A stretch of 64,000 nt of DNA from an uncultured Eubacteriales bacterium (GTDB lineage: Bacteria; Acidobacteriota; Aminicenantia; Aminicenantales; Saccharicenantaceae), in the NCBI GenBank assembly GCA_964458655.1, contig CAYWJT010000001.1:4145-68144 (forward strand). Reading direction: 5' to 3'. Positions within the stretch are counted from its first letter, which is position 1. Each line of letters opens with the position of its first letter. Under the pieces are notes generated by a model. The model made no database searches. It saw only the letters and a program-made list of their open reading frames with translations, and was not told the origin of the DNA. Positions 1 to 64,000 of the stretch are shown here, piece after piece. The position numbers and the translations under genes were made by a program.

Positions 1-7363: not shown

Positions 7364-8611
7364 ATGGCATTCAGCGAAAGGACACGAGACACCTATCAGG
7401 CCACCTTAAAGGGCATCCAGGACGCCGGCCTGTTCAAGCGCGAGCGCTTCATCCATTCGCCCCAGGGCGCCGACATCGAGGTCGAGTTCCCGGCCGGCGC
7501 GGGACTGCGCAAGGTCATCAACATGTGCGCCAACAACTACCTCGGCCTGTCCAGCCACCCCGAGGTGGTCAAGGCGGCCCACGAGGGCCTCGAGGTCCGC
7601 GGCTACGGCATGTCCTCGGTCCGCTTCATCTGCGGCACCCAGGACATCCACCGCGAGCTCGAGAACAAGGTCACCGAGTTCCTGGGCACCGAGGACACCC
7701 TGCTCTTCCCCTCCTGCATGGACGCCAACGCCGGCGTCTTCGAGGCCGTCCTGACCAAGGACGACGTCATCATCAGCGACCGCCTCGTGCACGCCTCGCT
7801 CATCGACGGCATCCGGCTCTGCAGCGCCCTTCACGACACCTACAAGCACTCCGACATGGCCCATCTCGAGGAGAAGCTCCAGCTCCACGCCGACAAGCGC
7901 TTCAAGCTGGTCGTGACCGACGGCGTCTTCTCCATGGACGGCGACACGGCCAAGCTGGACGAGATGGTCGCCCTGTGCGAGAAGTACGACGCCATGCTGC
8001 TCGTGGACGATTCCCACGCCTCGGGCTTCATCGGCCGGACCGGCCGCGGCACGCACGAGAAGTACGGCGTCGTCGGCAAGATAGACATCATCACCACGAC
8101 CTTCGGCAAGGCCCTGGGCGGCGCGACCGGCGGCTGCGTCTCCGGGCGCCGCGAGCTCGTCGAGATGTGCCGGCAGCGGGCCAGGCCGTACCTTTTCTCC
8201 AACACCATCGCCCCTGTCATCATCTCGGGCATCCTCAAGGTCATGGAGATCGTCACGCGCTCGACCGAGCGGCGCGACAAGCTGGAGAGGAACTCCGCCT
8301 ACTGGCGCAAGGGCCTGACCGAGGCCGGCTTCATCCTCAAGGAAGGCGACACGCCCATCGTGCCGGTCATGCTCTTCAACGCCAAGCTGGCCCAGGACTT
8401 TTCCATGGCCCTCTACGACGAGGGCATCTACGCCATCGGCTTCTTCTTCCCGGTCGTGCCCCAGGGCCAGGCCCGCATCCGGACGCAGATCTCGGCGGCC
8501 CACGAGACCCATCACCTCGACCGGGCGCTCGAGGCCTTCGTCAAGGTCGGGAAGAAGTTCGACATCTTGGGCAAGACCAAGCAGGAGATCGTCGCCAAGT
8601 ACGGGATGTGA
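7364..8611 (+). CDS. PLP-dependent alpha-oxoamine synthase (Kbl / serine palmitoyltransferase / BioF family)
   Basis: Near-colinear with E. coli Kbl: SVRFICGTQDIHRELE, HASLIDGIRL, TDGVFSMDGD, VDDSHASGF, GQARIRTQISAAH. A sphingoid/aminolipid function (Spt-like) cannot be excluded from sequence alone. Confidence 0.8.
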   Translation: MAFSERTRDTYQATLKGIQDAGLFKRERFIHSPQGADIEVEFPAGAGLRKVINMCANNYLGLSSHPEVVKAAHEGLEVRGYGMSSVRFICGTQDIHRELENKVTEFLGTEDTLLFPSCMDANAGVFEAVLTKDDVIISDRLVHASLIDGIRLCSALHDTYKHSDMAHLEEKLQLHADKRFKLVVTDGVFSMDGDTAKLDEMVALCEKYDAMLLVDDSHASGFIGRTGRGTHEKYGVVGKIDIITTTFGKALGGATGGCVSGRRELVEMCRQRARPYLFSNTIAPVIISGILKVMEIVTRSTERRDKLERNSAYWRKGLTEAGFILKEGDTPIVPVMLFNAKLAQDFSMALYDEGIYAIGFFFPVVPQGQARIRTQISAAHETHHLDRALEAFVKVGKKFDILGKTKQEIVAKYGM

Positions 8612-8743
8612 GCGTAACGGCCGTCTCCCGTTGACCGAGGGCGGGGCGGGCGAGGGAGGGCGGCTTCCGCAAGACCCCCGGATCGATGACGCGCGTCTGG
8701 ACCCGGCCCTTGACTTCGCGCCTCCGACAGCGCTAGGATCATC

Positions 8744-10744
8744 TTGGTAAAGGGGAACAAACCGATCATCGGGGGAGGTGTTCACCATGAAGGCACGGGC
8801 AGGGGTTTTTTAGTCGTCGTCCTGGCCCTTTCGGCTTCTCTCCAGGGCGCCAAGGCGAAATGGGTGAAGGTGGGAGCACCTGGCATCAGCACGGTCATGG
8901 CCTTGGCCGTGAGCGGGTCGAACGTCTTCGCCGCGGGCGAAGGGATCTTCCGTTCCCGGGACTGCGGCACGACCTGGGAGGACGTGGGGTCAGGCATCCC
9001 GGCGAAGTCGCTCTTCACCTGTCTCGCCGTCGACGCGTCGCGCGTCTGGGCCGGGTCAGTCGGCGAAGGGGTATTCGTCTTGAATGACGGCGGGAGCTCC
9101 TGGTCGGCGGCCGGCCCGGGGCTGACTGATCTCCGGGTCATGTCCTTGGCCTCGGACGGGACACGCATGTTCGCGGCGACGATGGGCGGCGGCATCTTCG
9201 TCACGGACGACGGCGGCGCGTCTTGGTCCCGGGCCACGTCCGGGCTGCCTGCGAACACCTCGATTAACTGCGTTTTCGCCCACGGGCCGTACCTTTTCGC
9301 CGGATCGGACTATCAGGGCTTCTTCGTGTCACGCGACGGCGGGAAACGGTGGACGGAGATCCGGACGAACATCGAGAAGCAGAACCCGGTCTCCTGCATG
9401 GTCGCGGCGCCGGATGCCTTGTACGCCGGGACCGTCAACGGCGTCTACCGTTCCGATGACGGCGGCCGGTCGTGGGTCAATCCCTGTTCGCCCGTCGAGT
9501 CGAGCCTCTTCGGCGTGCTGCCTGAAACGTCGGTGGTCTCCCTGGCGGCAAGAGGAACGGACCTTTTCGCCGGCACGTGCGGCGCCGGCATCTTCGTTTC
9601 GACCGACAGCGGAAAGAAATGGGCGCGGATCGAACCCGCGCTCAAGCAAGGCGATGTCTACGCCCTGGCGGTGTGCGGCGACCGTCTCTTCGCCGGGACC
9701 ATGTCCGGAGGCCTTTGGCGTCTCTCCCTGTCGGGCGAGGAGCCAGAGGCCGCGGCGCGGAAGACGGCCGAGATCATCTCGCTCGAGGAAGCGGTCAAGA
9801 CGGCGCCTGATGACGCCAAGGCTTGGGCCGACCTGGGCGCCGCCTATGTCTCGGTCAAGATGTTCGATGACGCCATACCGGCCTTTGAACGGGCGTTGGC
9901 CCTGGATCCCAAGGACATCAAGGTCCTGTGCATGTTGGCGAACACCTACGGATTGAACGAAGAGACGGACAAGGCCATCGAAACCTTTGAGCGGGCGACC
10001 CGGCTGAGCCCCGAGGCGGCGCCGGCCTGGTACGGCCTGGGCATCAGCTATAACGCCGCCGGCAGGACGGAGGAAGCCATCAAGGCCCTGAAAAAGGCAA
10101 CGGGCCTGCGTAGCGGGGAGGTGCATCTATGGATCACGCTGGGGCAGGTTTGTGAAGACGCCGAGCTCTTCGATGAAGCCATCGACGCCTACGAGCATGT
10201 GGTCAAGCTGACGCCGGGGGACACGTCGGCTTGGTTCAGACTAGGCGTGAACTATCTAGTGCGGGAACGCACCGCGGACGCGCTCGGCGCGTTCAAAGAG
10301 GCGGTCAAGGTCGGGCCCGACGACCCCATGGCCTGGAACAACATCGGCTACTGCTCCGAACAGCTCGGACGGCTGGACGAGGCCATCGCGGGCTATGAAC
10401 AGGCCGTTAAGCTGAAAACCGACTACGTTCGAGCCTGGGCTAACCTCGGCGTGGCCTATCGGAAAGCCGGGCGTTTCGCCGACGGTGCCGCCGCTTCGCG
10501 GCAGGCGGTCAAGCTCAACCCGAAAGATCCTTACAACTGGATCAACATAGGGGAATGTCACGCCGCGGCCGGCCAGTACGACGACGCCATCGTTGCCTTC
10601 GAACAAGCCGTCAAGCTCGACGCCGAGTCAGCCGAAGCCTGGAAGGCCCTCGGGGAATGCTATGAGAAGACGGGCCGCAAAAAGGACGCCCAGGCCGCCC
10701 TAAAGAAGGCCCGGAAACTGGATCCGGCTCTGTTCAAGAAATAA
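8744..10744 (+). CDS. BNR/Asp-box beta-propeller protein (Ycf48-like) fused to a C-terminal TPR domain; secreted
   Basis: Six or more SxDxGxxW repeats (SRDCGTTWE, NDGGSSWS, TDDGGASWS, SRDGGKRWT, SDDGGRSWV, STDSGKKWA), followed by about 300 aa of TPR. The start codon is uncertain: TTG at 8744 is the first in-frame start before a hydrophobic segment. Confidence 0.7.
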   Translation: MVKGNKPIIGGGVHHEGTGRGFLVVVLALSASLQGAKAKWVKVGAPGISTVMALAVSGSNVFAAGEGIFRSRDCGTTWEDVGSGIPAKSLFTCLAVDASRVWAGSVGEGVFVLNDGGSSWSAAGPGLTDLRVMSLASDGTRMFAATMGGGIFVTDDGGASWSRATSGLPANTSINCVFAHGPYLFAGSDYQGFFVSRDGGKRWTEIRTNIEKQNPVSCMVAAPDALYAGTVNGVYRSDDGGRSWVNPCSPVESSLFGVLPETSVVSLAARGTDLFAGTCGAGIFVSTDSGKKWARIEPALKQGDVYALAVCGDRLFAGTMSGGLWRLSLSGEEPEAAARKTAEIISLEEAVKTAPDDAKAWADLGAAYVSVKMFDDAIPAFERALALDPKDIKVLCMLANTYGLNEETDKAIETFERATRLSPEAAPAWYGLGISYNAAGRTEEAIKALKKATGLRSGEVHLWITLGQVCEDAELFDEAIDAYEHVVKLTPGDTSAWFRLGVNYLVRERTADALGAFKEAVKVGPDDPMAWNNIGYCSEQLGRLDEAIAGYEQAVKLKTDYVRAWANLGVAYRKAGRFADGAAASRQAVKLNPKDPYNWINIGECHAAAGQYDDAIVAFEQAVKLDAESAEAWKALGECYEKTGRKKDAQAALKKARKLDPALFKK

Positions 10745-10775
10745 GGACACGCCGGATCGTCCCGATGAAGAGGAA

Positions 10776-10960
10776 AGCCCTAGCGCCGCCGCGGCGCGGC
10801 CGGCGGCTGCGTCTCCGGGCGCCGCGAGCTCGTCGAGATGTGCCGGCAGCGGGCCAGGCCGTATCTTTTCTCTAACACCATCGCGCCGGTCATCATCTCG
10901 GGCATCCTCAAGCCCCTCGGGTCGATGACGCGCGGCTGGACCCGGTCGCCCTTGACACTG
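10776..10960 (+). pseudogene. Decayed partial copy of the 3' part of the alpha-oxoamine synthase gene, fused to its downstream intergenic sequence
   Basis: About 10796-10908 matches 8128-8240 with 4 mismatches in 113 nt, all at synonymous third codon positions. About 10909-10957 matches 8678-8720, the intergenic region. The intervening 8251-8677 is absent. Confidence 0.8.
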
Positions 10961-11017
10961 TGTTTCAGCCCCCGGGCTTTGAGACGGTGTAGCCTTCCCT
11001 ACTGACGACCTCCCCGT

Positions 11018-11046
11018 TTGACAGGCTCCCGGCCGGGATGTATCTT
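11018..11046 (+). promoter_or_regulatory. Putative sigma-70-type promoter for the M28 peptidase gene
   Basis: TTGACA, then a 17-nt spacer, then TATCTT, about 80 nt upstream of the ATG at 11127. Confidence 0.35.
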
Positions 11047-11126
11047 TTACCGCCTGCGGCTCGGCCGCGGAGAAGTCCGCCTTCCATCTACCGGCCAGCC
11101 GCCCTATCAGCTTAGAGGAGGTCCCC

Positions 11127-13289
11127 ATGTCGAAACGCGCCGCTCCCGCAGTGACGCTCGCGCTCGCGCTCTTTCTGTCAGCGCTGGCCGCTCTGGCCCA
11201 ATACACGCCGTGGCTCTACTGGACGCTCATCCCCAGGGAGCAGATGGACGAGATCATCGGCGAGGCCTCGGGCGAGAACGCCTGGAACACCGTCGCCGAG
11301 ATAAACGCCTTCAACAGGCAGCGGACCGACGAGGAGTTCGCCGCGAACTTCTTCGAGACCAAAGTCGTCTTCGAAAAGCTCCGCAAATACGGGCTGGACG
11401 GAGCCGAGATAGTCGCCTTCCCGGGCGGCGAGGCCTGGCGTCCGCTCCTGGGCGAGCTCTGGGAAGTCAAGCCGGTGCGCCAGAAGCTTGCTTCCATCAA
11501 CGACATGCTGCCCATGCTGGCCTCGGGCAGCGCGACTTCGGACGTCACGGCCGAGCTGGCCTGGGTCGGCCGGGGCACGCCCAAGGAGGTCGCCGACGCC
11601 AAGGTCGAGGGCAAGATCGCGGTCACGGAAGGCAACCTGATGACGGCCTACACGGCCGCGGTGCAGCAGGGCGCCCTGGGCATCGTCTCGATCAGCCAGT
11701 CCCGGCCTTACTTCGACCCGCTGCAGATGCCCTGGACCGGCATCTCTTTCCGCGGCATGGGCTACGAGAGCGTGACGGGACAGGCAGGCGCCACCCGGGC
11801 CAAGCCGCAGGAGCCCAGGTTCGCCTTCCAGCTGCCGGTGCGCGAAGGGGATTTTCTCAAGCGCAGGCTGCTTGCCAACGAGAAGATAACGGTCCGGGCC
11901 CGGGTCGAGTCGAAAATGGAGCAGGCCGACCTGGAGAACGTGACCTGCCGCATCCCCGGCACGGACCCGGGAGCCGGCGAAGTCATCCTTTCGGCCCATC
12001 TTTTCGAGGGTTTCGCCAAGCAGGGCGCCAACGACAACATTTCAGGGAGCGCGGCCATCCTGGAGACGGCCCGAGTCCTCAACACCCTGATCTCGGAGGG
12101 TCGCCTGCCCCGGCCGAGGCGCACCATCCGCTTCATCTGGGGCCCGGAGTTCTCGGGCATCGGCAAGTGGGTCGAGGCCAACAAGGAACTCATGGAAAAG
12201 ACCCTCTGCAACATAAACCTGGACATGGTCGGGGAGTGGCTGTCGAAGAACCAGTCCTTCTTCTGCCTGATGCGGACGACCTACGGCAACCCCCATTACA
12301 TAAACGACGTCATGGAGAACTACTACCGCTTCGTCGGCGAGGGCAACCGGGAGCGCATCCAGAACCGGAGCACGCCGGCGCGAGTCGTGCCGGTGCGCGT
12401 GGTCGCTCCTTTCGGCGCCGACGAGCCTTTCTACTATTCCATCGAGACCCACTACGGCGCCTCCGACCACGAGGTCTTCAACGACTGGGGCGTGGGCGTC
12501 CCCGGCGTCATGATGATCGCCTGGCCGGACAAGTGGTATCACACCTCGGGCGATGTGGCCGACAAGTCCGACCCGACCCAGCTCAAAAGGGCGGTGGCCA
12601 TCGCCGCCGCCGGCGCCTACACCGTGGCCGCCGCCGGCGCGGATGAGGCGGCGGACATCGCCTCCGAAGTCGCGTCCAACGCCTCACGGCGGCTCGGCCA
12701 TGCCCTGGCGCTGAGCATCGACGCGCTCAACAGGACCTCCGCCGAGACTTTCGGCGAGGATTACAAGTTCGCCCGCTGGACCATCGAGGCCGTCGTCATC
12801 AACGAGAAGGAAACGCTGGACTCGGTCCTGGAGCTCGCGCCCTCGAGCCGCGAGCTCGCGGCCCACGTCGCCCGCCTGAAAAAGGCCGTCGAGACCGCGG
12901 GCGCCGCGGAGCTCGCGGCGGTGGACGCCCACATGCTCACGGTCGCCGGCCGGCTCGGCCTGAAGCCCGCGGCTATAGTCCTTTCGAGCGAAGAGAAGCA
13001 GGCGGCCAGGCTCGTGCCCAGGCCGACCGCCAGGGTTCGCGAAGGCGGCTACAACGGCTACCGCAAGTACATCAACCAGGTCCCGGCCGCCGAGCGGGCC
13101 AAGTTCCCGGTGCAGGGCAAAGGCCTTTCCCTGGCCTCGAGCGGCGAGCTCGAGCTGCTTGTCAACGGCAAGCACAGCGCTCTCGACATCAAGAAGATGC
13201 TCGACGCCCAGCACGAGAGAAGGTCCACGGTCAAAGCGGTGCTCAACCACCTGCAAATCCTGAAGCTCGCCGGCCTCGTGGAGTGGTGA
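11127..13289 (+). CDS. Secreted M28-family zinc aminopeptidase with a PA-type insert domain
   Basis: AGAGGAGG RBS. Signal peptide MSKRAAPAVTLALALFLSALAALAQ. HLFEGFAKQGANDNISGSAAILE and downstream His/Asp/Glu ligand motifs are typical of M28. Confidence 0.75.
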   Translation: MSKRAAPAVTLALALFLSALAALAQYTPWLYWTLIPREQMDEIIGEASGENAWNTVAEINAFNRQRTDEEFAANFFETKVVFEKLRKYGLDGAEIVAFPGGEAWRPLLGELWEVKPVRQKLASINDMLPMLASGSATSDVTAELAWVGRGTPKEVADAKVEGKIAVTEGNLMTAYTAAVQQGALGIVSISQSRPYFDPLQMPWTGISFRGMGYESVTGQAGATRAKPQEPRFAFQLPVREGDFLKRRLLANEKITVRARVESKMEQADLENVTCRIPGTDPGAGEVILSAHLFEGFAKQGANDNISGSAAILETARVLNTLISEGRLPRPRRTIRFIWGPEFSGIGKWVEANKELMEKTLCNINLDMVGEWLSKNQSFFCLMRTTYGNPHYINDVMENYYRFVGEGNRERIQNRSTPARVVPVRVVAPFGADEPFYYSIETHYGASDHEVFNDWGVGVPGVMMIAWPDKWYHTSGDVADKSDPTQLKRAVAIAAAGAYTVAAAGADEAADIASEVASNASRRLGHALALSIDALNRTSAETFGEDYKFARWTIEAVVINEKETLDSVLELAPSSRELAAHVARLKKAVETAGAAELAAVDAHMLTVAGRLGLKPAAIVLSSEEKQAARLVPRPTARVREGGYNGYRKYINQVPAAERAKFPVQGKGLSLASSGELELLVNGKHSALDIKKMLDAQHERRSTVKAVLNHLQILKLAGLVEW

Positions 13290-13324
13290 ACGCCGCCGGG
13301 TTTAGTGATAGAATAATAATCTTT

Positions 13325-14884
13325 ATGACCATGAGTAAAGCGCTTAACCGCGTCCTGGCCGCGCTCCTGGCGGGGACGGCCCTGCTCGCAGGCGGCGCCT
13401 GCGCCCGGCTCGAGCCGCGGTTCCGCAACGTCATCCTGTTCATCGGCGACGGGATGTCGGTCGAGTGCCAGGTGTCCCTGAGCCGCTACCTCTACGGACG
13501 GGACGACGGGCTGTCGTGGCATTCCCTGCCGGGCAGGGCGTATCTCGCCACCTGGGACGTCACGGCTTACAATATCCGCGCCCGCAAGGAAAAGAAGCCC
13601 CTTTACCGGGCCGGCGCCTTCGACCCGCGGCTCGGATACGACGCGGCCAGGGAAGGGCGGACCCCGCCCCCGCTCTCCGCCGCCGGGCCGGGGCCTTCGT
13701 TCCGGCTGCCGGCCACGGACTCGGCCTCGGCGGCCACCGCCTTCGCGGCAGGCATCAAGACCGACAGCGGGAACATCGCCTGGCTTCCTGGGGATCCCGA
13801 GAACGGCCGCGTCAGGACCGTCGTGGAGGAATTCCGGGAGCGGCGCGGCGGAGCCGTCGGCGTAGTCACCACGGTGCCGTTCAACCACGCCACCCCGGCC
13901 GCTTTCGTGGCGCACAACAAGAACCGGAGCAATTATTACACCGGTTACAGAGGCTTTACCGGCACCGGGCTGGCCGACGAGATCATCCTCGAGACCAGGC
14001 CCGACGTGGTCATAGGCGGCGGCCACCCGCTGCTCGACAACCCGGGGTTCGACCAGAAAAAGGGCTACATCTCGGAAAGACTGCTGACCCTTCTCCGCGG
14101 CTCCGAAGAATACGTGTTCGTGGAAAGGGAGCCGGGTGTTGACGGCGGCCGGGCCCTCCGGTCCGGCGCCGAGCGGGCCGCGTCCGGCGGGCGGAAACTG
14201 TTCGGCCTGTTCGGCGGCGATGGGGGCAGTTTCGAACTGCCCGAGCCGGCCGATGACCCGGGCCGGCCGGCCTTCACCAGGCCGACCCGCGAGAACCCGA
14301 CGCTGGCCGAGGCGACGGTCGCCGCCCTGCAAGTCCTGTCCTCCCGGGGACGGGGCTTCTTCCTGATGGTGGAACAGGGCGATATCGACTGGGCTAACCA
14401 TGACAACGACTTCCGCCGCATGGTCGGCGCCATGTACGACCTGGAAGAGGCCGTCAAGGCCGCCCGCGAGTTCATCGACAGGCCGGGGGACGCCGTGGAC
14501 TGGGCCGACACGGTCTTCGTCGTCACGGCCGACCACGGCACCGGCGGCCTGCGCCTCAACCCGGAAAAGCCGCTCGGGCCCGGCGACCTGCCTGCCCAGT
14601 TCCCCTACGACCCCAAGAAGATGCCGCCGCCGGGGAGCGACAGGCTCATCAACGGGAACGGCAACGGCAAACCCCCGGTCAAGAAGGCCTTCCTTTCGCC
14701 CTACGTGTACCCCGACGGCGAGGTCGAGTACTTCACGATCGGCCACACCAACGAGCTCGTGACGCTCTCGGTGTCCGGGCCGGCCTGGAAGCACTTCCTC
14801 GGGTTCGAAGGCCTCTGGTACCCCGGCCCCATCATCGACAACACCCAGGTTCACTCGGCCGTCCGCAAGGCCCTGGGCTTCTGA
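13325..14884 (+). CDS. Alkaline phosphatase family protein, lipoprotein
   Basis: LLAGGAC lipobox. LFIGDGMSVE is the PhoA-type active-site motif. Also FNHATPAAF and VTADHG. The start is ATG 13325 or 13331. Confidence 0.7.
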   Translation: MTMSKALNRVLAALLAGTALLAGGACARLEPRFRNVILFIGDGMSVECQVSLSRYLYGRDDGLSWHSLPGRAYLATWDVTAYNIRARKEKKPLYRAGAFDPRLGYDAAREGRTPPPLSAAGPGPSFRLPATDSASAATAFAAGIKTDSGNIAWLPGDPENGRVRTVVEEFRERRGGAVGVVTTVPFNHATPAAFVAHNKNRSNYYTGYRGFTGTGLADEIILETRPDVVIGGGHPLLDNPGFDQKKGYISERLLTLLRGSEEYVFVEREPGVDGGRALRSGAERAASGGRKLFGLFGGDGGSFELPEPADDPGRPAFTRPTRENPTLAEATVAALQVLSSRGRGFFLMVEQGDIDWANHDNDFRRMVGAMYDLEEAVKAAREFIDRPGDAVDWADTVFVVTADHGTGGLRLNPEKPLGPGDLPAQFPYDPKKMPPPGSDRLINGNGNGKPPVKKAFLSPYVYPDGEVEYFTIGHTNELVTLSVSGPAWKHFLGFEGLWYPGPIIDNTQVHSAVRKALGF

Positions 14885-14938
14885 CATTCCCGCGCGGTCC
14901 GGAAATAATCTCGGGCTCCTTGAATCGCGCGCCGCGGG
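14829..14938 (+). repeat. Left copy of a ~110-bp direct repeat: the last 55 nt of the phosphatase gene plus about 55 nt downstream
   Basis: atcatcgacaacacccaggttcac...ggcttctgacattccc... recurs at 17664-17773. Confidence 0.8.
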
Positions 14939-15303
14939 TGAGGGGGCATTTAGGGACTCGCGCGGCGGCCGACAGCGTGCCCTGCCACAGATCAATAAAG
15001 GCTTGAAATCGGCGTTCTTTTTATTATTATGAAATTATGACGTTGGGAAAAGGAAGGGTTTTCTGGGTAAACTTTCTTTTGTGCCTCATAGGGAGTGGGT
15101 TGTTTTTCTTCTCAGGATTCAGGTACTTTCATAATTCAGGTATCCGGGACTTCTCAATTGATGACTTGCCGTCATGTGCGATAGATGAATCCGGCAAGAT
15201 ATTCACAAGAAATTCCATTAAAGGGAAAGGCAGTTCTGATATATTTTAGCGGACAATTCTTCGCTTTCCTATATGGCCTTGAAAAAAAGGGAGGGTCAGG
15301 TCG

Positions 15304-16332
15304 ATGAATAAAGCCGCCGAACATAATGCCGTGGCTATATTGATGCTCCTGGTCATTTCAGCGGCCATGGCAATGAGCGAATGCAAAAAAACATCTGGAA
15401 TTGAAGCCCGGCTTGAACTGACATCCCATTTTCCTTCCGAGGCCCAAGACGAGAGATCGATCTGGCTCAACCAGGCCGTTGCCATGGGCGAGTCCGCCGA
15501 CGGCAGGTTCTATGTATGTAATAATCAGGAAAAGACGGTTTCGATATTCGACAGGAACGGTCGCTTTATTAGGAAATTCGGCCGGCCCGGCCAGGGCCCC
15601 GGAGATTTTCAAATGATCCAGAAAATAGTCTGCGATACGGGGGCGATCTGGATAATGGATTCTATGAAACAAGAAATCGGGCTTTATGATCCAGACGGTT
15701 CATATGTCCGCCATATCAAGCTTTTTAAGTCATATCAGGATATATGGATATCCCCGGACAAAAGAATATTCGCTATACCCAGGCCGAGGGCGGGCTCGAA
15801 TCTGGTTGATGTCATTGATGACACCGGAAAGCTTCTATATTCGTTCGGGGAGCCGGTCAAGTTTTCAGGCTCATTCTCAAATAACATCCTTAACAGCGCA
15901 AAAATAGCCGGGGACGGGCGGAGCATTGTCCTGTTGTTTGTCTCTTACCCATTGGCAAGAAAGTACGGACGCGACGGATCACTGATAAAGGAATGGTCAT
16001 TTGATGAAATACCGGAAGTCAATGAAAAGGGCCAGGAGAACATCGAGCGGCTCAGAAATTACAATCCCGGCAGGACCGGCTATTCCCGTATATTCGAGGC
16101 TGTGGAGAGCAAGAACGGCAGCTGGTATTTTTTGCGCAACAGGAAAAGCGGCATCGATATCATAAAAACAGACGACGAGTTCCGATTAAGAAGGATATAC
16201 CGGTATGAGGTGACGGATGACGGCGGATATTATGCCATGGATATGGAAATCGAAACGGCTCCTGCCGAAAGATTCTATATTCTTCGTTGGGTCCCTATGT
16301 CCAGGGTCGAGGTGTTTACGCCGAAAGAATAG
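15304..16332 (+). CDS. NHL-repeat / 6-bladed beta-propeller lipoprotein, paralog 1
   Basis: GGAGGG RBS. Lipoprotein signal ...AMAMSEC. FGRPGQGPGDF is an NHL-type repeat. It is similar in length (342 aa) and architecture to paralog 2. Confidence 0.7.
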   Translation: MNKAAEHNAVAILMLLVISAAMAMSECKKTSGIEARLELTSHFPSEAQDERSIWLNQAVAMGESADGRFYVCNNQEKTVSIFDRNGRFIRKFGRPGQGPGDFQMIQKIVCDTGAIWIMDSMKQEIGLYDPDGSYVRHIKLFKSYQDIWISPDKRIFAIPRPRAGSNLVDVIDDTGKLLYSFGEPVKFSGSFSNNILNSAKIAGDGRSIVLLFVSYPLARKYGRDGSLIKEWSFDEIPEVNEKGQENIERLRNYNPGRTGYSRIFEAVESKNGSWYFLRNRKSGIDIIKTDDEFRLRRIYRYEVTDDGGYYAMDMEIETAPAERFYILRWVPMSRVEVFTPKE

Positions 16333-16619
16333 CAAGGAGGCCGCTCCTCTTGCACACACATTTGTTGGTGCACGGGAGACAATATTTGGCAGTGGGACGA
16401 ATGCTGCGGCTACTGTTATAACAGAGAAATGGGGCTCTGGCTGGACTGCTGCAATAATACTTGCGGCAATAATTGATGCCCGGACCGCCTTAACTTCCGA
16501 CCCGACGATTCCCTATCCTGAGCCCATCAGGGTAAAATCATAAAGGTGGGCTATCCCGGCTGCTCATGCAGTGAGAAATACTACCGGTCCATGTCGGGTA
16601 TAGGAAAGGAGCGGTATCC

Positions 16620-17648
16620 ATGAAGTCATCGAAGTATGCACGGCAGATGATGTTATTCGCCGGGCTTTTGCCGATGGTCATAAGTTGCGGCGGGCCGAGA
16701 CAGGAAACGATAAAAGTGCAACCGATAGAGATAGTCGCTTCGTTCCCTGGAGAAGAGCTTTCCGGTCAGAGCGTATTCTTGAACGGGGCCCTTTATTTCG
16801 CGCATGACGATCAGCGGACTTTTTTCATTTCGAATACTAGAGAAGGGAACATCCTTCGGTTTGATGCGGAAGGCAATTATGTTGAGACAATCGGCCGCAA
16901 GGGCCAGGGCCCGGGAGAACTATCATATATCAACGATATAATGGTGATTGACGATGAAATAGCTGTTCAGGACATCGGGAACCATAAAATTCAGTTCTTC
17001 AGCAAGGAGGGGAAGCCTCGGGACAGTTTTCGCACGTTTAAGACCTATCGCGGCATGGCTTATGATAAGAAGAGGGGCTTGATCTATGCCGCTCCGATGC
17101 TCAGCAGGCCGGATGAGGAGCTCGTTGACGTGTTGGATCTCAACGGGAAGCTTATACGCTCCTTTGGCAAGCCTCTTGAGTTCGAGCGGAAATGGACGCA
17201 ATTGAATATGGTTAATCTTTCCCTTACCGATGGCGACGAGCTGCTTTTGGCCTTTGTCTTTTTCCCCATAATCAGGAAATATAGCCAGGAGGGGAACCTC
17301 CTGACGGAAAAGCACATCGACTACGGCCCCTGGCGAGAAAAAGAGGCGAATAATATCGCGGCTTATAAAGACAGTTTGGCGAGTGCGATCAACCCGTCTT
17401 TCTATGCGGTAATGAATGCGATCAGGAATTGGAAACGGCGGCTTTTTATTTTAAGCTTGCTGCCGGAAAGAACCATCCTGGAATTGGACGCGGCACTCCG
17501 CGTCAAGAGTGTCTATCTTGATGCGAACCGGAGCGATTATTTCGCCGTTGATTTCATTGTCAGTGAAGATGAGGGGGGACTGAAGTTTTATGTCCTGCAG
17601 GTTATGCCCGAAAACGTAGTCGACGTCTTCGGCTATAAAAAATACTAA
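16620..17648 (+). CDS. NHL-repeat / 6-bladed beta-propeller lipoprotein, paralog 2
   Basis: AAGGAG RBS. Lipoprotein signal LLPMVISCGG. IGRKGQGPGEL NHL repeat. The conserved blocks are colinear with paralog 1. Confidence 0.7.
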   Translation: MKSSKYARQMMLFAGLLPMVISCGGPRQETIKVQPIEIVASFPGEELSGQSVFLNGALYFAHDDQRTFFISNTREGNILRFDAEGNYVETIGRKGQGPGELSYINDIMVIDDEIAVQDIGNHKIQFFSKEGKPRDSFRTFKTYRGMAYDKKRGLIYAAPMLSRPDEELVDVLDLNGKLIRSFGKPLEFERKWTQLNMVNLSLTDGDELLLAFVFFPIIRKYSQEGNLLTEKHIDYGPWREKEANNIAAYKDSLASAINPSFYAVMNAIRNWKRRLFILSLLPERTILELDAALRVKSVYLDANRSDYFAVDFIVSEDEGGLKFYVLQVMPENVVDVFGYKKY

Positions 17649-17663
17649 ATGAAAGGAAGGTAT

Positions 17664-17773
17664 CATCGACAACACCCAGGTTCACGCGGCCGTCCGCAAG
17701 GCCCTGGGCTTCTGACATTCCCTCACGGTCCGGGATTATTTTCGGCACCCCTTGAATCTCGCGCCGCGGCGAT
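17664..17773 (+). repeat. Right copy of the ~110-bp direct repeat
   Basis: Its first 55 nt differ from the left copy at 1 position (tcg to gcg). The following non-coding 55 nt are about 70% identical to the left copy. Confidence 0.8.
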
Positions 17774-18020
17774 CGCCTGCTGTCTTCTGCTCCTTCAGTT
17801 CCTCTGGGCGCCCGTCGAGGCGACGCCCGGGGAGGATTACACGCTCTACCTGTTCAAGCTGACCGAGGGCGAAGCGGCCGGCTACGTCTCGATCTACGAA
17901 GGCCCCGTGATCGATGTCAAGTGCCCGCCGCCCGGGTCGGACGTCCAGGGCTCGTCCAGAGGAGGCGGAGGCGGCAACCCGCCCGGCTCGGGCCGCGCAA
18001 GAGTGAATAAATAAGCTGCC

Positions 18021-21000
18021 TCACCGGATGGCGATCACGGCGCCCGTTGAATAGGCCGCGAACTCGGGAGCGTACATCGACTGCAAGGTAGCCGGCGCGG
18101 CCTTGAAGACGCCGGCCGTGGCGCAGCGCAGGCGGTGGCTGAGAGTGTATTCGCCCTGCGGCAGCCATTCGATGAAGAAGTTCGTGCCGCTGTCACGGAC
18201 CTCCTCGTAGCGCGCCAGGCCCAGTTCCCACTTGTAGCCGGACCTGAGCGTCACGGGCTCGCAGCCGGCCGGCCGCGGGTCCCTGAGGTGCACGTATTCG
18301 GCCTGATGGCGGGCCCGGACCGAGAGCCGGACCTCGATTTCGTCGCCCACCGCGAGCGGCGCGCCCTCGCCGAGCGGCTTCAAGACGACTTCGCCGCCCC
18401 GCTTCTCGCGCTTGTAGTAGGCCCGGTCCACGGCGAACAGGTCGCCCTCGCTCTTTTCGGGCAGGCGGTCGGTGCTGAAGTGCCAGGTCGCGCTCGCGAA
18501 GGCCGGGCCCTTCCCGGTCTTCGTCAGGCGGACCTTCGCGCAGTCCGGCCCGAGCTTGTCGCCGGTTATTACAAGCCGGTTCTTCTTGCCGGTGTACCTG
18601 TCGGGCTCGAAGACGAAAGAGGCCTTCAGCCCGCAGGCTTCGGCCGTAACCGACTCCCGGACGGCCGGGCCGCCCGTCTCCTTCAGGAACCAGGCCACCG
18701 AGTAGAGGACCTCCGCCGTGGCCCTGGTCGATTTCCAGTGGTTGAGCTTCTTGTTGAGGAAGAGCCACTGGACGAGCCCCTCGCTCCGCCTGTCGGCCGG
18801 GTCGAGCTCGAGAAGAGTCCGCAACGCGAAGGCCTGGCTTTCGATGGTGTCGTTGTACCAGAGCCAGGCGCGGTCCTCGGGCGCCCAGCTCGTCCCTTCG
18901 TCCTCGGTCGTCCTGGCGCTGTCCATGACGCTGTCCCAGACCAGGGCGGCGTCTTTCGCCCTGCCGGCCCGCTTGAGCGTCAGGGCCAGGAAGCCTTTGA
19001 GATAGGGCGAGTGCTCCTTCCAGTGTTTGAAACAAAAGTCCAGCATACGGGCGCGGTCGGCGGCCGTGAAAGAACCTTCCGTCCAATCCTGAGAGGGGAA
19101 GTTGCTGAGGACGTAGTTCAAGAAAGTCACGAACTCCCAGCCTGTGTCACGGGCCATGAGGCCGGCCGTCATGTCGTCGAGATAGCGGCCATGCAGATAT
19201 TTTAAGGCCCTGGCCACGGGTTCTTTCGGCACCTCAGCCCCGAACTCGAGGGCCTTGGAGAAGCCGTGGACGATGTAGAGGGTCATGTAGGGCGACGGCG
19301 GGCCGCCCGGCCACCAGGGGAAGGCCCCTGAGGCGAGCTGAGCGCCGAGCAGTTTCTCGAGGGACGCCTGCCTCTGGGCCGCGGCCGCCCTCGGGTCGAG
19401 GACCTTGGCCAGGTCCTCGCCGGCGTCCTTCCCGCCCCGGGCGGCGTCGAGCCAGGGGGTCTCTTCGAGCGACATCTTGCGGTTGGGGTCGGCGGCCTCG
19501 AAGGCCTCGTAGGCCGTTTCCCGCTTGCTCAATTCCCGGGCCATGCGCTCGACCTGCGGGTACCGGCTGTAGAGGCTGGTCAGGATGCCGGTCGCGAGGA
19601 AGCGGTTCAGGGTCTGTTCGGTGCACTCGTAGGGATAGTTGACGAGGTAAGGCAGGGCCTCGAGCAGTCCATAGAAAAGTTGGGCGTCGACGGTGACGAC
19701 GAGCTGTTCATTAAGCAGCGTCGGGTCGCCGGACCGCGCCATGTCCTCGAAGACGAGCTCGCGCGGCTTGCCTTCCTTGAGCGCCGCGAAACGCGACTGG
19801 ACGAGGTGCATCCGGCCCGGCAGCACGGGCAGGGGACGGAGCTCGCCGTCGGACATGTCGCCGGCCCGCGCCATGACCTTGAAGGCCGCCGTGCCGACCC
19901 GGACGGGCGCTGTCAGCGGGAAGCTCACCGTCGTCCCGGCGCCGGGTTTGACCGTGAACGGCCGCAGCGGGACGCTTTCCGGCAGCCCGAAGGCCGGGGC
20001 CAGGTTCATGCCGGTCAGGGGGTCGCTCACTTCGAGCGCGACTTCGCCGGCCAGCTCCCGGCCGCCGGCGTTGTTGACCACGACGCGCAGTTCGGCCGAG
20101 TCTTCCTCTCGCAGGAAGCGCGGCAGGTAGGGCCGGACCACGAGCTCCTTGACGGTCCGGGCCTCGGCCTCGAGCGAACCCGCCTCGAGTTCGCGCGTGA
20201 CGGCATGGACGAAGACGCGCCATGACGTGACCGAGTCGGGCACGCTGAACTCGATGGCGGCCGTGCCGTCGTCGCCCGTGAGAAGATGCGGCTGCCAGAA
20301 GGCCGTCTCGGCGAAGTCGGAGCGCGGCGCGGACGGCGGTCCAGGCCGGACCAGGCCCATCTCTTCGTGGACCGTGATCTCTTCCCGAATTTCAGGAGTC
20401 AGCGTCTTGGCCGCCACGCTCCTGGGCGCCTCGGCTCCCACGGTGGCATCGACTTCGCCCACAACGCCGCCCAGGACCCCGCCGACGACCCCTCCCTCGA
20501 TTCCGATAGAAGAGAGTCTTCCCGGCCCTCCGACGCCGTATCCGGAGATGGAGAGCAGACGGTCCTCCCGGAAGGCGGGGCTGGCCGGGATCTTCCGCCA
20601 TCCCCGGTCGGATTCGAACAAGGTCCAGGCCGTCCCCAGCGCCGCCTTCCATAGGCTCGCGCCGGTCCGGTCCGCGTAGAGCGCCGATACCCGCGGCGGC
20701 CGGTGCGTCTCGAAAAGGTCGAGGCTGCGGTCGTACATGTAGGCCAGGAGCTCGGCCGCGCCCTTCTCAGCCGGCCGGCCGTCAGGCGTCTTCACCGTCA
20801 CTTTCCATGTTTCGCGGGCGCCGGGCGCGATCCTGTCACGAAAGGTCGCGAACGATATCCTGAGCTCTTTGTTGTCCCAGGGCACCAGGACCGAGGCGGC
20901 CTCGCTCATGAACTGGTGGTCGCGAACGGCGCAGGCCGAAACGCTGAAGCCGCCCCGGAGCTCCTCGGTCACGGCCACCTCGATGACGCTGCCGTCCGTT

Positions 21001-24000
21001 CCGGCCTCGAGGCGGCGGCTTTCCAGGAGTCGGCCGCCGCTCCAGATCTCGAAGAGGACAGGCTGGCCCGCCCAGCCGCTCGCGACGAGGAGGCGGGCCG
21101 TCCCGCCGACCGGAACGCTGGGCTTCTCGGCCCTGACGACGAGCGGCAGCTTGAGCTCCGGGCCGCTTCTACCGGCCGTGAGGAAGTCGAGCCTGTCGCG
21201 CGCCGCCGCGCCGAAGTCGTCCTTCGTTTCGTAGATGAAGCGGTAGGCCCCGGCCGGGAGCGCCGGGACGCTTACGGCCGCCCGGCCGGAGGCGTCGTGC
21301 TCGACCGCGCCGCGGGCCGCTTCCGGTCCCTGCGCCCACACGGCCAGGATGTCTTCGGAGGCGCATGACTCCCAGCGCGGCCGCAGGCGGTCGCCCGGTG
21401 TCGGCGGAAAAGCCGGGTCTTCAGGGCCCGGACCGGGCGGCAGGGGCTGGTCGGCGGGAAGGAGGGTTCCGACGGGCTGGATGAGCCGGACCACGCGCCA
21501 GCCGCCTTTGCCGGGCCTGGGCGTCCCGTCGAGGTCCGTCCGCGAGATCGTGAACGAGGCCTCCCGGCCAGAAGGGAAGAAGCCGCTCCCGGCTTCGACC
21601 CGGGCCTCGACGCCGACGAAGCCCAGCCGGAAGGCGCGCTCCGCGGAACGGGTTTCGCCGCCCTCGTCCGTGACGTCCGCCGAAAGCGAGTATAGGTAAG
21701 AAATCCCTTCCGCCTCGCCTTCCCGTGTCTCTTCGGCCCTGGGCGTGAACTCTACCAGGCAGGAGCCGTCATCGCCCGTCTTCGCCCGGCCGCCGGCCAC
21801 GACCCGGCTCGGACCGGACGGGTTACGCCGCCGCCATCGGGGGTTGAAGACCGGTTCGCGCCGCACCTGCCAGACGACCTCGCCGCCCGCGACCGGGAGG
21901 CCGAAATAATAGCGGGCTTCGAGCTTGAGCTTCGCCGGGCGGTTCAAGCGCAGCGGCTTGTCCGGGTCCTTCACCGAAACCTCGAAGGTCGGCCTTTTGT
22001 ATTCTTCGACGCGGATGCGGGCCCGTCCCGCGGGCGAGGCCCGCAGGCTCCAGCTGCCGAGCGGACGGCCCGCGGCCGGGATGACGAATTCGCCGCCGGC
22101 CGTTCCGAAGCCGTTGGTCACGACCGAGGCCTGGGCGACCTCCTCGGAGTTGTCGTCCTCGAGCCGGACGGTAACCGTCGCCCCGGCGGCGGGCGAGAGG
22201 CGTCCGAGGTCGCGCCGGCTGCTGTAGGCCAGGACCTTCCAGCGCACCTTCTGACCCGGCCGGTAGACCGACCGGTCGGTATATATGAGCGAGGCCCGTG
22301 TTTCCCGGGCTTCCGGCCTTCTTCTGAAGAAGGAAAGGAACTTGGTGCTGAAAGCCAGGTCCCGGCCCTTTCTGGCTGTTATGAAATAGCCGCCGTGTTT
22401 CTCGCGCGCCGCGAACCAGGCCCGGCCTTCTCCGTCGGTCGTCCGAGACTCGAGCTTCTCCAAGCCTTTTCCCCAGGAAAAGGAGAAGAGAGCGACCTCG
22501 GCTCCGGGGACGGGAAGCCCCGAACTCCCGGAAACGGCCTGGACCTCAACCCTTCCGGTCCCTGACTCTTCCCCGTCCCGGCGGATGAGAAGGACGATGT
22601 CGCTGACGCAAATACCCAGGCCGACGACCTTGTTTTCCGGCCCGGCGAAGTCCTCCTTTGCCGACGCGGCCAGGAGATAGAGGCCCGGTTTCAAATCTCC
22701 GGGCAGCAGTGAGTAGGTGAAGTGTTCCCGGTAATCGGCTCTAGCGTCCAGGTCGACGCGCCATTCGGCGTCCGGACGGCGGCTCTCGGCCGCTTTGCGC
22801 GCGTCTTCGCCCTCTGGGAAAAGGAGGCGGTTCTTCGCGTCCTTGAGCAGCGCTTCGGCGTCCAGGGCGAAGGCCCGGATGAAAAGATGGTCGAGGTTCT
22901 TGTGGCTTATGCGGATGGAACGCCGTCCCGGCGAGTCGTTCTCCATGGCCTTGACGTTGAAATCTGGCGCTTCGATTGCCCGGACGACGTGAAGACAGCG
23001 CCGTCCGCCGGGAGAATCGGGGAACCGCTTGACGCCTTCCAGGGCGATTTCGCGGGCCCTGACGAGGGCGCCGGGGTATTCTTCCTTGCCTTCATGATCA
23101 GCGAGCAGGGCCTGGCCGGCCGCCCACCAGGCATGCTTGCGGTTCGAGGAGGAAGCCAGGAACGCGGCCAGGTGCCGTTTGATCAGTGCTTGGCTCTCGC
23201 CGCTCTCGAAAGCGTCGAAGAGGGCCCGGACGAGCTCGAAGCGCGCCTCGAGCGCCGCCTCGAACCTGCCTGAACGCCTGCTCCAGGCTTCGTGCTCGCC
23301 GAGAAGCGCGGCGAGCTTTTCCACGGGATGGGCTGAAGGCGAAGACAGGACGGCGGCCGCGTTCTCGGACCGGGTCTTTCCGGCCTCGGCCAGAAGGCCC
23401 TTGAGGTCGACGAGCCAGGTTTCGTCCATCTGGCGCGGCGCCCAGAAGCTCTTGTCGGCGAGCAGGCGGGCGAGGTGGTAGACCACGGCGTCGCGAAGTG
23501 CGTCGCGCACGCCGGCCGGGTACTCGCCGGCCTTCCAGAAATCGGGGAGGTCGGCCGTCTTGAGGCCGGCCAGCTTCTCCCGGTCCTTCCAGACCCTGAG
23601 GAGCGCGTCCCAGCCCTCGGCGAAGATCTGGTCCCTGGTCCAGGACTTCAGGTCGAGAGGCTCCCGGGATTCGACGCGCTCCCGCTCGCTTATCTCCCAC
23701 GAATAGGCACGGTAGTAATCCATGAGGGACTGGCCGTAGAAGAGGTCGAGCATGTCGCGCTCGAGAGGGGATTCGGGCCAGGGCTCGGACTTGAAAAAGC
23801 GGACCGCCGTCTCGTAGCCGTGCAGGGCGGAGCGGAGCCCGCCTTCCTTTATAAGCGACCAGGCCCAGAGCGCTGCGTCGCCGGACTTCCTGGCTTCGGC
23901 CCGTGCGCGGGCGCATTCGGCCGCCGCCTCCTCGAACTTCTGCTCCTCGATGAGCTTCTCAACGGCCTTTCGCGCGGCTTCGGAAACGGCCCGGGCCTGG

Positions 24001-24251
24001 TCCCGGACCGGGCTCCTATCCTGGAAGGCCGGCTCAGGCGGCGGGGGAGGGGACGTCGGCTCTTCCGCCGCGGACAGGGTCGGCGCGACGCGTCCCGCGG
24101 AAAGCGGGCAGGTGTTGTTCCGGCCGGCCGCCAGGATGCCGGCTGCCAGCAAGGCCGCGAGGAGGGTTACCGCGGGGACGGACGGCCCGGCGCCTCCCCG
24201 ATCACGCTTCGCGAGTGTCGGTCCACGTCCTGATGAATCGCCCATAGCCAC
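18021..24251 (-). CDS. Bacterial alpha-2-macroglobulin, thioester-containing type (2076 aa)
   Basis: YPYECTEQT is the CxEQ thioester motif (E. coli YfhM has YPYGCLEQT). The C-terminus QSMYAPEFAAYSTGAVIAIR parallels the YfhM C-terminus. It has N-terminal hydrophobic signal or anchor and a Pro-rich linker. Confidence 0.85.
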   Translation of the reverse strand: MAMGDSSGRGPTLAKRDRGGAGPSVPAVTLLAALLAAGILAAGRNNTCPLSAGRVAPTLSAAEEPTSPPPPPEPAFQDRSPVRDQARAVSEAARKAVEKLIEEQKFEEAAAECARARAEARKSGDAALWAWSLIKEGGLRSALHGYETAVRFFKSEPWPESPLERDMLDLFYGQSLMDYYRAYSWEISERERVESREPLDLKSWTRDQIFAEGWDALLRVWKDREKLAGLKTADLPDFWKAGEYPAGVRDALRDAVVYHLARLLADKSFWAPRQMDETWLVDLKGLLAEAGKTRSENAAAVLSSPSAHPVEKLAALLGEHEAWSRRSGRFEAALEARFELVRALFDAFESGESQALIKRHLAAFLASSSNRKHAWWAAGQALLADHEGKEEYPGALVRAREIALEGVKRFPDSPGGRRCLHVVRAIEAPDFNVKAMENDSPGRRSIRISHKNLDHLFIRAFALDAEALLKDAKNRLLFPEGEDARKAAESRRPDAEWRVDLDARADYREHFTYSLLPGDLKPGLYLLAASAKEDFAGPENKVVGLGICVSDIVLLIRRDGEESGTGRVEVQAVSGSSGLPVPGAEVALFSFSWGKGLEKLESRTTDGEGRAWFAAREKHGGYFITARKGRDLAFSTKFLSFFRRRPEARETRASLIYTDRSVYRPGQKVRWKVLAYSSRRDLGRLSPAAGATVTVRLEDDNSEEVAQASVVTNGFGTAGGEFVIPAAGRPLGSWSLRASPAGRARIRVEEYKRPTFEVSVKDPDKPLRLNRPAKLKLEARYYFGLPVAGGEVVWQVRREPVFNPRWRRRNPSGPSRVVAGGRAKTGDDGSCLVEFTPRAEETREGEAEGISYLYSLSADVTDEGGETRSAERAFRLGFVGVEARVEAGSGFFPSGREASFTISRTDLDGTPRPGKGGWRVVRLIQPVGTLLPADQPLPPGPGPEDPAFPPTPGDRLRPRWESCASEDILAVWAQGPEAARGAVEHDASGRAAVSVPALPAGAYRFIYETKDDFGAAARDRLDFLTAGRSGPELKLPLVVRAEKPSVPVGGTARLLVASGWAGQPVLFEIWSGGRLLESRRLEAGTDGSVIEVAVTEELRGGFSVSACAVRDHQFMSEAASVLVPWDNKELRISFATFRDRIAPGARETWKVTVKTPDGRPAEKGAAELLAYMYDRSLDLFETHRPPRVSALYADRTGASLWKAALGTAWTLFESDRGWRKIPASPAFREDRLLSISGYGVGGPGRLSSIGIEGGVVGGVLGGVVGEVDATVGAEAPRSVAAKTLTPEIREEITVHEEMGLVRPGPPSAPRSDFAETAFWQPHLLTGDDGTAAIEFSVPDSVTSWRVFVHAVTRELEAGSLEAEARTVKELVVRPYLPRFLREEDSAELRVVVNNAGGRELAGEVALEVSDPLTGMNLAPAFGLPESVPLRPFTVKPGAGTTVSFPLTAPVRVGTAAFKVMARAGDMSDGELRPLPVLPGRMHLVQSRFAALKEGKPRELVFEDMARSGDPTLLNEQLVVTVDAQLFYGLLEALPYLVNYPYECTEQTLNRFLATGILTSLYSRYPQVERMARELSKRETAYEAFEAADPNRKMSLEETPWLDAARGGKDAGEDLAKVLDPRAAAAQRQASLEKLLGAQLASGAFPWWPGGPPSPYMTLYIVHGFSKALEFGAEVPKEPVARALKYLHGRYLDDMTAGLMARDTGWEFVTFLNYVLSNFPSQDWTEGSFTAADRARMLDFCFKHWKEHSPYLKGFLALTLKRAGRAKDAALVWDSVMDSARTTEDEGTSWAPEDRAWLWYNDTIESQAFALRTLLELDPADRRSEGLVQWLFLNKKLNHWKSTRATAEVLYSVAWFLKETGGPAVRESVTAEACGLKASFVFEPDRYTGKKNRLVITGDKLGPDCAKVRLTKTGKGPAFASATWHFSTDRLPEKSEGDLFAVDRAYYKREKRGGEVVLKPLGEGAPLAVGDEIEVRLSVRARHQAEYVHLRDPRPAGCEPVTLRSGYKWELGLARYEEVRDSGTNFFIEWLPQGEYTLSHRLRCATAGVFKAAPATLQSMYAPEFAAYSTGAVIAIR

Positions 24252-24388
24252 CTCCGCGGTTCGGCCGACGTTTCGAGGGCCGTGAAACCGGCTCCCATAT
24301 CAATGATACAACACGGCCCGAGGAATATTCCAAATGACTTGCTTTGGGGCGGGGCTCATGGCCCGGCCGGGCGGAGCACATCGGCCGC

Positions 24389-27300
24389 CTAACGCAGTTC
24401 CTTTAGCCTTATGTTCCGGAACTCGACCCGAGAGCCGTGGCCGAGAAAGCCGATATTGCCGCTCGCCCGTCCGAGCCCGGGATGCTCCCGGCCGTCCATG
24501 GCGCCGCCGGCAGAAGCCTCGTCGAGGTCGCCGTCGACGACGGTTACGCCGTTCACCGTCACCCTGACACGGCGGCCCTGGACCGTGATCTCCTCGCTGT
24601 TCCACTCGCCGGGCGGCCTGAGCGTGCCGCGCCGAGCCGGGATGACGCCGTAGACCGAGCCGTGGTACTGGTAGGGCTTGAGGTCCCAGTAGAGCGGCGA
24701 GCCGTCCTCGAGGACCTGCACCTCCATACCCGTGTAGGCGATGTCGCCTTCGAGCGGCGCCCGGATGCCGACGCCGTTGTTCGCCGCCGGATGAAGCTTG
24801 AACTCGAAGCGCAGGACGAAGTCGGAGAACTCCCGCTCCGTGAACAGGTTGCCGCTTTTGGCTTCCGGGAGGACGACGAGCCGGCCGGCCTCGACGGCGC
24901 AGCCTTCCCGGGCGCCGGTCCAGCCTTCGAGGTCGCGCCCGTCGAAGAGCGGCTGGAAGCCGTCGGCCTTTTCGAGCTCGTCGAGCTCAGGCGGCCGGTC
25001 AGGGTCGCGCGGGATCTCGCGGACCCAGATGTTGCGGAACCAGAGCGGGTTGCCGTGGGCCTGTAATTCTATCTGCCCTATCGGATATATGGGTTTGTCC
25101 CTCTCCCAGTAGTTCTCGAGGGCCGTGTTGTCGACCACCATGACGTCGTTGAGATAGACCGTCACCCGGTCGCCGATCATGATGATGCGGAAGGAGTTCC
25201 ACTCGCCGACCGGCCGGTCGGCCCTGGCCAGAGGACGGCTCGGACCTTTTTGGTTGTTGTACAAACCGCCTGAGCCGACCGGGTTCGCGTCCGCGTCCCA
25301 GATCTGGACCTGGGGCGAGCCGCGCAGGTAGATGCCGCTGTCGCCGCCCTTCTCGATTTTCCAGTCCACCAGGAGCTCGAAGTCGCCGTAGTCCTTCGCC
25401 GTGCACAGGCTCTCGCCTCCGCCGTCGAAGAACAGGGCGCCGTTCTCGACGCGCCAGTGGGCCCGCATCCTTTCGTCGGCTTCGGCCTGGGCTTTGGCCA
25501 GCTCGGCCGGGCTCATCGCGGCGCGGCGCGGCGGGTCGGCCACCAGGCCCTTCCAGCCTGAGAGGTCCCGGCCGTTCCAGAGGGGCGTGAAGCCGCCTTC
25601 CCTCAGCCTTTCTTCGATGAGCTCTTCGAGCCTCTTCTTTTCTTCAGGGTCGGTCGCGCCGGCCTCGACGCGCCTGAGGATGGAGACGGCCTCGTGGCCG
25701 GAAAGCCAGCGCTCCTCGGGCGCCTGCTCGGAAGCGATGCTGAGCAGGGCCGAAACGGCGGCCGGCCGCAGCTCGGCGCTCGGAAGATAGGACGCCAGGA
25801 GCCTGAAGGCGCCGGGCTCGCGCATCCGGCCCAGGGCCCGGAGCAGCACGGCCTTGTCCGCCTCGGACTTGACGGCGTCGAGGGCCTGCTTGAAAAGCTC
25901 GAGCTTGCGCCAAGCCGGTTGGCGCGACTCAACCGCCAGCCGGCCGTAGCCTTCGAGCAGGACGAGCAGGTCGCGCCTGGAAGCGGCCTCCAGGGCGCTC
26001 TTCAGCAAGACGGGCGCGGCGGCCTCGTCCGGCCATCTGGAAAGAGCGAAATAGGCCGCGGTCCGCGTCTGCGGGTCCGGGCTTCGGGTCTCGGCTAGGA
26101 CGCGGCCGAGGCCGAGTTCGCCGCCGACGCGCGGCAGGAGCCTGAGCAAAGCGGCCCGGCCGGCGGGCTGGGCCCGCTCGAGGAGCCCGAGCAGGCGGGC
26201 CGCCCGTTCATCAGGGGCGCGGTCCTTGCCCGTGGCCCTGACCAGCGCCTCCTGCAGGCTTACGGTCTCCTCGCTCTCGGATGCCGCCGTCAGGAGCCCG
26301 GCCAGGCGCTCGAGGTCGTCTTCGCCCGCCGTTTTGACGAGCGCCCGGCAGGCCGCGGCCCGCACCGCGGGGTCCTGGTCGGCCGCCGAGCGGAAGACGA
26401 GTTCGGCCGCTTCCCGGGCCGCCTTCTCTCCGAGCACGTCCAGGACCATGACCTTGGATGCCGGCGGGCATTTTTCGAACGCGGAGGCCAGTTCAGACGA
26501 GACGCGTTCCGCCGGGAAAGAGAGAAAGGCCGATTTGAGCGCCGCGAGCTCCGCCTCGCTCCTGTCCGTGCCGAGGAACGCCAGCAGGTCCGGCAGGAAT
26601 CCGTCCTGCCAGGCGCCGGGCACCGCTTCGAGCGCCGCCAGCCTGACGCGCTCGTCGGCGTCGGCGAGCGCCGTTTTTATGAAAGGAACGGCCGCGGCGG
26701 GCTTCTTGCGGCCTATGTGCCGCGCGACCTCGGCCCTGACCTCGGCCGGCCCGCTCCGCGCTTTTTCGATAAGGAGTGGCAAGATGTCCGCGTCTTCGAA
26801 GCGCAGCGAGAACTCGAGCGCCGCGGCCCGGAGCGTCGGGCGGTCTCTTTCGAGGGCCCGCAGAACTTCCTTTACGGCCGCTTCTTTCGGCTGCAGCTCG
26901 AGCAGGAGTTCGAGCGCCGCCGTCGCTGCCGCGCACTCCGGCCCGCTCGCGTAGAACTCGAGGATGTCCCGGGCCATGCCCACGGCTTCTCCGGCCCGGC
27001 CTGCCTCGGCCAGTCTTCGGGCGAAAAGGAGGTAGAGCGAGGGCGCGCGGTTCCTTTCGTGGGCGGGCGCGGCGATCTTGGCCGCGGACAGGACCTGCCG
27101 GGCCGCCGGGTCGCCGATATTGGCCAGCGCGTAGAGAGCGGCTTCGCGCACCGCCGGCTCCGCGCTGGCAGCGAACGGGATGAGCCTGGGCACGGCTGCC
27201 TTCGACCTCAGCTCTCCGAGGGCCTTGATTATCGCCGGCAAGGAAGACGCGCCCGCCCGGCCCAGGGCTCTGAGCAGTTCCCGGCCGGCTTCAGGGCCGC

Positions 27301-27781
27301 CGATCGTCGTCAGGGCCCTGGCCGCCGGGTCCGCGAGGTCCGGGTCGGCGAGATAGCGGGCCAGCGGTCTTACCGCCTCGCGGCCTCCCGCAAGCTCGAC
27401 CTGGGAGATGAGGAAGGCCCGGACTTCCTTTTCTTTGGAGGCCCGGAGGCCGTCCATGACCGCATCGAGGAAGCCCTTCCTCTCCTTTTCGCGTCCCGCC
27501 GGGCCGACGTAGACGGCCAGGCCGTTCAGGGCGAACCTAACCGCGGCGTCGTCGCCACGGCCGGCGGGAAGGAGCCTGCGGCAGAGCTCGCGGACCGCTC
27601 CCGGCCCCAACTTCAGGAGCTCGGCCGACAGGGCCTCCTTTTCCCGGCCGCTTTGCGCCGGGTACCCGGCGAGGAGCCGGCTCACCTCCGCCGCCGTGTC
27701 CTGCCGGCTCACGGGAACCGCTTCGAGGAGCGGCGCGAAAAACAGCAGGCCGAGCAGGACGGCCGGGACCGCTTTCTTCAT
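24389..27781 (-). CDS. Secreted HEAT-repeat protein with two C-terminal DUF1080 (3-keto-disaccharide-hydrolase-like) domains
   Basis: GGAGG RBS. Signal peptide MKKAVPAVLLGLLFFAPLLEA. There are multiple PBS-lyase-type HEAT repeats (DPAVRAAACRALVK, ERVRLAALEAV). Two DUF1080 units are present (LWNGRDLSGWKG...GDSGIYLRG...WFRNIWVREIP and LFDGRDLEGWTG...GVGIRAP...VEFRNIRLKEL). Confidence 0.8.
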   Translation of the reverse strand: MKKAVPAVLLGLLFFAPLLEAVPVSRQDTAAEVSRLLAGYPAQSGREKEALSAELLKLGPGAVRELCRRLLPAGRGDDAAVRFALNGLAVYVGPAGREKERKGFLDAVMDGLRASKEKEVRAFLISQVELAGGREAVRPLARYLADPDLADPAARALTTIGGPEAGRELLRALGRAGASSLPAIIKALGELRSKAAVPRLIPFAASAEPAVREAALYALANIGDPAARQVLSAAKIAAPAHERNRAPSLYLLFARRLAEAGRAGEAVGMARDILEFYASGPECAAATAALELLLELQPKEAAVKEVLRALERDRPTLRAAALEFSLRFEDADILPLLIEKARSGPAEVRAEVARHIGRKKPAAAVPFIKTALADADERVRLAALEAVPGAWQDGFLPDLLAFLGTDRSEAELAALKSAFLSFPAERVSSELASAFEKCPPASKVMVLDVLGEKAAREAAELVFRSAADQDPAVRAAACRALVKTAGEDDLERLAGLLTAASESEETVSLQEALVRATGKDRAPDERAARLLGLLERAQPAGRAALLRLLPRVGGELGLGRVLAETRSPDPQTRTAAYFALSRWPDEAAAPVLLKSALEAASRRDLLVLLEGYGRLAVESRQPAWRKLELFKQALDAVKSEADKAVLLRALGRMREPGAFRLLASYLPSAELRPAAVSALLSIASEQAPEERWLSGHEAVSILRRVEAGATDPEEKKRLEELIEERLREGGFTPLWNGRDLSGWKGLVADPPRRAAMSPAELAKAQAEADERMRAHWRVENGALFFDGGGESLCTAKDYGDFELLVDWKIEKGGDSGIYLRGSPQVQIWDADANPVGSGGLYNNQKGPSRPLARADRPVGEWNSFRIIMIGDRVTVYLNDVMVVDNTALENYWERDKPIYPIGQIELQAHGNPLWFRNIWVREIPRDPDRPPELDELEKADGFQPLFDGRDLEGWTGAREGCAVEAGRLVVLPEAKSGNLFTEREFSDFVLRFEFKLHPAANNGVGIRAPLEGDIAYTGMEVQVLEDGSPLYWDLKPYQYHGSVYGVIPARRGTLRPPGEWNSEEITVQGRRVRVTVNGVTVVDGDLDEASAGGAMDGREHPGLGRASGNIGFLGHGSRVEFRNIRLKELR

Positions 27782-27804
27782 CGAACCTCCGGCGTTCTTC
27801 CGGG

Positions 27805-29088
27805 CTAAAGATGCCATGGCGCCCTCATCGGCTGGTCTATCAGGCGGTTCGCCTCCTCGTCCCCGACGAAGCGTTCGCTCTGCGAGTCGAAGCGCAGCGG
27901 CCGGCCGAGCTGGACGGCGATCTTGGCCAGGTTGACCAGGGTGCACGACCTGTGGCCGTTCTCTTCGTTCAGCGCGAACTTCCTTCTCAGGCGCACGGCC
28001 CGCGCGAAATCAGTGACCTGCGGCTCCGGGTCCGGCAGCCTGTCGACCAGTCGGGCCGCGTCCCTGACCGTGCACTCGAAGCCGCGGAAGAGCTTGCCTC
28101 CGGGGCCCTCGATGAACGGTGCCGAGGCGTCCCGGTTCTCGCCGTCGAGGATTATCTTGCAGCCGTCGGCGTATCTGAGCTCGATGCGGCGCCAGGTGCC
28201 GCAGGCGTCCGGGTGCTGCTGCGGGCAGTCGGCCTCGACCTCGACCGGCCCGGTGCCGTCCTTGTCCAGGACGTACTGCACCGGGTCGAGGTAGTGCTGG
28301 CCCATGTCGCCCAGGCCGCCGCCGTCGTAATCCCAGTAGCCGCGGAAAGTGCCGTGGACGCGGTGCGGGTGGTAGGGCTTGTAAGGCGCCGGGCCCAGCC
28401 AGAAGTCGTAGTCGAGCTCGGGAGGCACCGGCTCCGGCCTGAGGTTGGTGCGGCCCCGCCAGTAGAACTTCCAGTCGAAGCCCGTGCTGGCGTTTACGGT
28501 GACCTTGAGCGGCCAGCCCAGGGCGCCGCTCTGAACGAGCTTCTTGACGGGTTTGACGTCGGTCCCGAAACCGTAGAAGCGGCCCTCGAAGCGGAACCAG
28601 GTGTTGACGCGGAAGATGCGGCCGTGCCTCCGCACCGCCCGGACCACGGCCCGGCCCTCGCCGATCGTCCGGGTCATGGGCTTCTCGCACCAGATGTCCT
28701 TGCCGGCTTCGGCGGCCGCTATGGAGATGAGCGCGTGCCAGTGCGGGGGCGTCGAGATGTGGACGATATCGATATCCGGACGGGCCAGCACCTCCCGGAA
28801 GTCCCGGTAGCCCTTCACGGCCGGGTCGCCGGCAAGCTCGAGCGCCTGGCGGAGGTGCGCTTCGTCGACGTCGCAGACGGCCTGGAGCACGGCCCCGGGG
28901 TAACGGAGATGGGCCCGGCCCATGCCTCCGACCCCGATCACGGCCCGGGTCAGAGTGTCGCTTGGCGGCGTGAACCCGGCGCCTCCGAGCACCCGCCTCG
29001 GAACGATCATCAGGCCGGTCGCGGCTGCGGCTCGCAGGAAGGCGCGCCGCGATAGCCGGCTGACGGTGGCTGACGACTGCTTCTTCAT
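27805..29088 (-). CDS. Gfo/Idh/MocA-family NAD(P)-dependent oxidoreductase with a Tat signal
   Basis: MKKQSSATVSRLSRRAFLRAAAATG has a twin-arginine motif. It has a Rossmann N-domain (RAVIGVGGMG) and a GFO_IDH_MocA C-domain. There is a 23-bp gap to the next gene. Confidence 0.8.
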   Translation of the reverse strand: MKKQSSATVSRLSRRAFLRAAAATGLMIVPRRVLGGAGFTPPSDTLTRAVIGVGGMGRAHLRYPGAVLQAVCDVDEAHLRQALELAGDPAVKGYRDFREVLARPDIDIVHISTPPHWHALISIAAAEAGKDIWCEKPMTRTIGEGRAVVRAVRRHGRIFRVNTWFRFEGRFYGFGTDVKPVKKLVQSGALGWPLKVTVNASTGFDWKFYWRGRTNLRPEPVPPELDYDFWLGPAPYKPYHPHRVHGTFRGYWDYDGGGLGDMGQHYLDPVQYVLDKDGTGPVEVEADCPQQHPDACGTWRRIELRYADGCKIILDGENRDASAPFIEGPGGKLFRGFECTVRDAARLVDRLPDPEPQVTDFARAVRLRRKFALNEENGHRSCTLVNLAKIAVQLGRPLRFDSQSERFVGDEEANRLIDQPMRAPWHL

Positions 29089-29268
29089 CGCTCCGCTATT
29101 ATAGATTAGAAAGGGGTTCGGAATCATCAACCGCTTCTTAGCGGCGGACGAGCGGCTCGCTCCCGCGCTTTTTTGCTTTGGAGCCCGCGCCCGGCCGGGA
29201 AGAAATCGGTTGCTTTTGAGTCTAAAATAGCTGATAGTCTTTTTCTATTCCACACGCAGGAGGTTCTG

Positions 29269-31356
29269 ATGCGGCGTTGTTCACGCCTGAAAAGGACCCT
29301 TCGGGCGGTCGTAGCGCTCGCCGCGCTGGCGGCGGTTGCGGCCGCGGCCGGGCTTGCGGCCCAGGAGGCCTCGAAGTATCACAACTACGCCGATATGACA
29401 TCGGCCTTCAAGACCCTCGTGGACGGCCACGCCGACCTGGCCGCGATGACGTCGGCCGGGAAGACGGCCGGCGGCCGCGACGTCTGGGTCATCGAGCTCG
29501 GGCTCAAGCGCGGCACCCCGTTCGGGACGCGGCCGGGCCTTCTGATCGCCGCCGGTTTCGAGGGCGACCATCTCATCGGCAGCGAGCTCACGCTCGAGAT
29601 CTGCCGGCATCTTGTCGACGGCTATCCGGCCGATCCCGCGGTCAAAAAAACCCTGGAGGAATCGGTCGTCTATATCTTCCCGCGCCTGAACCCGGACGCG
29701 GCCGAGGGCTATTTCGCTCCGGTCAAGTCCGGCCGCCGGACGACCTCGAGCCCGCGCGACGACGACAACGACGGCCGCGTTGACGAGGACGGGCCCGAGG
29801 ACCTCAACAAGGACGGATACATAACGGTCATGCGGGTCAAGGCCCCCGACGGCCAGTACATCATCGACCCCGAGGAGCCGCGGCTGATGAAGAAGGCCGA
29901 CCCGCAGAAAGGCGAGCGGGGCGTCTACAAGATCCACTGGGAAGGCGTCGACAACGACGGCGACGGCTTCGTCAACGAGGACCCGCCGGGCGGGACCGAC
30001 CTCAACCGCAACTTCATGCACGAATATCCCTATTACAAGCCCGACGCCGGACCGCACATGGTCAGCGAAAGGGAAAGCCGGGCCCTGATGGACTGGATGG
30101 TGAAGCACCGGAACGTCGCCGCGATCCTGACCTTCGGCGAGAGCGACAACCTGATCTCGCCGCCGGCCTCGGCGACCCGCTTCGGCCAGTCGCGCGAGCT
30201 CGACCTGCTCGCCTTCGCCGAAGCCTCCGTGGCTGCCGCCAGGACCGTGGGCATGATACAACCGCCTTCGCGCTTCGGCGGCAGGCGCGGGTTCGGCGGG
30301 GGCGGCATGGAGGAGTTCTCGTTCGAGATGATGGCCGGAAGTCTCCGGCAGATGTTGAGCGGCGGGCAAACTCAGGCCCAGACGGCCGAGGGCGGCCGTT
30401 TCCGGATGCCGGAGCGCCGCCCCGAGACCTCGTTGAACGCCTCCGACCTTGAATACTTCCGCCAGGCCGGCGAGAAATACCGGGAGCTCACCGGGATACG
30501 ACAGGCGCTCTACGTCAGGATGCCCCAGGGCGCTTTCTTCCAGTACGGCTATTTCCAGTTCGGCGTGCCCTCGTTCTCGACCCCGGGCTTCGGCTCAGCC
30601 GCGGCCGAGCCGCCCATGATGCGGCGGCCTGGCATTTCGGGCACGGAGGGCGGGGCCCAGGCCGGCCGCGCGGCGGGCCAGACCGATAGGAGCGGCGGCG
30701 CTTCCCAGACCGCCCAGCAGTTCATGCAGATGATGCAGTCGGCCGGAGGGGGAGGCCAGATAGCCAGGCTCTTCCAGGCTCAGGCGGGCGGCGCCGGACA
30801 GGCCGCGACGGCTGAGCCCGGCATAGACAAGCAGCTCCTCAAGTGGCTGGACGCCGAGAAAGCCGACGGCTTCGTGAACTGGACGGCCTTCAAGCACCCC
30901 GACCTTGGGGAAGTGGAAATAGGCGGGTTCAAGCCCTACGCCTGGGCCAACCCGCCGGCGGCCAAAATAGGCGAGCTGGCCAAGGGCCACGCCGGCTTCG
31001 CGCTCTATCTCGCCGGCCTCTTCCCGAAGCTCAACGTCGCTTCGGTTGAAGCGACCGCCCTCGGCGGCGGGCTGTTCAGGGTCAAGGCCGAGGTCGAGAA
31101 CAGCGGCTTCTGGCCGACGGCCCTCGCCCAAGGCGTGACCTCACGGAGCGTAAAGCCGGTCATGGTCCAGCTTAGCGTCAAGCCGGAGGACATCATCGCC
31201 GGCGGCAACAAGACCAACTTCATCCCCAGCCTGGCCGGCGCGGGAGGCCGGGCCGGGTTCGAGTGGATCATACGCGGCCGGGCCGGGGACAGGATAGAGG
31301 TCCTGGCCGTGTCCGAAAAGGGCGGCCGGGCGAGCGCCGGCATTGTGTTGAAGTGA
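29269..31356 (+). CDS. Secreted M14-family zinc carboxypeptidase with Asp-rich calcium-binding-like inserts and a Gly/Gln/Ala-rich region
   Basis: AGGAGG RBS. Signal MRRCSRLKRTLRAVVALAALAAVAAAAG. The M14 core aligns with the next gene. It has DDDNDGRVDEDGPEDLNKDGYI and DNDGDGFVNED. Confidence 0.75.
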   Translation: MRRCSRLKRTLRAVVALAALAAVAAAAGLAAQEASKYHNYADMTSAFKTLVDGHADLAAMTSAGKTAGGRDVWVIELGLKRGTPFGTRPGLLIAAGFEGDHLIGSELTLEICRHLVDGYPADPAVKKTLEESVVYIFPRLNPDAAEGYFAPVKSGRRTTSSPRDDDNDGRVDEDGPEDLNKDGYITVMRVKAPDGQYIIDPEEPRLMKKADPQKGERGVYKIHWEGVDNDGDGFVNEDPPGGTDLNRNFMHEYPYYKPDAGPHMVSERESRALMDWMVKHRNVAAILTFGESDNLISPPASATRFGQSRELDLLAFAEASVAAARTVGMIQPPSRFGGRRGFGGGGMEEFSFEMMAGSLRQMLSGGQTQAQTAEGGRFRMPERRPETSLNASDLEYFRQAGEKYRELTGIRQALYVRMPQGAFFQYGYFQFGVPSFSTPGFGSAAAEPPMMRRPGISGTEGGAQAGRAAGQTDRSGGASQTAQQFMQMMQSAGGGGQIARLFQAQAGGAGQAATAEPGIDKQLLKWLDAEKADGFVNWTAFKHPDLGEVEIGGFKPYAWANPPAAKIGELAKGHAGFALYLAGLFPKLNVASVEATALGGGLFRVKAEVENSGFWPTALAQGVTSRSVKPVMVQLSVKPEDIIAGGNKTNFIPSLAGAGGRAGFEWIIRGRAGDRIEVLAVSEKGGRASAGIVLK

Positions 31357-31370
31357 ACGAGGAGGCTGCC

Positions 31371-33173
31371 ATGAAACGCTTCGAGATAAAAGCTTCTTTC
31401 AGGATAGCGGTCCTCATCTCCCTCCTGACCGCGCTCGCGGCCTTCAACCCGGCGCGGGTCTCCGGGCAGAAGACTTCCGACCCGCAGTTCAAGGTCAAGC
31501 TGGACTTCGACCGCTGGCACGACGTCCCGGAGCTCTACGCGGACATGAAGAGGCTGGCCGACGCCTTCCCCAGGTTCCTCAAGCTGCAGTCGCTCGGCAA
31601 AAGCTACGAGGGCCGCGACATCATGCTCATGACCATAAACAACCCGGCCACGGGGCCGGAGTCGGCCAAGGCCGCCATGTACATCGAAGCCAACGTGCAC
31701 GGCAACGAGATCCAGGGCGCCGAGGTCTGTCTTTACACCATCTGGTACCTGATGGAGAACTACGGCCGGCTCGAGGACATCACCAGGCTGGTCGATGAGC
31801 GGGTCTTCTACGTCGTGCCGACGGTCAACCCGGACGGCCGCCAGTACTTCTTCGAGGGGCCGACGGGCAGCACCCGCTCCGGGCACGTGCCCGTGGACGA
31901 CGACGGCGACGGCCTGTTCGACGAGGACCCGCCCGAGGACATCAACGGCAACGGCATCGTCGAGCAGATACGCATGTGCGTTCCCGGCCGCGGCAACTAC
32001 AGGATAAGCTCCCTCAACCCGAATATCATGGAGCCGGTGCCCTACGGCGAGAAAGGCGACTACATCCTGCTCGGGAGCGAGGGCCTGGACAACGACGGCG
32101 ACGGCCTGGTCAACGAGGACCAGCCCGGCGGCTATGACCCCAACCGCAACTGGGGCTCGGACTGGCAGCCCAATTACGTCCAGTCCGGCGCCATGGATTA
32201 CCCGTTCGAGCTGCCCGAGGTCCGGGCCGTCAACGAGTTCCTCATGGCTCACCCCAACATCGCGGGCGTCCAATCCTACCACAACTTCGGCGGCATGATC
32301 CTCAGGGGGCCGGGCGCCGAATCGAGCGGCGAGTACCCGATGAGCGACGTCAATTTCTACGACGAGCTCGGGAAAAACGGCGAGCGCATCCTGCCCTTCT
32401 ACCGCTACATCGTCATCTGGAGCGGCCTTTACACCGTGCACGGCGGCTTCATCGACTGGACCAACGACGGCCTGGGCATCGCCTCCTTCTCGAACGAGCT
32501 CTGGAGCAGCGAACAGTACTTCACCAGCCAGGCCCTCAAGGACCAGCAGAGGGACCCGTCGAGCCCGATCGCGCCGAACGTATCCCGTTACTACTTCGAC
32601 CGCTACCTCGAGTTCGGCGACCAGTTCGTCGAGTGGAAGCCCTTCGACCACCCTCAGTACGGCAAGGTCGAGATGGGCGGGGTCTGGAAGAGGTTCCAGG
32701 GCCGGGTGCCGCCGAGGTTCATGAACGAGGAGCTCTGCCACAGGAACATGGCCTTCACCCTCTACCACGCGGCCGAGATGCCCATGGTGACGATGGGGGA
32801 GGCCTCGGTCGAGCGGGTCGGCGGCGACGTCTACCGGCTCTTCCTGGACGTGTCCAACCCGAAGATGATCCCGACCGTCATGGCCAAGGCGGCCCAGAAC
32901 AACGTGGTCCGGCCGGACCTGCTGCTCGTCGAGGGCAAGAAAGTCGACGTCATCTCGGTGGGCCTGGTCGACAACAAGGAAATCTACAAGGTCAAGCCGT
33001 CGGTGGTGCAGACGATCGACCAGAAGGATTTGAAAAGGCTGATCATAAGGAACGGGCTGCCGGGCCGGACGACCAGGACCTTCATGTACCTAGTCAAGGG
33101 GTCCGGCGACGTGACGCTCACATACGACAGCGTCAAGGGCGGCCGGAAAAGCAAGACCGTGACCTTGAAATAG
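31371..33173 (+). CDS. Secreted M14-family zinc carboxypeptidase, paralog of the preceding gene
   Basis: GAGGAGG RBS. Signal MKRFEIKASFRIAVLISLLTALAA. The HGNEIQG motif contains zinc-ligand residues. It has DDDGDGLFDEDPPEDINGNG and DNDGDGLVNED. Confidence 0.75.
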   Translation: MKRFEIKASFRIAVLISLLTALAAFNPARVSGQKTSDPQFKVKLDFDRWHDVPELYADMKRLADAFPRFLKLQSLGKSYEGRDIMLMTINNPATGPESAKAAMYIEANVHGNEIQGAEVCLYTIWYLMENYGRLEDITRLVDERVFYVVPTVNPDGRQYFFEGPTGSTRSGHVPVDDDGDGLFDEDPPEDINGNGIVEQIRMCVPGRGNYRISSLNPNIMEPVPYGEKGDYILLGSEGLDNDGDGLVNEDQPGGYDPNRNWGSDWQPNYVQSGAMDYPFELPEVRAVNEFLMAHPNIAGVQSYHNFGGMILRGPGAESSGEYPMSDVNFYDELGKNGERILPFYRYIVIWSGLYTVHGGFIDWTNDGLGIASFSNELWSSEQYFTSQALKDQQRDPSSPIAPNVSRYYFDRYLEFGDQFVEWKPFDHPQYGKVEMGGVWKRFQGRVPPRFMNEELCHRNMAFTLYHAAEMPMVTMGEASVERVGGDVYRLFLDVSNPKMIPTVMAKAAQNNVVRPDLLLVEGKKVDVISVGLVDNKEIYKVKPSVVQTIDQKDLKRLIIRNGLPGRTTRTFMYLVKGSGDVTLTYDSVKGGRKSKTVTLK

Positions 33174-33187
33174 AAGGCTGGCCGGGC

Positions 33188-35077
33188 TCAGGACAGGCCG
33201 ACGACCCGGCCGGTCTTCGGGTCGAGGTCGACCTCGTAGAACGCCGGCCGCGTGGGCAGCCCCGGCATGGTCCGCATATCGCCGCATAGAGGATAGAGGA
33301 AACCGGCCCCGATGCTGGCCCGGATGTCCCGGACCGGTATCCTGAAGCCCTTGGGCACACCCTTGAGCTCCGGCAGATGGCTCAGGCTGAGATGGGTCTT
33401 GGCCATGCAGATGGGCAGGTTGGCGAACCCCAGCCTGGTGTAGAGTTCGATCCTGGCCTCGGCCTCGGGAGCGTAATCCACGCCGTCGGCGCCGTAGATC
33501 TCGGTCGCGATGGTCTCGATCTTCTTCTTTATCGGCCACTCGAGCGGGTAGAGGAAGCGGAAATCGGACGGCTTTCGAGCGGCCTTGATCACGGCTTCGG
33601 CCAGCTCGACGGCGCCCGCGCCGCCTTCCGCCCAAACGTCGCAGGCCACGGCGTCCTCGGCGCCGGCCGCCATGGCCGCCCGCCTGACCATGTCTATCTC
33701 GGCGTCGGTGTCGGTCGTGAACCTGTTCACGGCCACGATGACGGAGACGCCGAACTTGAGCGCGTTCTTGATATGCGCGGTCAGGTTGCCGAGCCCCTTC
33801 TCCAGAAGCTCGAGGTTCTCTTTCGTATATTCAGGCGAGAGCGGCCTGCCGGCCACGACCTTGGGGCCGCCGCCGTGCATCTTCAGGGCCCGGACCGTAG
33901 CCACGATAACGACGCAATCCGGGGCCAGGCCGCTCGCGCGGCACTTGATGTTCATGAACTTTTCCATGCCGCAGTCGGCCCCGAAGCCGGACTCGGTCAC
34001 GACGTAGCCGTCCTCGCCGACCAGGCGCAGGGCGATGAGGTCGGCGATGACCGAAGAGTTGCCGTGCGCGATGTTGGCGAAAGGCCCGGCGTGGACCATG
34101 GCCGGCGTGTTCTCGAGCGTCTGCAGGAGGTTGGGCATGAGCGCGTCCTTCATCAGGACCGCCATGGCGCCCGCGACCCCCAGGTCGTCGGCCGTCACCG
34201 GCTCGCCGGAGCGGCTGGTGGCGACGACGACACGGCCGAGACGCTCCCGCATGTCGGCCGGACCGATGGTCAGGGCCAGGACGGCCATGACCTCGCTCGC
34301 CGCCGAGATGTCAAAGCCGGTCTCCCTGGACAGGCCCTCTTCCTCGGGGCCGAGCCCGATCCTCACCTGCCTCAGGAAACGGTCGCTGATGTCGATGACC
34401 CGGTTGACGGCTATCGAGGCCGGGTCGATGTCGAGGCGGAATATGCGACGTTTCTCTTCGGCGGTGAGTTCGTCCGGGTCGGACTTGTCGATGCCGAGCT
34501 TGCGGAGCCTGCGCATCAGGACGGGAGAAAAACAGCGCTTGCCTTGCTTGTCCCCCGGGCAGAAAGAATTGAACAGCTTCCTGTCGTCCTGACGGCTTTC
34601 GTGCAGGATGCGCGCGTCCAGAGCGGCCGCCATCAGGTCGTGAGCGGCCGTCACGGCGTGGATGTCGCCGGTCAGGTGCAGGTTGAGGTCCTCCATGGGC
34701 ACGATCTGGGCGTAGCCGCCGCCGGCGGCCCCGCCCTTGACGCCGAAGGTCGGACCCATGCTGGGCTGGCGGACGACGATGACCGCTTTTTTGCCCAGAT
34801 GGGCGCCGAGCGCCTGGCCGAGCCCGACAGTGACGGTCGTTTTCCCTTCGCCGAGGGGCGTGGGCGTGACGGCCGTCACGTCGATATACCGGCCCAGGGG
34901 CCTGCCTTTCATTTTGTCCAGCACGTCCAGGTGTATCTTGGCCTTGTACTTGCCGTAAAGCTCCAAGTCATCCTCGGGCAGGCCCAGTCGCGAGGCTATT
35001 TCAGCAATGGGCAGGAGCCTGGCCTGCTGGGCTATCTCGATGTCGGCAGGTATGGCCGCGGCGTTCTTTTCGGGCAT
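33188..35077 (-). CDS. fhs: Formate--tetrahydrofolate ligase
   Basis: [43 protein letters not shown] (P-loop) and the overall FTHFS signature blocks are present. The start is chosen at 35077; the longer ORF-track N-terminus has no RBS. Confidence 0.85.
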
Positions 35078-35254
35078 GGCTGTCTCCTTCGGTCCGGCTG
35101 CAAAATACGATAAACCCCCGTTCGGGCCCGGAGGGTCGGTCGTCCCCGCGGAGAGAAAGACGACAGCTTCAAACGTCCGCAGGGCCTCCGGCGGCCCGCC
35201 TATAAAAGCTATCGGAATAATATGATAGCAGAAGGACGAAGCCGGCCGCAAGCC

Positions 35255-36592
35255 TCAGAAGCTGATGGAGATGCTGCGGCCGCCGCTGCCGAACCTGGGG
35301 TTGACCACGTTGCTCTTGAGCGAGCCGAAGCTGAAGTTCAGCCCCGCTGAGAAAAAATAATCGTAAGAGGTCTGGAGCTGCTTCTGGCGCAGCAGCACTT
35401 CCTCGTAGGACGCCCCGCCCCGGGGCAGGAAGAGCTGGTCGTGGATGCGCGAGGCGCTGCCGCCGATCTCGAAGCTCAGGCCCTTCCAGACGCGCAAGGA
35501 AACTTCGCCGTTGAGCTCCAGCCTGTATTTCTTGAGGTCGTGGAGGTAATGGGAGCCCTTCAGGCCGGCGCTGATCGTGCCCCATGGCCTCTTTATCTCG
35601 TATTCGAAAGAGAGCGATTCGCTCAGCCTGGTCTCGGCCGTCTTGAAGAAGATGGTCTCTTCAATGTAGCGGACCGACGAAAGGCCGAACAGGTACAGGA
35701 TGCGAAGCTGTCTTTTGGTGGACTCGTCATAGGGGAAGATGTCGTATTCCAGCGCCGGGGCCAGGCTGCCTCCGAGCTTCAGGTTCTGGTAGGTCGAGGA
35801 ATTGACGCTGACGAAGGCCCCCGCCGACCAGTGCCGGCCTAGGCTGAAGACGAACAGGCCCGAATAGCCGTAGCCGTGCGACTTGCTGGTGACGGTGGAG
35901 CCGTCGAAGCTGAATTCCTGGCGCTGGAAGTTAGCGAAGACCGACATGCGGATCTTCTGCTCCGGCGTCACCCGGTTGGCCGAGAAGGACCCGTAGTACA
36001 TGCCGTCCTTGTACTGCTCCTGGCCGTCGAGGAAGCTGCTGGCGTTCAGGTTGAAGACCCAGAATCTCCAGGGGTCGACGACCGAGGTCGGCTTGACCTG
36101 CTCCTGGAACGAGACGGAGATGTGCTTGGCCAGCGGCGTCTTGGCGGCGTAGCGGAGGAGGCCGAGCCGCAGCGCCTGGGTCAGGGCCCGGTCCTTATCC
36201 TCTGGCGCGGCCGGTTCCCCGGCCGGGACCTCAATCGTGTTGCGGTCGCCCTCGAAACGCCCCCGGCCCTGGAAGGCGAGCGCGAGGCACGGCCGGCCCT
36301 CCTTTTCCGACGGCTTCACGGACACGACGACGTCGGCCTCTTCCGGGGCGGGCACGAACGTCGCGAAAGGTATCTCCGAGCGCAAGAGGTCGGCGTTGAA
36401 CCGCGGCATGTCCACGAAAACCCGCAGCGGTTCGCCGTTGCCGGCCGCCTGGGCGTCGGCGCCCGCCGCGCCGGACAGGACGGCGGCCAGAACGGTCAGG
36501 GCCGCGACGCAGGTCATGAAGGCCTCGAGCGCCGGCCCAACTGCCCGAAGTCCGGTCCCGCGCTTCCCGCGTGTCTTTCCGGTCTCGCTCAT
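35255..36592 (-). CDS. Predicted outer-membrane beta-barrel protein, paralog 1 of 2
   Basis: It has a signal peptide, alternating amphipathic beta-strand pattern, and terminal ...SISISF. It is about 30-35% identical to the next gene over its full length. Confidence 0.6.
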   Translation of the reverse strand: MSETGKTRGKRGTGLRAVGPALEAFMTCVAALTVLAAVLSGAAGADAQAAGNGEPLRVFVDMPRFNADLLRSEIPFATFVPAPEEADVVVSVKPSEKEGRPCLALAFQGRGRFEGDRNTIEVPAGEPAAPEDKDRALTQALRLGLLRYAAKTPLAKHISVSFQEQVKPTSVVDPWRFWVFNLNASSFLDGQEQYKDGMYYGSFSANRVTPEQKIRMSVFANFQRQEFSFDGSTVTSKSHGYGYSGLFVFSLGRHWSAGAFVSVNSSTYQNLKLGGSLAPALEYDIFPYDESTKRQLRILYLFGLSSVRYIEETIFFKTAETRLSESLSFEYEIKRPWGTISAGLKGSHYLHDLKKYRLELNGEVSLRVWKGLSFEIGGSASRIHDQLFLPRGGASYEEVLLRQKQLQTSYDYFFSAGLNFSFGSLKSNVVNPRFGSGGRSISISF

Positions 36593-36608
36593 AACGCTTC
36601 TCCAGCCT

Positions 36609-37925
36609 CTAATTGATCATGATCGACATCGATCTCCCGCCGGCGCGGCCGAAACGGGGGTTGATGACGTTCGTGAATATCGAACCGAAGCTGAACTGCA
36701 GGCCGAAGGAAAAGAAGTAGCTGTAGGTCGTGGCCAGCTCCTTTTGCCTGAGCAGGACGTCCTCGTAGCTCAGGCCCGCCCGGGGCAGCGAGAGCTGGTC
36801 GTGGATCTTGGAGCCGCCGCCCAGGGCGTAGACGTTGAGCCCTTTGACGACGTTGACGCTGACGATGCCGAAGATGTTCAGCCGGTTCTTGGAAAAATCG
36901 TGGAAGTAGTTGGAGCCCGAGACCGAGACGCTGACCGTCCCCCATTTTTCCCGGAGGTCCAGGTTGACCGACAACGATTGCTGCCAGAGGGTCTCCCTGG
37001 TCTTGAAGTAGATCGTCTCTTCGATGTAGCGGACGGCGTTAATGCCGGCCCTGTAGAGGAAACGCAGCTGGCGCCTGGTAGACTGGGAGTAGGGGAAGGC
37101 GTTGAACTCGATAGCCGGCGCCACGGCCAGGCTCAGGTCCGTGTTGCTGTAAGTGGACGACTCGCCGTCGAGGTAAAAGCCGGCCGACCAATGCTCGCCC
37201 AGGCTCTTCACGAACAGGCCGGTCCCGTACCAGCCGTGCCTCTTTCCAGTGATCGTCTCGTCCTCGTACTTGAAGACGCTCTTGGAGTAGTCGGTCGAAA
37301 AGCCCAGGCGTATCTTGGAGGCGGGCGTGACGCGGTTGGCGGACAGGGACAGGTCCGTGCTGACGTACTTGTAGGATTCTTCGCCGCTGAAGTAGCCGCT
37401 CAGGTTGGCGCTGAACACCCAGTAGTCCCACCTGTCCCGGGCCTCGGCGGCGGCCGGCGGCGCGGTGAAGCGGACGCTGAGGCGGCTCGAGATGGGCGTC
37501 CGGGCGACGTAGCTCATCAGGCCGAGCTTCAGGGAGTTGACCAGCCCGACTCGCACCTCGTCCTCGGTGTCGGTCTTGTTGGAGAAGTACTTCTGGACGT
37601 CGTCGCAGCCCGCGAACTCGTTCTGGCCGATGAAGGTCAGGGTGTATTCGCGGCCGCCGCTTCCGGTCGACTGGGTGGTGACCAGGACGTGGACCTGGGC
37701 TTCTTTGCGGTCCCGGACGTAATTGACGTAGGTGATCTCGGTCTTGATGTACTCGACGTCGCAGAAGCCGCAGTCGAGGTAGACCTTGACCGCGGTCTTC
37801 TTGAGGGATTCCAGGTCCTGGGAATCGGGCTGACCGACCCCGGCGGGCTGGGCGGCCGCGGTCCCCAGGCCCAGGCCGAGGATGAGAAGCAGCGCGAGCA
37901 GCGGATTTCGTCCTGACGACCCCAT
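36609..37925 (-). CDS. Predicted outer-membrane beta-barrel protein, paralog 2 of 2
   Basis: Start MGSSGRNPLLALLLILGLGLGTAAAQ. The C-terminal half (LRQKELATTYSYFFSFGLQFSFGS...) is colinear with paralog 1. Confidence 0.6.
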   Translation of the reverse strand: MGSSGRNPLLALLLILGLGLGTAAAQPAGVGQPDSQDLESLKKTAVKVYLDCGFCDVEYIKTEITYVNYVRDRKEAQVHVLVTTQSTGSGGREYTLTFIGQNEFAGCDDVQKYFSNKTDTEDEVRVGLVNSLKLGLMSYVARTPISSRLSVRFTAPPAAAEARDRWDYWVFSANLSGYFSGEESYKYVSTDLSLSANRVTPASKIRLGFSTDYSKSVFKYEDETITGKRHGWYGTGLFVKSLGEHWSAGFYLDGESSTYSNTDLSLAVAPAIEFNAFPYSQSTRRQLRFLYRAGINAVRYIEETIYFKTRETLWQQSLSVNLDLREKWGTVSVSVSGSNYFHDFSKNRLNIFGIVSVNVVKGLNVYALGGGSKIHDQLSLPRAGLSYEDVLLRQKELATTYSYFFSFGLQFSFGSIFTNVINPRFGRAGGRSMSIMIN

Positions 37926-38258
37926 TCTTTCCACTCCAGCATAAGCGTTAAGAGGATATCTATTTAAAAGCCGCAGCATGAAACGTGCCAGCGCCTAAGA
38001 AAGAGGCGGCCGGCGCAGCCCTGAGATCGGGCTACACTGCCACGCGGGACCGGCTCGCTCGCGGATGAGCGGATGAAGACGCGGCCGCCCGCCTGTCGCG
38101 GGGCCGGGCCGCCGTTCCGGTCGCCTTGAGCCACGGCCGTTCCACGGCCTGCCAGCAGCTGCTTCTACTTAATACGCGGCTAGGCCTTCAGAAGTTACGG
38201 CGGCAAGAAAATTTACGCGGCTGAAACTATTTTTCAGGCGGCGCCGTCCCGAGCGCCC

Positions 38259-39518
38259 TCAGAAGAAATAGTAAACCGCGACGAGGAGGCGGAGGTTGGC
38301 CTTGTAGGCGGCGTCGCGGACGTTGCCCGAAGCGTCGGGCGCGCCGTAGGCCGCAGCGGTCAGTTCCGCCTCGGCCGCCAGACGCGTCTTGCCGGCGTTG
38401 CGGACGAGGCGCGGCGAGACGCGATAGGCCGAGGCGATATCCGCGCCCCGGGCGTAAACCGCGAGGGGCACCGGTCGCGTCGCGCCGAGGTTCCGGCAGT
38501 ATCCCGCGAAGACGCCCGTCTGCCAGGTCTGGCCGTTCGTGTGGGCCTCCGCCCAAAAAGAAAGCGTCTCGAACGGGGCGTAGTCCCAGCTCAGCCGGAT
38601 ATCGTCGGTCACGCCGCGCACGCCGTAGCCGCCGAGCATGGTCAGGTGGTGCAGGTTCTGCCCGTAAACCGCCTGGAATTTGAAGGTCAGGCCGGGCCAC
38701 CTGCGCTTGAAGAAGAAAGCCCCGGCGAAAGTTCCGAGCGTTTCGTCGGCGGGATAGCCGGCCGCGGTCTTCAACCGCGGCGCGATCTTCAGGAAATCGG
38801 CCGAGGCCCCGGCCAGGGTTTCGGTGCCCCGGGCTTCGTCCTTCGCCGACCACTGGGCCTTGAGGTTGAACTCGGGCAGGGCCGCGTTCCTGATGTAGGC
38901 GGTGCTCGGGCCGTCCGGGCCGGTGCTGGTGAAATCCCGCTGGGAAAGGGCGGTCGCGGTGACGCTCAGGCGTCCCGGTTTCCAGGTGAAGCGCGCCTGC
39001 GGGCTGCGGTTGAAGGGCTGGAAGGGCGCGCCGGTGTTAAAAGAGACGACGTCTGGGAAGCTCTCGGTTACGAACAGCGGGTGCCAGAACTGGCCGACCA
39101 TGAGCTCCGAACGCTTCCACTCGAGCCGGGCGAAGGCGTGGCGCAGCCTGAAGCCGTTCAGGTCGGATTCGGAGGTCCCGAAGAACTCGGTCTCTATGTA
39201 GGCCGAGGACCTGGCGCCCAGAACGTCAGGGCCGGTTATCCTGCCGGCGAGCCGGGTCTGGATCGACAGCATATGGAAGGTCGGCCGGCTGTTGACGTCG
39301 CTCCCGTCGGGCGCGATGTCCGGGCCCTTGGGGTAGAGAAGATAATGACCTTCGCGGATGCCGACCGTCTGCCGGCTGTCGTAGAAGACGTCGGTCTTGA
39401 CGTAGCCGGAAAAGCTTATGCCGAACGCGGCCGGACTTTTCTCTTCGGCCCGCGCGGCCGGAGGCGCGGACGCCGCCAGGCACGCGGTCAGGCAAACCGC
39501 CGGGAGCGCTTTTTTCAT
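38259..39518 (-). CDS. Outer-membrane porin, family unassigned
   Basis: Signal MKKALPAVCLTACLAASAPPAARA. Beta-barrel pattern. The C-terminus ...LLVAVYYFF has the typical terminal aromatic residue. Confidence 0.6.
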   Translation of the reverse strand: MKKALPAVCLTACLAASAPPAARAEEKSPAAFGISFSGYVKTDVFYDSRQTVGIREGHYLLYPKGPDIAPDGSDVNSRPTFHMLSIQTRLAGRITGPDVLGARSSAYIETEFFGTSESDLNGFRLRHAFARLEWKRSELMVGQFWHPLFVTESFPDVVSFNTGAPFQPFNRSPQARFTWKPGRLSVTATALSQRDFTSTGPDGPSTAYIRNAALPEFNLKAQWSAKDEARGTETLAGASADFLKIAPRLKTAAGYPADETLGTFAGAFFFKRRWPGLTFKFQAVYGQNLHHLTMLGGYGVRGVTDDIRLSWDYAPFETLSFWAEAHTNGQTWQTGVFAGYCRNLGATRPVPLAVYARGADIASAYRVSPRLVRNAGKTRLAAEAELTAAAYGAPDASGNVRDAAYKANLRLLVAVYYFF

Positions 39519-39569
39519 GCGGATATTAATAGCAGAAAAGGCCCTCGAAATATACAAGGCGCGGGCTCT

Positions 39570-42269
39570 TCAGGAGACGCCCGGCTCCAGGTCCTTGGAT
39601 ACCTCGACCAGGGAGCTTTCCAGGTTCCTGACGATGTGGAATCCCCGCCGCTCGAAAACGGCGATCATCCTGGGGTTGTCGGTCGTCGTGACTGCCGTGA
39701 CGCGCCGTATGCCCCAGCGCCTGGCGATCTCGATACAGTGGTCGGTCAGGAGGCCGCCGACGCCCCTGTTCTGCCAGGCGTCCTGGACCAGGACGGCGTA
39801 TTCCGCCTCGCCGCGGCCGGGTTCGGCGATGAGGCGGCCGATGCCGATTATCCTGCGCCGGCCGTCCGCGACGGTTTCAGCGACCAGGGCCATCTCGCGC
39901 TCGTAGTCGATGTAGCAGTAGCGGCTGGCGACCTCGTGGGACTGCCAGAAGAAGAAATAGCGGAAGCGGGAATAGATGGTTTCCCGGGAGCAGCTGGCCA
40001 GCAGCTCCAGCCAGAGCGGCTCGTCCTCGGGCTTGATGGGCCGGAAGGTGACATCCGTCCCGTCGCGCGTCCTGGAAGTGAAGATGAACTCCTCCGGATA
40101 CGGCCTCATGGCCAGGTGGCTGTAAGGCTCCGGCGGGTTGCGGAGCGCTTCGGGGTCGGCCACGACGCGGGCATCCAGGGCGACCGTCCCGTCGGCCGAG
40201 GCCAGGAGCGGGTTTATGTCGAGCTCGGCGATCTCGGGGAAATCGACGGCGATATAGGAGAGGCGGATGACGGCCTCGACGAGCTTGGCCATGTCGACCG
40301 CCGGCCGGCCGCGGAAGCCCTGCAGGAGCGGCCAGACCCTGAGCTTCTCGAGCAGCCTGCGGGCCAGCCGTTCGTTGCGGGGCGGGAAGCCGATCGAAGT
40401 GTCGCGGTAGACCTCGGCGGCCGTGCCGCCCAACCCGGCCATGATGACGGTGCCGAAGGTCTGGTCCTTCTTGACGCCCAGGAGGAGCTCGACCGCTCCG
40501 GGCAGACGCTCCATCTTCTGGATGGTCACGCCCTCGAGCCTGGCCTCCGGCATCCTCTCGCGGACGCTCCGCAGCATGCCGTGGAAAGCGGCCTCGACCA
40601 TCTCGGCGTCCTCGAGGTCGAGGGCGACGCCGCCGACATCGGTCTTGTGGGTGATGTCCGGCGAGAGGATCTTCATCACGACCGGGTATCCGGCCTTTTC
40701 CGCGGCGGCCACGGCCTCCGCCGCCGTCCGGGCCGGGACGGGGACGGTCACCGGGATGCCGTAAGCCGCCAAGAGCGACTTGGCCTCCGTTTCCGGGAGC
40801 GGGCCGGCGGTCCGGCGCAGGACGTCCAGGAACCGGGAGCGGACCAGTTTGCGGTCTTCCGGGAAGACGACGTTTATTTCCCGCGGCGTCTCGTAAAGGA
40901 TCTCGAGGTTGCGGGCGTAGCCGACGAGCGTCATGAAGGCGTTGACCGCCTGTTCGGGCGTCGTGTAGGAGGGGACGCCGGCGTCGTTCAGGATCTGGAC
41001 GCCCTCCTTCATGCTCATCCCTCCCAGCCAGGCCGCCAGGACGGGCTTGGCCGTTCCGGAGGCGATGGCGCTCACCTCCCGGGCGATGGCCGCGGGGTTG
41101 GTCATGGCCTGGGGCGTGACGATGACGAGCAGGGCGTCGACGCCTTCGTCCTGGAGGATGAACTGGGCGGCCTTGGCGACCAGCTTGCTCTTGGCGTCGC
41201 CGAGCACGTCGACCGGGTTGCGACGGGACCACTGCGGCGGCAGGTTCTCGTCGAGGAGGCGCATGGTCGCCTCCGAGAGCCGGGCCATGGTCCCGCCCGA
41301 GGCGAGCAGGGCGTCCGTGGCCATGACGCCCGGCCCTCCGGCGTTGGTCAGTATGGCCAGCCGGGGGCCTCTCGGGATCTTCTGGCGGCCGATGAGCTCG
41401 GTGCAGTCGAAGATCTCGCCGATGTCGAAGACCCGGGCCAGGCCCATCCTTTCGAAGGCCGCGTCGAAGACGCTGTCCTCGGCGGCGAGCGCGCCCGTGT
41501 GGGAGGCGGCGGCCGCCGCCGATTCCGGGAAGCGGCCGGCCTTGTAGACGATGATGGGTTTCGTCCTGGCGAAAGACCTGGCCGCGGCCATGAATTTCCT
41601 GGCGTTGCGGATGGACTCGATGTAGAGGATGATCGACTTGGTCTGCTCGTCCTCGCCAAGGTAGTCGATGAGGTCGCCGAAGTCGACATCGGCCATGTTG
41701 CCGACCGAGATGAAATACGAGAAGCCGATCTTCTCCTCGGCCGCCCAGTCGAGAACGGACGTGCAGAGAGCGCCCGACTGGGAGATGAAGGCGACGTTTC
41801 CAGCCCTGGGCATGGAGGCGGCGAAGCTGGCGTTCATCTGCTGGCCCGGGGAAATGACGCCCAGACAGTTGGGCCCGATTATCCTGAGGCCTTCGAAGGC
41901 GGCGGCTTCCCTGACCACCTGCTCCTCGAGGGCGAGGCCTTCCGGCCCGGTTTCACGGAAGCCGGCCGAGACGATGATCAGGCCGCCGACGCCGGCCCGG
42001 CCCGCTTCCCGGACGAGCGCCGGCACCTGCGGGGCCGGCGCGCAGATTATGCCCAGGTCCGGCGTCCTGGGGAGCGAAGCAATGTCTGGATAGCAGGGGA
42101 TGCCCATGACGGCCTCTGAGGCCGGGTTGACGGGGTAGACGACGCCCCGGAAGCCTCCGCCCACCAGGTTGGCCAGTATGCGGCCGCCGACGCTCTTGGG
42201 GTTGGGCGTAACACCGACCAGGGCGATGCGCTGCGGCTTGAATATCTTGTCGAGGTTCCTGATGCTCAT
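39570..42269 (-). CDS. Pat-like protein acetyltransferase: NDP-forming acyl-CoA synthetase domains fused to a C-terminal GNAT domain
   Basis: CoA-binding and ATP-grasp blocks (RIALVGVT, GPNCLGVI, ISQSGAL..., MKILSPDITHKTDVGGV) are followed by a GNAT fold (QNRGVGGLL). It is 900 aa, the same architecture as enterobacterial Pat/YfiQ. Confidence 0.75.
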   Translation of the reverse strand: MSIRNLDKIFKPQRIALVGVTPNPKSVGGRILANLVGGGFRGVVYPVNPASEAVMGIPCYPDIASLPRTPDLGIICAPAPQVPALVREAGRAGVGGLIIVSAGFRETGPEGLALEEQVVREAAAFEGLRIIGPNCLGVISPGQQMNASFAASMPRAGNVAFISQSGALCTSVLDWAAEEKIGFSYFISVGNMADVDFGDLIDYLGEDEQTKSIILYIESIRNARKFMAAARSFARTKPIIVYKAGRFPESAAAAASHTGALAAEDSVFDAAFERMGLARVFDIGEIFDCTELIGRQKIPRGPRLAILTNAGGPGVMATDALLASGGTMARLSEATMRLLDENLPPQWSRRNPVDVLGDAKSKLVAKAAQFILQDEGVDALLVIVTPQAMTNPAAIAREVSAIASGTAKPVLAAWLGGMSMKEGVQILNDAGVPSYTTPEQAVNAFMTLVGYARNLEILYETPREINVVFPEDRKLVRSRFLDVLRRTAGPLPETEAKSLLAAYGIPVTVPVPARTAAEAVAAAEKAGYPVVMKILSPDITHKTDVGGVALDLEDAEMVEAAFHGMLRSVRERMPEARLEGVTIQKMERLPGAVELLLGVKKDQTFGTVIMAGLGGTAAEVYRDTSIGFPPRNERLARRLLEKLRVWPLLQGFRGRPAVDMAKLVEAVIRLSYIAVDFPEIAELDINPLLASADGTVALDARVVADPEALRNPPEPYSHLAMRPYPEEFIFTSRTRDGTDVTFRPIKPEDEPLWLELLASCSRETIYSRFRYFFFWQSHEVASRYCYIDYEREMALVAETVADGRRRIIGIGRLIAEPGRGEAEYAVLVQDAWQNRGVGGLLTDHCIEIARRWGIRRVTAVTTTDNPRMIAVFERRGFHIVRNLESSLVEVSKDLEPGVS

Positions 42270-42427
42270 AGGTCCTCCGCGCCTGGCGTAATCCTCTATT
42301 CTGCCCCAGGCCGGGCCCGATTTCAACAGCCCGCGTTGAATCATCTAAAATGCAGCCGAAATCCCTGGAGGAGAAAGGTGGCGGAAGGACCGTGAACTTT
42401 GCGCTCGGCGCCCGGCGGGCCGCAGGG

Positions 42428-44401
42428 TCAATCCCGAGGGCCGAAGGGCAGGCCGGCCCGCAGCCCGAAAGAGGCCGTGAAACCTGGCGCGCCGTATCCC
42501 CAGACCGTTTCGTGGCGGGCGTTGAATATGTTCTCGAGCCTGACGATGAAGCCGAGCCGGCCGGCGAGCGGCCCTGAAAGGCAGATGTCGACGAGGCTGT
42601 AGGCCGGCAGTTCGACTGTCGAGTAAGGGGAGGAGCTGAAGTCGCGGTCGGGCCGGCGGCCGACCGCGAGCAGCGCGACGCTCGCGTCGTACCGTCCGAA
42701 CAGGCGGCCGTAAACCTCTGCCCAGAGCTTGTGCTTCGGCCTCCGCAGAAGGGCCTGCCCCGTGCCGGCGTCCCGCGCGTCGAGCGTCGTGTAGGACATC
42801 CTGAGCCCGAACCGCCGCGAGGGCCTCACTTCGAGCGAAGTCTCGACTCCGCTCGTCCGGGCCCGGCCGAGATTCACGTAGCCCGCCTGGAAGTCGAAGT
42901 CGATAAGCTCGCGGAAGCGGTTCGAGAACAGCGTGACGGCCGCCGACGAGCTTCCGCTGAAGAAAGGCTGCTCCAGGCCGACTTCCCAGCCGGTCAGGCG
43001 CTCGGGTTGGAGGTCGGGGTTGCCTATCGGTCCCCATGAGGTCGGCGGCGCGAACAGCTGGTAAAGCGTCGGGGCTTTGAAGGCCGTGCCCAGCGACGCC
43101 TTGACTCTCGTGCCCCAGGGTCCAAGCACGCACATGGGAGAGACCCGGAAGGTGCCGGCCGAGCCGGCGCGGGAATGGCGGTCGAAACGGGCCCCGGCCG
43201 TCATGAAGAAGCGCTCGCGGGCGGCGACCCGGGCCTGGAAATAAGCGCCGGCCGAGCCCGATGACGTCGCGGGCAGACGACTCTCGTCGACGCCCCACTC
43301 GGAAACGTAAGCGTATTCCGAGCCGCCGCGCTCGCGCTCCAGCTCGGCGCCCGCGCTCAGCGTCAGCCAGGGCCTGACGTAAAAATTGTTCTGCCAGCCG
43401 AGCTTGAGGAGCGAGCTCGAGAACCGGCCGCGCTCGCTCTGGGAAAGATGGGCCTCGTCGGCCGGGTTATCCAGTCGTCGCGACGAGGCGGTCGCTTCCA
43501 CGCAAAGCCTCTGCTCCCAGGTCTTTTCGACCGGAAAGGAACTGAAAGCCAGGCGGGCCGCGACGTTGCCGTAGCGTTCCACGTCGTTGGGGTCGTCGCC
43601 GTAAGGGCCGCCGAAGGCGTCGATCTCGGTCCGAGATATGACCGAGCGAAGCAGGAACGAAAGCGCGGCGCCCGGCTTCGTTTCGTATCCCAGGTTGAGC
43701 GACAGTGTCGCGCCGCGGAAGCCGTCAGCTTCGCTGTTGCCGGGGTAGGCGTCGGAAGCCGCCGAAAGGCCGGCGGTCGCTTCCAGGGCGGCGGTGACCG
43801 CGTAACTGAGCCGGCCGGAAGCCGCCGAAAAGTCGGCCGCGGCCGAGGCGGACCCGTAGGAGCCGCCCGCGAGGTAGAGATCGGCCGTGTTCTCCGTCCC
43901 GCCCCGCTTGGTGATGATGTTTATGACGCCGCCCATGGCGTCGGAGCCGTAGAGGGTGCTCTGCGGACCGCGCAGCACTTCCACCCTGGCTACGTCGGCG
44001 AGGTTGATGTGGGCGAGGTCGAACGAGCGGCCCGGGTTGACCGGGTCGTTGAGCTCGAGGCCGTCGAGCAGGACCAGGGTGTGTTCGGAGTTCGCGCCCC
44101 GGATCATCAGGGACGACAGGCCGCCCCGGCCGCCGGCGCGGACCAGGTTCGTGCCCGGCACAGCGGCCAGGGCCTCGGCCAGGACGGTTTTCCCGGTCCT
44201 GCGAAGCTCGTCCCCGGTTATCACCGTGATCGAATCGGCGGTATCCTTGAGAGGGGTTTCCAGACGCGCGGCCGTGACGACTACTTCATGATGCAGGCCC
44301 TGGGCCTGTTTCGCGTCGTTCGGCGGGCCGGAGGCTTCCTGAGCGGCCGCGAGGGAAAGCATGAGGCAGAGGCCCGCGGCCGGGATGAGCGGCTTGTTCA
44401 T
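42428..44401 (-). CDS. TonB-dependent outer-membrane receptor, BtuB-like
   Basis: GGGAGG RBS. Signal MNKPLIPAAGLCLMLSLAAAQEA. TonB-box-like EVVVTAAR. Plug domain (ITVITGDELRRTGKTVLAEALAAVPG, LRGPQSTLYGSDAMGGVINIITKRG). 22-strand barrel length. Preceded by a cobalamin riboswitch. Confidence 0.8.
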   Translation of the reverse strand: MNKPLIPAAGLCLMLSLAAAQEASGPPNDAKQAQGLHHEVVVTAARLETPLKDTADSITVITGDELRRTGKTVLAEALAAVPGTNLVRAGGRGGLSSLMIRGANSEHTLVLLDGLELNDPVNPGRSFDLAHINLADVARVEVLRGPQSTLYGSDAMGGVINIITKRGGTENTADLYLAGGSYGSASAAADFSAASGRLSYAVTAALEATAGLSAASDAYPGNSEADGFRGATLSLNLGYETKPGAALSFLLRSVISRTEIDAFGGPYGDDPNDVERYGNVAARLAFSSFPVEKTWEQRLCVEATASSRRLDNPADEAHLSQSERGRFSSSLLKLGWQNNFYVRPWLTLSAGAELERERGGSEYAYVSEWGVDESRLPATSSGSAGAYFQARVAARERFFMTAGARFDRHSRAGSAGTFRVSPMCVLGPWGTRVKASLGTAFKAPTLYQLFAPPTSWGPIGNPDLQPERLTGWEVGLEQPFFSGSSSAAVTLFSNRFRELIDFDFQAGYVNLGRARTSGVETSLEVRPSRRFGLRMSYTTLDARDAGTGQALLRRPKHKLWAEVYGRLFGRYDASVALLAVGRRPDRDFSSSPYSTVELPAYSLVDICLSGPLAGRLGFIVRLENIFNARHETVWGYGAPGFTASFGLRAGLPFGPRD

Positions 44402-44439
44402 ACGGCGACCTCCCTGAGTTCTCAACCGCAGGGGGCAAG

Positions 44440-44640
44440 GGATCGGGCTTGAACGCGAGCCCTCTCTTCCTCCCGAAGAGCGGTCACGGCGGGCTCGAAG
44501 AAGGTATCCTGGCTTCCGGATCGTCCTCCGCCCTCGCCTTCCAGCCGGCGGCCGTGGCGCGTTGAGGGCATCGTCCCCGGATACAGTAGCGGGGGCTGCG
44601 TCCGTCTTTAACGGACTTCCCTTCTTGTGAACCCGTCCAA
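44440..44640 (-). promoter_or_regulatory. Cobalamin (B12) riboswitch in the 5' leader of the TonB-dependent receptor gene
   Basis: The minus-strand reading is AAGAAGGGAAGUCCG...GCAGCCCCCGCUACUGUA...GCCACGGCCGCCGGCUGGAAGGCG...GGAAGCCAGGAUACC. This matches the conserved cobalamin-riboswitch blocks (GGGAA, GCNGCCCCCGCNACUGUA, GCCACNG, GGAAGGC, AGCCAGGANACC). Confidence 0.7.
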
Positions 44641-44687
44641 CATTATAGCCGCGGCCGGAGCGGGGTCAAGGGAAAACGGGGGAACCC

Positions 44688-44738
44688 GGGGACAGGCACC
44701 GACCAACGGCGGTTGGTATATGGTCAGTACCTGTCCCC
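44688..44738. repeat. 51-bp imperfect palindrome upstream of the riboswitch
   Basis: ggggacaggcaccgaccaac ggcg gttggtatatggtcagtacctgtcccc. The arms pair at about 16 of 18 positions. Confidence 0.5.
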
Positions 44739-45286
44739 AGTTTTTCCCATTTGCCCACACTTTTCGTCAAGAGCCGAGCCTGTATTAGAAGCACTGTGTG
44801 ACGGGGCTGAGCACCAGGCAAGCCTGATAGTATTCGGACGGGTCCGATAATCAAGCGATTAACACCTTCCTCTGCATCTGAACGAGACCACGGAATCGCC
44901 ATCCGGAAGAATAAGCCTGGTCGTTGCAGTGGCTTTATGGACGCGGTGTTGCGCGAAAACCGGAGACAAGCGGAAACCTGAGGCGATGCTCATGTTCCCG
45001 GCGCCCGCAACCGTAATTCACAAACCGAAAGGGGCGGGCCGAGGTGCCTGTCATAGCGGCCTGGGGTCGTCGGGCCCGCGCGGGGCTGTCAGGCCGGCCG
45101 GCGACCTGACAGCCCCGGACGGAATGAACCTGGAAAGGAGGAACAAGCGCCGTTCCCGTCTTCGGCGCAGAATGTCTTTTCGCTCACCTTGACCATTCGA
45201 AACTCGTCTATCTAATAATTGATAACAACGGAAGGCGGCGGAAGGTTGCAGGTCGCGCGGGAGCCTCGGAGCCGGTAGCCCGGCCG

Positions 45287-45314
45287 AAAAAAAGGGGCGG
45301 GACCCGCCCGCCCC
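45287..45314 (-). terminator. Rho-independent terminator on the minus strand with no annotated gene upstream of it
   Basis: On the minus strand: GGGGCGGG cgggu CCCGCCCC followed by UUUUUUU. Confidence 0.55.
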
Positions 45315-45820
45315 CTGTCCGAAGGAGGGATGACCGCATCTATGGTTAACGGCAGCCCGTTATGTTTTCGTCCGGCGACCGCGTCTCGCGCGGTCTCCAA
45401 TGAATGATACGAAAACGACGGCGGAAATGTTGCCGGCGGAAGCTTATTCAGGTTTCGAGAGTGATCGGGGCGCAGCGGCCGGCGCTCCTCGGGCAAGGCC
45501 CGGCCGCGGATGGAACCGCTCGGGCGCAAATGCAAGTTATTGATAATAAAAAAGAAAAGTGACAAGCAGGGGATTTTTCAGGGGGATTTCAATCAGGACT
45601 TATTTATATTACCACAAAACAAAAGATAAATCAACAATTTTCTTGGATTTTCCGCGAAATTCATTCCACGGGACTTTTAGGCCGGTTTTTTGACGCAGTT
45701 TTCGGGCCAAGCCGCGTGTTTGCGGCAGAAAGCAGGCCTTTTACGCTTACCTTGAAGCCGGAAATGTGCTATTTTCAGGCCGGAAGACCCGATGGACCCC
45801 GTTCAAACCGGAGGGAAAGC

Positions 45821-47227
45821 ATGGAAAAAGAGGCTTTCAGGCGCTTTGGGCATGAAATAATCGACTGGCTGGCCGATTATCTGGAAAACACAGAGCGATA
45901 CCGGATCGTGCCCGACCTCAAGCCGGGCGAGATCAAAACCAAGCTGCCGGCCGCGCCGCCCGCGGCCGGCGAACCCACGGAAGACGTGCTCCGGGATTTC
46001 CAAGAGATCATACTGCCGGGCGTCACTCACTGGCAGCACCCCGGCTGGTTCGCCTATTTCCCGGCCAACAACAGCCCAGCCTCCGTGCTCGGCGAGCTGC
46101 TGGCGGCCGGCCTCGGGGTCCAGGGCATGGTGTGGCAGACTTCGCCCGCGGCCGAAGAGCTCGAGGTCGTCGTCCTCGACTGGCTGAAGGCGATGCTCGG
46201 GCTGCCCGAAAGCATGGCCGGCGTCATCCAGGACACGGCCTCGACCGCGACCCTGTGCGCCCTGCTGAGCGCCCGGGAAAAGGCCACTTCCTTCAGGTCG
46301 AACGAGGAAGGCGTTGCGGCCGGCCTGACCGTGTATGCTTCGGAAGAGGCCCATTCGAGCGTCGAGAAAGGCGTCAAGATCGCGGGGCTTGGCCGCCGCA
46401 GCCTGCGCAAAGTCCCGGTCGACAAGCGTTACGCGCTCCTGCCGGACGAGCTTGAAAAGAGCATCCTGGCCGACCTCGAGGCCGGCCTCAAGCCCGCCTG
46501 TGTCGTGGCCACCGTGGGCACGACGTCATCGGGCGCGGTCGACCCGCTCAGGGAGATCGGCCGGGTCTGCCGCAAGCACGGCGTCTGGCTGCACGTCGAC
46601 GCGGCCTACGGCGGCACGGCCGCGGTGCTCGCCGAGAAGCGCTGGATATTGGACGGAATCGAGCTCGCCGATTCGTTCGTCTTCAACCCGCACAAGTGGA
46701 TGCTGACCAACTTCGACTGCTCGGCCTATTTCGTGCGGGACCCGGAAGCGCTGGTCAGGACGTTCGAGATACATCCGGAATACCTCAAGACGGGCGTCGA
46801 CTCCCAGGTGCGCAATTTCCGGGACTGGGGCATCCAGCTCGGCCGGCGCTTCCGCGCCCTGAAGCTCTGGTTCGTGCTGCGCGACTACGGCGTCTCCGGC
46901 ATCCAGGCCATGGTCCGGGAGCATGTAAGGCTGGCCGGCCTGTTCCAGGAATGGGTGGAAGCCGACCCGCGGTTCGAGCTAATGGCGCCGGTGGACCTGA
47001 GCCTGGTCTGCTTCCGTCTTAACGACGGCCGGAGCGACGAGGAATTGAACGTCCTCAACAGGGCCCTGCTCCAGGACATCAACGCCTCGGGCCGCGTTTT
47101 CCTGACGCACACGGCCCTGCGCGGACGATTCACGCTGCGCTTCGTGGTCGGGCAGAGGACCACGACGGAAAAGCACGTAAGCGAAGCCTGGCGGCTGATC
47201 AGGCAGGCGGCCGACAGGCTCGTTTGA
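45821..47227 (+). CDS. Group II PLP-dependent amino-acid decarboxylase (aromatic-L-amino-acid / tyrosine decarboxylase type)
   Basis: GGAGGGA RBS. HWQHPGWFAYFPANNS, VGTTSSGAVDP and SFVFNPHKWMLTNFDCS (PLP lysine) are classic DDC-family motifs. Confidence 0.8.
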   Translation: MEKEAFRRFGHEIIDWLADYLENTERYRIVPDLKPGEIKTKLPAAPPAAGEPTEDVLRDFQEIILPGVTHWQHPGWFAYFPANNSPASVLGELLAAGLGVQGMVWQTSPAAEELEVVVLDWLKAMLGLPESMAGVIQDTASTATLCALLSAREKATSFRSNEEGVAAGLTVYASEEAHSSVEKGVKIAGLGRRSLRKVPVDKRYALLPDELEKSILADLEAGLKPACVVATVGTTSSGAVDPLREIGRVCRKHGVWLHVDAAYGGTAAVLAEKRWILDGIELADSFVFNPHKWMLTNFDCSAYFVRDPEALVRTFEIHPEYLKTGVDSQVRNFRDWGIQLGRRFRALKLWFVLRDYGVSGIQAMVREHVRLAGLFQEWVEADPRFELMAPVDLSLVCFRLNDGRSDEELNVLNRALLQDINASGRVFLTHTALRGRFTLRFVVGQRTTTEKHVSEAWRLIRQAADRLV

Positions 47228-47239
47228 GGACGGCCCGGC

Positions 47240-49288
47240 CTATTGCCGGTTGAGGCTCCATCTGTAGACGCCATCCGGGTCGGCCAACCGGAAGTAAAGG
47301 CCCCAGCCGCCCGAGCCCTGGAGCACCTTGACCAGGACCTTGTTCCAGCCCTTCTTGAGCCTGACTTCGAAGCCGTCCTGGTCGGGATAGGCGCCGCGGT
47401 AGGCGGGATTGGTGTGGACGAGCTCGTCGTTGACCCAGACCCTCACTCCGTCGTCGCTCCCGAGCAGGCAGCGCGCCGTTCCGTCCTCCGGCGACTGGAC
47501 GTAAGCCAGGCAGTAGACGACGGCCTGCTCGTTGGGCGTGACGAGCCGGTCGAGCCGCAGGAAGCCGTCGTCGTCGGCCTTGACGGAGCGCCAGCCGACC
47601 TCGGCCTCGTTCGCTCCCTTGAACTTTTTCTTCAGGTCCGTGTCCGATTCCGGCGGATAGGCTGTGTAGAGGTCCTTCATGTCGGCCGCCGGGAAAGGCC
47701 CGATCAGGTTCCAGGCCTTGACGAAACGCCGGGCCGAAGGCGCGAGCGCGTAACCGACGAACTTGAGCTCCAGACCGGAAGCCCGGGCGTCCTTTCCGGC
47801 CGCCTGGAAAACGAGCTGGTTAGGCCCTGATGCGAGCAGGACATCCTTGAGGCTGACGACGGCTATATGGCTTTCCTTGTCGTAGCCTTCGAAGGTCCCC
47901 AGGACCTCGTAGGTTCTCTCCCCGCCGGCCGCGGCTTCGTCCGGGGCGGGCGCATGGCGTTCCCGGAGTATATGGAAGTTGCCGGAGTTGGGCGATTTGA
48001 GGAGGTAGAGGTTTACCGAGTAGAGGTCGCGCGCCTCGGCGGGGAAGTCCAGTGTCAGCCTTGTCCCTTCGGCGGCCCCTTCGCTGCTCAGCACGGGATA
48101 ACGTCTGGCGTCGGCGCCGTAATAGGGCAGGAGCGAATGGTTAAGGCGCAGGCCGCGGAACGAGCATTCGGCGGCCCTGTCCCTGTATACGACTCCGTCC
48201 GCGGACTCTTCGGCAAGGCGCCAGTCCGGGAAGACGAAGCCCTCGGGCGCTTCCATGGCGAAGGGCAAACGCCTGTCGGCGGCCGGGAATTTCGGGAAGG
48301 GGGCGTGCGGCTCGGTCTGGTACCAGAAGGCGACGGACGAAAGGTAGTCCGAACGGTCGTTGGCGTGGCCGTGCTCGATGGTCACGCGCAGGGATTTCTT
48401 GAAGGCGACCGGGTCGGGGACGTGGAAGCGGTAGACGGAAGCCTTGGAGCCCACCTGGAAATCCTCCTCCTGCAGCGGGCAGCCGTAGAAGAGATTGGAG
48501 GACTGGCGCATGCCCCAGGCGTCGCTGAAATAGTCCTCGCTGCCCGTGCCGTGGAGAGAGGGCGCCTCCTCGCCGTCGACGTAGATCATGTCGTCGCCTT
48601 CGCCCCACCAGCCCATCGTTCTCTGGAGCACGCTGAAAACGCAGCCGACGTAATGGCCCGAGCCCCTGGCGTCGAGGATGACGTAATTGCGGGCGTCGGT
48701 CACCGGGAAGGCCTGGTTGTACTGGGCGTGGAAGTAGGGCGCTTCGGGGCTGAGGTCCTCGAGCTCGCGGTAGTCGATGTAATAGTAGAAAGCGTCGACG
48801 GCGCGGCTGCCTTCATTGGTGACCGTGACCAGGCAGGACCAGCGGAAGGGCATGTACCAGTAACAGTTCCTGGCCCGCCCCTCGGAGGAGACGGCGACCG
48901 GCAGGCTGCTCACATCGCGGTTGAGGCCGTGTCCGACGCCGAAGAAATCGCCGAGCGGGGCCTCGACCGAGGGCGTGTCCTCTCCGTCCCAGTAGACGCG
49001 CAGGACGAGCTTGCGGCCGTAGAAGGCCTCCGCCGCGACCGTGACCCAGATGTGGTGGATGGCGGCCGGGCCGTTGAGCTCGGCCAGGACGGCCGTCTTG
49101 CCGGGCTCGATCCGGAGCGCGTCGCGGTTGCCGCCGCTCCGGTCGAAGGAAGAGACCCGCTTGCTCCGATAGCTCTGTTTGCCGGCCAGTTTCTCGAGCA
49201 GGTCCTGGGCCCGGAGCGCGGCGGCCGGGAGCAGGACCGCGGCCGCGAGCGCGGCGGCCAAAAAACAGCGGCCCGGGCGGCGGGTCAT
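47240..49288 (-). CDS. Secreted DUF2961/GH172-like protein (family assignment tentative) with about 250 extra C-terminal residues
   Basis: Signal MTRRPGRCFLAAALAAAVLLPAAALRAQ. Blocks such as MGWWGEGDDMIYVDGE and HGTGSEDYF recall DUF2961 proteins. Its ATG overlaps the ilvE stop (ATGA). Confidence 0.6.
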   Translation of the reverse strand: MTRRPGRCFLAAALAAAVLLPAAALRAQDLLEKLAGKQSYRSKRVSSFDRSGGNRDALRIEPGKTAVLAELNGPAAIHHIWVTVAAEAFYGRKLVLRVYWDGEDTPSVEAPLGDFFGVGHGLNRDVSSLPVAVSSEGRARNCYWYMPFRWSCLVTVTNEGSRAVDAFYYYIDYRELEDLSPEAPYFHAQYNQAFPVTDARNYVILDARGSGHYVGCVFSVLQRTMGWWGEGDDMIYVDGEEAPSLHGTGSEDYFSDAWGMRQSSNLFYGCPLQEEDFQVGSKASVYRFHVPDPVAFKKSLRVTIEHGHANDRSDYLSSVAFWYQTEPHAPFPKFPAADRRLPFAMEAPEGFVFPDWRLAEESADGVVYRDRAAECSFRGLRLNHSLLPYYGADARRYPVLSSEGAAEGTRLTLDFPAEARDLYSVNLYLLKSPNSGNFHILRERHAPAPDEAAAGGERTYEVLGTFEGYDKESHIAVVSLKDVLLASGPNQLVFQAAGKDARASGLELKFVGYALAPSARRFVKAWNLIGPFPAADMKDLYTAYPPESDTDLKKKFKGANEAEVGWRSVKADDDGFLRLDRLVTPNEQAVVYCLAYVQSPEDGTARCLLGSDDGVRVWVNDELVHTNPAYRGAYPDQDGFEVRLKKGWNKVLVKVLQGSGGWGLYFRLADPDGVYRWSLNRQ

Positions 49289-50250
49289 CGTTTGACGTAG
49301 GTCAGCCATTTCTCGTACTTGGGGTCCTTTCCGGCGACGATATCGCGGTAGGCCCGGCTGAGCTCGAGCGTCACCGGCCCGGGCACGCCGGCGCCCAGAG
49401 TGACCGCCTCCAGGCTCTGGCCGCGGATGGAGCCGTCGGTGACCTTGACGATGGGCGTGACCTCGACGGCCGTGCCGGAGAAAAAGGCCTCGTCCGCCGT
49501 CAGGAAGTCCTCCTTGCTGATGCGCCCGATCTCGACCCGGTAGCCGCGGTCCCGGGCGATCTCTATCAGGCTCGTCCTGGTTATGCCTTCCAGGATGGAT
49601 TCCTCGCCGCTGTTGGTGCGCAGGGTCTTGCCCTTGACGATGAAGATGTTCTCGCCCGGGCCTTCGGCCACCCGGCCTTCGAAATTGAGGAAGACCGCCT
49701 CGTCGGCGCCGTGCTCGCGGGCCTCGAGGCCGGAGATGGTCGACTGTATGTACAGGCCGCCGAGCTTGGCGCCCATGTGGAACTGGGTGTGGTGGACGCG
49801 CCTCCAGGGCACGATGTAGACGTGGGCGCCCCGGCCGGCGCTCTCGCCGAGATAGGCGCCCCATTCCCAGACCGCGATGAGCAGCTCGACCGGCGAGGCC
49901 TTGGGGATGAGCCCGAGGTTGCCGTAGGAATAGAAAAGCAGCGGCCTGATGTAGCAGGCCTGGACGCCGTTCTCGAGGATGGTTTCCCTGATGAACCGGG
50001 CTATCTCCTCCTTGCCGAAGGGCGGCTTCATCTTCACCGAGGAGGCCGAGAACATGAGGCGGTCGACGTGCTCCTGAAGCCTGAAGACCGCCGGGCCCTT
50101 TTTGGTGGCGTAGGCCCTGATGCCCTCGAAAACGGACGTCCCGTAGTGCAGGGCGTGGGTCGCAGGATGCAGGGCGGCGGCGTTCCAGCCGTAGAATTTG
50201 CCCATGTACCAGTATTTTTTGGCGCCCGGGAAATTAGTGTTGGGGAACAT
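49285..50250 (-). CDS. ilvE: Branched-chain amino acid aminotransferase
   Basis: AAAGGAG RBS. HALHYGTSVFEGIRAY and the rest are colinear with E. coli IlvE; 321 aa. Confidence 0.85.
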   Translation of the reverse strand: MFPNTNFPGAKKYWYMGKFYGWNAAALHPATHALHYGTSVFEGIRAYATKKGPAVFRLQEHVDRLMFSASSVKMKPPFGKEEIARFIRETILENGVQACYIRPLLFYSYGNLGLIPKASPVELLIAVWEWGAYLGESAGRGAHVYIVPWRRVHHTQFHMGAKLGGLYIQSTISGLEAREHGADEAVFLNFEGRVAEGPGENIFIVKGKTLRTNSGEESILEGITRTSLIEIARDRGYRVEIGRISKEDFLTADEAFFSGTAVEVTPIVKVTDGSIRGQSLEAVTLGAGVPGPVTLELSRAYRDIVAGKDPKYEKWLTYVKR

Positions 50251-50481
50251 GGATCGGCTCCTTTCCTGATGACTTGCGGGTTGGATAAAACTGATATGAA
50301 AAAGACACGGCGGGGCGCAGACCATCCCTTGCGGATTCCGGTCGGCCCTGCCAGCGCCGTTTGATGAAGATACGACCTCTTACTTAAGTTTCTATCCGGT
50401 CGAAACGGCTCGTAGGTTTAGAAATTAAATTATCACAATCCGGCCGCGGCAAGCAAGCGCAAATATGCTCGACGACGGGCC

Positions 50482-53547
<3,066 letters not shown>

Positions 53548-53578
53548 CGTCGTCTCCTCCAGCCGTGAGTCGTTTCTC

Positions 53579-54829
53579 TCACCTGGCTTTGGTCGGGGCG
53601 GCCTTGGCCGGGCCCTTCTGGCCGGCGCCGGCCTGCCCCGCGGTCAGCCTGTCCGGCAGTATGATGCCCATGCCGTCCTGGAGCAGGTGCTGTCCGAGGA
53701 CGACGACATAGCCCGATATGTCCGCCGGCTCCAGGACCTCGGCCTTCTCCCCCTCCACGATGCCCACCGTGACGGGCTTGAAAGCGGCCTTTTTCTCGTT
53801 GATGTCCGCTACGAAAACGCCCTGGAGGTTGTTCCTCTGGACGAGGGCGCTGAACGGAACCAACTTCGACCTTTCGCGCCGGGCGAACTCGATGGCTGCG
53901 TTCACGAACATGCCGGGCTTGAGCAAAGCCTCCTCGTTGTCGATGTCGATCTCGACCCGGGCCTGCCGGGAAGTTTCCTTGAGGAGAGGAGCGACCCTGG
54001 TGACCCGGCCGTGAAAGAGTTTGCCTGGGAAGACGCTGCTCGTCACCTGGACTTCCTGCTCGGGCTTGATGCGGAAATATTCCTTGTCCGTGGCGTGAAT
54101 GACCGCGGTGATGGGCTGGAGTTCGATGACGGATATGATGGGCGTGTTGGGAGAGAGCAGGGCTCCCTCGTCCACGAAGCGCTCGCCGACATGACGGACG
54201 TTGCCGCCCTTATCCCAGGTGGCCGCTATCCTGGTGTAGGAGAGACGGACCCGGGCGGCCTCGAGGGCGGCTTCCTTGTTGGAGACCTGGGCCGCCGCGA
54301 CCTTGTAGCGCGATTCCTGGGCGCTGTACTGCGCCCGCGAGGAATCCAGCTGGGCGTCGGACATGATGCCTTTCTGGTGCAGGCTCTGGGCCCGCTCGAA
54401 CTCCTTCTTGGAGAGCTCCACCGAGCTCTTGGCCTCTTCCAGGTTGGCCCGGGCCACGTTGAGGTCGGCCTCGGCCTGGATGACCTGCTGCTGGTATTCC
54501 TCGTCCTCGAGCTGGGCCACGAGCTGGCCGTTGCGCAGGCTGTCGCCGATGTCGACGTAGAGCTTCTTCAGCTTGCCGGACACCTTCGGCGCGATGACGA
54601 ACTGGGACTTGGGGATGAGCGTCCCGGAGAACAGCCCCAGGTCCCTGATCAGGCCTTCTTCGACGGGCGCCACTTCCACGGCCACCGTTCCGGCCCTCTG
54701 GCCGGACTGCTGGCTTTTTCCGGTCACAGTCCCGACGACCTTCCAAGCGACCGCGGCCAGCACGACGACCGACACCGCCAGCAAGACCTTGTTCTTTCCG
54801 CTGAGCTCGTTGAACTTCTTGATCCTCAT
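53579..54829 (-). CDS. RND efflux periplasmic adaptor (membrane fusion protein, AcrA/HlyD family)
   Basis: N-terminal anchor, coiled-coil hairpin, lipoyl/beta-barrel blocks. 31-bp gap to the RND gene. Confidence 0.8.
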   Translation of the reverse strand: MRIKKFNELSGKNKVLLAVSVVVLAAVAWKVVGTVTGKSQQSGQRAGTVAVEVAPVEEGLIRDLGLFSGTLIPKSQFVIAPKVSGKLKKLYVDIGDSLRNGQLVAQLEDEEYQQQVIQAEADLNVARANLEEAKSSVELSKKEFERAQSLHQKGIMSDAQLDSSRAQYSAQESRYKVAAAQVSNKEAALEAARVRLSYTRIAATWDKGGNVRHVGERFVDEGALLSPNTPIISVIELQPITAVIHATDKEYFRIKPEQEVQVTSSVFPGKLFHGRVTRVAPLLKETSRQARVEIDIDNEEALLKPGMFVNAAIEFARRERSKLVPFSALVQRNNLQGVFVADINEKKAAFKPVTVGIVEGEKAEVLEPADISGYVVVLGQHLLQDGMGIILPDRLTAGQAGAGQKGPAKAAPTKAR

Positions 54830-54857
54830 TTTTCCACGCTCTCTTCCGGTAATCGGC

Positions 54858-56465
54858 CTAATCCTCGACGATTACCTTGACGTTTTGACGCTCCCGGCCG
54901 ACGCCCAGCACTTTGTCCAGGTTGGCCAGGGAGACTTTATAGTCGATGAGGGCTTTGATCTCCAGGGTCTGGGCGTTGGCCAGGTCCCGCTGGTACTGGA
55001 GGACGAGGTAATTGGTGCTCATGCCGACCTTGAACTTCTCGAGCTCGGCCTCGAGCTTCTTCTGGGCCAGCTCGCGCGCGGCCCGGTAGGCTTGGGTCCT
55101 CTGGTAGTTCGTCTCCACGGCCCGGACGGCGTTGCCGAGCTCGAGCATGAGCTGCTGCTCCTGGTTCTTGATGCGCAGCTTGGCCTGCTCCAGGCCTATC
55201 CGGGCCTGGGTGTAGTAGGCCCGGGAAACCACGTTGCTGACCGGCAGGCTGACCGTTATCCCCAGGGCCGAGTTCTTGTAGCTGAAATTGAAGGCGTCCT
55301 TGAGGGCGTTGGCCCGGCTGCCGGGGATGGTGCCGACGACGATGCCCGAAAGGACGTTGTTGTCCTGGTAGAGGAGCTTGGTCCCGGATACGCCCGGGCT
55401 CCAGTAGGAAAGCTGCAGACGGACGTCGGGCAGGAGCTGGTTGCGGGCGTAGCTCATGGTGAACTGACGGTTCTTGAAGTCGACCCGCATGGCCGCCAGG
55501 TCGGGCCTGTTGAGCAGGGCCGTTTCCAGGGCCTGGTCGAAGTCCACCTCTTTCTTTTCGGCCGCGGGCGCGTCGGTGGGGACGATCCTGATGTTCTTGG
55601 CGTCCTCCGTCTCGGCGGCCAGGTTGATGACCGTCTTGACCAGCTCCTCGTTGTTCCTGACCAGGGCCTCGGCCTCGATGATCTCGGCCTGGCGCAGGCT
55701 GACCTCGGCCTCGGCCGTGAGCAGCTCTATCGGCGGCAGGGTGCCGGCCTCGATCTCGGCCCTGTTCTTCTCGAGCAGCTCCTGGGCCAGCTTCAGGGCC
55801 TGCCGGCGGACCTTGACGTTCTCGATGCTGTAGACCAGGTTCCAGTAGGCGCTCTCGACGCTGTAGATCGTGTCCTCGAGCAGCTTGTTGAAGTTCTCCT
55901 CGGAGGCGTCCCGGCTGTACTGCGCGACGATGATCTCGCGGCGGCTCGTCTTGAAACCGAAGTCCTTGAGCAGGGGCTGGCTGAAGTTGAAGCGCAGGGT
56001 GCTGCCAAGCCGTGGATTTATGGTCTGGAAGCTGCGGTTGGTCATGGTCCAGTAGTTGTAAAGGCTGGCCGTCAGGGAGCCGCCGGTCGGCAGGTTCTGG
56101 GCGAACTGGGTGGTGTTGTCCTTCTGGGAGGTGCTCACGACGTCCAGGGCGTCGAGGCCGGAGTAGGATACGGACTTGGTGTCCTGGTCGTTGTAGCTGA
56201 AGGTCAATGTGGGGTAGAACTTCTCGCCGGCCAGCGTGACGGCGGCGTCCATCAGTTGAGGGGTGAGCTTTTCGGCGGCCAGGCCGAGGTTGTTCCTGAG
56301 CGTCTTGACGATGCAGTCGTCAAGGGAAAGCTCCAGCCTTTTCCCCTCAACGGGCGGCTGCTGCGGTTGCTCCGCCCTTAGAAGCAGAACGGCGAAGCAA
56401 CCGGTCGCCAGGATCAGGCTCAGGCCGATGAATATCGCTCTCTTTTTCCTGTCTTGCCTTGCCAT
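54858..56465 (-). CDS. TolC-like outer-membrane efflux channel
   Basis: MARQDRKKRAIFIGLSLILATGC signal/lipobox. Two tandem alpha-helical/beta repeats typical of the OEP family. 28-bp gap to the adaptor gene. Confidence 0.75.
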   Translation of the reverse strand: MARQDRKKRAIFIGLSLILATGCFAVLLLRAEQPQQPPVEGKRLELSLDDCIVKTLRNNLGLAAEKLTPQLMDAAVTLAGEKFYPTLTFSYNDQDTKSVSYSGLDALDVVSTSQKDNTTQFAQNLPTGGSLTASLYNYWTMTNRSFQTINPRLGSTLRFNFSQPLLKDFGFKTSRREIIVAQYSRDASEENFNKLLEDTIYSVESAYWNLVYSIENVKVRRQALKLAQELLEKNRAEIEAGTLPPIELLTAEAEVSLRQAEIIEAEALVRNNEELVKTVINLAAETEDAKNIRIVPTDAPAAEKKEVDFDQALETALLNRPDLAAMRVDFKNRQFTMSYARNQLLPDVRLQLSYWSPGVSGTKLLYQDNNVLSGIVVGTIPGSRANALKDAFNFSYKNSALGITVSLPVSNVVSRAYYTQARIGLEQAKLRIKNQEQQLMLELGNAVRAVETNYQRTQAYRAARELAQKKLEAELEKFKVGMSTNYLVLQYQRDLANAQTLEIKALIDYKVSLANLDKVLGVGRERQNVKVIVED

Positions 56466-56774
56466 GCTGTTTCTCCAATTATCGTCTTGCCCGCCCGTCG
56501 CGGCCGAAACCGACGCGGGGTTCAAGACATAAAAATCCTCATCTTTTTGACGAATCCGGACGCTTTTTCTTCCTGCCGACCTATCTTATTTATTATAAGC
56601 ACATTAGAGCTGCGCGCGAACGGCTCCCGCCTGCCGGAGAACGGTCACAAGGCGCCTCGTCCGGATATTGCTCTGCGCGTCGTCATGAAGGGCCGGCGGA
56701 TCAGCGCCCGGTCCGGAGAATCAGTCCCCGACCGGTGCATTCTACGAGGGCGCTTGAAGTCGGCCTCGTTCGTT

Positions 56775-56974
56775 TCAGGCGTCTTTCCAGGTCTCGAGGA
56801 ACTTCCTCAGGGACCGGTCGTAAGTCCTCTCCACTTTATCGGGGAAGAGGCAGGCCGGCAGCTCACGCTGGCTCCAGTGATAGGCCAGACATTCGCAGCA
56901 GAGGCCTTTCCGGCTGCACGGCTCCCAGGTGCAGTTGCAGCGGCCCAGGTTCTGTCGGCTCTTGCATTCGGTCA
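56775..56974 (-). CDS. Small cysteine-rich protein (66 aa, 7 Cys), family unknown
   Basis: [73 protein letters not shown] 9 nt upstream. It lies 78 bp downstream of the GH47 gene on the same strand. A GTG at 57005 would add 10 aa. Confidence 0.45.
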
Positions 56975-57051
56975 TTTCCTTCAGCTCCGTTCGAGGCTCA
57001 GCCACAATTTTACCATGTCCGCGCGAGCCTGTCTGTCCCGCGGCCGACGGC

Positions 57052-58446
57052 TCAACCTTTCCGGCCGGCTCCGCGCCGCAGCGGGTGGGCCTCGGTGGTG
57101 AAAACGACTTGACGGAGGTCGAGTACGCTGCTCGGAGCGAAGGTCAGATAAAGATACTTGAGGGTCTCAGCCAGGAAATAGCTCGGCATCTCGTCCTCTT
57201 TCTCCTTGGTCGTGACGCTCTTGAGCGACGCGTAGCCGGCCTCGACCCGGCAGTTGAACCTCAACGTGTCGAGATAGGTAACGGCCCGGTTGAGGTAGAG
57301 GTCGTCGCCGGTGAGCCTGTACAGGTAGTAGTTCGACTCGATGTTCTCGGGCCGCAGATAATATCCGGGGGATACCAGGCTCATGTCGGAATAGTCGAGG
57401 CGCTCGGGCTCGATCCCGTAGTAGAGCCAGAGCTTGTGGCAGGACTCCTGGAGTCGGCGGGCCCGGTCGAGGTCGCCGCCGAGGGCCAGGACGGCCGGGA
57501 AGAAGGCGTCGAGCGAGCCGAACAGCGTTCTCTGAATGCCGCCTGAATCCATGTCGGCGATGCCGTACCAGAGCTCCCCGCCGCGCTCGTCGGCGAGGCG
57601 CGCGTTGGCCGCGCTCACGGCCCGGCGGAAGACGCGGCCCGACTCCTCGTCCTCGAACAGGATGGAGGCCTTGAGCACGTACTCGTAGAAGGAGTCGATG
57701 CCGCCGCTGATGTGGCTCCGCCGGTTCACCCATTCGCCCGTCTCGACGTCGATGGCCGAGCCCGGCAGGCCGAGGGGCGACAGGCGGCTCGAGAGAGCGT
57801 CAACCGCTTTGAAGGCCGCGTCGCGGTAGACCGGGTTGCCCGTGTGCCGGCTAAGGGCCCCGAACTCCAGGCTGAGCGTGCCGACTTCGGCCGGGTTGGA
57901 GACCTTGCCGTCGGTCTTGCCCGTCCTCAGGTTGACGAAGCGGTAGGGCATGCCGGTCGGCGAAGCGAAGGCCGGCAGAAGCCGGTCGGCCAACTCCACC
58001 GCCTTGCTCAGGAAGATCTTGTCGCCGTCGAGCTCGTAAGAGGCCAGCAGCCCGCCGAGCAGCCGGATGGTGACCTCGAAGTTCGAGACCATGATGTCCT
58101 GGTCGAAGGAGAGCCGCTCCCGTATCAGGCTTTTCGCCTCGGCGGCCTGCTCCTTGAGACCGAGCAGGAGCAGCGAATCATAAGAGTCCACCGGCGTCAT
58201 GAGCAGGGTCCCGGAATACCAGTCGTGGGGAGAGCGGCTGAGGGGCTTGAGCTCGTCGTGGCCCCAGGCGTATCTCTTGTAGTTGTCCCAGGCGTGCAGG
58301 AATTCCTGCTTTACGGCCGCCGCGTAGCGCGCTTTTCGGGCTTCCCGCCCCTGCCCGCCGCAAGAGGCGACGATCCCGGCGATAAGCGAGAACGCCGCCA
58401 GGAACGCAGCGAGCGAGTCAACGGCTCGTTTTCCTTTTTGTCCCAT
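57052..58446 (-). CDS. Glycoside hydrolase family 47 (class I alpha-1,2-mannosidase-like), lipoprotein
   Basis: [11 protein letters not shown] lipobox. [17 protein letters not shown] matches the GH47 signature (FETTIRxLGGLLSAYxL). ESCHKLW and the C-terminal blocks are consistent. Confidence 0.75.
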
Positions 58447-58655
58447 GTTCTTTCCTCCCGCCGCGGCTTTCTCACCCGTCTAAGGTTTTGCTCGTCCCGG
58501 ATTCCCGTCCCGAATGCGGCGCCGGCGGCCCGCCAGGAGGCCTGTTCGGTGACCGGAGCCCGGGCATCCCTTTGCCGGTGAGCTCGTTCATCCAGCGTCC
58601 GGCCTCGGCCTGCGTCCGCGTCCGAAGCCGCCTGGCCGCGGTCTTCGCGCGGGTC

Positions 58656-61655
58656 TCACTCCAGCTCGACCTCGTCGGCGAAGACCCAGGCCTTGCCGCC
58701 CGCGCCGCGGTGCCAGGCCGGGCAGACGCCGATGTTAACGGCGCGGACCTTGAGATATCTGCCTCTCAGGCCTCCGAGGTCCGCGGCGAAGCGCCTGACC
58801 GCGTGGCTCTCCCGCCTGGGGTCGACCTCGTTGGCGACCGCCACAGGCACGCTGAAAGTCCTGCCGTCAGCCGAGACCGAGAACTCCACCCGCTGCGGGA
58901 AGAATATCCAGACGGCGATATCCTGGAGGAAGCCCGCCGAGACCTTGTTCATCCTCCGGACCTTGCCCAGGTCGATGACGGCCTCCAGGTCATGGCCCTC
59001 GAAGCCCTGCCAGCGGCCGCTGCGGTAATCAGCGCCGCCGGTCCGGCCGTCGGTCAAAGCCATGGCGCCGCCGCCGTTGTACTGGGCTGCGAAAGGGTGG
59101 ACGTAGACCGCCGGCGGATACTTGGACCTTATGAACGGAGCCGCGACCGTCATGCTCCTTTTGCCGTCGAGGAAGGCCGCCGCCTTGAGGACGCACGGCC
59201 TGGTTATCATGACGGGCCCGCTGCAAAGCGGCGACCCGGGGCCGGGCTCGGTCCCGTCGAGCGTGTAGCGGACCTCCGCGGCCGGCGCGGCGCAGGTCAG
59301 CTTGACTTCCGCCCGGTCGAAAAAGACCTCGCCGCTCGACTCGAGCATGGGCATGGGGATGATGTCGTCGTCCGGAGCCATGGCGAACAGCCCGGAATTG
59401 TCCCGACCCCAGCCGGGCTCGGGCGCGGCCGACATCTCGAGGCGGAGCAGCCCGCCGCGCGCGACCTCGTCGTGCGTGAGCCAGACACGGTCGAAGGGCC
59501 GGCCGTTCAGCGTCGCCGACCTGATGTAGCGGTTGCGGTCGGCATTGCCTGCGGCCTCGATCACGAATTCCCTGCCCGGCCCGAGCCCGATCGTCGCGCG
59601 CCTGAAAAGCGGGCTGCCCAGGGCGTAGGTGTTCTGGCCCGGCGTCACGGGGTAGAAGCCGAGGGCGCTGAACACGTACCAGGCCGACATCTGCCCGCAG
59701 TCCTCGTTGCCGCAGAGCCCGTCCGGCCCGTCGCCGTAGAGCTGCTTCATTATGCGTCTGGCCAGCGCCTGGGCCTTCCAAGGCTCGCCGGCGTGGTCGT
59801 AGAGATAGGCCACGTGATGGCTGGGCTCGTTGCCGTGGGCAGCCTGGCCGATGAGGCCGGTGACGTCGGGCTGTTCGCGGCCGGCGAGCGTGCTCGGGGC
59901 GCTGAACAGGGCGTCCAGCGCGGCCGCGAACTTCTCCCGGCCGCCGTGGAGCTTGATTAGGCCGGCCGGGTCGTGCGGGGCGAAGAAGCTGTACTGCCAG
60001 GCGTTGGCCTCGGTATACTGGCCGCTCACCGCGAAGGGGTCGAAAGGCTCGATCCATTTGCCGTCGGACATCCGGCCGCGCATGAAGCCGGTCGAGGGGT
60101 CGAAGACGTTGCGGTAGAAAAGCGAGCGCTGATTGAAGTCGCGGAAGTCGTCCGGCCGGCCGAGCCCCGCGGCCATCCGGGCGACGCACCAGTCGTCGTA
60201 GGCGTATTCGAGCGTCTTAGAGACCGGGCCGTCGTCCTTGTCCGCGGGGATGAAGCCCAGCCTTTTGTAATGGTCGAGCCCCTGCCAGTCGAGGCCGGCG
60301 CTGTGCTTCATCGCTTCGTAGGCCGTCCCCTCGTCGAAGCCGCGCAGGCCCTTCATCCAGGCGTCGACGATGACCGGGACCGAGTGGCAGCCTATCATGG
60401 TGTGGGTCTCGTTGCCCCACAGGGTCCAGACCGGGAGCAGCCCGCTCTCGCGGTAGGCCTGGACCAGGCTGCGGACGAAGTCCTGGGCCCGGTCCGGGTC
60501 GATGACGGTCATGAGCGGGTGCAGGGCGCGGAAGGTGTCCCAGAGCGAGAAGACCGTGTAATTGGTGAAGCCGTCGGCCCGGTGCACGCGGTGGTCCATG
60601 CCGAAGTAGGCGCCGTCGACGTCCTGGAAGACGTTGGGGGCGATGAGGGCGTGATAGAGGGCCGTGTAGAATATCGTTTTCTCGCGCTTCGAGCCGCCCT
60701 CGACACGGAGCCGGCCGAGCTCGCTGTTCCAGGCCTGACGGGCCGCCCGGCGCGCGCCGTCGAAGTCGAAGCCCGGGGCCTCGGCCTCGAGGTTGCGGCG
60801 GGCGCCTCCCAGGCTCACGGCCGAGATGCCGACCTTCACGACGATGCTTTCCCGTTCGCGGGTGCGGAAGGTGAAGAAGGCCTTGACCTTCGGTCCTTCG
60901 GCGCTCCTTCGCCCGGGCGAAACGGCGCCGTCCGAGGCCGTGCCGAAGGAGCTGAACGGCCTGGAGAACTCGGCCGCGAAATAGACGAAGCGGTCCGCCG
61001 CCCAGCCGTGCGAGCGCCTCATGCCCTCGACCCTGTCAGAGCCGATGATGTCGAGCCGGCCGCCGGTGCAGGTGTTGGCGATGCCGTGCTCGAGGTCGAT
61101 GATGACGTTGGCCGCTTCGGAGGCCGGGAAGGTGTAGCGGTGCAGGCCGCACCTCGCAGTGGCCGTTAGCTCGGCCTCGACACCGTAAGAGTCCAGCCGG
61201 ACGCGGTAATAACCGGGCTCGGCCAGCTCGCGCTCGTGGCTGAAGGCGGAGCGGTAGCCCCGCGCCGGGTCGTCTTCTGGACCGGGCTCCAGCTTGACTT
61301 CCCCGACCGTGGGCATGAACAGGATGTCGCCGTAATCGGCGGCGCCGGTGCCGCTGAGATGGGTGTGGCTGAAGCCCATGATGGTCTTCGAGGAATAGTG
61401 GTAGCCCGAGCACCAGTCCCAGCCCGACCTCCTCTGGTCGGGACTGACCTGGACCATGCCGAAGGGCAGGGTCGCGCCGGGAAAGGTGTGGCCGTGGCCG
61501 TCGGTGCCGATCATGGGGTCGACGAAGCGGGCGAAGTCGTCGGCGCCGCCGGACCGGCCGGCGCATCCGGCCAGGATGAAGACGGAAGCCAGGACGGCCG
61601 CGAACGCCGCGGTCAGGACCGCTCCGTGCTGTCCCTTCAAGCGCCGGTTTTCCAT
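58656..61655 (-). CDS. Glycoside hydrolase family 92 alpha-mannosidase with a C-terminal extension of about 250 aa (putative carbohydrate-binding / discoidin-like domains)
   Basis: ILAGCAG lipobox. FVDPMIGTDGHGHTFPGATLPFGMVQVSPD is the GH92 N-terminal signature. It is 999 aa versus about 750 for a typical GH92. Confidence 0.8.
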   Translation of the reverse strand: MENRRLKGQHGAVLTAAFAAVLASVFILAGCAGRSGGADDFARFVDPMIGTDGHGHTFPGATLPFGMVQVSPDQRRSGWDWCSGYHYSSKTIMGFSHTHLSGTGAADYGDILFMPTVGEVKLEPGPEDDPARGYRSAFSHERELAEPGYYRVRLDSYGVEAELTATARCGLHRYTFPASEAANVIIDLEHGIANTCTGGRLDIIGSDRVEGMRRSHGWAADRFVYFAAEFSRPFSSFGTASDGAVSPGRRSAEGPKVKAFFTFRTRERESIVVKVGISAVSLGGARRNLEAEAPGFDFDGARRAARQAWNSELGRLRVEGGSKREKTIFYTALYHALIAPNVFQDVDGAYFGMDHRVHRADGFTNYTVFSLWDTFRALHPLMTVIDPDRAQDFVRSLVQAYRESGLLPVWTLWGNETHTMIGCHSVPVIVDAWMKGLRGFDEGTAYEAMKHSAGLDWQGLDHYKRLGFIPADKDDGPVSKTLEYAYDDWCVARMAAGLGRPDDFRDFNQRSLFYRNVFDPSTGFMRGRMSDGKWIEPFDPFAVSGQYTEANAWQYSFFAPHDPAGLIKLHGGREKFAAALDALFSAPSTLAGREQPDVTGLIGQAAHGNEPSHHVAYLYDHAGEPWKAQALARRIMKQLYGDGPDGLCGNEDCGQMSAWYVFSALGFYPVTPGQNTYALGSPLFRRATIGLGPGREFVIEAAGNADRNRYIRSATLNGRPFDRVWLTHDEVARGGLLRLEMSAAPEPGWGRDNSGLFAMAPDDDIIPMPMLESSGEVFFDRAEVKLTCAAPAAEVRYTLDGTEPGPGSPLCSGPVMITRPCVLKAAAFLDGKRSMTVAAPFIRSKYPPAVYVHPFAAQYNGGGAMALTDGRTGGADYRSGRWQGFEGHDLEAVIDLGKVRRMNKVSAGFLQDIAVWIFFPQRVEFSVSADGRTFSVPVAVANEVDPRRESHAVRRFAADLGGLRGRYLKVRAVNIGVCPAWHRGAGGKAWVFADEVELE

Positions 61656-61666
61656 GGCGGCCTCCT

Positions 61667-62776
61667 TCAGCCCAGCCGCCGCAGGGCATAGGCGTAGGCT
61701 CCGAGCGCGGTCGCCTTGCTCGTCCCCAGCCTGGTCACCCCGACGCCCGTCCTTTTTTCCGGGTCGTAGAGGATCCTGCGGCCGCTGCCCGGGACAGCGA
61801 CTTCTCGCGTCCGGCCCTTTAAGAATTCCCGCAGGTCGGCTTCGTCCTCGAGGTTATAGACGCGCTGGACCAGGCGGCCGTATTCCTGTCCGGCGTAATT
61901 TACGTAGGTCGAGTTCATCTCGGCAACCAGGGCCGGCATGAAGACCGACGCGGCCCCGGCCAGGCCTCCGCCTATGACCGCCAGTCCGTCGATCAGGGTC
62001 AGGGCGTTGGCCAGCGCGTCGCCCACGACCTCGGCCATCCTGGCGAAAGCCCGCGCGGCGGCGCTCTGGTCGCCTTCCTTCCGGCCCAGGGCGATGTCGT
62101 AGATGTCCCGCGGCTCGGGGGCGCTTGCGAACGGGATGCCGGCCCTCAGGGCGTATTCGCGGCGCACAGCGCGGATGCTGGCCCCTTCCTCGACGTTCAT
62201 GCCCGGGTCGAGCTTGCTCCTCAGCAGCCAGATCTCGGCCCCGTTGGAGTTGTCGCCGAGGAAAAGCCCGCCGTCGCGGACGATGCCGGCGCCGAACCCG
62301 GTGCCCAGCGTGACCGCGAGCAGGTTCCTGTATCTTTTCGGGCTGCCGGCCTTTTCCAGCAGCGAATTGACCTGCGGCAGGAACCCGAACAGGGCCTCGC
62401 CGTAAGCGAAAAGGTCGCCGTCGTTGTTGATGAAAACAGGCAGGCGGAACTCCTCCTCGAGGATGGGCCCGAGCGGGACGCCATCTGAGAAGGCCGGCAG
62501 GTTCTGGAGCGGGCCGATGATGCCGTTCGGGTAATCGGCCGGCGCCGGGAAGGCGAAGCTTATGGCCGTCGGCCGTTCCGAAAGTTGACCCATGACCCGC
62601 CGGAAGCCTTCGAACATGGTCTGGAGGCAGAGGTCGAGGTCGTCACCGTGCGAGGGCAGCGTGACCGGCCGGACCGCTTCCTCGGCCGCCCGCACGGCCG
62701 AGAAGACGAAGTTGGTCCCGCCGGCGTCGAGGGTCAGCACGACGCGGGGGTCGTCCCTGATGTCGTCACGGCTCAT
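61667..62776 (-). CDS. ASKHA-superfamily sugar kinase (ROK / N-acetylglucosamine-kinase-like)
   Basis: GGAGG RBS. VLTLDAGGTNFVF is the phosphate-1 motif. AVTLGTGFGAGIV is the phosphate-2/adenosine motif. The ORF-track N-terminal extension is the out-of-frame 3' end of the transporter gene. Confidence 0.65.
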   Translation of the reverse strand: MSRDDIRDDPRVVLTLDAGGTNFVFSAVRAAEEAVRPVTLPSHGDDLDLCLQTMFEGFRRVMGQLSERPTAISFAFPAPADYPNGIIGPLQNLPAFSDGVPLGPILEEEFRLPVFINNDGDLFAYGEALFGFLPQVNSLLEKAGSPKRYRNLLAVTLGTGFGAGIVRDGGLFLGDNSNGAEIWLLRSKLDPGMNVEEGASIRAVRREYALRAGIPFASAPEPRDIYDIALGRKEGDQSAAARAFARMAEVVGDALANALTLIDGLAVIGGGLAGAASVFMPALVAEMNSTYVNYAGQEYGRLVQRVYNLEDEADLREFLKGRTREVAVPGSGRRILYDPEKRTGVGVTRLGTSKATALGAYAYALRRLG

Positions 62777-62778
62777 GC

Positions 62779-63945
62779 TTAAGCCTCCTTGCCGGGCCGG
62801 TACTTGGCGGAGAGGTTCTTGACGGCCACGAAGGTGATGTAGAGCAGGGCCGCGAGCGGGACCAGGAAGCCCGCCGACTCGTTGAAGCGGTCGGTGACCA
62901 GGCCCATGACGAGCGGCAGGATGGCGCCTCCGGCGATGGCCGTGACCATCAGCCCGGAAAGGGCGTTGGACTGCTCCGGCATCCGGTCGACGGCGATGGA
63001 GAAGATGAGCGGGAAGATGTTGGCGAAGCCCAGGCCGACGACGAACACCGAGACGCCCGCCACAAGCCTGTTCTGGACGAACAGGCCGGCCAGCCCGAGC
63101 AGGGAGAGGAGGCAGGTGCCGATGAACGTCTTCTGCGGCGAGAGCCAGTTCATGATGACCCCGCCCGAGAAGCGGCCGATGGTCAGGGCGGTGAAGAAGA
63201 GGCCGGTCCCGAGCAGGCCCAGCCGCGCGATGTCGATGCCGAAGTTGGCCTTGAGCAGCAGCGGGGTCCCGGCGCTGACGCAGACCTCGGCCCCGACATA
63301 GAGGAAGATGCCCAGGACCATCATGGCCACGTAGCCGTTCCGGAGCAGGCCCAGGGCCGAGCCGAGCGTCGAGCGGGCCTCGTCCGGCCGCCTGGTCTCC
63401 TCGACGCGCAGGCCGGCGACGGCGATAAGCGTTATGAGCATGCCTGCGGCGTAGACCGGGAAGATCACCCGCCAGTCGAGGCCGAGCCACCTGGACGCGA
63501 CCACGGGGATGACCGGCCCGGAAAGAGAGCCGATGGCCTTGACGAACTGGCCGAGCGAAAGGTTCCGGGAGTACTTGCCCTCGGGCGACACGTCGCGCAT
63601 GATGGGGTTGCCGGCGACCTGGAGTATCGCCGCGGACGCGCCCAGCATCAGGATCGTCATGAGGAAGACGGGGAAGGAATCCAGGGCCAGGGAGGCGACG
63701 GCCATGCCGACGAGCCCCACGACCAGGCCGAAGAGCAGGATGAATTTCTTGCCTTTCCTGTCCTGGTAGAGCCCGACCGGCACCGACAGCAGGCCGAACA
63801 TCATGAAACCGACGAAGGGGATGAGCGAAGCCAGGGCGGTCGAGATGCTGAATTGGGCCTTGGCCAGGCTGACGAAGGGGCCGACCGCGTCGGCGAAGCC
63901 CATGCAGAGGAAGGCCAGGAAGACCGGGTATGTCCGTGCTTTCAT
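62779..63945 (-). CDS. MFS transporter (probable sugar importer)
   Basis: 388 aa, 12 predicted TM segments, GGAGGCG RBS. It abuts the kinase gene; its stop lies 3 nt before the kinase ATG. Confidence 0.75.
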   Translation of the reverse strand: MKARTYPVFLAFLCMGFADAVGPFVSLAKAQFSISTALASLIPFVGFMMFGLLSVPVGLYQDRKGKKFILLFGLVVGLVGMAVASLALDSFPVFLMTILMLGASAAILQVAGNPIMRDVSPEGKYSRNLSLGQFVKAIGSLSGPVIPVVASRWLGLDWRVIFPVYAAGMLITLIAVAGLRVEETRRPDEARSTLGSALGLLRNGYVAMMVLGIFLYVGAEVCVSAGTPLLLKANFGIDIARLGLLGTGLFFTALTIGRFSGGVIMNWLSPQKTFIGTCLLSLLGLAGLFVQNRLVAGVSVFVVGLGFANIFPLIFSIAVDRMPEQSNALSGLMVTAIAGGAILPLVMGLVTDRFNESAGFLVPLAALLYITFVAVKNLSAKYRPGKEA

Positions 63946-64000
63946 GCTTGCGCCTCCATGGTGTTTGTCCTGAAGAGTGTCATTCTGTCGCCTGCGACGC

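Follow-up and report, generated by a model that had tools for sequence, protein, structure and literature searches.

Microhomology-mediated duplicative insertion is a class of rearrangement that includes replicative template switching of the FoSTeS/MMBIR type as well as illegitimate recombination. Direct duplications of a resident locus are also known from Campbell-type events: in E. coli, single-crossover integration of circular DNA left duplications of the homologous locus of 109–950 bp, and these integrations outnumbered true homology-facilitated illegitimate recombination (HFIR) (PMC3240628). For T6SS and Rhs loci, an HFIR-type displacement that leaves orphaned 3′ regions behind has been proposed (PMC5361080).

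In the window, the 64-kb stretch of DNA analyzed here, a gene combining a BNR/Asp-box propeller with TPRs (BNR-TPR) lies between an alpha-oxoamine synthase (AOS) gene and an M28 peptidase gene, and a piece of the AOS gene recurs on its far side (Table 1). The AOS gene, whose homologues have 77–99% amino-acid identity, is by gene order the final member of a conserved ACPS/acyl-CoA synthetase/ACP/AOS cluster. The second AOS piece is very probably the scar of a lineage-specific gene insertion, and it is an ordinary recombination scar. As in events of the FoSTeS/MMBIR type, the insert appears to have been copied from another locus, with microhomology of 8 nt at the left join and possibly 8–12 nt at the right, and the target appears to have been re-copied from an upstream point, which yields a flanking direct duplication of arbitrary length. 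A 434-nt deletion in the second copy could represent a further microhomology jump, as fits a multi-switch event. In contrast to demonstrated FoSTeS/MMBIR events, the replicative nature is putative here, and the repeats, which differ by 3.5% between the AOS-derived copies and by 3.5–12% overall, are now so diverged that the event must be old.

The other described systems share parts of this layout. Campbell-type integration likewise places cargo between direct duplications, and its range of 109–950 bp (PMC3240628) brackets the ~600 bp seen here; however, it would require a circle in which the 3′ part of AOS was already joined to BNR-TPR, and no such donor or plasmid was found in the public data searched. 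The "C-terminal (3′-end) displacement" attributed to HFIR at Rhs, CDI, and T6SS effector loci (PMC5361080) also sets a new module 3′ of a conserved gene part and leaves an orphaned 3′ fragment of the resident gene behind that module. At those loci, which encode polymorphic toxin systems, the displaced piece carries a variable toxin tip and an immunity gene, whereas the piece displaced here is a fragment of a housekeeping enzyme, lacks a partner gene, and is near-identical to the other copy rather than variable. Finally, as in islands bounded by attL and attR in the 3′ ends of genes, the flanking direct repeats hold part of the target gene and the target itself is intact; unlike in such islands, an integrase is lacking, the AOS stop codon lies 494 nt past the start of the repeat, and the lengths of the local repeats differ, with no common core. 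A literature search for a pattern of this kind in Aminicenantes found nothing.

Table 1. Features of the AOS–M28 region, in window coordinates.
Feature	Position	Strand	Basis and remarks
AOS gene (alpha-oxoamine synthase, annotated "glycine C-acetyltransferase")	7364..8611	+	415 aa, intact; ORF, Pfam PF00155
Repeat copy 1, coding part (AOS codons 252–292)	8118..8239	+	Ungapped match to 10791–10912
Segment absent from copy 2: AOS 3′ end and first 62 nt of intergenic region	8240..8673	+	434 nt
Repeat copy 1, intergenic part	8674..8714	+	Alignments; BLASTN similarity to L090 begins at 8707
Promoter-like site TTGACT-18-TAGGAT	8710–8739	+	Promoter scan; starts just before the end of copy 1 and crosses the junction
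Inserted segment, ~2.08 kb	8715..10790	+	Pfam, promoter scan, empty sites, homology to L090
BNR/Asp-box propeller and TPR ORF	8744–10744	+	666 aa; 46 nt of insert downstream
Repeat copy 2, AOS-derived fragment (codons 252–292)	10791..10912	+	Relic without 5′ or 3′ gene context; TBLASTN match to AOS residues 254–303
Repeat copy 2, intergenic part	10913..10956	+	Continues into ancestral M28 upstream region; alignment with L085
Ancestral AOS–M28 intergenic remainder	10957..11126	+	Untouched by the insertion
Promoter-like site TTGACA-17-TATCTT	11018–11046	+	Conserved in L084 and L085
M28 peptidase gene, ancestral downstream neighbour of AOS	11127..13289	+	Pfam PF04389

Direct repeats of the target segment flank the insert (8118–8239 plus 8674–8714 versus 10791–10956), and self-BLAST recovers it as two blocks with E-values of 1e-50 for the main block and 7e-9 for the second, values that exclude chance by far. 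The direct repeat that the earlier note described around the BNR-TPR gene is real, while its boundaries needed revision throughout. The main block runs from 8118 to 8239 and from 10791 to 10912 at an offset of 2673 and aligns over 122 nt without gaps, with 117/122 positions identical and 5 mismatches; the pairing of 10796–10908 with 8128–8240 given at first was about 5 nt out of register. Within this block, perfect matches extend over 8, 64, 8, 11, 2, and 24 nt, and the unambiguous part pairs 8127–8239 with 10800–10912. The second block, originally placed at 10909–10957 and 8678–8720, pairs 10913–10956 with 8674–8714 with 4 mismatches and a 3-nt indel. The second copy is 166 nt long in total, rather than about 185 bp, and the stretch that it lacks is 8240–8673 (434 nt) rather than 8251–8677. 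This deletion has its junction in a 12-nt imperfect repeat, GGCaTCCtCAAG (8228–8239) and GGCtTCCgCAAG (8662–8673), with microhomology at 10/12 positions, and the two repeat registers, at offsets 2673 and 2239, have the 12 nt 10901–10912 in common.

Relatives with the AOS gene directly before the M28 gene and no BNR-TPR gene, which the earlier note had proposed looking for, do exist. We observe the order AOS, intergenic region, M28 in L085, L084, L006, L007, and L071, and in the closest of these (L085, 98.6% nucleotide identity in AOS) the equivalent of 8612–8708 is joined directly to the equivalent of 10946–11024. The absence of the BNR-TPR gene from these relatives therefore points to a lineage-specific insertion, flanked by a target duplication of ~600 bp that was later trimmed. 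Among the sequences searched, BNR-TPR adjoins AOS solely in contigs of the window's own lineage, and in the 64-kb window the inserted BNR-TPR gene is the only one, with no native counterpart.

A locus resembling the source of the insert is found in another organism, where a homologous BNR gene stands alone (L090/L091 and a JGI contig of 22.9 kb; 65% amino-acid and 73.5% nucleotide identity). The insert matches L090 at 73.5% nucleotide identity over 8707–9822 and at 78% over 10683–10754, and the related protein (P0248), at 65% identity to the BNR-TPR protein of the window, shares with it the signal peptide and the C-terminal KARKLDPxLFKK. This relative was recovered by an exhaustive HMMER search together with a search using the N-terminal half alone; a search for full-length homologues was dominated by TPR matches, the best of them at 38%, and the BNR-TPR protein had no match in the JGI metagenome contigs or viral contigs. 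In L090, the BNR gene lies between a gene for a 537-aa protein and a PIN/MazE pair, and these neighbours are absent from the window. The 666-aa ORF of the window starts with TTG, and the only ATG with a Shine–Dalgarno sequence (8787) is out of frame with it.

At the left junction, the 8-nt sequence CCCTTGAC (8707–8714) is common to the target (copy 2, 10949–10956) and to the DNA that natively precedes the L090 BNR gene, and it therefore constitutes microhomology at this junction. The right junction displays an imperfect match between GGAAAGCCCTAG and GGCAAGGCCCTGG (~10/13) and an 8-nt patch, GCGGCGCG (8118–8125), which may be junction microhomology; the source boundary on this side, followed by BLASTN only to 10754, is less certain. 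It is possible that the right junction carries microhomology, too, and the two together would fit an illegitimate duplicative insertion in one step.

The specific route of an in-place duplication, by illegitimate insertion in the window lineage, has in our view an even chance of being correct. A complete transcription unit, consisting of promoter, BNR-propeller/TPR gene, and short tail, would have been copied from an L090-like locus and joined into the AOS–M28 intergenic region by illegitimate, microhomology-guided recombination, with replicative template switching, or else double illegitimate end joining while the DNA was being replicated, as the most likely mechanism. CCCTTGAC would mark the left join, and the right join would lie ~600 bp upstream, within AOS at ~8118–8126, possibly at the GCGGCGCG patch, so that 8118–8714 would have been written twice while both flanking genes were left intact. 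The downstream copy would have lost 434 bp between the imperfect 12-mers, in the same event or later. Both copies would then have drifted, with the working AOS gene taking only silent changes (codons 283 and 284) and the relic gaining two C>T changes that happened to fall at GC-rich third positions. We infer a one-step replicative route with a role for GCGGCGCG at the right join, and an origin in the window lineage rather than in a foreign allele.

The origin of the second copy had been judged in the earlier note from four coding substitutions, all of them synonymous and at third positions. In the formal alignment, these four are exactly as claimed (codon 276 TAC>TAT, 279 TCC>TCT, 283 GCC>GCG, 284 CCT>CCG), and the internal substitutions all fall at position 3 rather than being spread over codon positions; they are clustered within 25 nt (8191–8215), downstream of the 64-nt perfect block. 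A fifth difference had been overlooked: 8126 A>G, at position 1 of codon 255, replaces ACC (Thr) with GCC (Ala) nine bases in from the repeat's 5′ edge, and it may belong to the junction rather than being a substitution. Outgroup polarity assigns the changes to both copies. In copy 2, codons 283 and 284 are still as in L085 and L084; the resident functional AOS gene has changed there, synonymously because the working gene is under purifying selection, while at codon 279 the change is placed in the relic. The copy-2 branch has only two silent C>T changes, plus the Thr255Ala difference at the edge. Codon 276, the sole parsimony-informative site, is TAT in copy 2, L084, L004, L006, and L007 and TAC in the window and L085, which puts the relic outside the pair formed by the window and L085 unless there was homoplasy.

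These assignments change how the silent pattern is to be read. If the second copy alone had decayed neutrally, the probability of 4/4 synonymous changes would be 0.005–0.04, and in this respect the earlier note's argument against neutral decay alone is supported, but two of the four changes belong to the functional AOS gene. For an in-place duplication with both lineages evolving, the probability is 0.03–0.15 for 4/4 synonymous changes and 0.10–0.38 for at least 4 of 5, and for the copy-2 branch under neutrality it is 0.07–0.21 for 2/2 and 0.17–0.43 for 2 of 3. With two silent changes having arisen in functional AOS, an entirely synonymous pattern is therefore expected often enough under in-place duplication. 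Copy 2 is indeed closer to a relative's AOS allele, differing from that of L085 at 3 of 122 nt and from the resident gene at 5. The silent pattern does not imply, as had been argued, that the copy came from a relative; the window, copy 2, and L085 are roughly equidistant, with a window–L085 divergence of 1.4–2.3%. As a caution, a gene and a nearby fragment with only synonymous differences are no proof of a foreign allele, because the functional copy contributes silent changes only.

An allelic origin would explain the silent-only coding changes and the faster intergenic change through divergence within working genes, and we regard it as possible, if on the doubtful side. DNA of a closely related strain that already carried BNR-TPR beside AOS would have recombined through the homologous AOS anchor, either by a single crossover with a circularised fragment (Campbell-type) or by HFIR with the illegitimate end inside the resident AOS gene ("3′-end displacement"), and the repeat copies would be the alleles of two lineages, diverged while both were in working genes. 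Both routes have antecedents, in the single-crossover duplications from circular DNA in E. coli (PMC3240628) and in the HFIR-type displacement proposed for T6SS and Rhs loci (PMC5361080). The divergence of 3.5% between the copies is of the same order as that between the window and L085, all 4/4 internal differences are synonymous, and codon 276 groups the relic with L084 and not with the window or L085. When the present event is combined with a second one nearby, divergence is 6/176 in coding-derived and 13/95 in intergenic positions (P ~0.02–0.04 versus the in-place expectation), a ratio of ~0.23, as expected of alleles and marginally below what the in-place model predicts; the relic branch of the present event alone has 3 changes in 33 intergenic nt versus 2 in 113 coding-derived nt. 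The difference counts behind these comparisons are tiny, however, with 4–5 coding and 4 intergenic differences, and two of the four silent changes can be shown to have arisen in the functional resident copy.

An allelic origin further needs a donor in which BNR-TPR was already joined to the AOS intergenic region. No donor genome with BNR-TPR joined to an AOS flank appeared in a thin sampling that took in over 100 close AOS homologues, 80 genome loci, and two JGI metagenome scans, and neither a donor nor an intermediate with an undeleted second copy was present in the searched public data; a degenerate DNA pattern for the relic peptide matched only the L085 contig. The mismatch profile between the window and L085 is even along its length, with no sign of the recombination tract that was looked for. 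Two illegitimate junctions would moreover have to arise at different times, whereas the one-step insertion makes both at once.

A site-specific or transpositional mobile element is highly unlikely. The repeats would then be the attL and attR of an integrase-driven islet in the 3′ part of AOS, or a transposon's target-site duplication of unusual length, and they do flank the cargo directly, with an upstream copy that keeps the target intact as with islands in gene 3′ ends. Three such inserts also lie within 18 kb, two further lineage-specific ones having the same layout with duplications of 48 and 108 nt. Yet neither a recombinase nor a transposase lies within or close to any of these inserts, the insert studied here encodes the BNR/TPR protein only, and its neighbours within 10 kb have no recombinase domains; terminal inverted repeats are absent, and there is no phage or viral link. 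The duplication lengths vary widely (48, 108, and ~600 nt), without a shared core, and these differing lengths, together with the clearly foreign cargo, at 48% GC, of one of the two further inserts, argue for a length-free illegitimate process. The only end motif shared by the three inserts is the 10-mer CACAGATCAA, found in opposite contexts and with weak statistics (5/100 shuffles reach its count), and we treat it as chance.

The relic shows no sign of function, and its retention by selection, whether as a 55-aa ORF (10838–11005) or as a regulatory RNA or DNA element upstream of M28, is very improbable. The ORF does exist, starting at the internal Met of VEMCRQ and holding the AOS frame for 25 codons, and selection at the peptide level would fit a silent-only pattern, but of the four silent changes, two lie in AOS itself rather than in the relic. 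No Shine–Dalgarno or promoter-like site precedes the ORF, it has no Pfam match, and there is no Rfam match; folding is no better than that of shuffles (z=0.16), and testing the relic as an RNA, an ORF, or a terminator gave negative results in each case. The conserved promoter-like site of M28 lies 3′ of the relic, and the element is wholly absent from the relatives.

A false duplication through the chimeric joining of metagenome strain variants, an assembly artefact that the earlier note had kept in view, is scarcely credible even though the window comes from metagenome data and the copy differences resemble strain-level SNPs, as independent assemblies carry both junctions: JGI contig L001 has the whole structure at 100% identity, contig L002 from a second JGI sample covers 7126–9971 at 100% identity, two Logan k=31 contigs (SRR12686701) cover 8371–10863 and 10834–14885, with ends that overlap by 30 nt and fall exactly at the 64-nt perfect block, as expected for a true repeat whose two copies coexist in one sample, and copy 2 is a deletion derivative lacking 434 nt rather than a collapsed or duplicated read path.

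The locus matters little in itself, as a well-resolved case of a compact bacterial genome that gained a gene with its neighbours unbroken, while three inserts of like build within 18 kb offer a modest, testable way into how genes are gained in an uncultured phylum. As a speculation that we hold to be rather unlikely, this Aminicenantes lineage might gain whole transcription units by a recurrent, recombinase-independent, target-duplicating route that spares the flanks, and the repeats could excise cassettes as circles that re-enter sister strains by homologous recombination. If true, such homology-driven "cassette" traffic would also explain the allele-like differences between the repeat copies. 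Between the two TPR-bearing inserts, the TPR halves resemble each other at 29–36%, a similarity that is only generic to TPRs.

Self-BLAST of the window reveals a direct repeat on both sides of the BNR-TPR ORF, which lies between the alpha-oxoamine synthase (AOS) and M28 peptidase genes. Within AOS, 8118-8239 matches 10791-10912 over 122 nt with 5 mismatches (E=1e-50), and 8674-8714 matches 10913-10956 with 4 mismatches and a 3-nt indel. The two registers share 12 nt (GGCATCCTCAAG versus GGCTTCCGCAAG), and therefore 434 nt (8240-8673) were lost from the second copy, hereafter the relic, at an imperfect microhomology. Alignment of both copies bears out the repeat described in the earlier note, with coordinates that differ by a few bases, and agrees that its four internal substitutions are all third-position and synonymous (4/4): from the first copy to the relic, TAC>TAT (codon 276), TCC>TCT (279), GCC>GCG (283) and CCT>CCG (284). 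A fifth difference, ACC>GCC (Thr255Ala), is found nine bases from the 5′ edge of the repeat and may be part of the junction.

Judged by its relatives, the source organism is a Candidatus Aminicenantes bacterium. In the closest relative, L085 (JGI 3300032173; AOS 99% identical in amino acids, 98.6% in nucleotides), the AOS stop is followed by the equivalent of 8612-8708 and then directly by that of 10946-11024, the M28 upstream region. AOS likewise precedes M28, with no BNR-TPR gene, in L084 (a 269-kb contig; 96% aa; 393-nt spacer), L006, L007 and L071, an arrangement the earlier note had proposed looking for. With the site empty in these relatives, the BNR-TPR gene and the relic therefore came together in this lineage, and the original duplication was 8118-8714, about 600 bp. 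In L004, a Gpr1/Fun34/YaaH protein and an MFS transporter separate AOS from M28, while in L086, AOS is directly followed by the phosphatase and M28 is missing.

Genes and lineage-specific inserts around the AOS-M28 site (window positions)
Feature	Position	Strand	Flanking repeats	Remarks
Sulfatase-TPR insert	1127-3441	minus (gene)	1079-1126 / 3442-3489, 48 nt, 92% identical	gene 1263-3410; absent from L084
ACPS				first in cluster, upstream of acyl-CoA synthetase
Acyl-CoA synthetase	5351-7054
ACP	7085-7345
AOS	7364-8611			annotated 'glycine C-acetyltransferase'
BNR-propeller + TPR ORF	8744-10744			666 aa
M28 peptidase	11127-13289
Alkaline phosphatase	13283-14884
DUF5128 insert	14938-17661		14831-14937 / 17662-17769, 108 nt, 90% identical	carries a 70-aa ORF plus a pair of DUF5128 (beta-propeller) genes; not present in L084 or L086

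Because full-length BNR-TPR searches were swamped by TPR matches, a homologue was located by exhaustive search and by search with the N-terminal half. This closest homologue, a stand-alone BNR protein, P0248 (361 aa, 65% identical), shares the signal peptide region and the C-terminal ...KARKLDPELFKK with BNR-TPR and is encoded on contigs of 66% GC after a peptidase M16 gene and a 537-aa gene, and before a convergent PIN/MazE pair. BLASTN similarity between its locus, L090, and the window begins at 8707 and was followed to 10754. The TPR array, about 860 nt (9823-10682 versus L090 3040-3052), is missing from P0248; the breakpoints fall in repeat-like sequence, so the difference is an in-frame TPR expansion or deletion between the lineages. 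The only good Shine-Dalgarno sequence and ATG before the ORF (8774-8815, GGGGGAGG...ATG at 8787) are one base out of frame with it and reach a stop after 8 codons, while one extra T in the T6 run (8806-8811) would give MKARAGVFLVVVLALSAS..., which is an ordinary signal peptide resembling the one in P0248. All assemblies agree on this sequence, and the gene has either a fresh frameshift or slippery run, or a start at the SD-less TTG 8744.

The left-junction 8-mer, CCCTTGAC, occurs in the native BNR promoter region (...GTTCCCTTGACTTCG... in L090), in the target (...GTCGCCCTTGACACTG... in the relic) and at the junction itself, where it supplies the -35 of a promoter-like site, TTGACT-18-TAGGAT (8710-8739), ahead of the inserted gene. 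At the right junction, the insert end ...GGAAAGCCCTAGCGCCGCC abuts GCGGCGCGGCCGG, where AOS reads ...GGCAAGGCCCTGG GCGGCGCGACCGG, such that the microhomology is imperfect. Pfam searches, self-comparison and the neighbourhood yielded no transposase, integrase or terminal inverted repeats, and a search for a viral link likewise found none. This anatomy is that of an illegitimate, microhomology-guided duplicative insertion, to which, as an in-place event, we give about an even chance. One end of an incoming copy would be joined to the target at 8714 and the other at about 8118, some 600 bp upstream, so that the segment between would be written twice, with both neighbouring genes whole. The site adds one more case to a type of genome scar that is already known.

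The interpretation in the earlier note is partly supported: there are an insertion and an empty site, but the foreign allele that it took the synonymous differences to imply is not required. With L085 and L084 as outgroups, the relic's states at codons 283 and 284 (GCG, CCG) are shared by both relatives and the resident functional AOS is derived; selection on that gene accounts for these changes being silent. TCT at codon 279 is confined to the relic, as is GCC at codon 255. At codon 276 the window and L085 have TAC, whereas TAT is shared by the relic, L084, L004, L006 and L007. Synonymous changes make up 27% of random substitutions in the segment and 45% of G/C>A/T transitions; the AOS gene has a GC3 of 96%. 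The probability of 4/4 synonymous differences is 0.005-0.04 if only the relic changed, neutrally, and 0.03-0.15 for an in-place duplication in which both lineages evolve and the functional copy takes only silent changes; with the edge difference counted (at least 4/5), the latter becomes 0.10-0.38, and for the relic branch alone (2/2), P is 0.07-0.21. Given the in-place values, the synonymous signature does not imply a foreign allele. Over 113 nt, the window AOS, the relic and L085 lie at roughly equal distances from one another (2, 2 and 4 differences), and the window-L085 mismatch profile contains no recombination tract, with 18 mismatches evenly spread over the 1248-nt AOS.

Recombination with an incoming allele, by which the two repeat copies would be alleles from two lineages, is a possible but rather doubtful origin. 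Divergence between the copies is lower in the repeat's coding-derived part (4-5 differences over 113-122 nt) than in its intergenic part (4 over 42 nt plus the indel), and the repeat around the DUF5128 insert, made up of the alkaline phosphatase gene's final 54 nt and 53 nt downstream, has 1 difference (non-synonymous) in the former versus 9 and a gap in the latter. Together, the two events give 6/176 versus 13/95 (Fisher P=0.0025), a contrast that fits the allelic model and has P of about 0.02-0.04 under the in-place expectation; the codon-276 state also places the relic with L084. Precedents for allelic routes are the Campbell-like integration of circular DNA by single crossover in E. coli, which left 109-950 bp duplications (PMC3240628), and the HFIR-type displacement with orphaned 3′ regions proposed for T6SS and Rhs loci (PMC5361080). 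However, some of the intergenic differences beside the left junction, the 3-nt indel among them, may derive from the source sequence. Within the clade, intergenic regions change far more rapidly than silent sites (12-20% versus 1.4% for the whole AOS, window-L085), and gene conversion with the functional copy as donor would make the long coding block uniform in preference to the rest.

Two more lineage-specific inserts with the same layout occur within the same 18 kb. The 48-nt repeat of the sulfatase-TPR insert reaches from the stop of an AP-endonuclease-family gene across the spacer into the final codons of a convergent methyltransferase gene. The DUF5128 insert has 48% GC versus 65% for the window. 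A site-specific mobile element is very improbable: none of the three local inserts has a recombinase, which, with their differing duplication lengths, argues for a length-free illegitimate process. Target-duplicating outcomes probably survive over deleting ones because flanking genes are spared. The window has exactly two occurrences of the 10-mer CACAGATCAA (3431-3440 and 14986-14995), each near the end of a flanked insert, but the contexts are opposite and 5/100 shuffles reach its 1-mismatch count, so that as a shared insertion motif it is probably due to chance. The window methyltransferase (277 aa versus 280 aa in L084) ends 3 codons earlier by CAG>TAG in the functional repeat copy, and the non-functional copy retains CAG (3469-3489 versus 1106-1126; L084 6078-6100).

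There is equally little to recommend a functional element, as Rfam gives no match for the relic, its folding is not better than that of shuffled sequences (z=0.16), and its 55-aa ORF lacks a Pfam match as well as any SD or promoter-like site. The promoter-like site conserved ahead of M28 (11018-11046) is found untouched downstream of the relic. The duplicated fragment is also not an artefact, a possibility raised in the earlier note to which we leave only a very slight chance. The first 18.6 kb of the window are identical to JGI metagenome contig Ga0484859_0000867, and a second JGI sample yielded a contig, L002, that spans 7126-9971. An independent k=31 assembly of SRR12686701 gave two contigs spanning 8371-10863 and 10834-14885, which end precisely at the limits of a 64-nt perfect block and overlap by k-1 = 30 nt; a de Bruijn graph breaks in this way when both repeat copies are truly present.

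The order acyl-CoA synthetase, ACP, AOS is retained (window 4800-8611; L004-L083), preceded by ACPS in the window, L084 and L085. AOS proteins are 77-88% identical across MAGs labelled Aminicenantes, Bacteroidales, Zixibacteria, Cloacimonadota, KSB1 and others, which for a putative lipid-head-group pathway is uncommonly strong conservation between phyla, and a second AOS, a paralogue 51-61% identical, often adjoins. Gene content around AOS-M28 is a hot spot of change in relatives (L084 15454-18586; L004 9249-11694; L086 3508-3585), and in L084 a 990-aa gene without a Pfam match follows the phosphatase and the alpha-2-macroglobulin gene is missing. Two diverged direct repeats elsewhere in the window, 35279-35860 / 36639-37220 (65% over 595 nt) and 29941-30013 / 32079-32151 (84% over 73 nt, encoding a DNDGDG-VNED-like motif), resemble paralogous coding sequence rather than insertion scars.

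Follow-up and report, generated by a model that had tools for sequence, protein, structure and literature searches.

A low-GC islet with a decayed NHL-propeller cassette, flanked by direct repeats of an alkaline phosphatase gene 3' end

Foreign DNA is known to integrate into the 3' end of a gene and to provide a substitute 3' end, as with e14 and phage 21 at icd of E. coli and SGI1 at trmE, and many islands integrate likewise at tRNA genes. Campbell-type insertion-duplication and homology-facilitated illegitimate recombination are known from Streptococcus and Acinetobacter genetics; to our knowledge, natural fixed cases of such laboratory-defined insertion mechanisms have rarely been documented. 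Two solved structures serve below as references for propeller proteins: 3fvz, peptidyl-alpha-hydroxyglycine alpha-amidating lyase, and 4raa, Bacteroides BF0058.

The locus described here lies in a stretch of DNA of 64 000 nucleotides from an Aminicenantes bacterium, which is referred to as the window. Its features are collected in Table 1.

Table 1. Coordinates of the island genes, the direct repeat and the host flanks, counted from the first nucleotide of the window.
Feature	Start	End	Strand	Description
Alkaline phosphatase	13325	14884	+	Pfam PF00245, E = 1e-45; 519 aa as called by JGI
Direct repeat copy 1	14831	14937	+	Phosphatase 3' end (54 nt) with 53 nt downstream
High-GC spacer	14938	14990	+	53 nt between repeat copy 1 and low-GC DNA
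orf70	15037	15249	+	N-terminal remnant (membrane helix and ~30 residues) of a ~307-aa thioredoxin-like gene
NHL1	15304	16332	+	342-aa secreted six-bladed NHL/DUF5128 propeller (predicted), intact; Pfam PF17170
Cys-rich peptide core	16333	16476	+	QGGRSSCTHICWCTGDNIWQWDECCGYCYNREMGLWLDCCNNTCGNN followed by a stop codon; similar to precursors after propeller genes elsewhere
NHL2	16620	17648	+	342-aa paralogous propeller; Pfam PF17170
orf121	17649	18014	+	Small gene; its ATG is still island DNA and immediately follows the NHL2 stop codon
Direct repeat copy 2	17662	17769	+	Displaced phosphatase 3' end and downstream sequence
Alpha-2-macroglobulin	18021	24152	-	MG2, A2M and bMG10 Pfam domains (JGI gene list); convergent with phosphatase

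The island and its flanking repeat

The low-GC island occupies 2,724 nt (14938-17661) and has a GC content of 48.3%, compared with 65.8% for the remainder of the window (standard deviation 2.2% per 2.7-kb segment, minimum 61.2%). This is in agreement with the fall from ~68% to ~45% given in the initial annotation; the drop begins near 14990, after the high-GC spacer. The codon usage, which had been called foreign on first inspection, is indeed so: GC3 is 0.57-0.61 in NHL1 and NHL2 and 0.81-0.96 in the adjacent genes. That the island DNA is foreign by composition is thus supported. Its only ORFs are orf70, NHL1, the Cys-rich core and NHL2, and, as had been proposed, no integrase or transposase is encoded. 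The Pfam hits given for the JGI contig include none for ~10 kb on each side either, nor is any recombinase Pfam family listed within ~10 kb in either of the two lineages that carry the island. The window holds no tRNA genes. The island does not fit a transposon or insertion sequence: there is no transposase, no terminal inverted repeat was found at the island ends, and the duplication measures 108 nt.

The phosphatase gene is intact and provides, with its last 54 nt, the coding half of repeat copy 1. Its C-terminus (...IIDNTQVHSAVRKALGF) agrees with that of relatives, and the synteny of the gene with M28 peptidase and aminotransferase genes is kept in Aminicenantes. An upstream GTG at 13283 is a possible alternative start. 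Direct succession of the phosphatase and alpha-2-macroglobulin genes, the arrangement sought in relatives, is found in L078, the closest island-free relative. There the two genes are convergent with 39 nt between their stop codons, and no island is present; the alpha-2-macroglobulin orthologue is 61% identical, and at a phosphatase identity of only 65% L078 stands too far off for the junction to be defined. In L076 other genes occupy this spacer, the content of which is different in each of the three (L076, L078 and the window). None of the 47 Aminicenantes-type relatives that were inspected has the island, and at 47 Aminicenantes-type loci the phosphatase is followed by a convergent HEAT-repeat gene.

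The two repeat copies align over 108 columns with ten mismatches and one indel (89.8% identity, BLAST E = 8e-34). Two stretches, of 36 nt (17687-17722) and 24 nt, are shared without any mismatch. Copy 1 contains the phosphatase stop codon TGA at 14882-14884 and a small CCGG-loop-TCGG hairpin. The initial annotation was right about the direct repeat, its make-up of phosphatase 3' end plus downstream sequence and the single difference in the coding part (1 of 54 positions). Its second copy is to be corrected from 17664-17773 to 17662-17769, its parts from 55 + ~55 to 54 + 54 nt, and the identity of its non-coding part from ~70% to ~82% (nine mismatches and one gap in 54 columns). In the alignment, four of these nine mismatches are one event, the exact inversion of the 8-nt hairpin loop from AAATAATC to GATTATTT between CCGG and TCGG.

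In the non-coding part, orthologous copies differ across the two sister lineages at nine and seven positions, and the two copies within one genome at nine and six. As these between-lineage and within-genome differences are alike (star-like), the repeat copies could have been identical at insertion, and the diverged allele previously invoked as the donor is not needed. The 54 nt of copy 2 that once coded for phosphatase carry no changes where about three are expected, which may reflect constraint or gene conversion; the latter, if true, would make the repeats a less clear record of their history.

Copies identical when formed would also suit a repeat made locally, apart from the arrival of the island, by a tandem duplication or a template switch in replication or repair (microhomology-mediated break-induced replication), or else by the repair of a phosphatase gene first truncated by the island. 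Microhomology rearrangement is active at this locus: it has acted at the right junction of the sister lineage and has removed an internal part of an aminotransferase relic (both described below). Against this, at least two events would be needed, or a precise return of the fork 108 nt upstream, and neither island/repeat junction has microhomology in the sequence, which makes a local origin of the repeat improbable.

The high-GC spacer is 88.7% identical to that of the sister lineage and has no counterpart to the right of copy 2; both island-bearing Logan contigs begin within it. It may be flank DNA brought from an earlier host. Its position after repeat copy 1 is left unaccounted for by a homology-anchored insertion and counts against that reading.

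A rare cassette in decay

Judged by gene order and sequence similarity, the island derives from a rare three-gene cassette, of which it is a copy in decay; we defined the cassette here from L065, L067, L068, L069 and L070. The order thioredoxin-like protein, propeller, Cys-rich peptide is present in L065, L067, L068 and L070; L069 has the propeller and the peptide only, adjoining a transposase fragment. The first product is anchored in the membrane and has two thioredoxin-like CxxC domains, the second is a secreted NHL six-bladed propeller, and the third is a Cys-rich peptide of ~75 aa, likewise secreted, which follows the framework QC..C...C.C.G..CC..C..LDCC..C. In 1.84 billion proteins this peptide family is represented 27 times. 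The cassette is of low GC in every host where it is found (40-48% at all loci except L067, where it is 28-44%; known host flanks 54-73%), and these hosts are unrelated. The L070 cassette measures ~2.8 kb and has no recombinase and no flanking repeat in the available flank; repeats therefore do not accompany the cassette in general.

The window copy keeps the order of the cassette, with the first gene cut to 70 codons, the peptide gene devoid of start codon and leader, and a second, paralogous propeller added. The window propeller is 38-43% identical to those of intact copies. The neighbourhood comparison thus narrows the function that the initial annotation had left open to that of a decayed thioredoxin-like/NHL propeller/Cys-rich peptide cassette. 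In intact cassettes the propeller and the thioredoxin-like protein most likely act in oxidative folding of the Cys-rich peptide, the role of the propeller being read from gene neighbourhood only. The intact propeller genes could still be useful alone, for example by binding or neutralising such peptides.

The pair of 342-aa NHL propellers with 25-30% identity described initially is recovered, NHL1 and NHL2 being 29% identical across their full length. Both match PF17170 (DUF5128, 6-bladed beta-propeller) with scores of 58.6 and 42.9 bits, respectively, against a gathering score of 22.9, although the match covers only residues ~64-150 and ~80 of the 321 profile positions. An AlphaFold model of NHL1 (pLDDT 85.4, pTM 0.84) was compared using Foldseek with the PDB; the best matches are the NHL domains 7nyq, 4zlr and 1q7f, with target-normalised TM scores of 0.81-0.85, and further matches are PAL (3fvz) and BF0058 (4raa). 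NHL1 is accordingly predicted to have the six-bladed propeller fold, which is assigned to NHL2 from the full-length alignment at 29% identity.

The designation of both as lipoproteins may hold for NHL2 only. By eye, its signal ends in ...LLPMVISC, which fits the lipobox [LVI][ASTVI][GAS]C, whereas in NHL1 a signal-like helix is followed by ...AAMAMSEC, with Glu at position -1 and no lipobox. NHL1-type homologues in L065, L069 and L070 do not have the corresponding Cys.

NHL1 is 97% identical to the sister-lineage protein P0001; of the codon changes, 15 are synonymous and 10 non-synonymous, a pattern from which we conclude that NHL1 is under purifying selection. NHL2 is 40% identical to P0003. 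orf70 matches the thioredoxin-like N-terminus of L070 1279-2202 in BLASTP (50% identity over 26 aa, E = 1e-4) and differs from its sister-lineage counterpart by five synonymous and nine non-synonymous changes and an indel; it is probably a pseudogene. The Cys-rich core is in frame with NHL1 beyond the NHL1 TAG stop codon and has neither a start codon nor a signal peptide; the ribosome-binding sequence AAGGAGG is retained at 16334-16340 in this region. The core is 58-67% identical to those of the 73-74-aa precursors in L065, L069 and L070, and differs from the sister lineage by five changes in 144 nt, three of them synonymous and one Leu to Phe.

orf121 crosses repeat copy 2 in a frame other than that of the phosphatase and continues into host-type DNA. 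Beyond the repeat it has a coding signature, with nine synonymous and seven non-synonymous changes in its own frame compared with 3/13 and 1/14 in the others, and a signal-peptide-like segment. A 1-nt indel puts its N-terminal part into another frame in the sister lineage, and orf121 has no Pfam or NCBIfam match.

Copies in other samples and age of the insertion

The same junctions as in the window are present in JGI 3300043177, JGI 3300043267 and Logan SRR12686701. In a sister lineage that differs by ~4% in DNA, the island is found at the same site in JGI 3300035099, JGI 3300032173 and Logan SRR11714386. The divergence at fourfold sites between the two lineages is 6.1% for NHL1 and 5.9% for host genes. 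From this equal divergence of island and flanks at a shared site it follows that the insertion is old and vertically inherited: the sequence comparison shows it to predate the split of the two lineages, with vertical inheritance since.

These copies also bear on a possible assembly artefact, in which a separate low-GC replicon or organism sharing the phosphatase 3' stretch was threaded into the chromosome. Real recombination and a chimeric assembly path through the common core would leave the same geometry, and breaks in the Logan contigs fall at the repeat core and close to the left junction. However, the structure is seen in at least six samples with different assemblers, the sister island has diverged together with its flanks, and the sister right junction is a unique propeller-relic/repeat fusion that is impossible by threading. 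The contig is not chimeric in the sense feared at first, and we regard an artefact as scarcely credible.

In the sister lineage NHL2 is reduced to a 221-nt relic through a deletion by recombination between the GRKGQGPG codons and a similar sequence of the right repeat (VRKALGF codons). This microhomology deletion, not a repeat-by-repeat excision, is the only rearrangement at the sister right repeat. With 83% identity the relic is more diverged than neutral sites; either this was no simple deletion or the gene was a different allele. Together with the 70-codon thioredoxin-like gene and the peptide gene lacking start and leader, this loss shows that the cassette is decaying.

Excision between the repeats, suggested in the initial annotation, finds no support: a 24-mer from the repeat core, used for detecting an empty site or circle junction, matched only the sister-lineage filled site in metagenome contigs and nothing in viral contigs, and the sister lineage points to stable vertical inheritance. 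The island is best read as a partly decayed remnant and not as an active mobile element.

Origin and comparison with known systems

A second case of the same geometry lies 4 kb upstream in the window, where a relic of an aminotransferase 3' part is found behind an inserted TPR gene. The duplicated sequence spans coordinates ~600 nt apart, which suggests that the original duplication was too long for a typical att site, and the relic has itself undergone an internal microhomology-driven deletion.

The island could alternatively be what is left of an integrase-driven element that entered at the phosphatase 3' end with a replacement 3' end and later lost its integrase and most of its other DNA, deletions leaving only cargo between attL and attR in a CIME-like state. 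Such elements classically leave direct repeats made of the 3' end of a gene, which itself stays intact; the repeat contains a 36-nt perfect core, the island is visibly decaying by deletions, and one cassette copy elsewhere adjoins an rve_3 integrase-core fragment. Yet neither lineage has a recombinase in the island or ~10 kb around it, and the L070 cassette, similar in size, has neither recombinase nor repeat. The ~600-nt duplication of the second case looks homologous rather than site-specific, and attB/attP forms were not found in the searched collections. We consider this origin rather unlikely, bearing in mind that homologous and site-specific recombination are not separable from sequence.

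For the island as a whole we favour a homology-anchored insertion-duplication, with a probability of roughly 0.55. In an ancestor of this Aminicenantes species the phosphatase and alpha-2-macroglobulin genes stood end to end, and ~2.7 kb of foreign low-GC cassette DNA was acquired in the spacer between them. Entry was probably anchored by ~108 nt of homology comprising the phosphatase 3' end and downstream sequence, either through one crossover with a circle (Campbell type) or through a homologous join on one side and an illegitimate one on the other (homology-facilitated illegitimate recombination). By either route the insert would end up between two copies of the anchor, with the phosphatase gene intact. 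In the window the anchor shows homology to its target and is found on either side of the insert, and the phosphatase keeps an intact, conserved C-terminus. The repeat geometry is as a single crossover would leave it, in line with the Campbell-type reading given initially, although a circular and a linear donor leave the same sequence. No contig in the collections searched has the anchor beside the cargo; with neither such a donor nor an empty site or circular junction found, the entry mechanism is read from the repeat geometry.

The island resembles e14, phage 21 and SGI1 in that a foreign segment directly follows a gene, a diverged 3'-end duplicate lies on the far side and the target is intact. 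It differs from them in having no integrase, excisionase or phage gene, in its size of only 2.7 kb, in a repeat that runs 54 nt past the stop codon and in that no excised form or empty site is seen. With Campbell-type and homology-facilitated insertions it shares a short anchor that forms a direct repeat around the insert, independence from mobility genes, and a second example in the window with a longer anchor. As in CIMEs and decayed islets between convergent genes, only cargo lies between the repeats, composition is atypical, the spacer is variable and genes decay; unlike in CIMEs, the evidence points to long stable inheritance.

The propellers resemble DUF5128/NHL proteins such as BF0058 (4raa) and the lyase 3fvz in their PF17170 match above threshold and predicted six-bladed fold, although their sequence identity to solved structures is only 11-15%. 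Intact cassettes recall NHLRC2-type thioredoxin-plus-NHL proteins in pairing a propeller with a thioredoxin-like CxxC protein, which in the cassette is a separate gene, truncated in the island.

The island and its propeller genes

The DNA between the alkaline phosphatase gene and the alpha-2-macroglobulin gene has a GC content of 48.3% over 2,724 nt, about 8 standard deviations under the window average of 65.8% (sd 2.2%, 2.7-kb windows). Third-codon-position GC is 0.57 and 0.61 in its two propeller genes, NHL1 and NHL2, against 0.81-0.96 in the neighbouring genes. The encoded proteins are members of the DUF5128/NHL propellers and share 29% identity over their full length. The AlphaFold model of NHL1 (pLDDT 85, pTM 0.84) matches solved NHL domains with target-normalised TM scores of 0.81-0.85, and further matches peptidyl-hydroxyglycine lyase (3fvz) and Bacteroides BF0058 (4raa). 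The low-GC island with two paralogous propeller genes proposed in the initial annotation is thereby borne out, while, of the two products described there as lipoproteins, only NHL2 has a canonical lipobox. A search of 14600-18200 against Rfam at E <= 1 returned no RNA element. The window contains no tRNA genes, and a tRNA gene as integration target was therefore dropped.

Features of the island, its surroundings and the related cassettes (window positions unless a database contig is named)
Feature	Contig	Position	Strand	Remarks
Alkaline phosphatase gene	window	13325-14884	+	
Repeat copy 1	window	14831-14937		
High-GC spacer	window	14938-14990		53 nt
Low-GC island	window	14938-17661		
orf70	window	15037-15249		matches first 60 residues of the thioredoxin-like protein, then stops
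NHL1	window	15304-16332	+	342 aa; Pfam PF17170 (DUF5128, 6-bladed beta-propeller) above gathering score
Cys-rich peptide core	window	16333-16476		in NHL1 frame, directly after its TAG: QGGRSSCTHICWCTGDNIWQWDECCGYCYNREMGLWLDCCNNTCGNN, then stop
NHL2	window	16620-17648	+	342 aa; PF17170 above gathering score
orf121	window	17649-18014		ATG in island DNA right after the NHL2 stop
Repeat copy 2	window	17662-17769		
Alpha-2-macroglobulin gene	window	18021-24152	-	
Cassette	L065	3-2021		flank ~58% GC
Cassette	L067	3-2288		
Cassette	L068	348-3422		
Cassette	L069	1264-2538		flank ~54% GC; adjoins rve_3 transposase fragment
Cassette	L070	1279-3475		~2.8 kb island; flank 69-73% GC; adjoins sulfatase gene

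Age and erosion of the insertion

A 45-kb JGI contig (sample 3300043177), a JGI fragment (3300043267) and a Logan contig (SRR12686701) all contain the island in identical form, junctions included. A sister lineage of ~96% DNA identity occurs in JGI 3300035099, JGI 3300032173 and Logan SRR11714386, and its order is the same: phosphatase, copy 1, spacer, NHL1, copy 2, orf121, alpha-2-macroglobulin. Between the two lineages NHL1 is 97% identical at the amino-acid level, with 15 synonymous and 10 non-synonymous codon changes, and fourfold degenerate sites have diverged by 6.1% in this island gene and by 5.9% in host genes on the flanks. This equal divergence, together with the shared order, means that island and flanks have travelled together since the lineages split. 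A chimeric contig is ruled out, since six samples share the same junctions and the island has diverged in step with its flanks. The comparisons also show the island to be stably and vertically inherited, not recently mobile. The insertion is older than the 4% lineage split and has decayed stepwise since, which makes its history datable.

The mobility and excisability that the initial annotation had implied are not supported. An exact 24-mer of the repeat core occurs in the JGI metagenome contigs only at the filled site of the sister lineage, and nowhere in IMG/VR; the exact repeat-core scan gave no empty site, phosphatase protein look-ups gave filled sites only, and no circle was found. Phage carriage was set aside because the viral contigs gave no related propeller, the NHL profile scan returning weak, unrelated NHL repeats only. 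Both Logan contigs with the island start inside the high-GC spacer immediately right of copy 1 and not in the shared repeat core (L002 at 14979, L063 at 14960), which could stem from reduced coverage or from variation within the population at the left junction.

Erosion, and not repeat-by-repeat excision, is the only rearrangement visible at the repeats. In the sister lineage 16495-17690 is replaced by 221 nt, of which the last 60 nt read ...AANTKEGNILGFDSKGNYVATI, homologous to ISNTREGNILRFDAEGNYVETI of NHL2, while the upstream part is riddled with stops. Within the codons of its GRKGQGPG motif this relic runs into copy 2 at position 17691, so that copy 2 is only 78 nt long in the sister lineage, and similar sequences are found at the join (ATCGGCCGCAAGGGCCAGGGC in the propeller gene and GCCGTCCGCAAGGCCCTGGGC in the phosphatase 3' end). 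The rearrangement is best read as a microhomology deletion that destroyed NHL2, and it provides a direct view of a repeat-flanked islet being eroded in this way and not excised. The sister-lineage contig L064 is also without most of the M28 peptidase gene (1-230 compared with window 10901-13014, with 11067-12950 missing), leaving a 91-aa C-terminal ORF, a further sign of a neighbourhood in structural flux.

The direct repeat bounding the island is present as first described, apart from slightly shifted coordinates of the second copy, and the alignment of its two copies, 108 columns long, contains 10 mismatches and a single indel. Its first 54 nt, which close the phosphatase gene (TGA at 14882-14884), show one base difference, as had been noted; the 54 non-coding columns carry nine base differences and the indel, which corresponds to ~82% identity instead of the 70% reported earlier. 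In the alignment a small CCGG...TCGG hairpin has an 8-nt loop whose sequence in one copy is the exact inversion of that in the other (AAATAATC versus GATTATTT), and this single event accounts for four of the nine non-coding differences. Folding of the non-coding half is no better than that of shuffled sequence.

When both copies from both lineages are placed in one alignment of these 54 non-coding columns, the two window copies differ at 9 positions and the two sister-lineage copies at 6; the orthologous comparisons give 9 for copy 1 and 7 for copy 2, and the cross comparisons between copies and lineages 4 and 7. Such star-like differences fit a duplication whose copies were the same, or almost the same, when it arose not long before the lineages separated; the non-coding hairpin region would then have changed fast, with the loop flipping back and forth. 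The diverged allele that the initial annotation invoked as the source of the repeat is, given these counts, possible and not required. The formerly phosphatase-coding 54 nt of copy 2 show zero changes where about three are expected, and this may be due to gene conversion from copy 1 or to constraint from orf121. A promoter-like match (CTGACA, a 16-17 nt spacer, and AATAAT or GATTAT; a consensus match only) lies at 14881-14909 and 17712-17739, where it overlaps the stop codon of the phosphatase in each copy of the repeat, and the duplication may have supplied a promoter to the island genes and orf121.

From its start in the island, orf121 reads through copy 2 out of the phosphatase frame and on into high-GC DNA. 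Past the repeat it differs from the sister lineage by 9 synonymous and 7 non-synonymous changes, compared with 3/13 and 1/14 in the other two frames, and this frame-specific synonymous excess makes it very likely that orf121 is coding. The sister orf121 also has its in-frame ATG in island DNA and reads the repeat in a different frame via a 1-nt indel, so that the N-terminal 35 residues are encoded in different frames in the two lineages. No canonical start is found between the repeat and the conserved part, and the insertion seems to have given orf121 a new 5' end. It has no family match and no homologue in L076 or L078, two related loci.

Cargo: a decayed peptide cassette

Homologues of the propellers are extremely rare, with 21 matches among 5.8 billion proteins and only four closer than E = 1e-15. 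Upstream of the propeller gene in L065, L067, L068 and L070 lies a gene for a ~307-329-aa protein with an N-terminal membrane helix, a conserved CxxC and a C-terminal CxC, whose profile weakly matches thioredoxin-like structures with both halves. In these four contigs and in L069, one to three peptide genes come after the propeller gene, each for a product of 73-90 aa with a signal peptide and the fixed cysteine framework QC..C...C.C.G..CC..C..LDCC..C. A full HMMER scan of 1.84 billion representatives yields only 27 such Cys-rich peptides. The L068 cassette also contains a MauE/DoxX gene. Whatever the host flank, the cassettes, which occur in unrelated hosts of higher GC, have 40-48% GC, except that in L067 (28-44%). 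No repeats beyond chance surround the cassette in the available flanks of L070, L069 and L065.

The window keeps this gene order in ruined form, with orf70 and the peptide core on either side of NHL1. Because the cassette is in addition low in GC across hosts, we regard the island as a decayed copy of a small roving operon. The peptide core is 58-67% identical to cores elsewhere, ends at the same position and keeps all ten Cys codons and the ribosome-binding sequence AAGGAGG, with neither start codon nor leader. It differs from the sister lineage at 5 of 144 nt (three synonymous changes, one L to F, and the stop replaced by Arg in the sister). The core is either decaying slowly as a relic or still being translated by an unusual route, such as read-through; in the more exotic version the leaderless core may be made as a C-terminal extension of NHL1 by read-through of the TAG.

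From gene neighbourhood, the most plausible role of the intact operon would be the production and oxidative folding of a disulfide-rich peptide for secretion. The literature searched gave nothing on the cassette or DUF5128 and nothing relevant on Aminicenantes genomic islands, and the cassette appears to be undescribed there. It is conceivable, albeit improbable in our estimate, that the island is the fossil of an undescribed roving mini-operon for a bacteriocin-like or signalling peptide, with the kept propellers acting as orphan binding or immunity proteins against the peptides of neighbours; two propeller genes under purifying selection would then outlive the decayed peptide and oxidoreductase genes.

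Insertion site and route of entry

The host is a member of Candidatus Aminicenantes, and the order aminotransferase, (M28 peptidase), phosphatase is conserved across 47 loci of this phylum. In those loci a convergent HEAT-repeat/3-keto-disaccharide-hydrolase gene lies 40-180 nt past the phosphatase stop; its window counterpart is at ~24389-27781. The nearest phosphatases outside the species are only 65-66% identical. In L078, one of these relatives, 39 nt separate the stop codons of the phosphatase gene and a convergent, 61%-identical alpha-2-macroglobulin gene, and the HEAT gene comes next. The arrangement that the initial annotation proposed to look for, with the phosphatase directly followed by alpha-2-macroglobulin, thus exists, though only in a relative too distant to fix the exact junction. 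In L076, another of them, the same space is taken up by a UvrA-like gene, an LTXXQ gene and a shorter MG2 gene. The differing contents in L076, L078 and the window identify the spacer after the phosphatase as a hotspot that varies between lineages.

A second insertion-duplication is observed at 7364-11126, where a gene for a 666-aa TPR/BNR-repeat protein (8744-10744) separates the aminotransferase gene from the M28 peptidase gene; in relatives the aminotransferase directly adjoins M28 or the phosphatase. The repeat pieces are 8118-8239/10791-10912 and 8662-8714/10901-10956. The aminotransferase relic after the TPR/BNR gene consists of a 122-nt internal piece (96% identical) and 56 nt of the gene's downstream sequence (84%), fused via ~12-nt microhomology. 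In the intact gene these pieces are spaced in a way that points to an initial duplication of ~600 nt, which was later shortened by a 12-nt microhomology deletion. The pair 1079-1126/3442-3489 was rejected as a third case, being part of a dispersed ~35-nt intergenic motif, AAATATGGGGACAGTTTACTCGTTCACCTATTTTTC, with four copies in 5 kb (63-96 and this pair on the + strand, 4793-4828 on the - strand). The motif may be a regulatory or promoter-associated element and is unrelated to the island repeats.

The footprint of the insertion consists of an intact target gene, the insert, and a displaced copy of the last 54 nt of the gene plus 54 nt downstream. The same footprint would result from any of three routes: (a) a circular molecule that carries the patch enters by a single crossover; (b) linear DNA recombines homologously on one side and is joined illegitimately on the other, 108 nt upstream; or (c) a site-specific element integrates, bringing a substitute 3' end, and later loses its integrase. 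The single-crossover mechanism of the initial annotation is plausible and fits the geometry, and it is unproven. From geometry and analogy only, we favour (a) or (b), because no recombinase is encoded in or near the island in either lineage, because the cassette is of the same small size elsewhere and likewise has none, and because the second insertion-duplication, 4 kb upstream, looks too long for an ordinary att site. To route (c) we give about a quarter of the probability. An integron cassette was rejected for want of an integrase and because the repeats duplicate the phosphatase 3' end and are not attC-like palindromes. The island lacks the recombinase by which integrative elements are recognised and has none of the features that define a transposon.

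As an object the island is of an ordinary kind, a small islet gained by horizontal transfer at a hotspot; genomic islets of this size and age are common. It offers a clean case, from nature, of genes being gained with no mobility genes in the uncultured phylum Aminicenantes. The more promising lead is its cargo, a very rare, always low-GC cassette for a disulfide-rich secreted peptide. Among known systems, e14 and phage 21 integrate at the 3' end of a gene, icd, and CIMEs are cargo-only, repeat-flanked remnants; the footprint of the island resembles that of such gene-3'-end integrations, that of CIMEs, and that of laboratory insertion-duplication.
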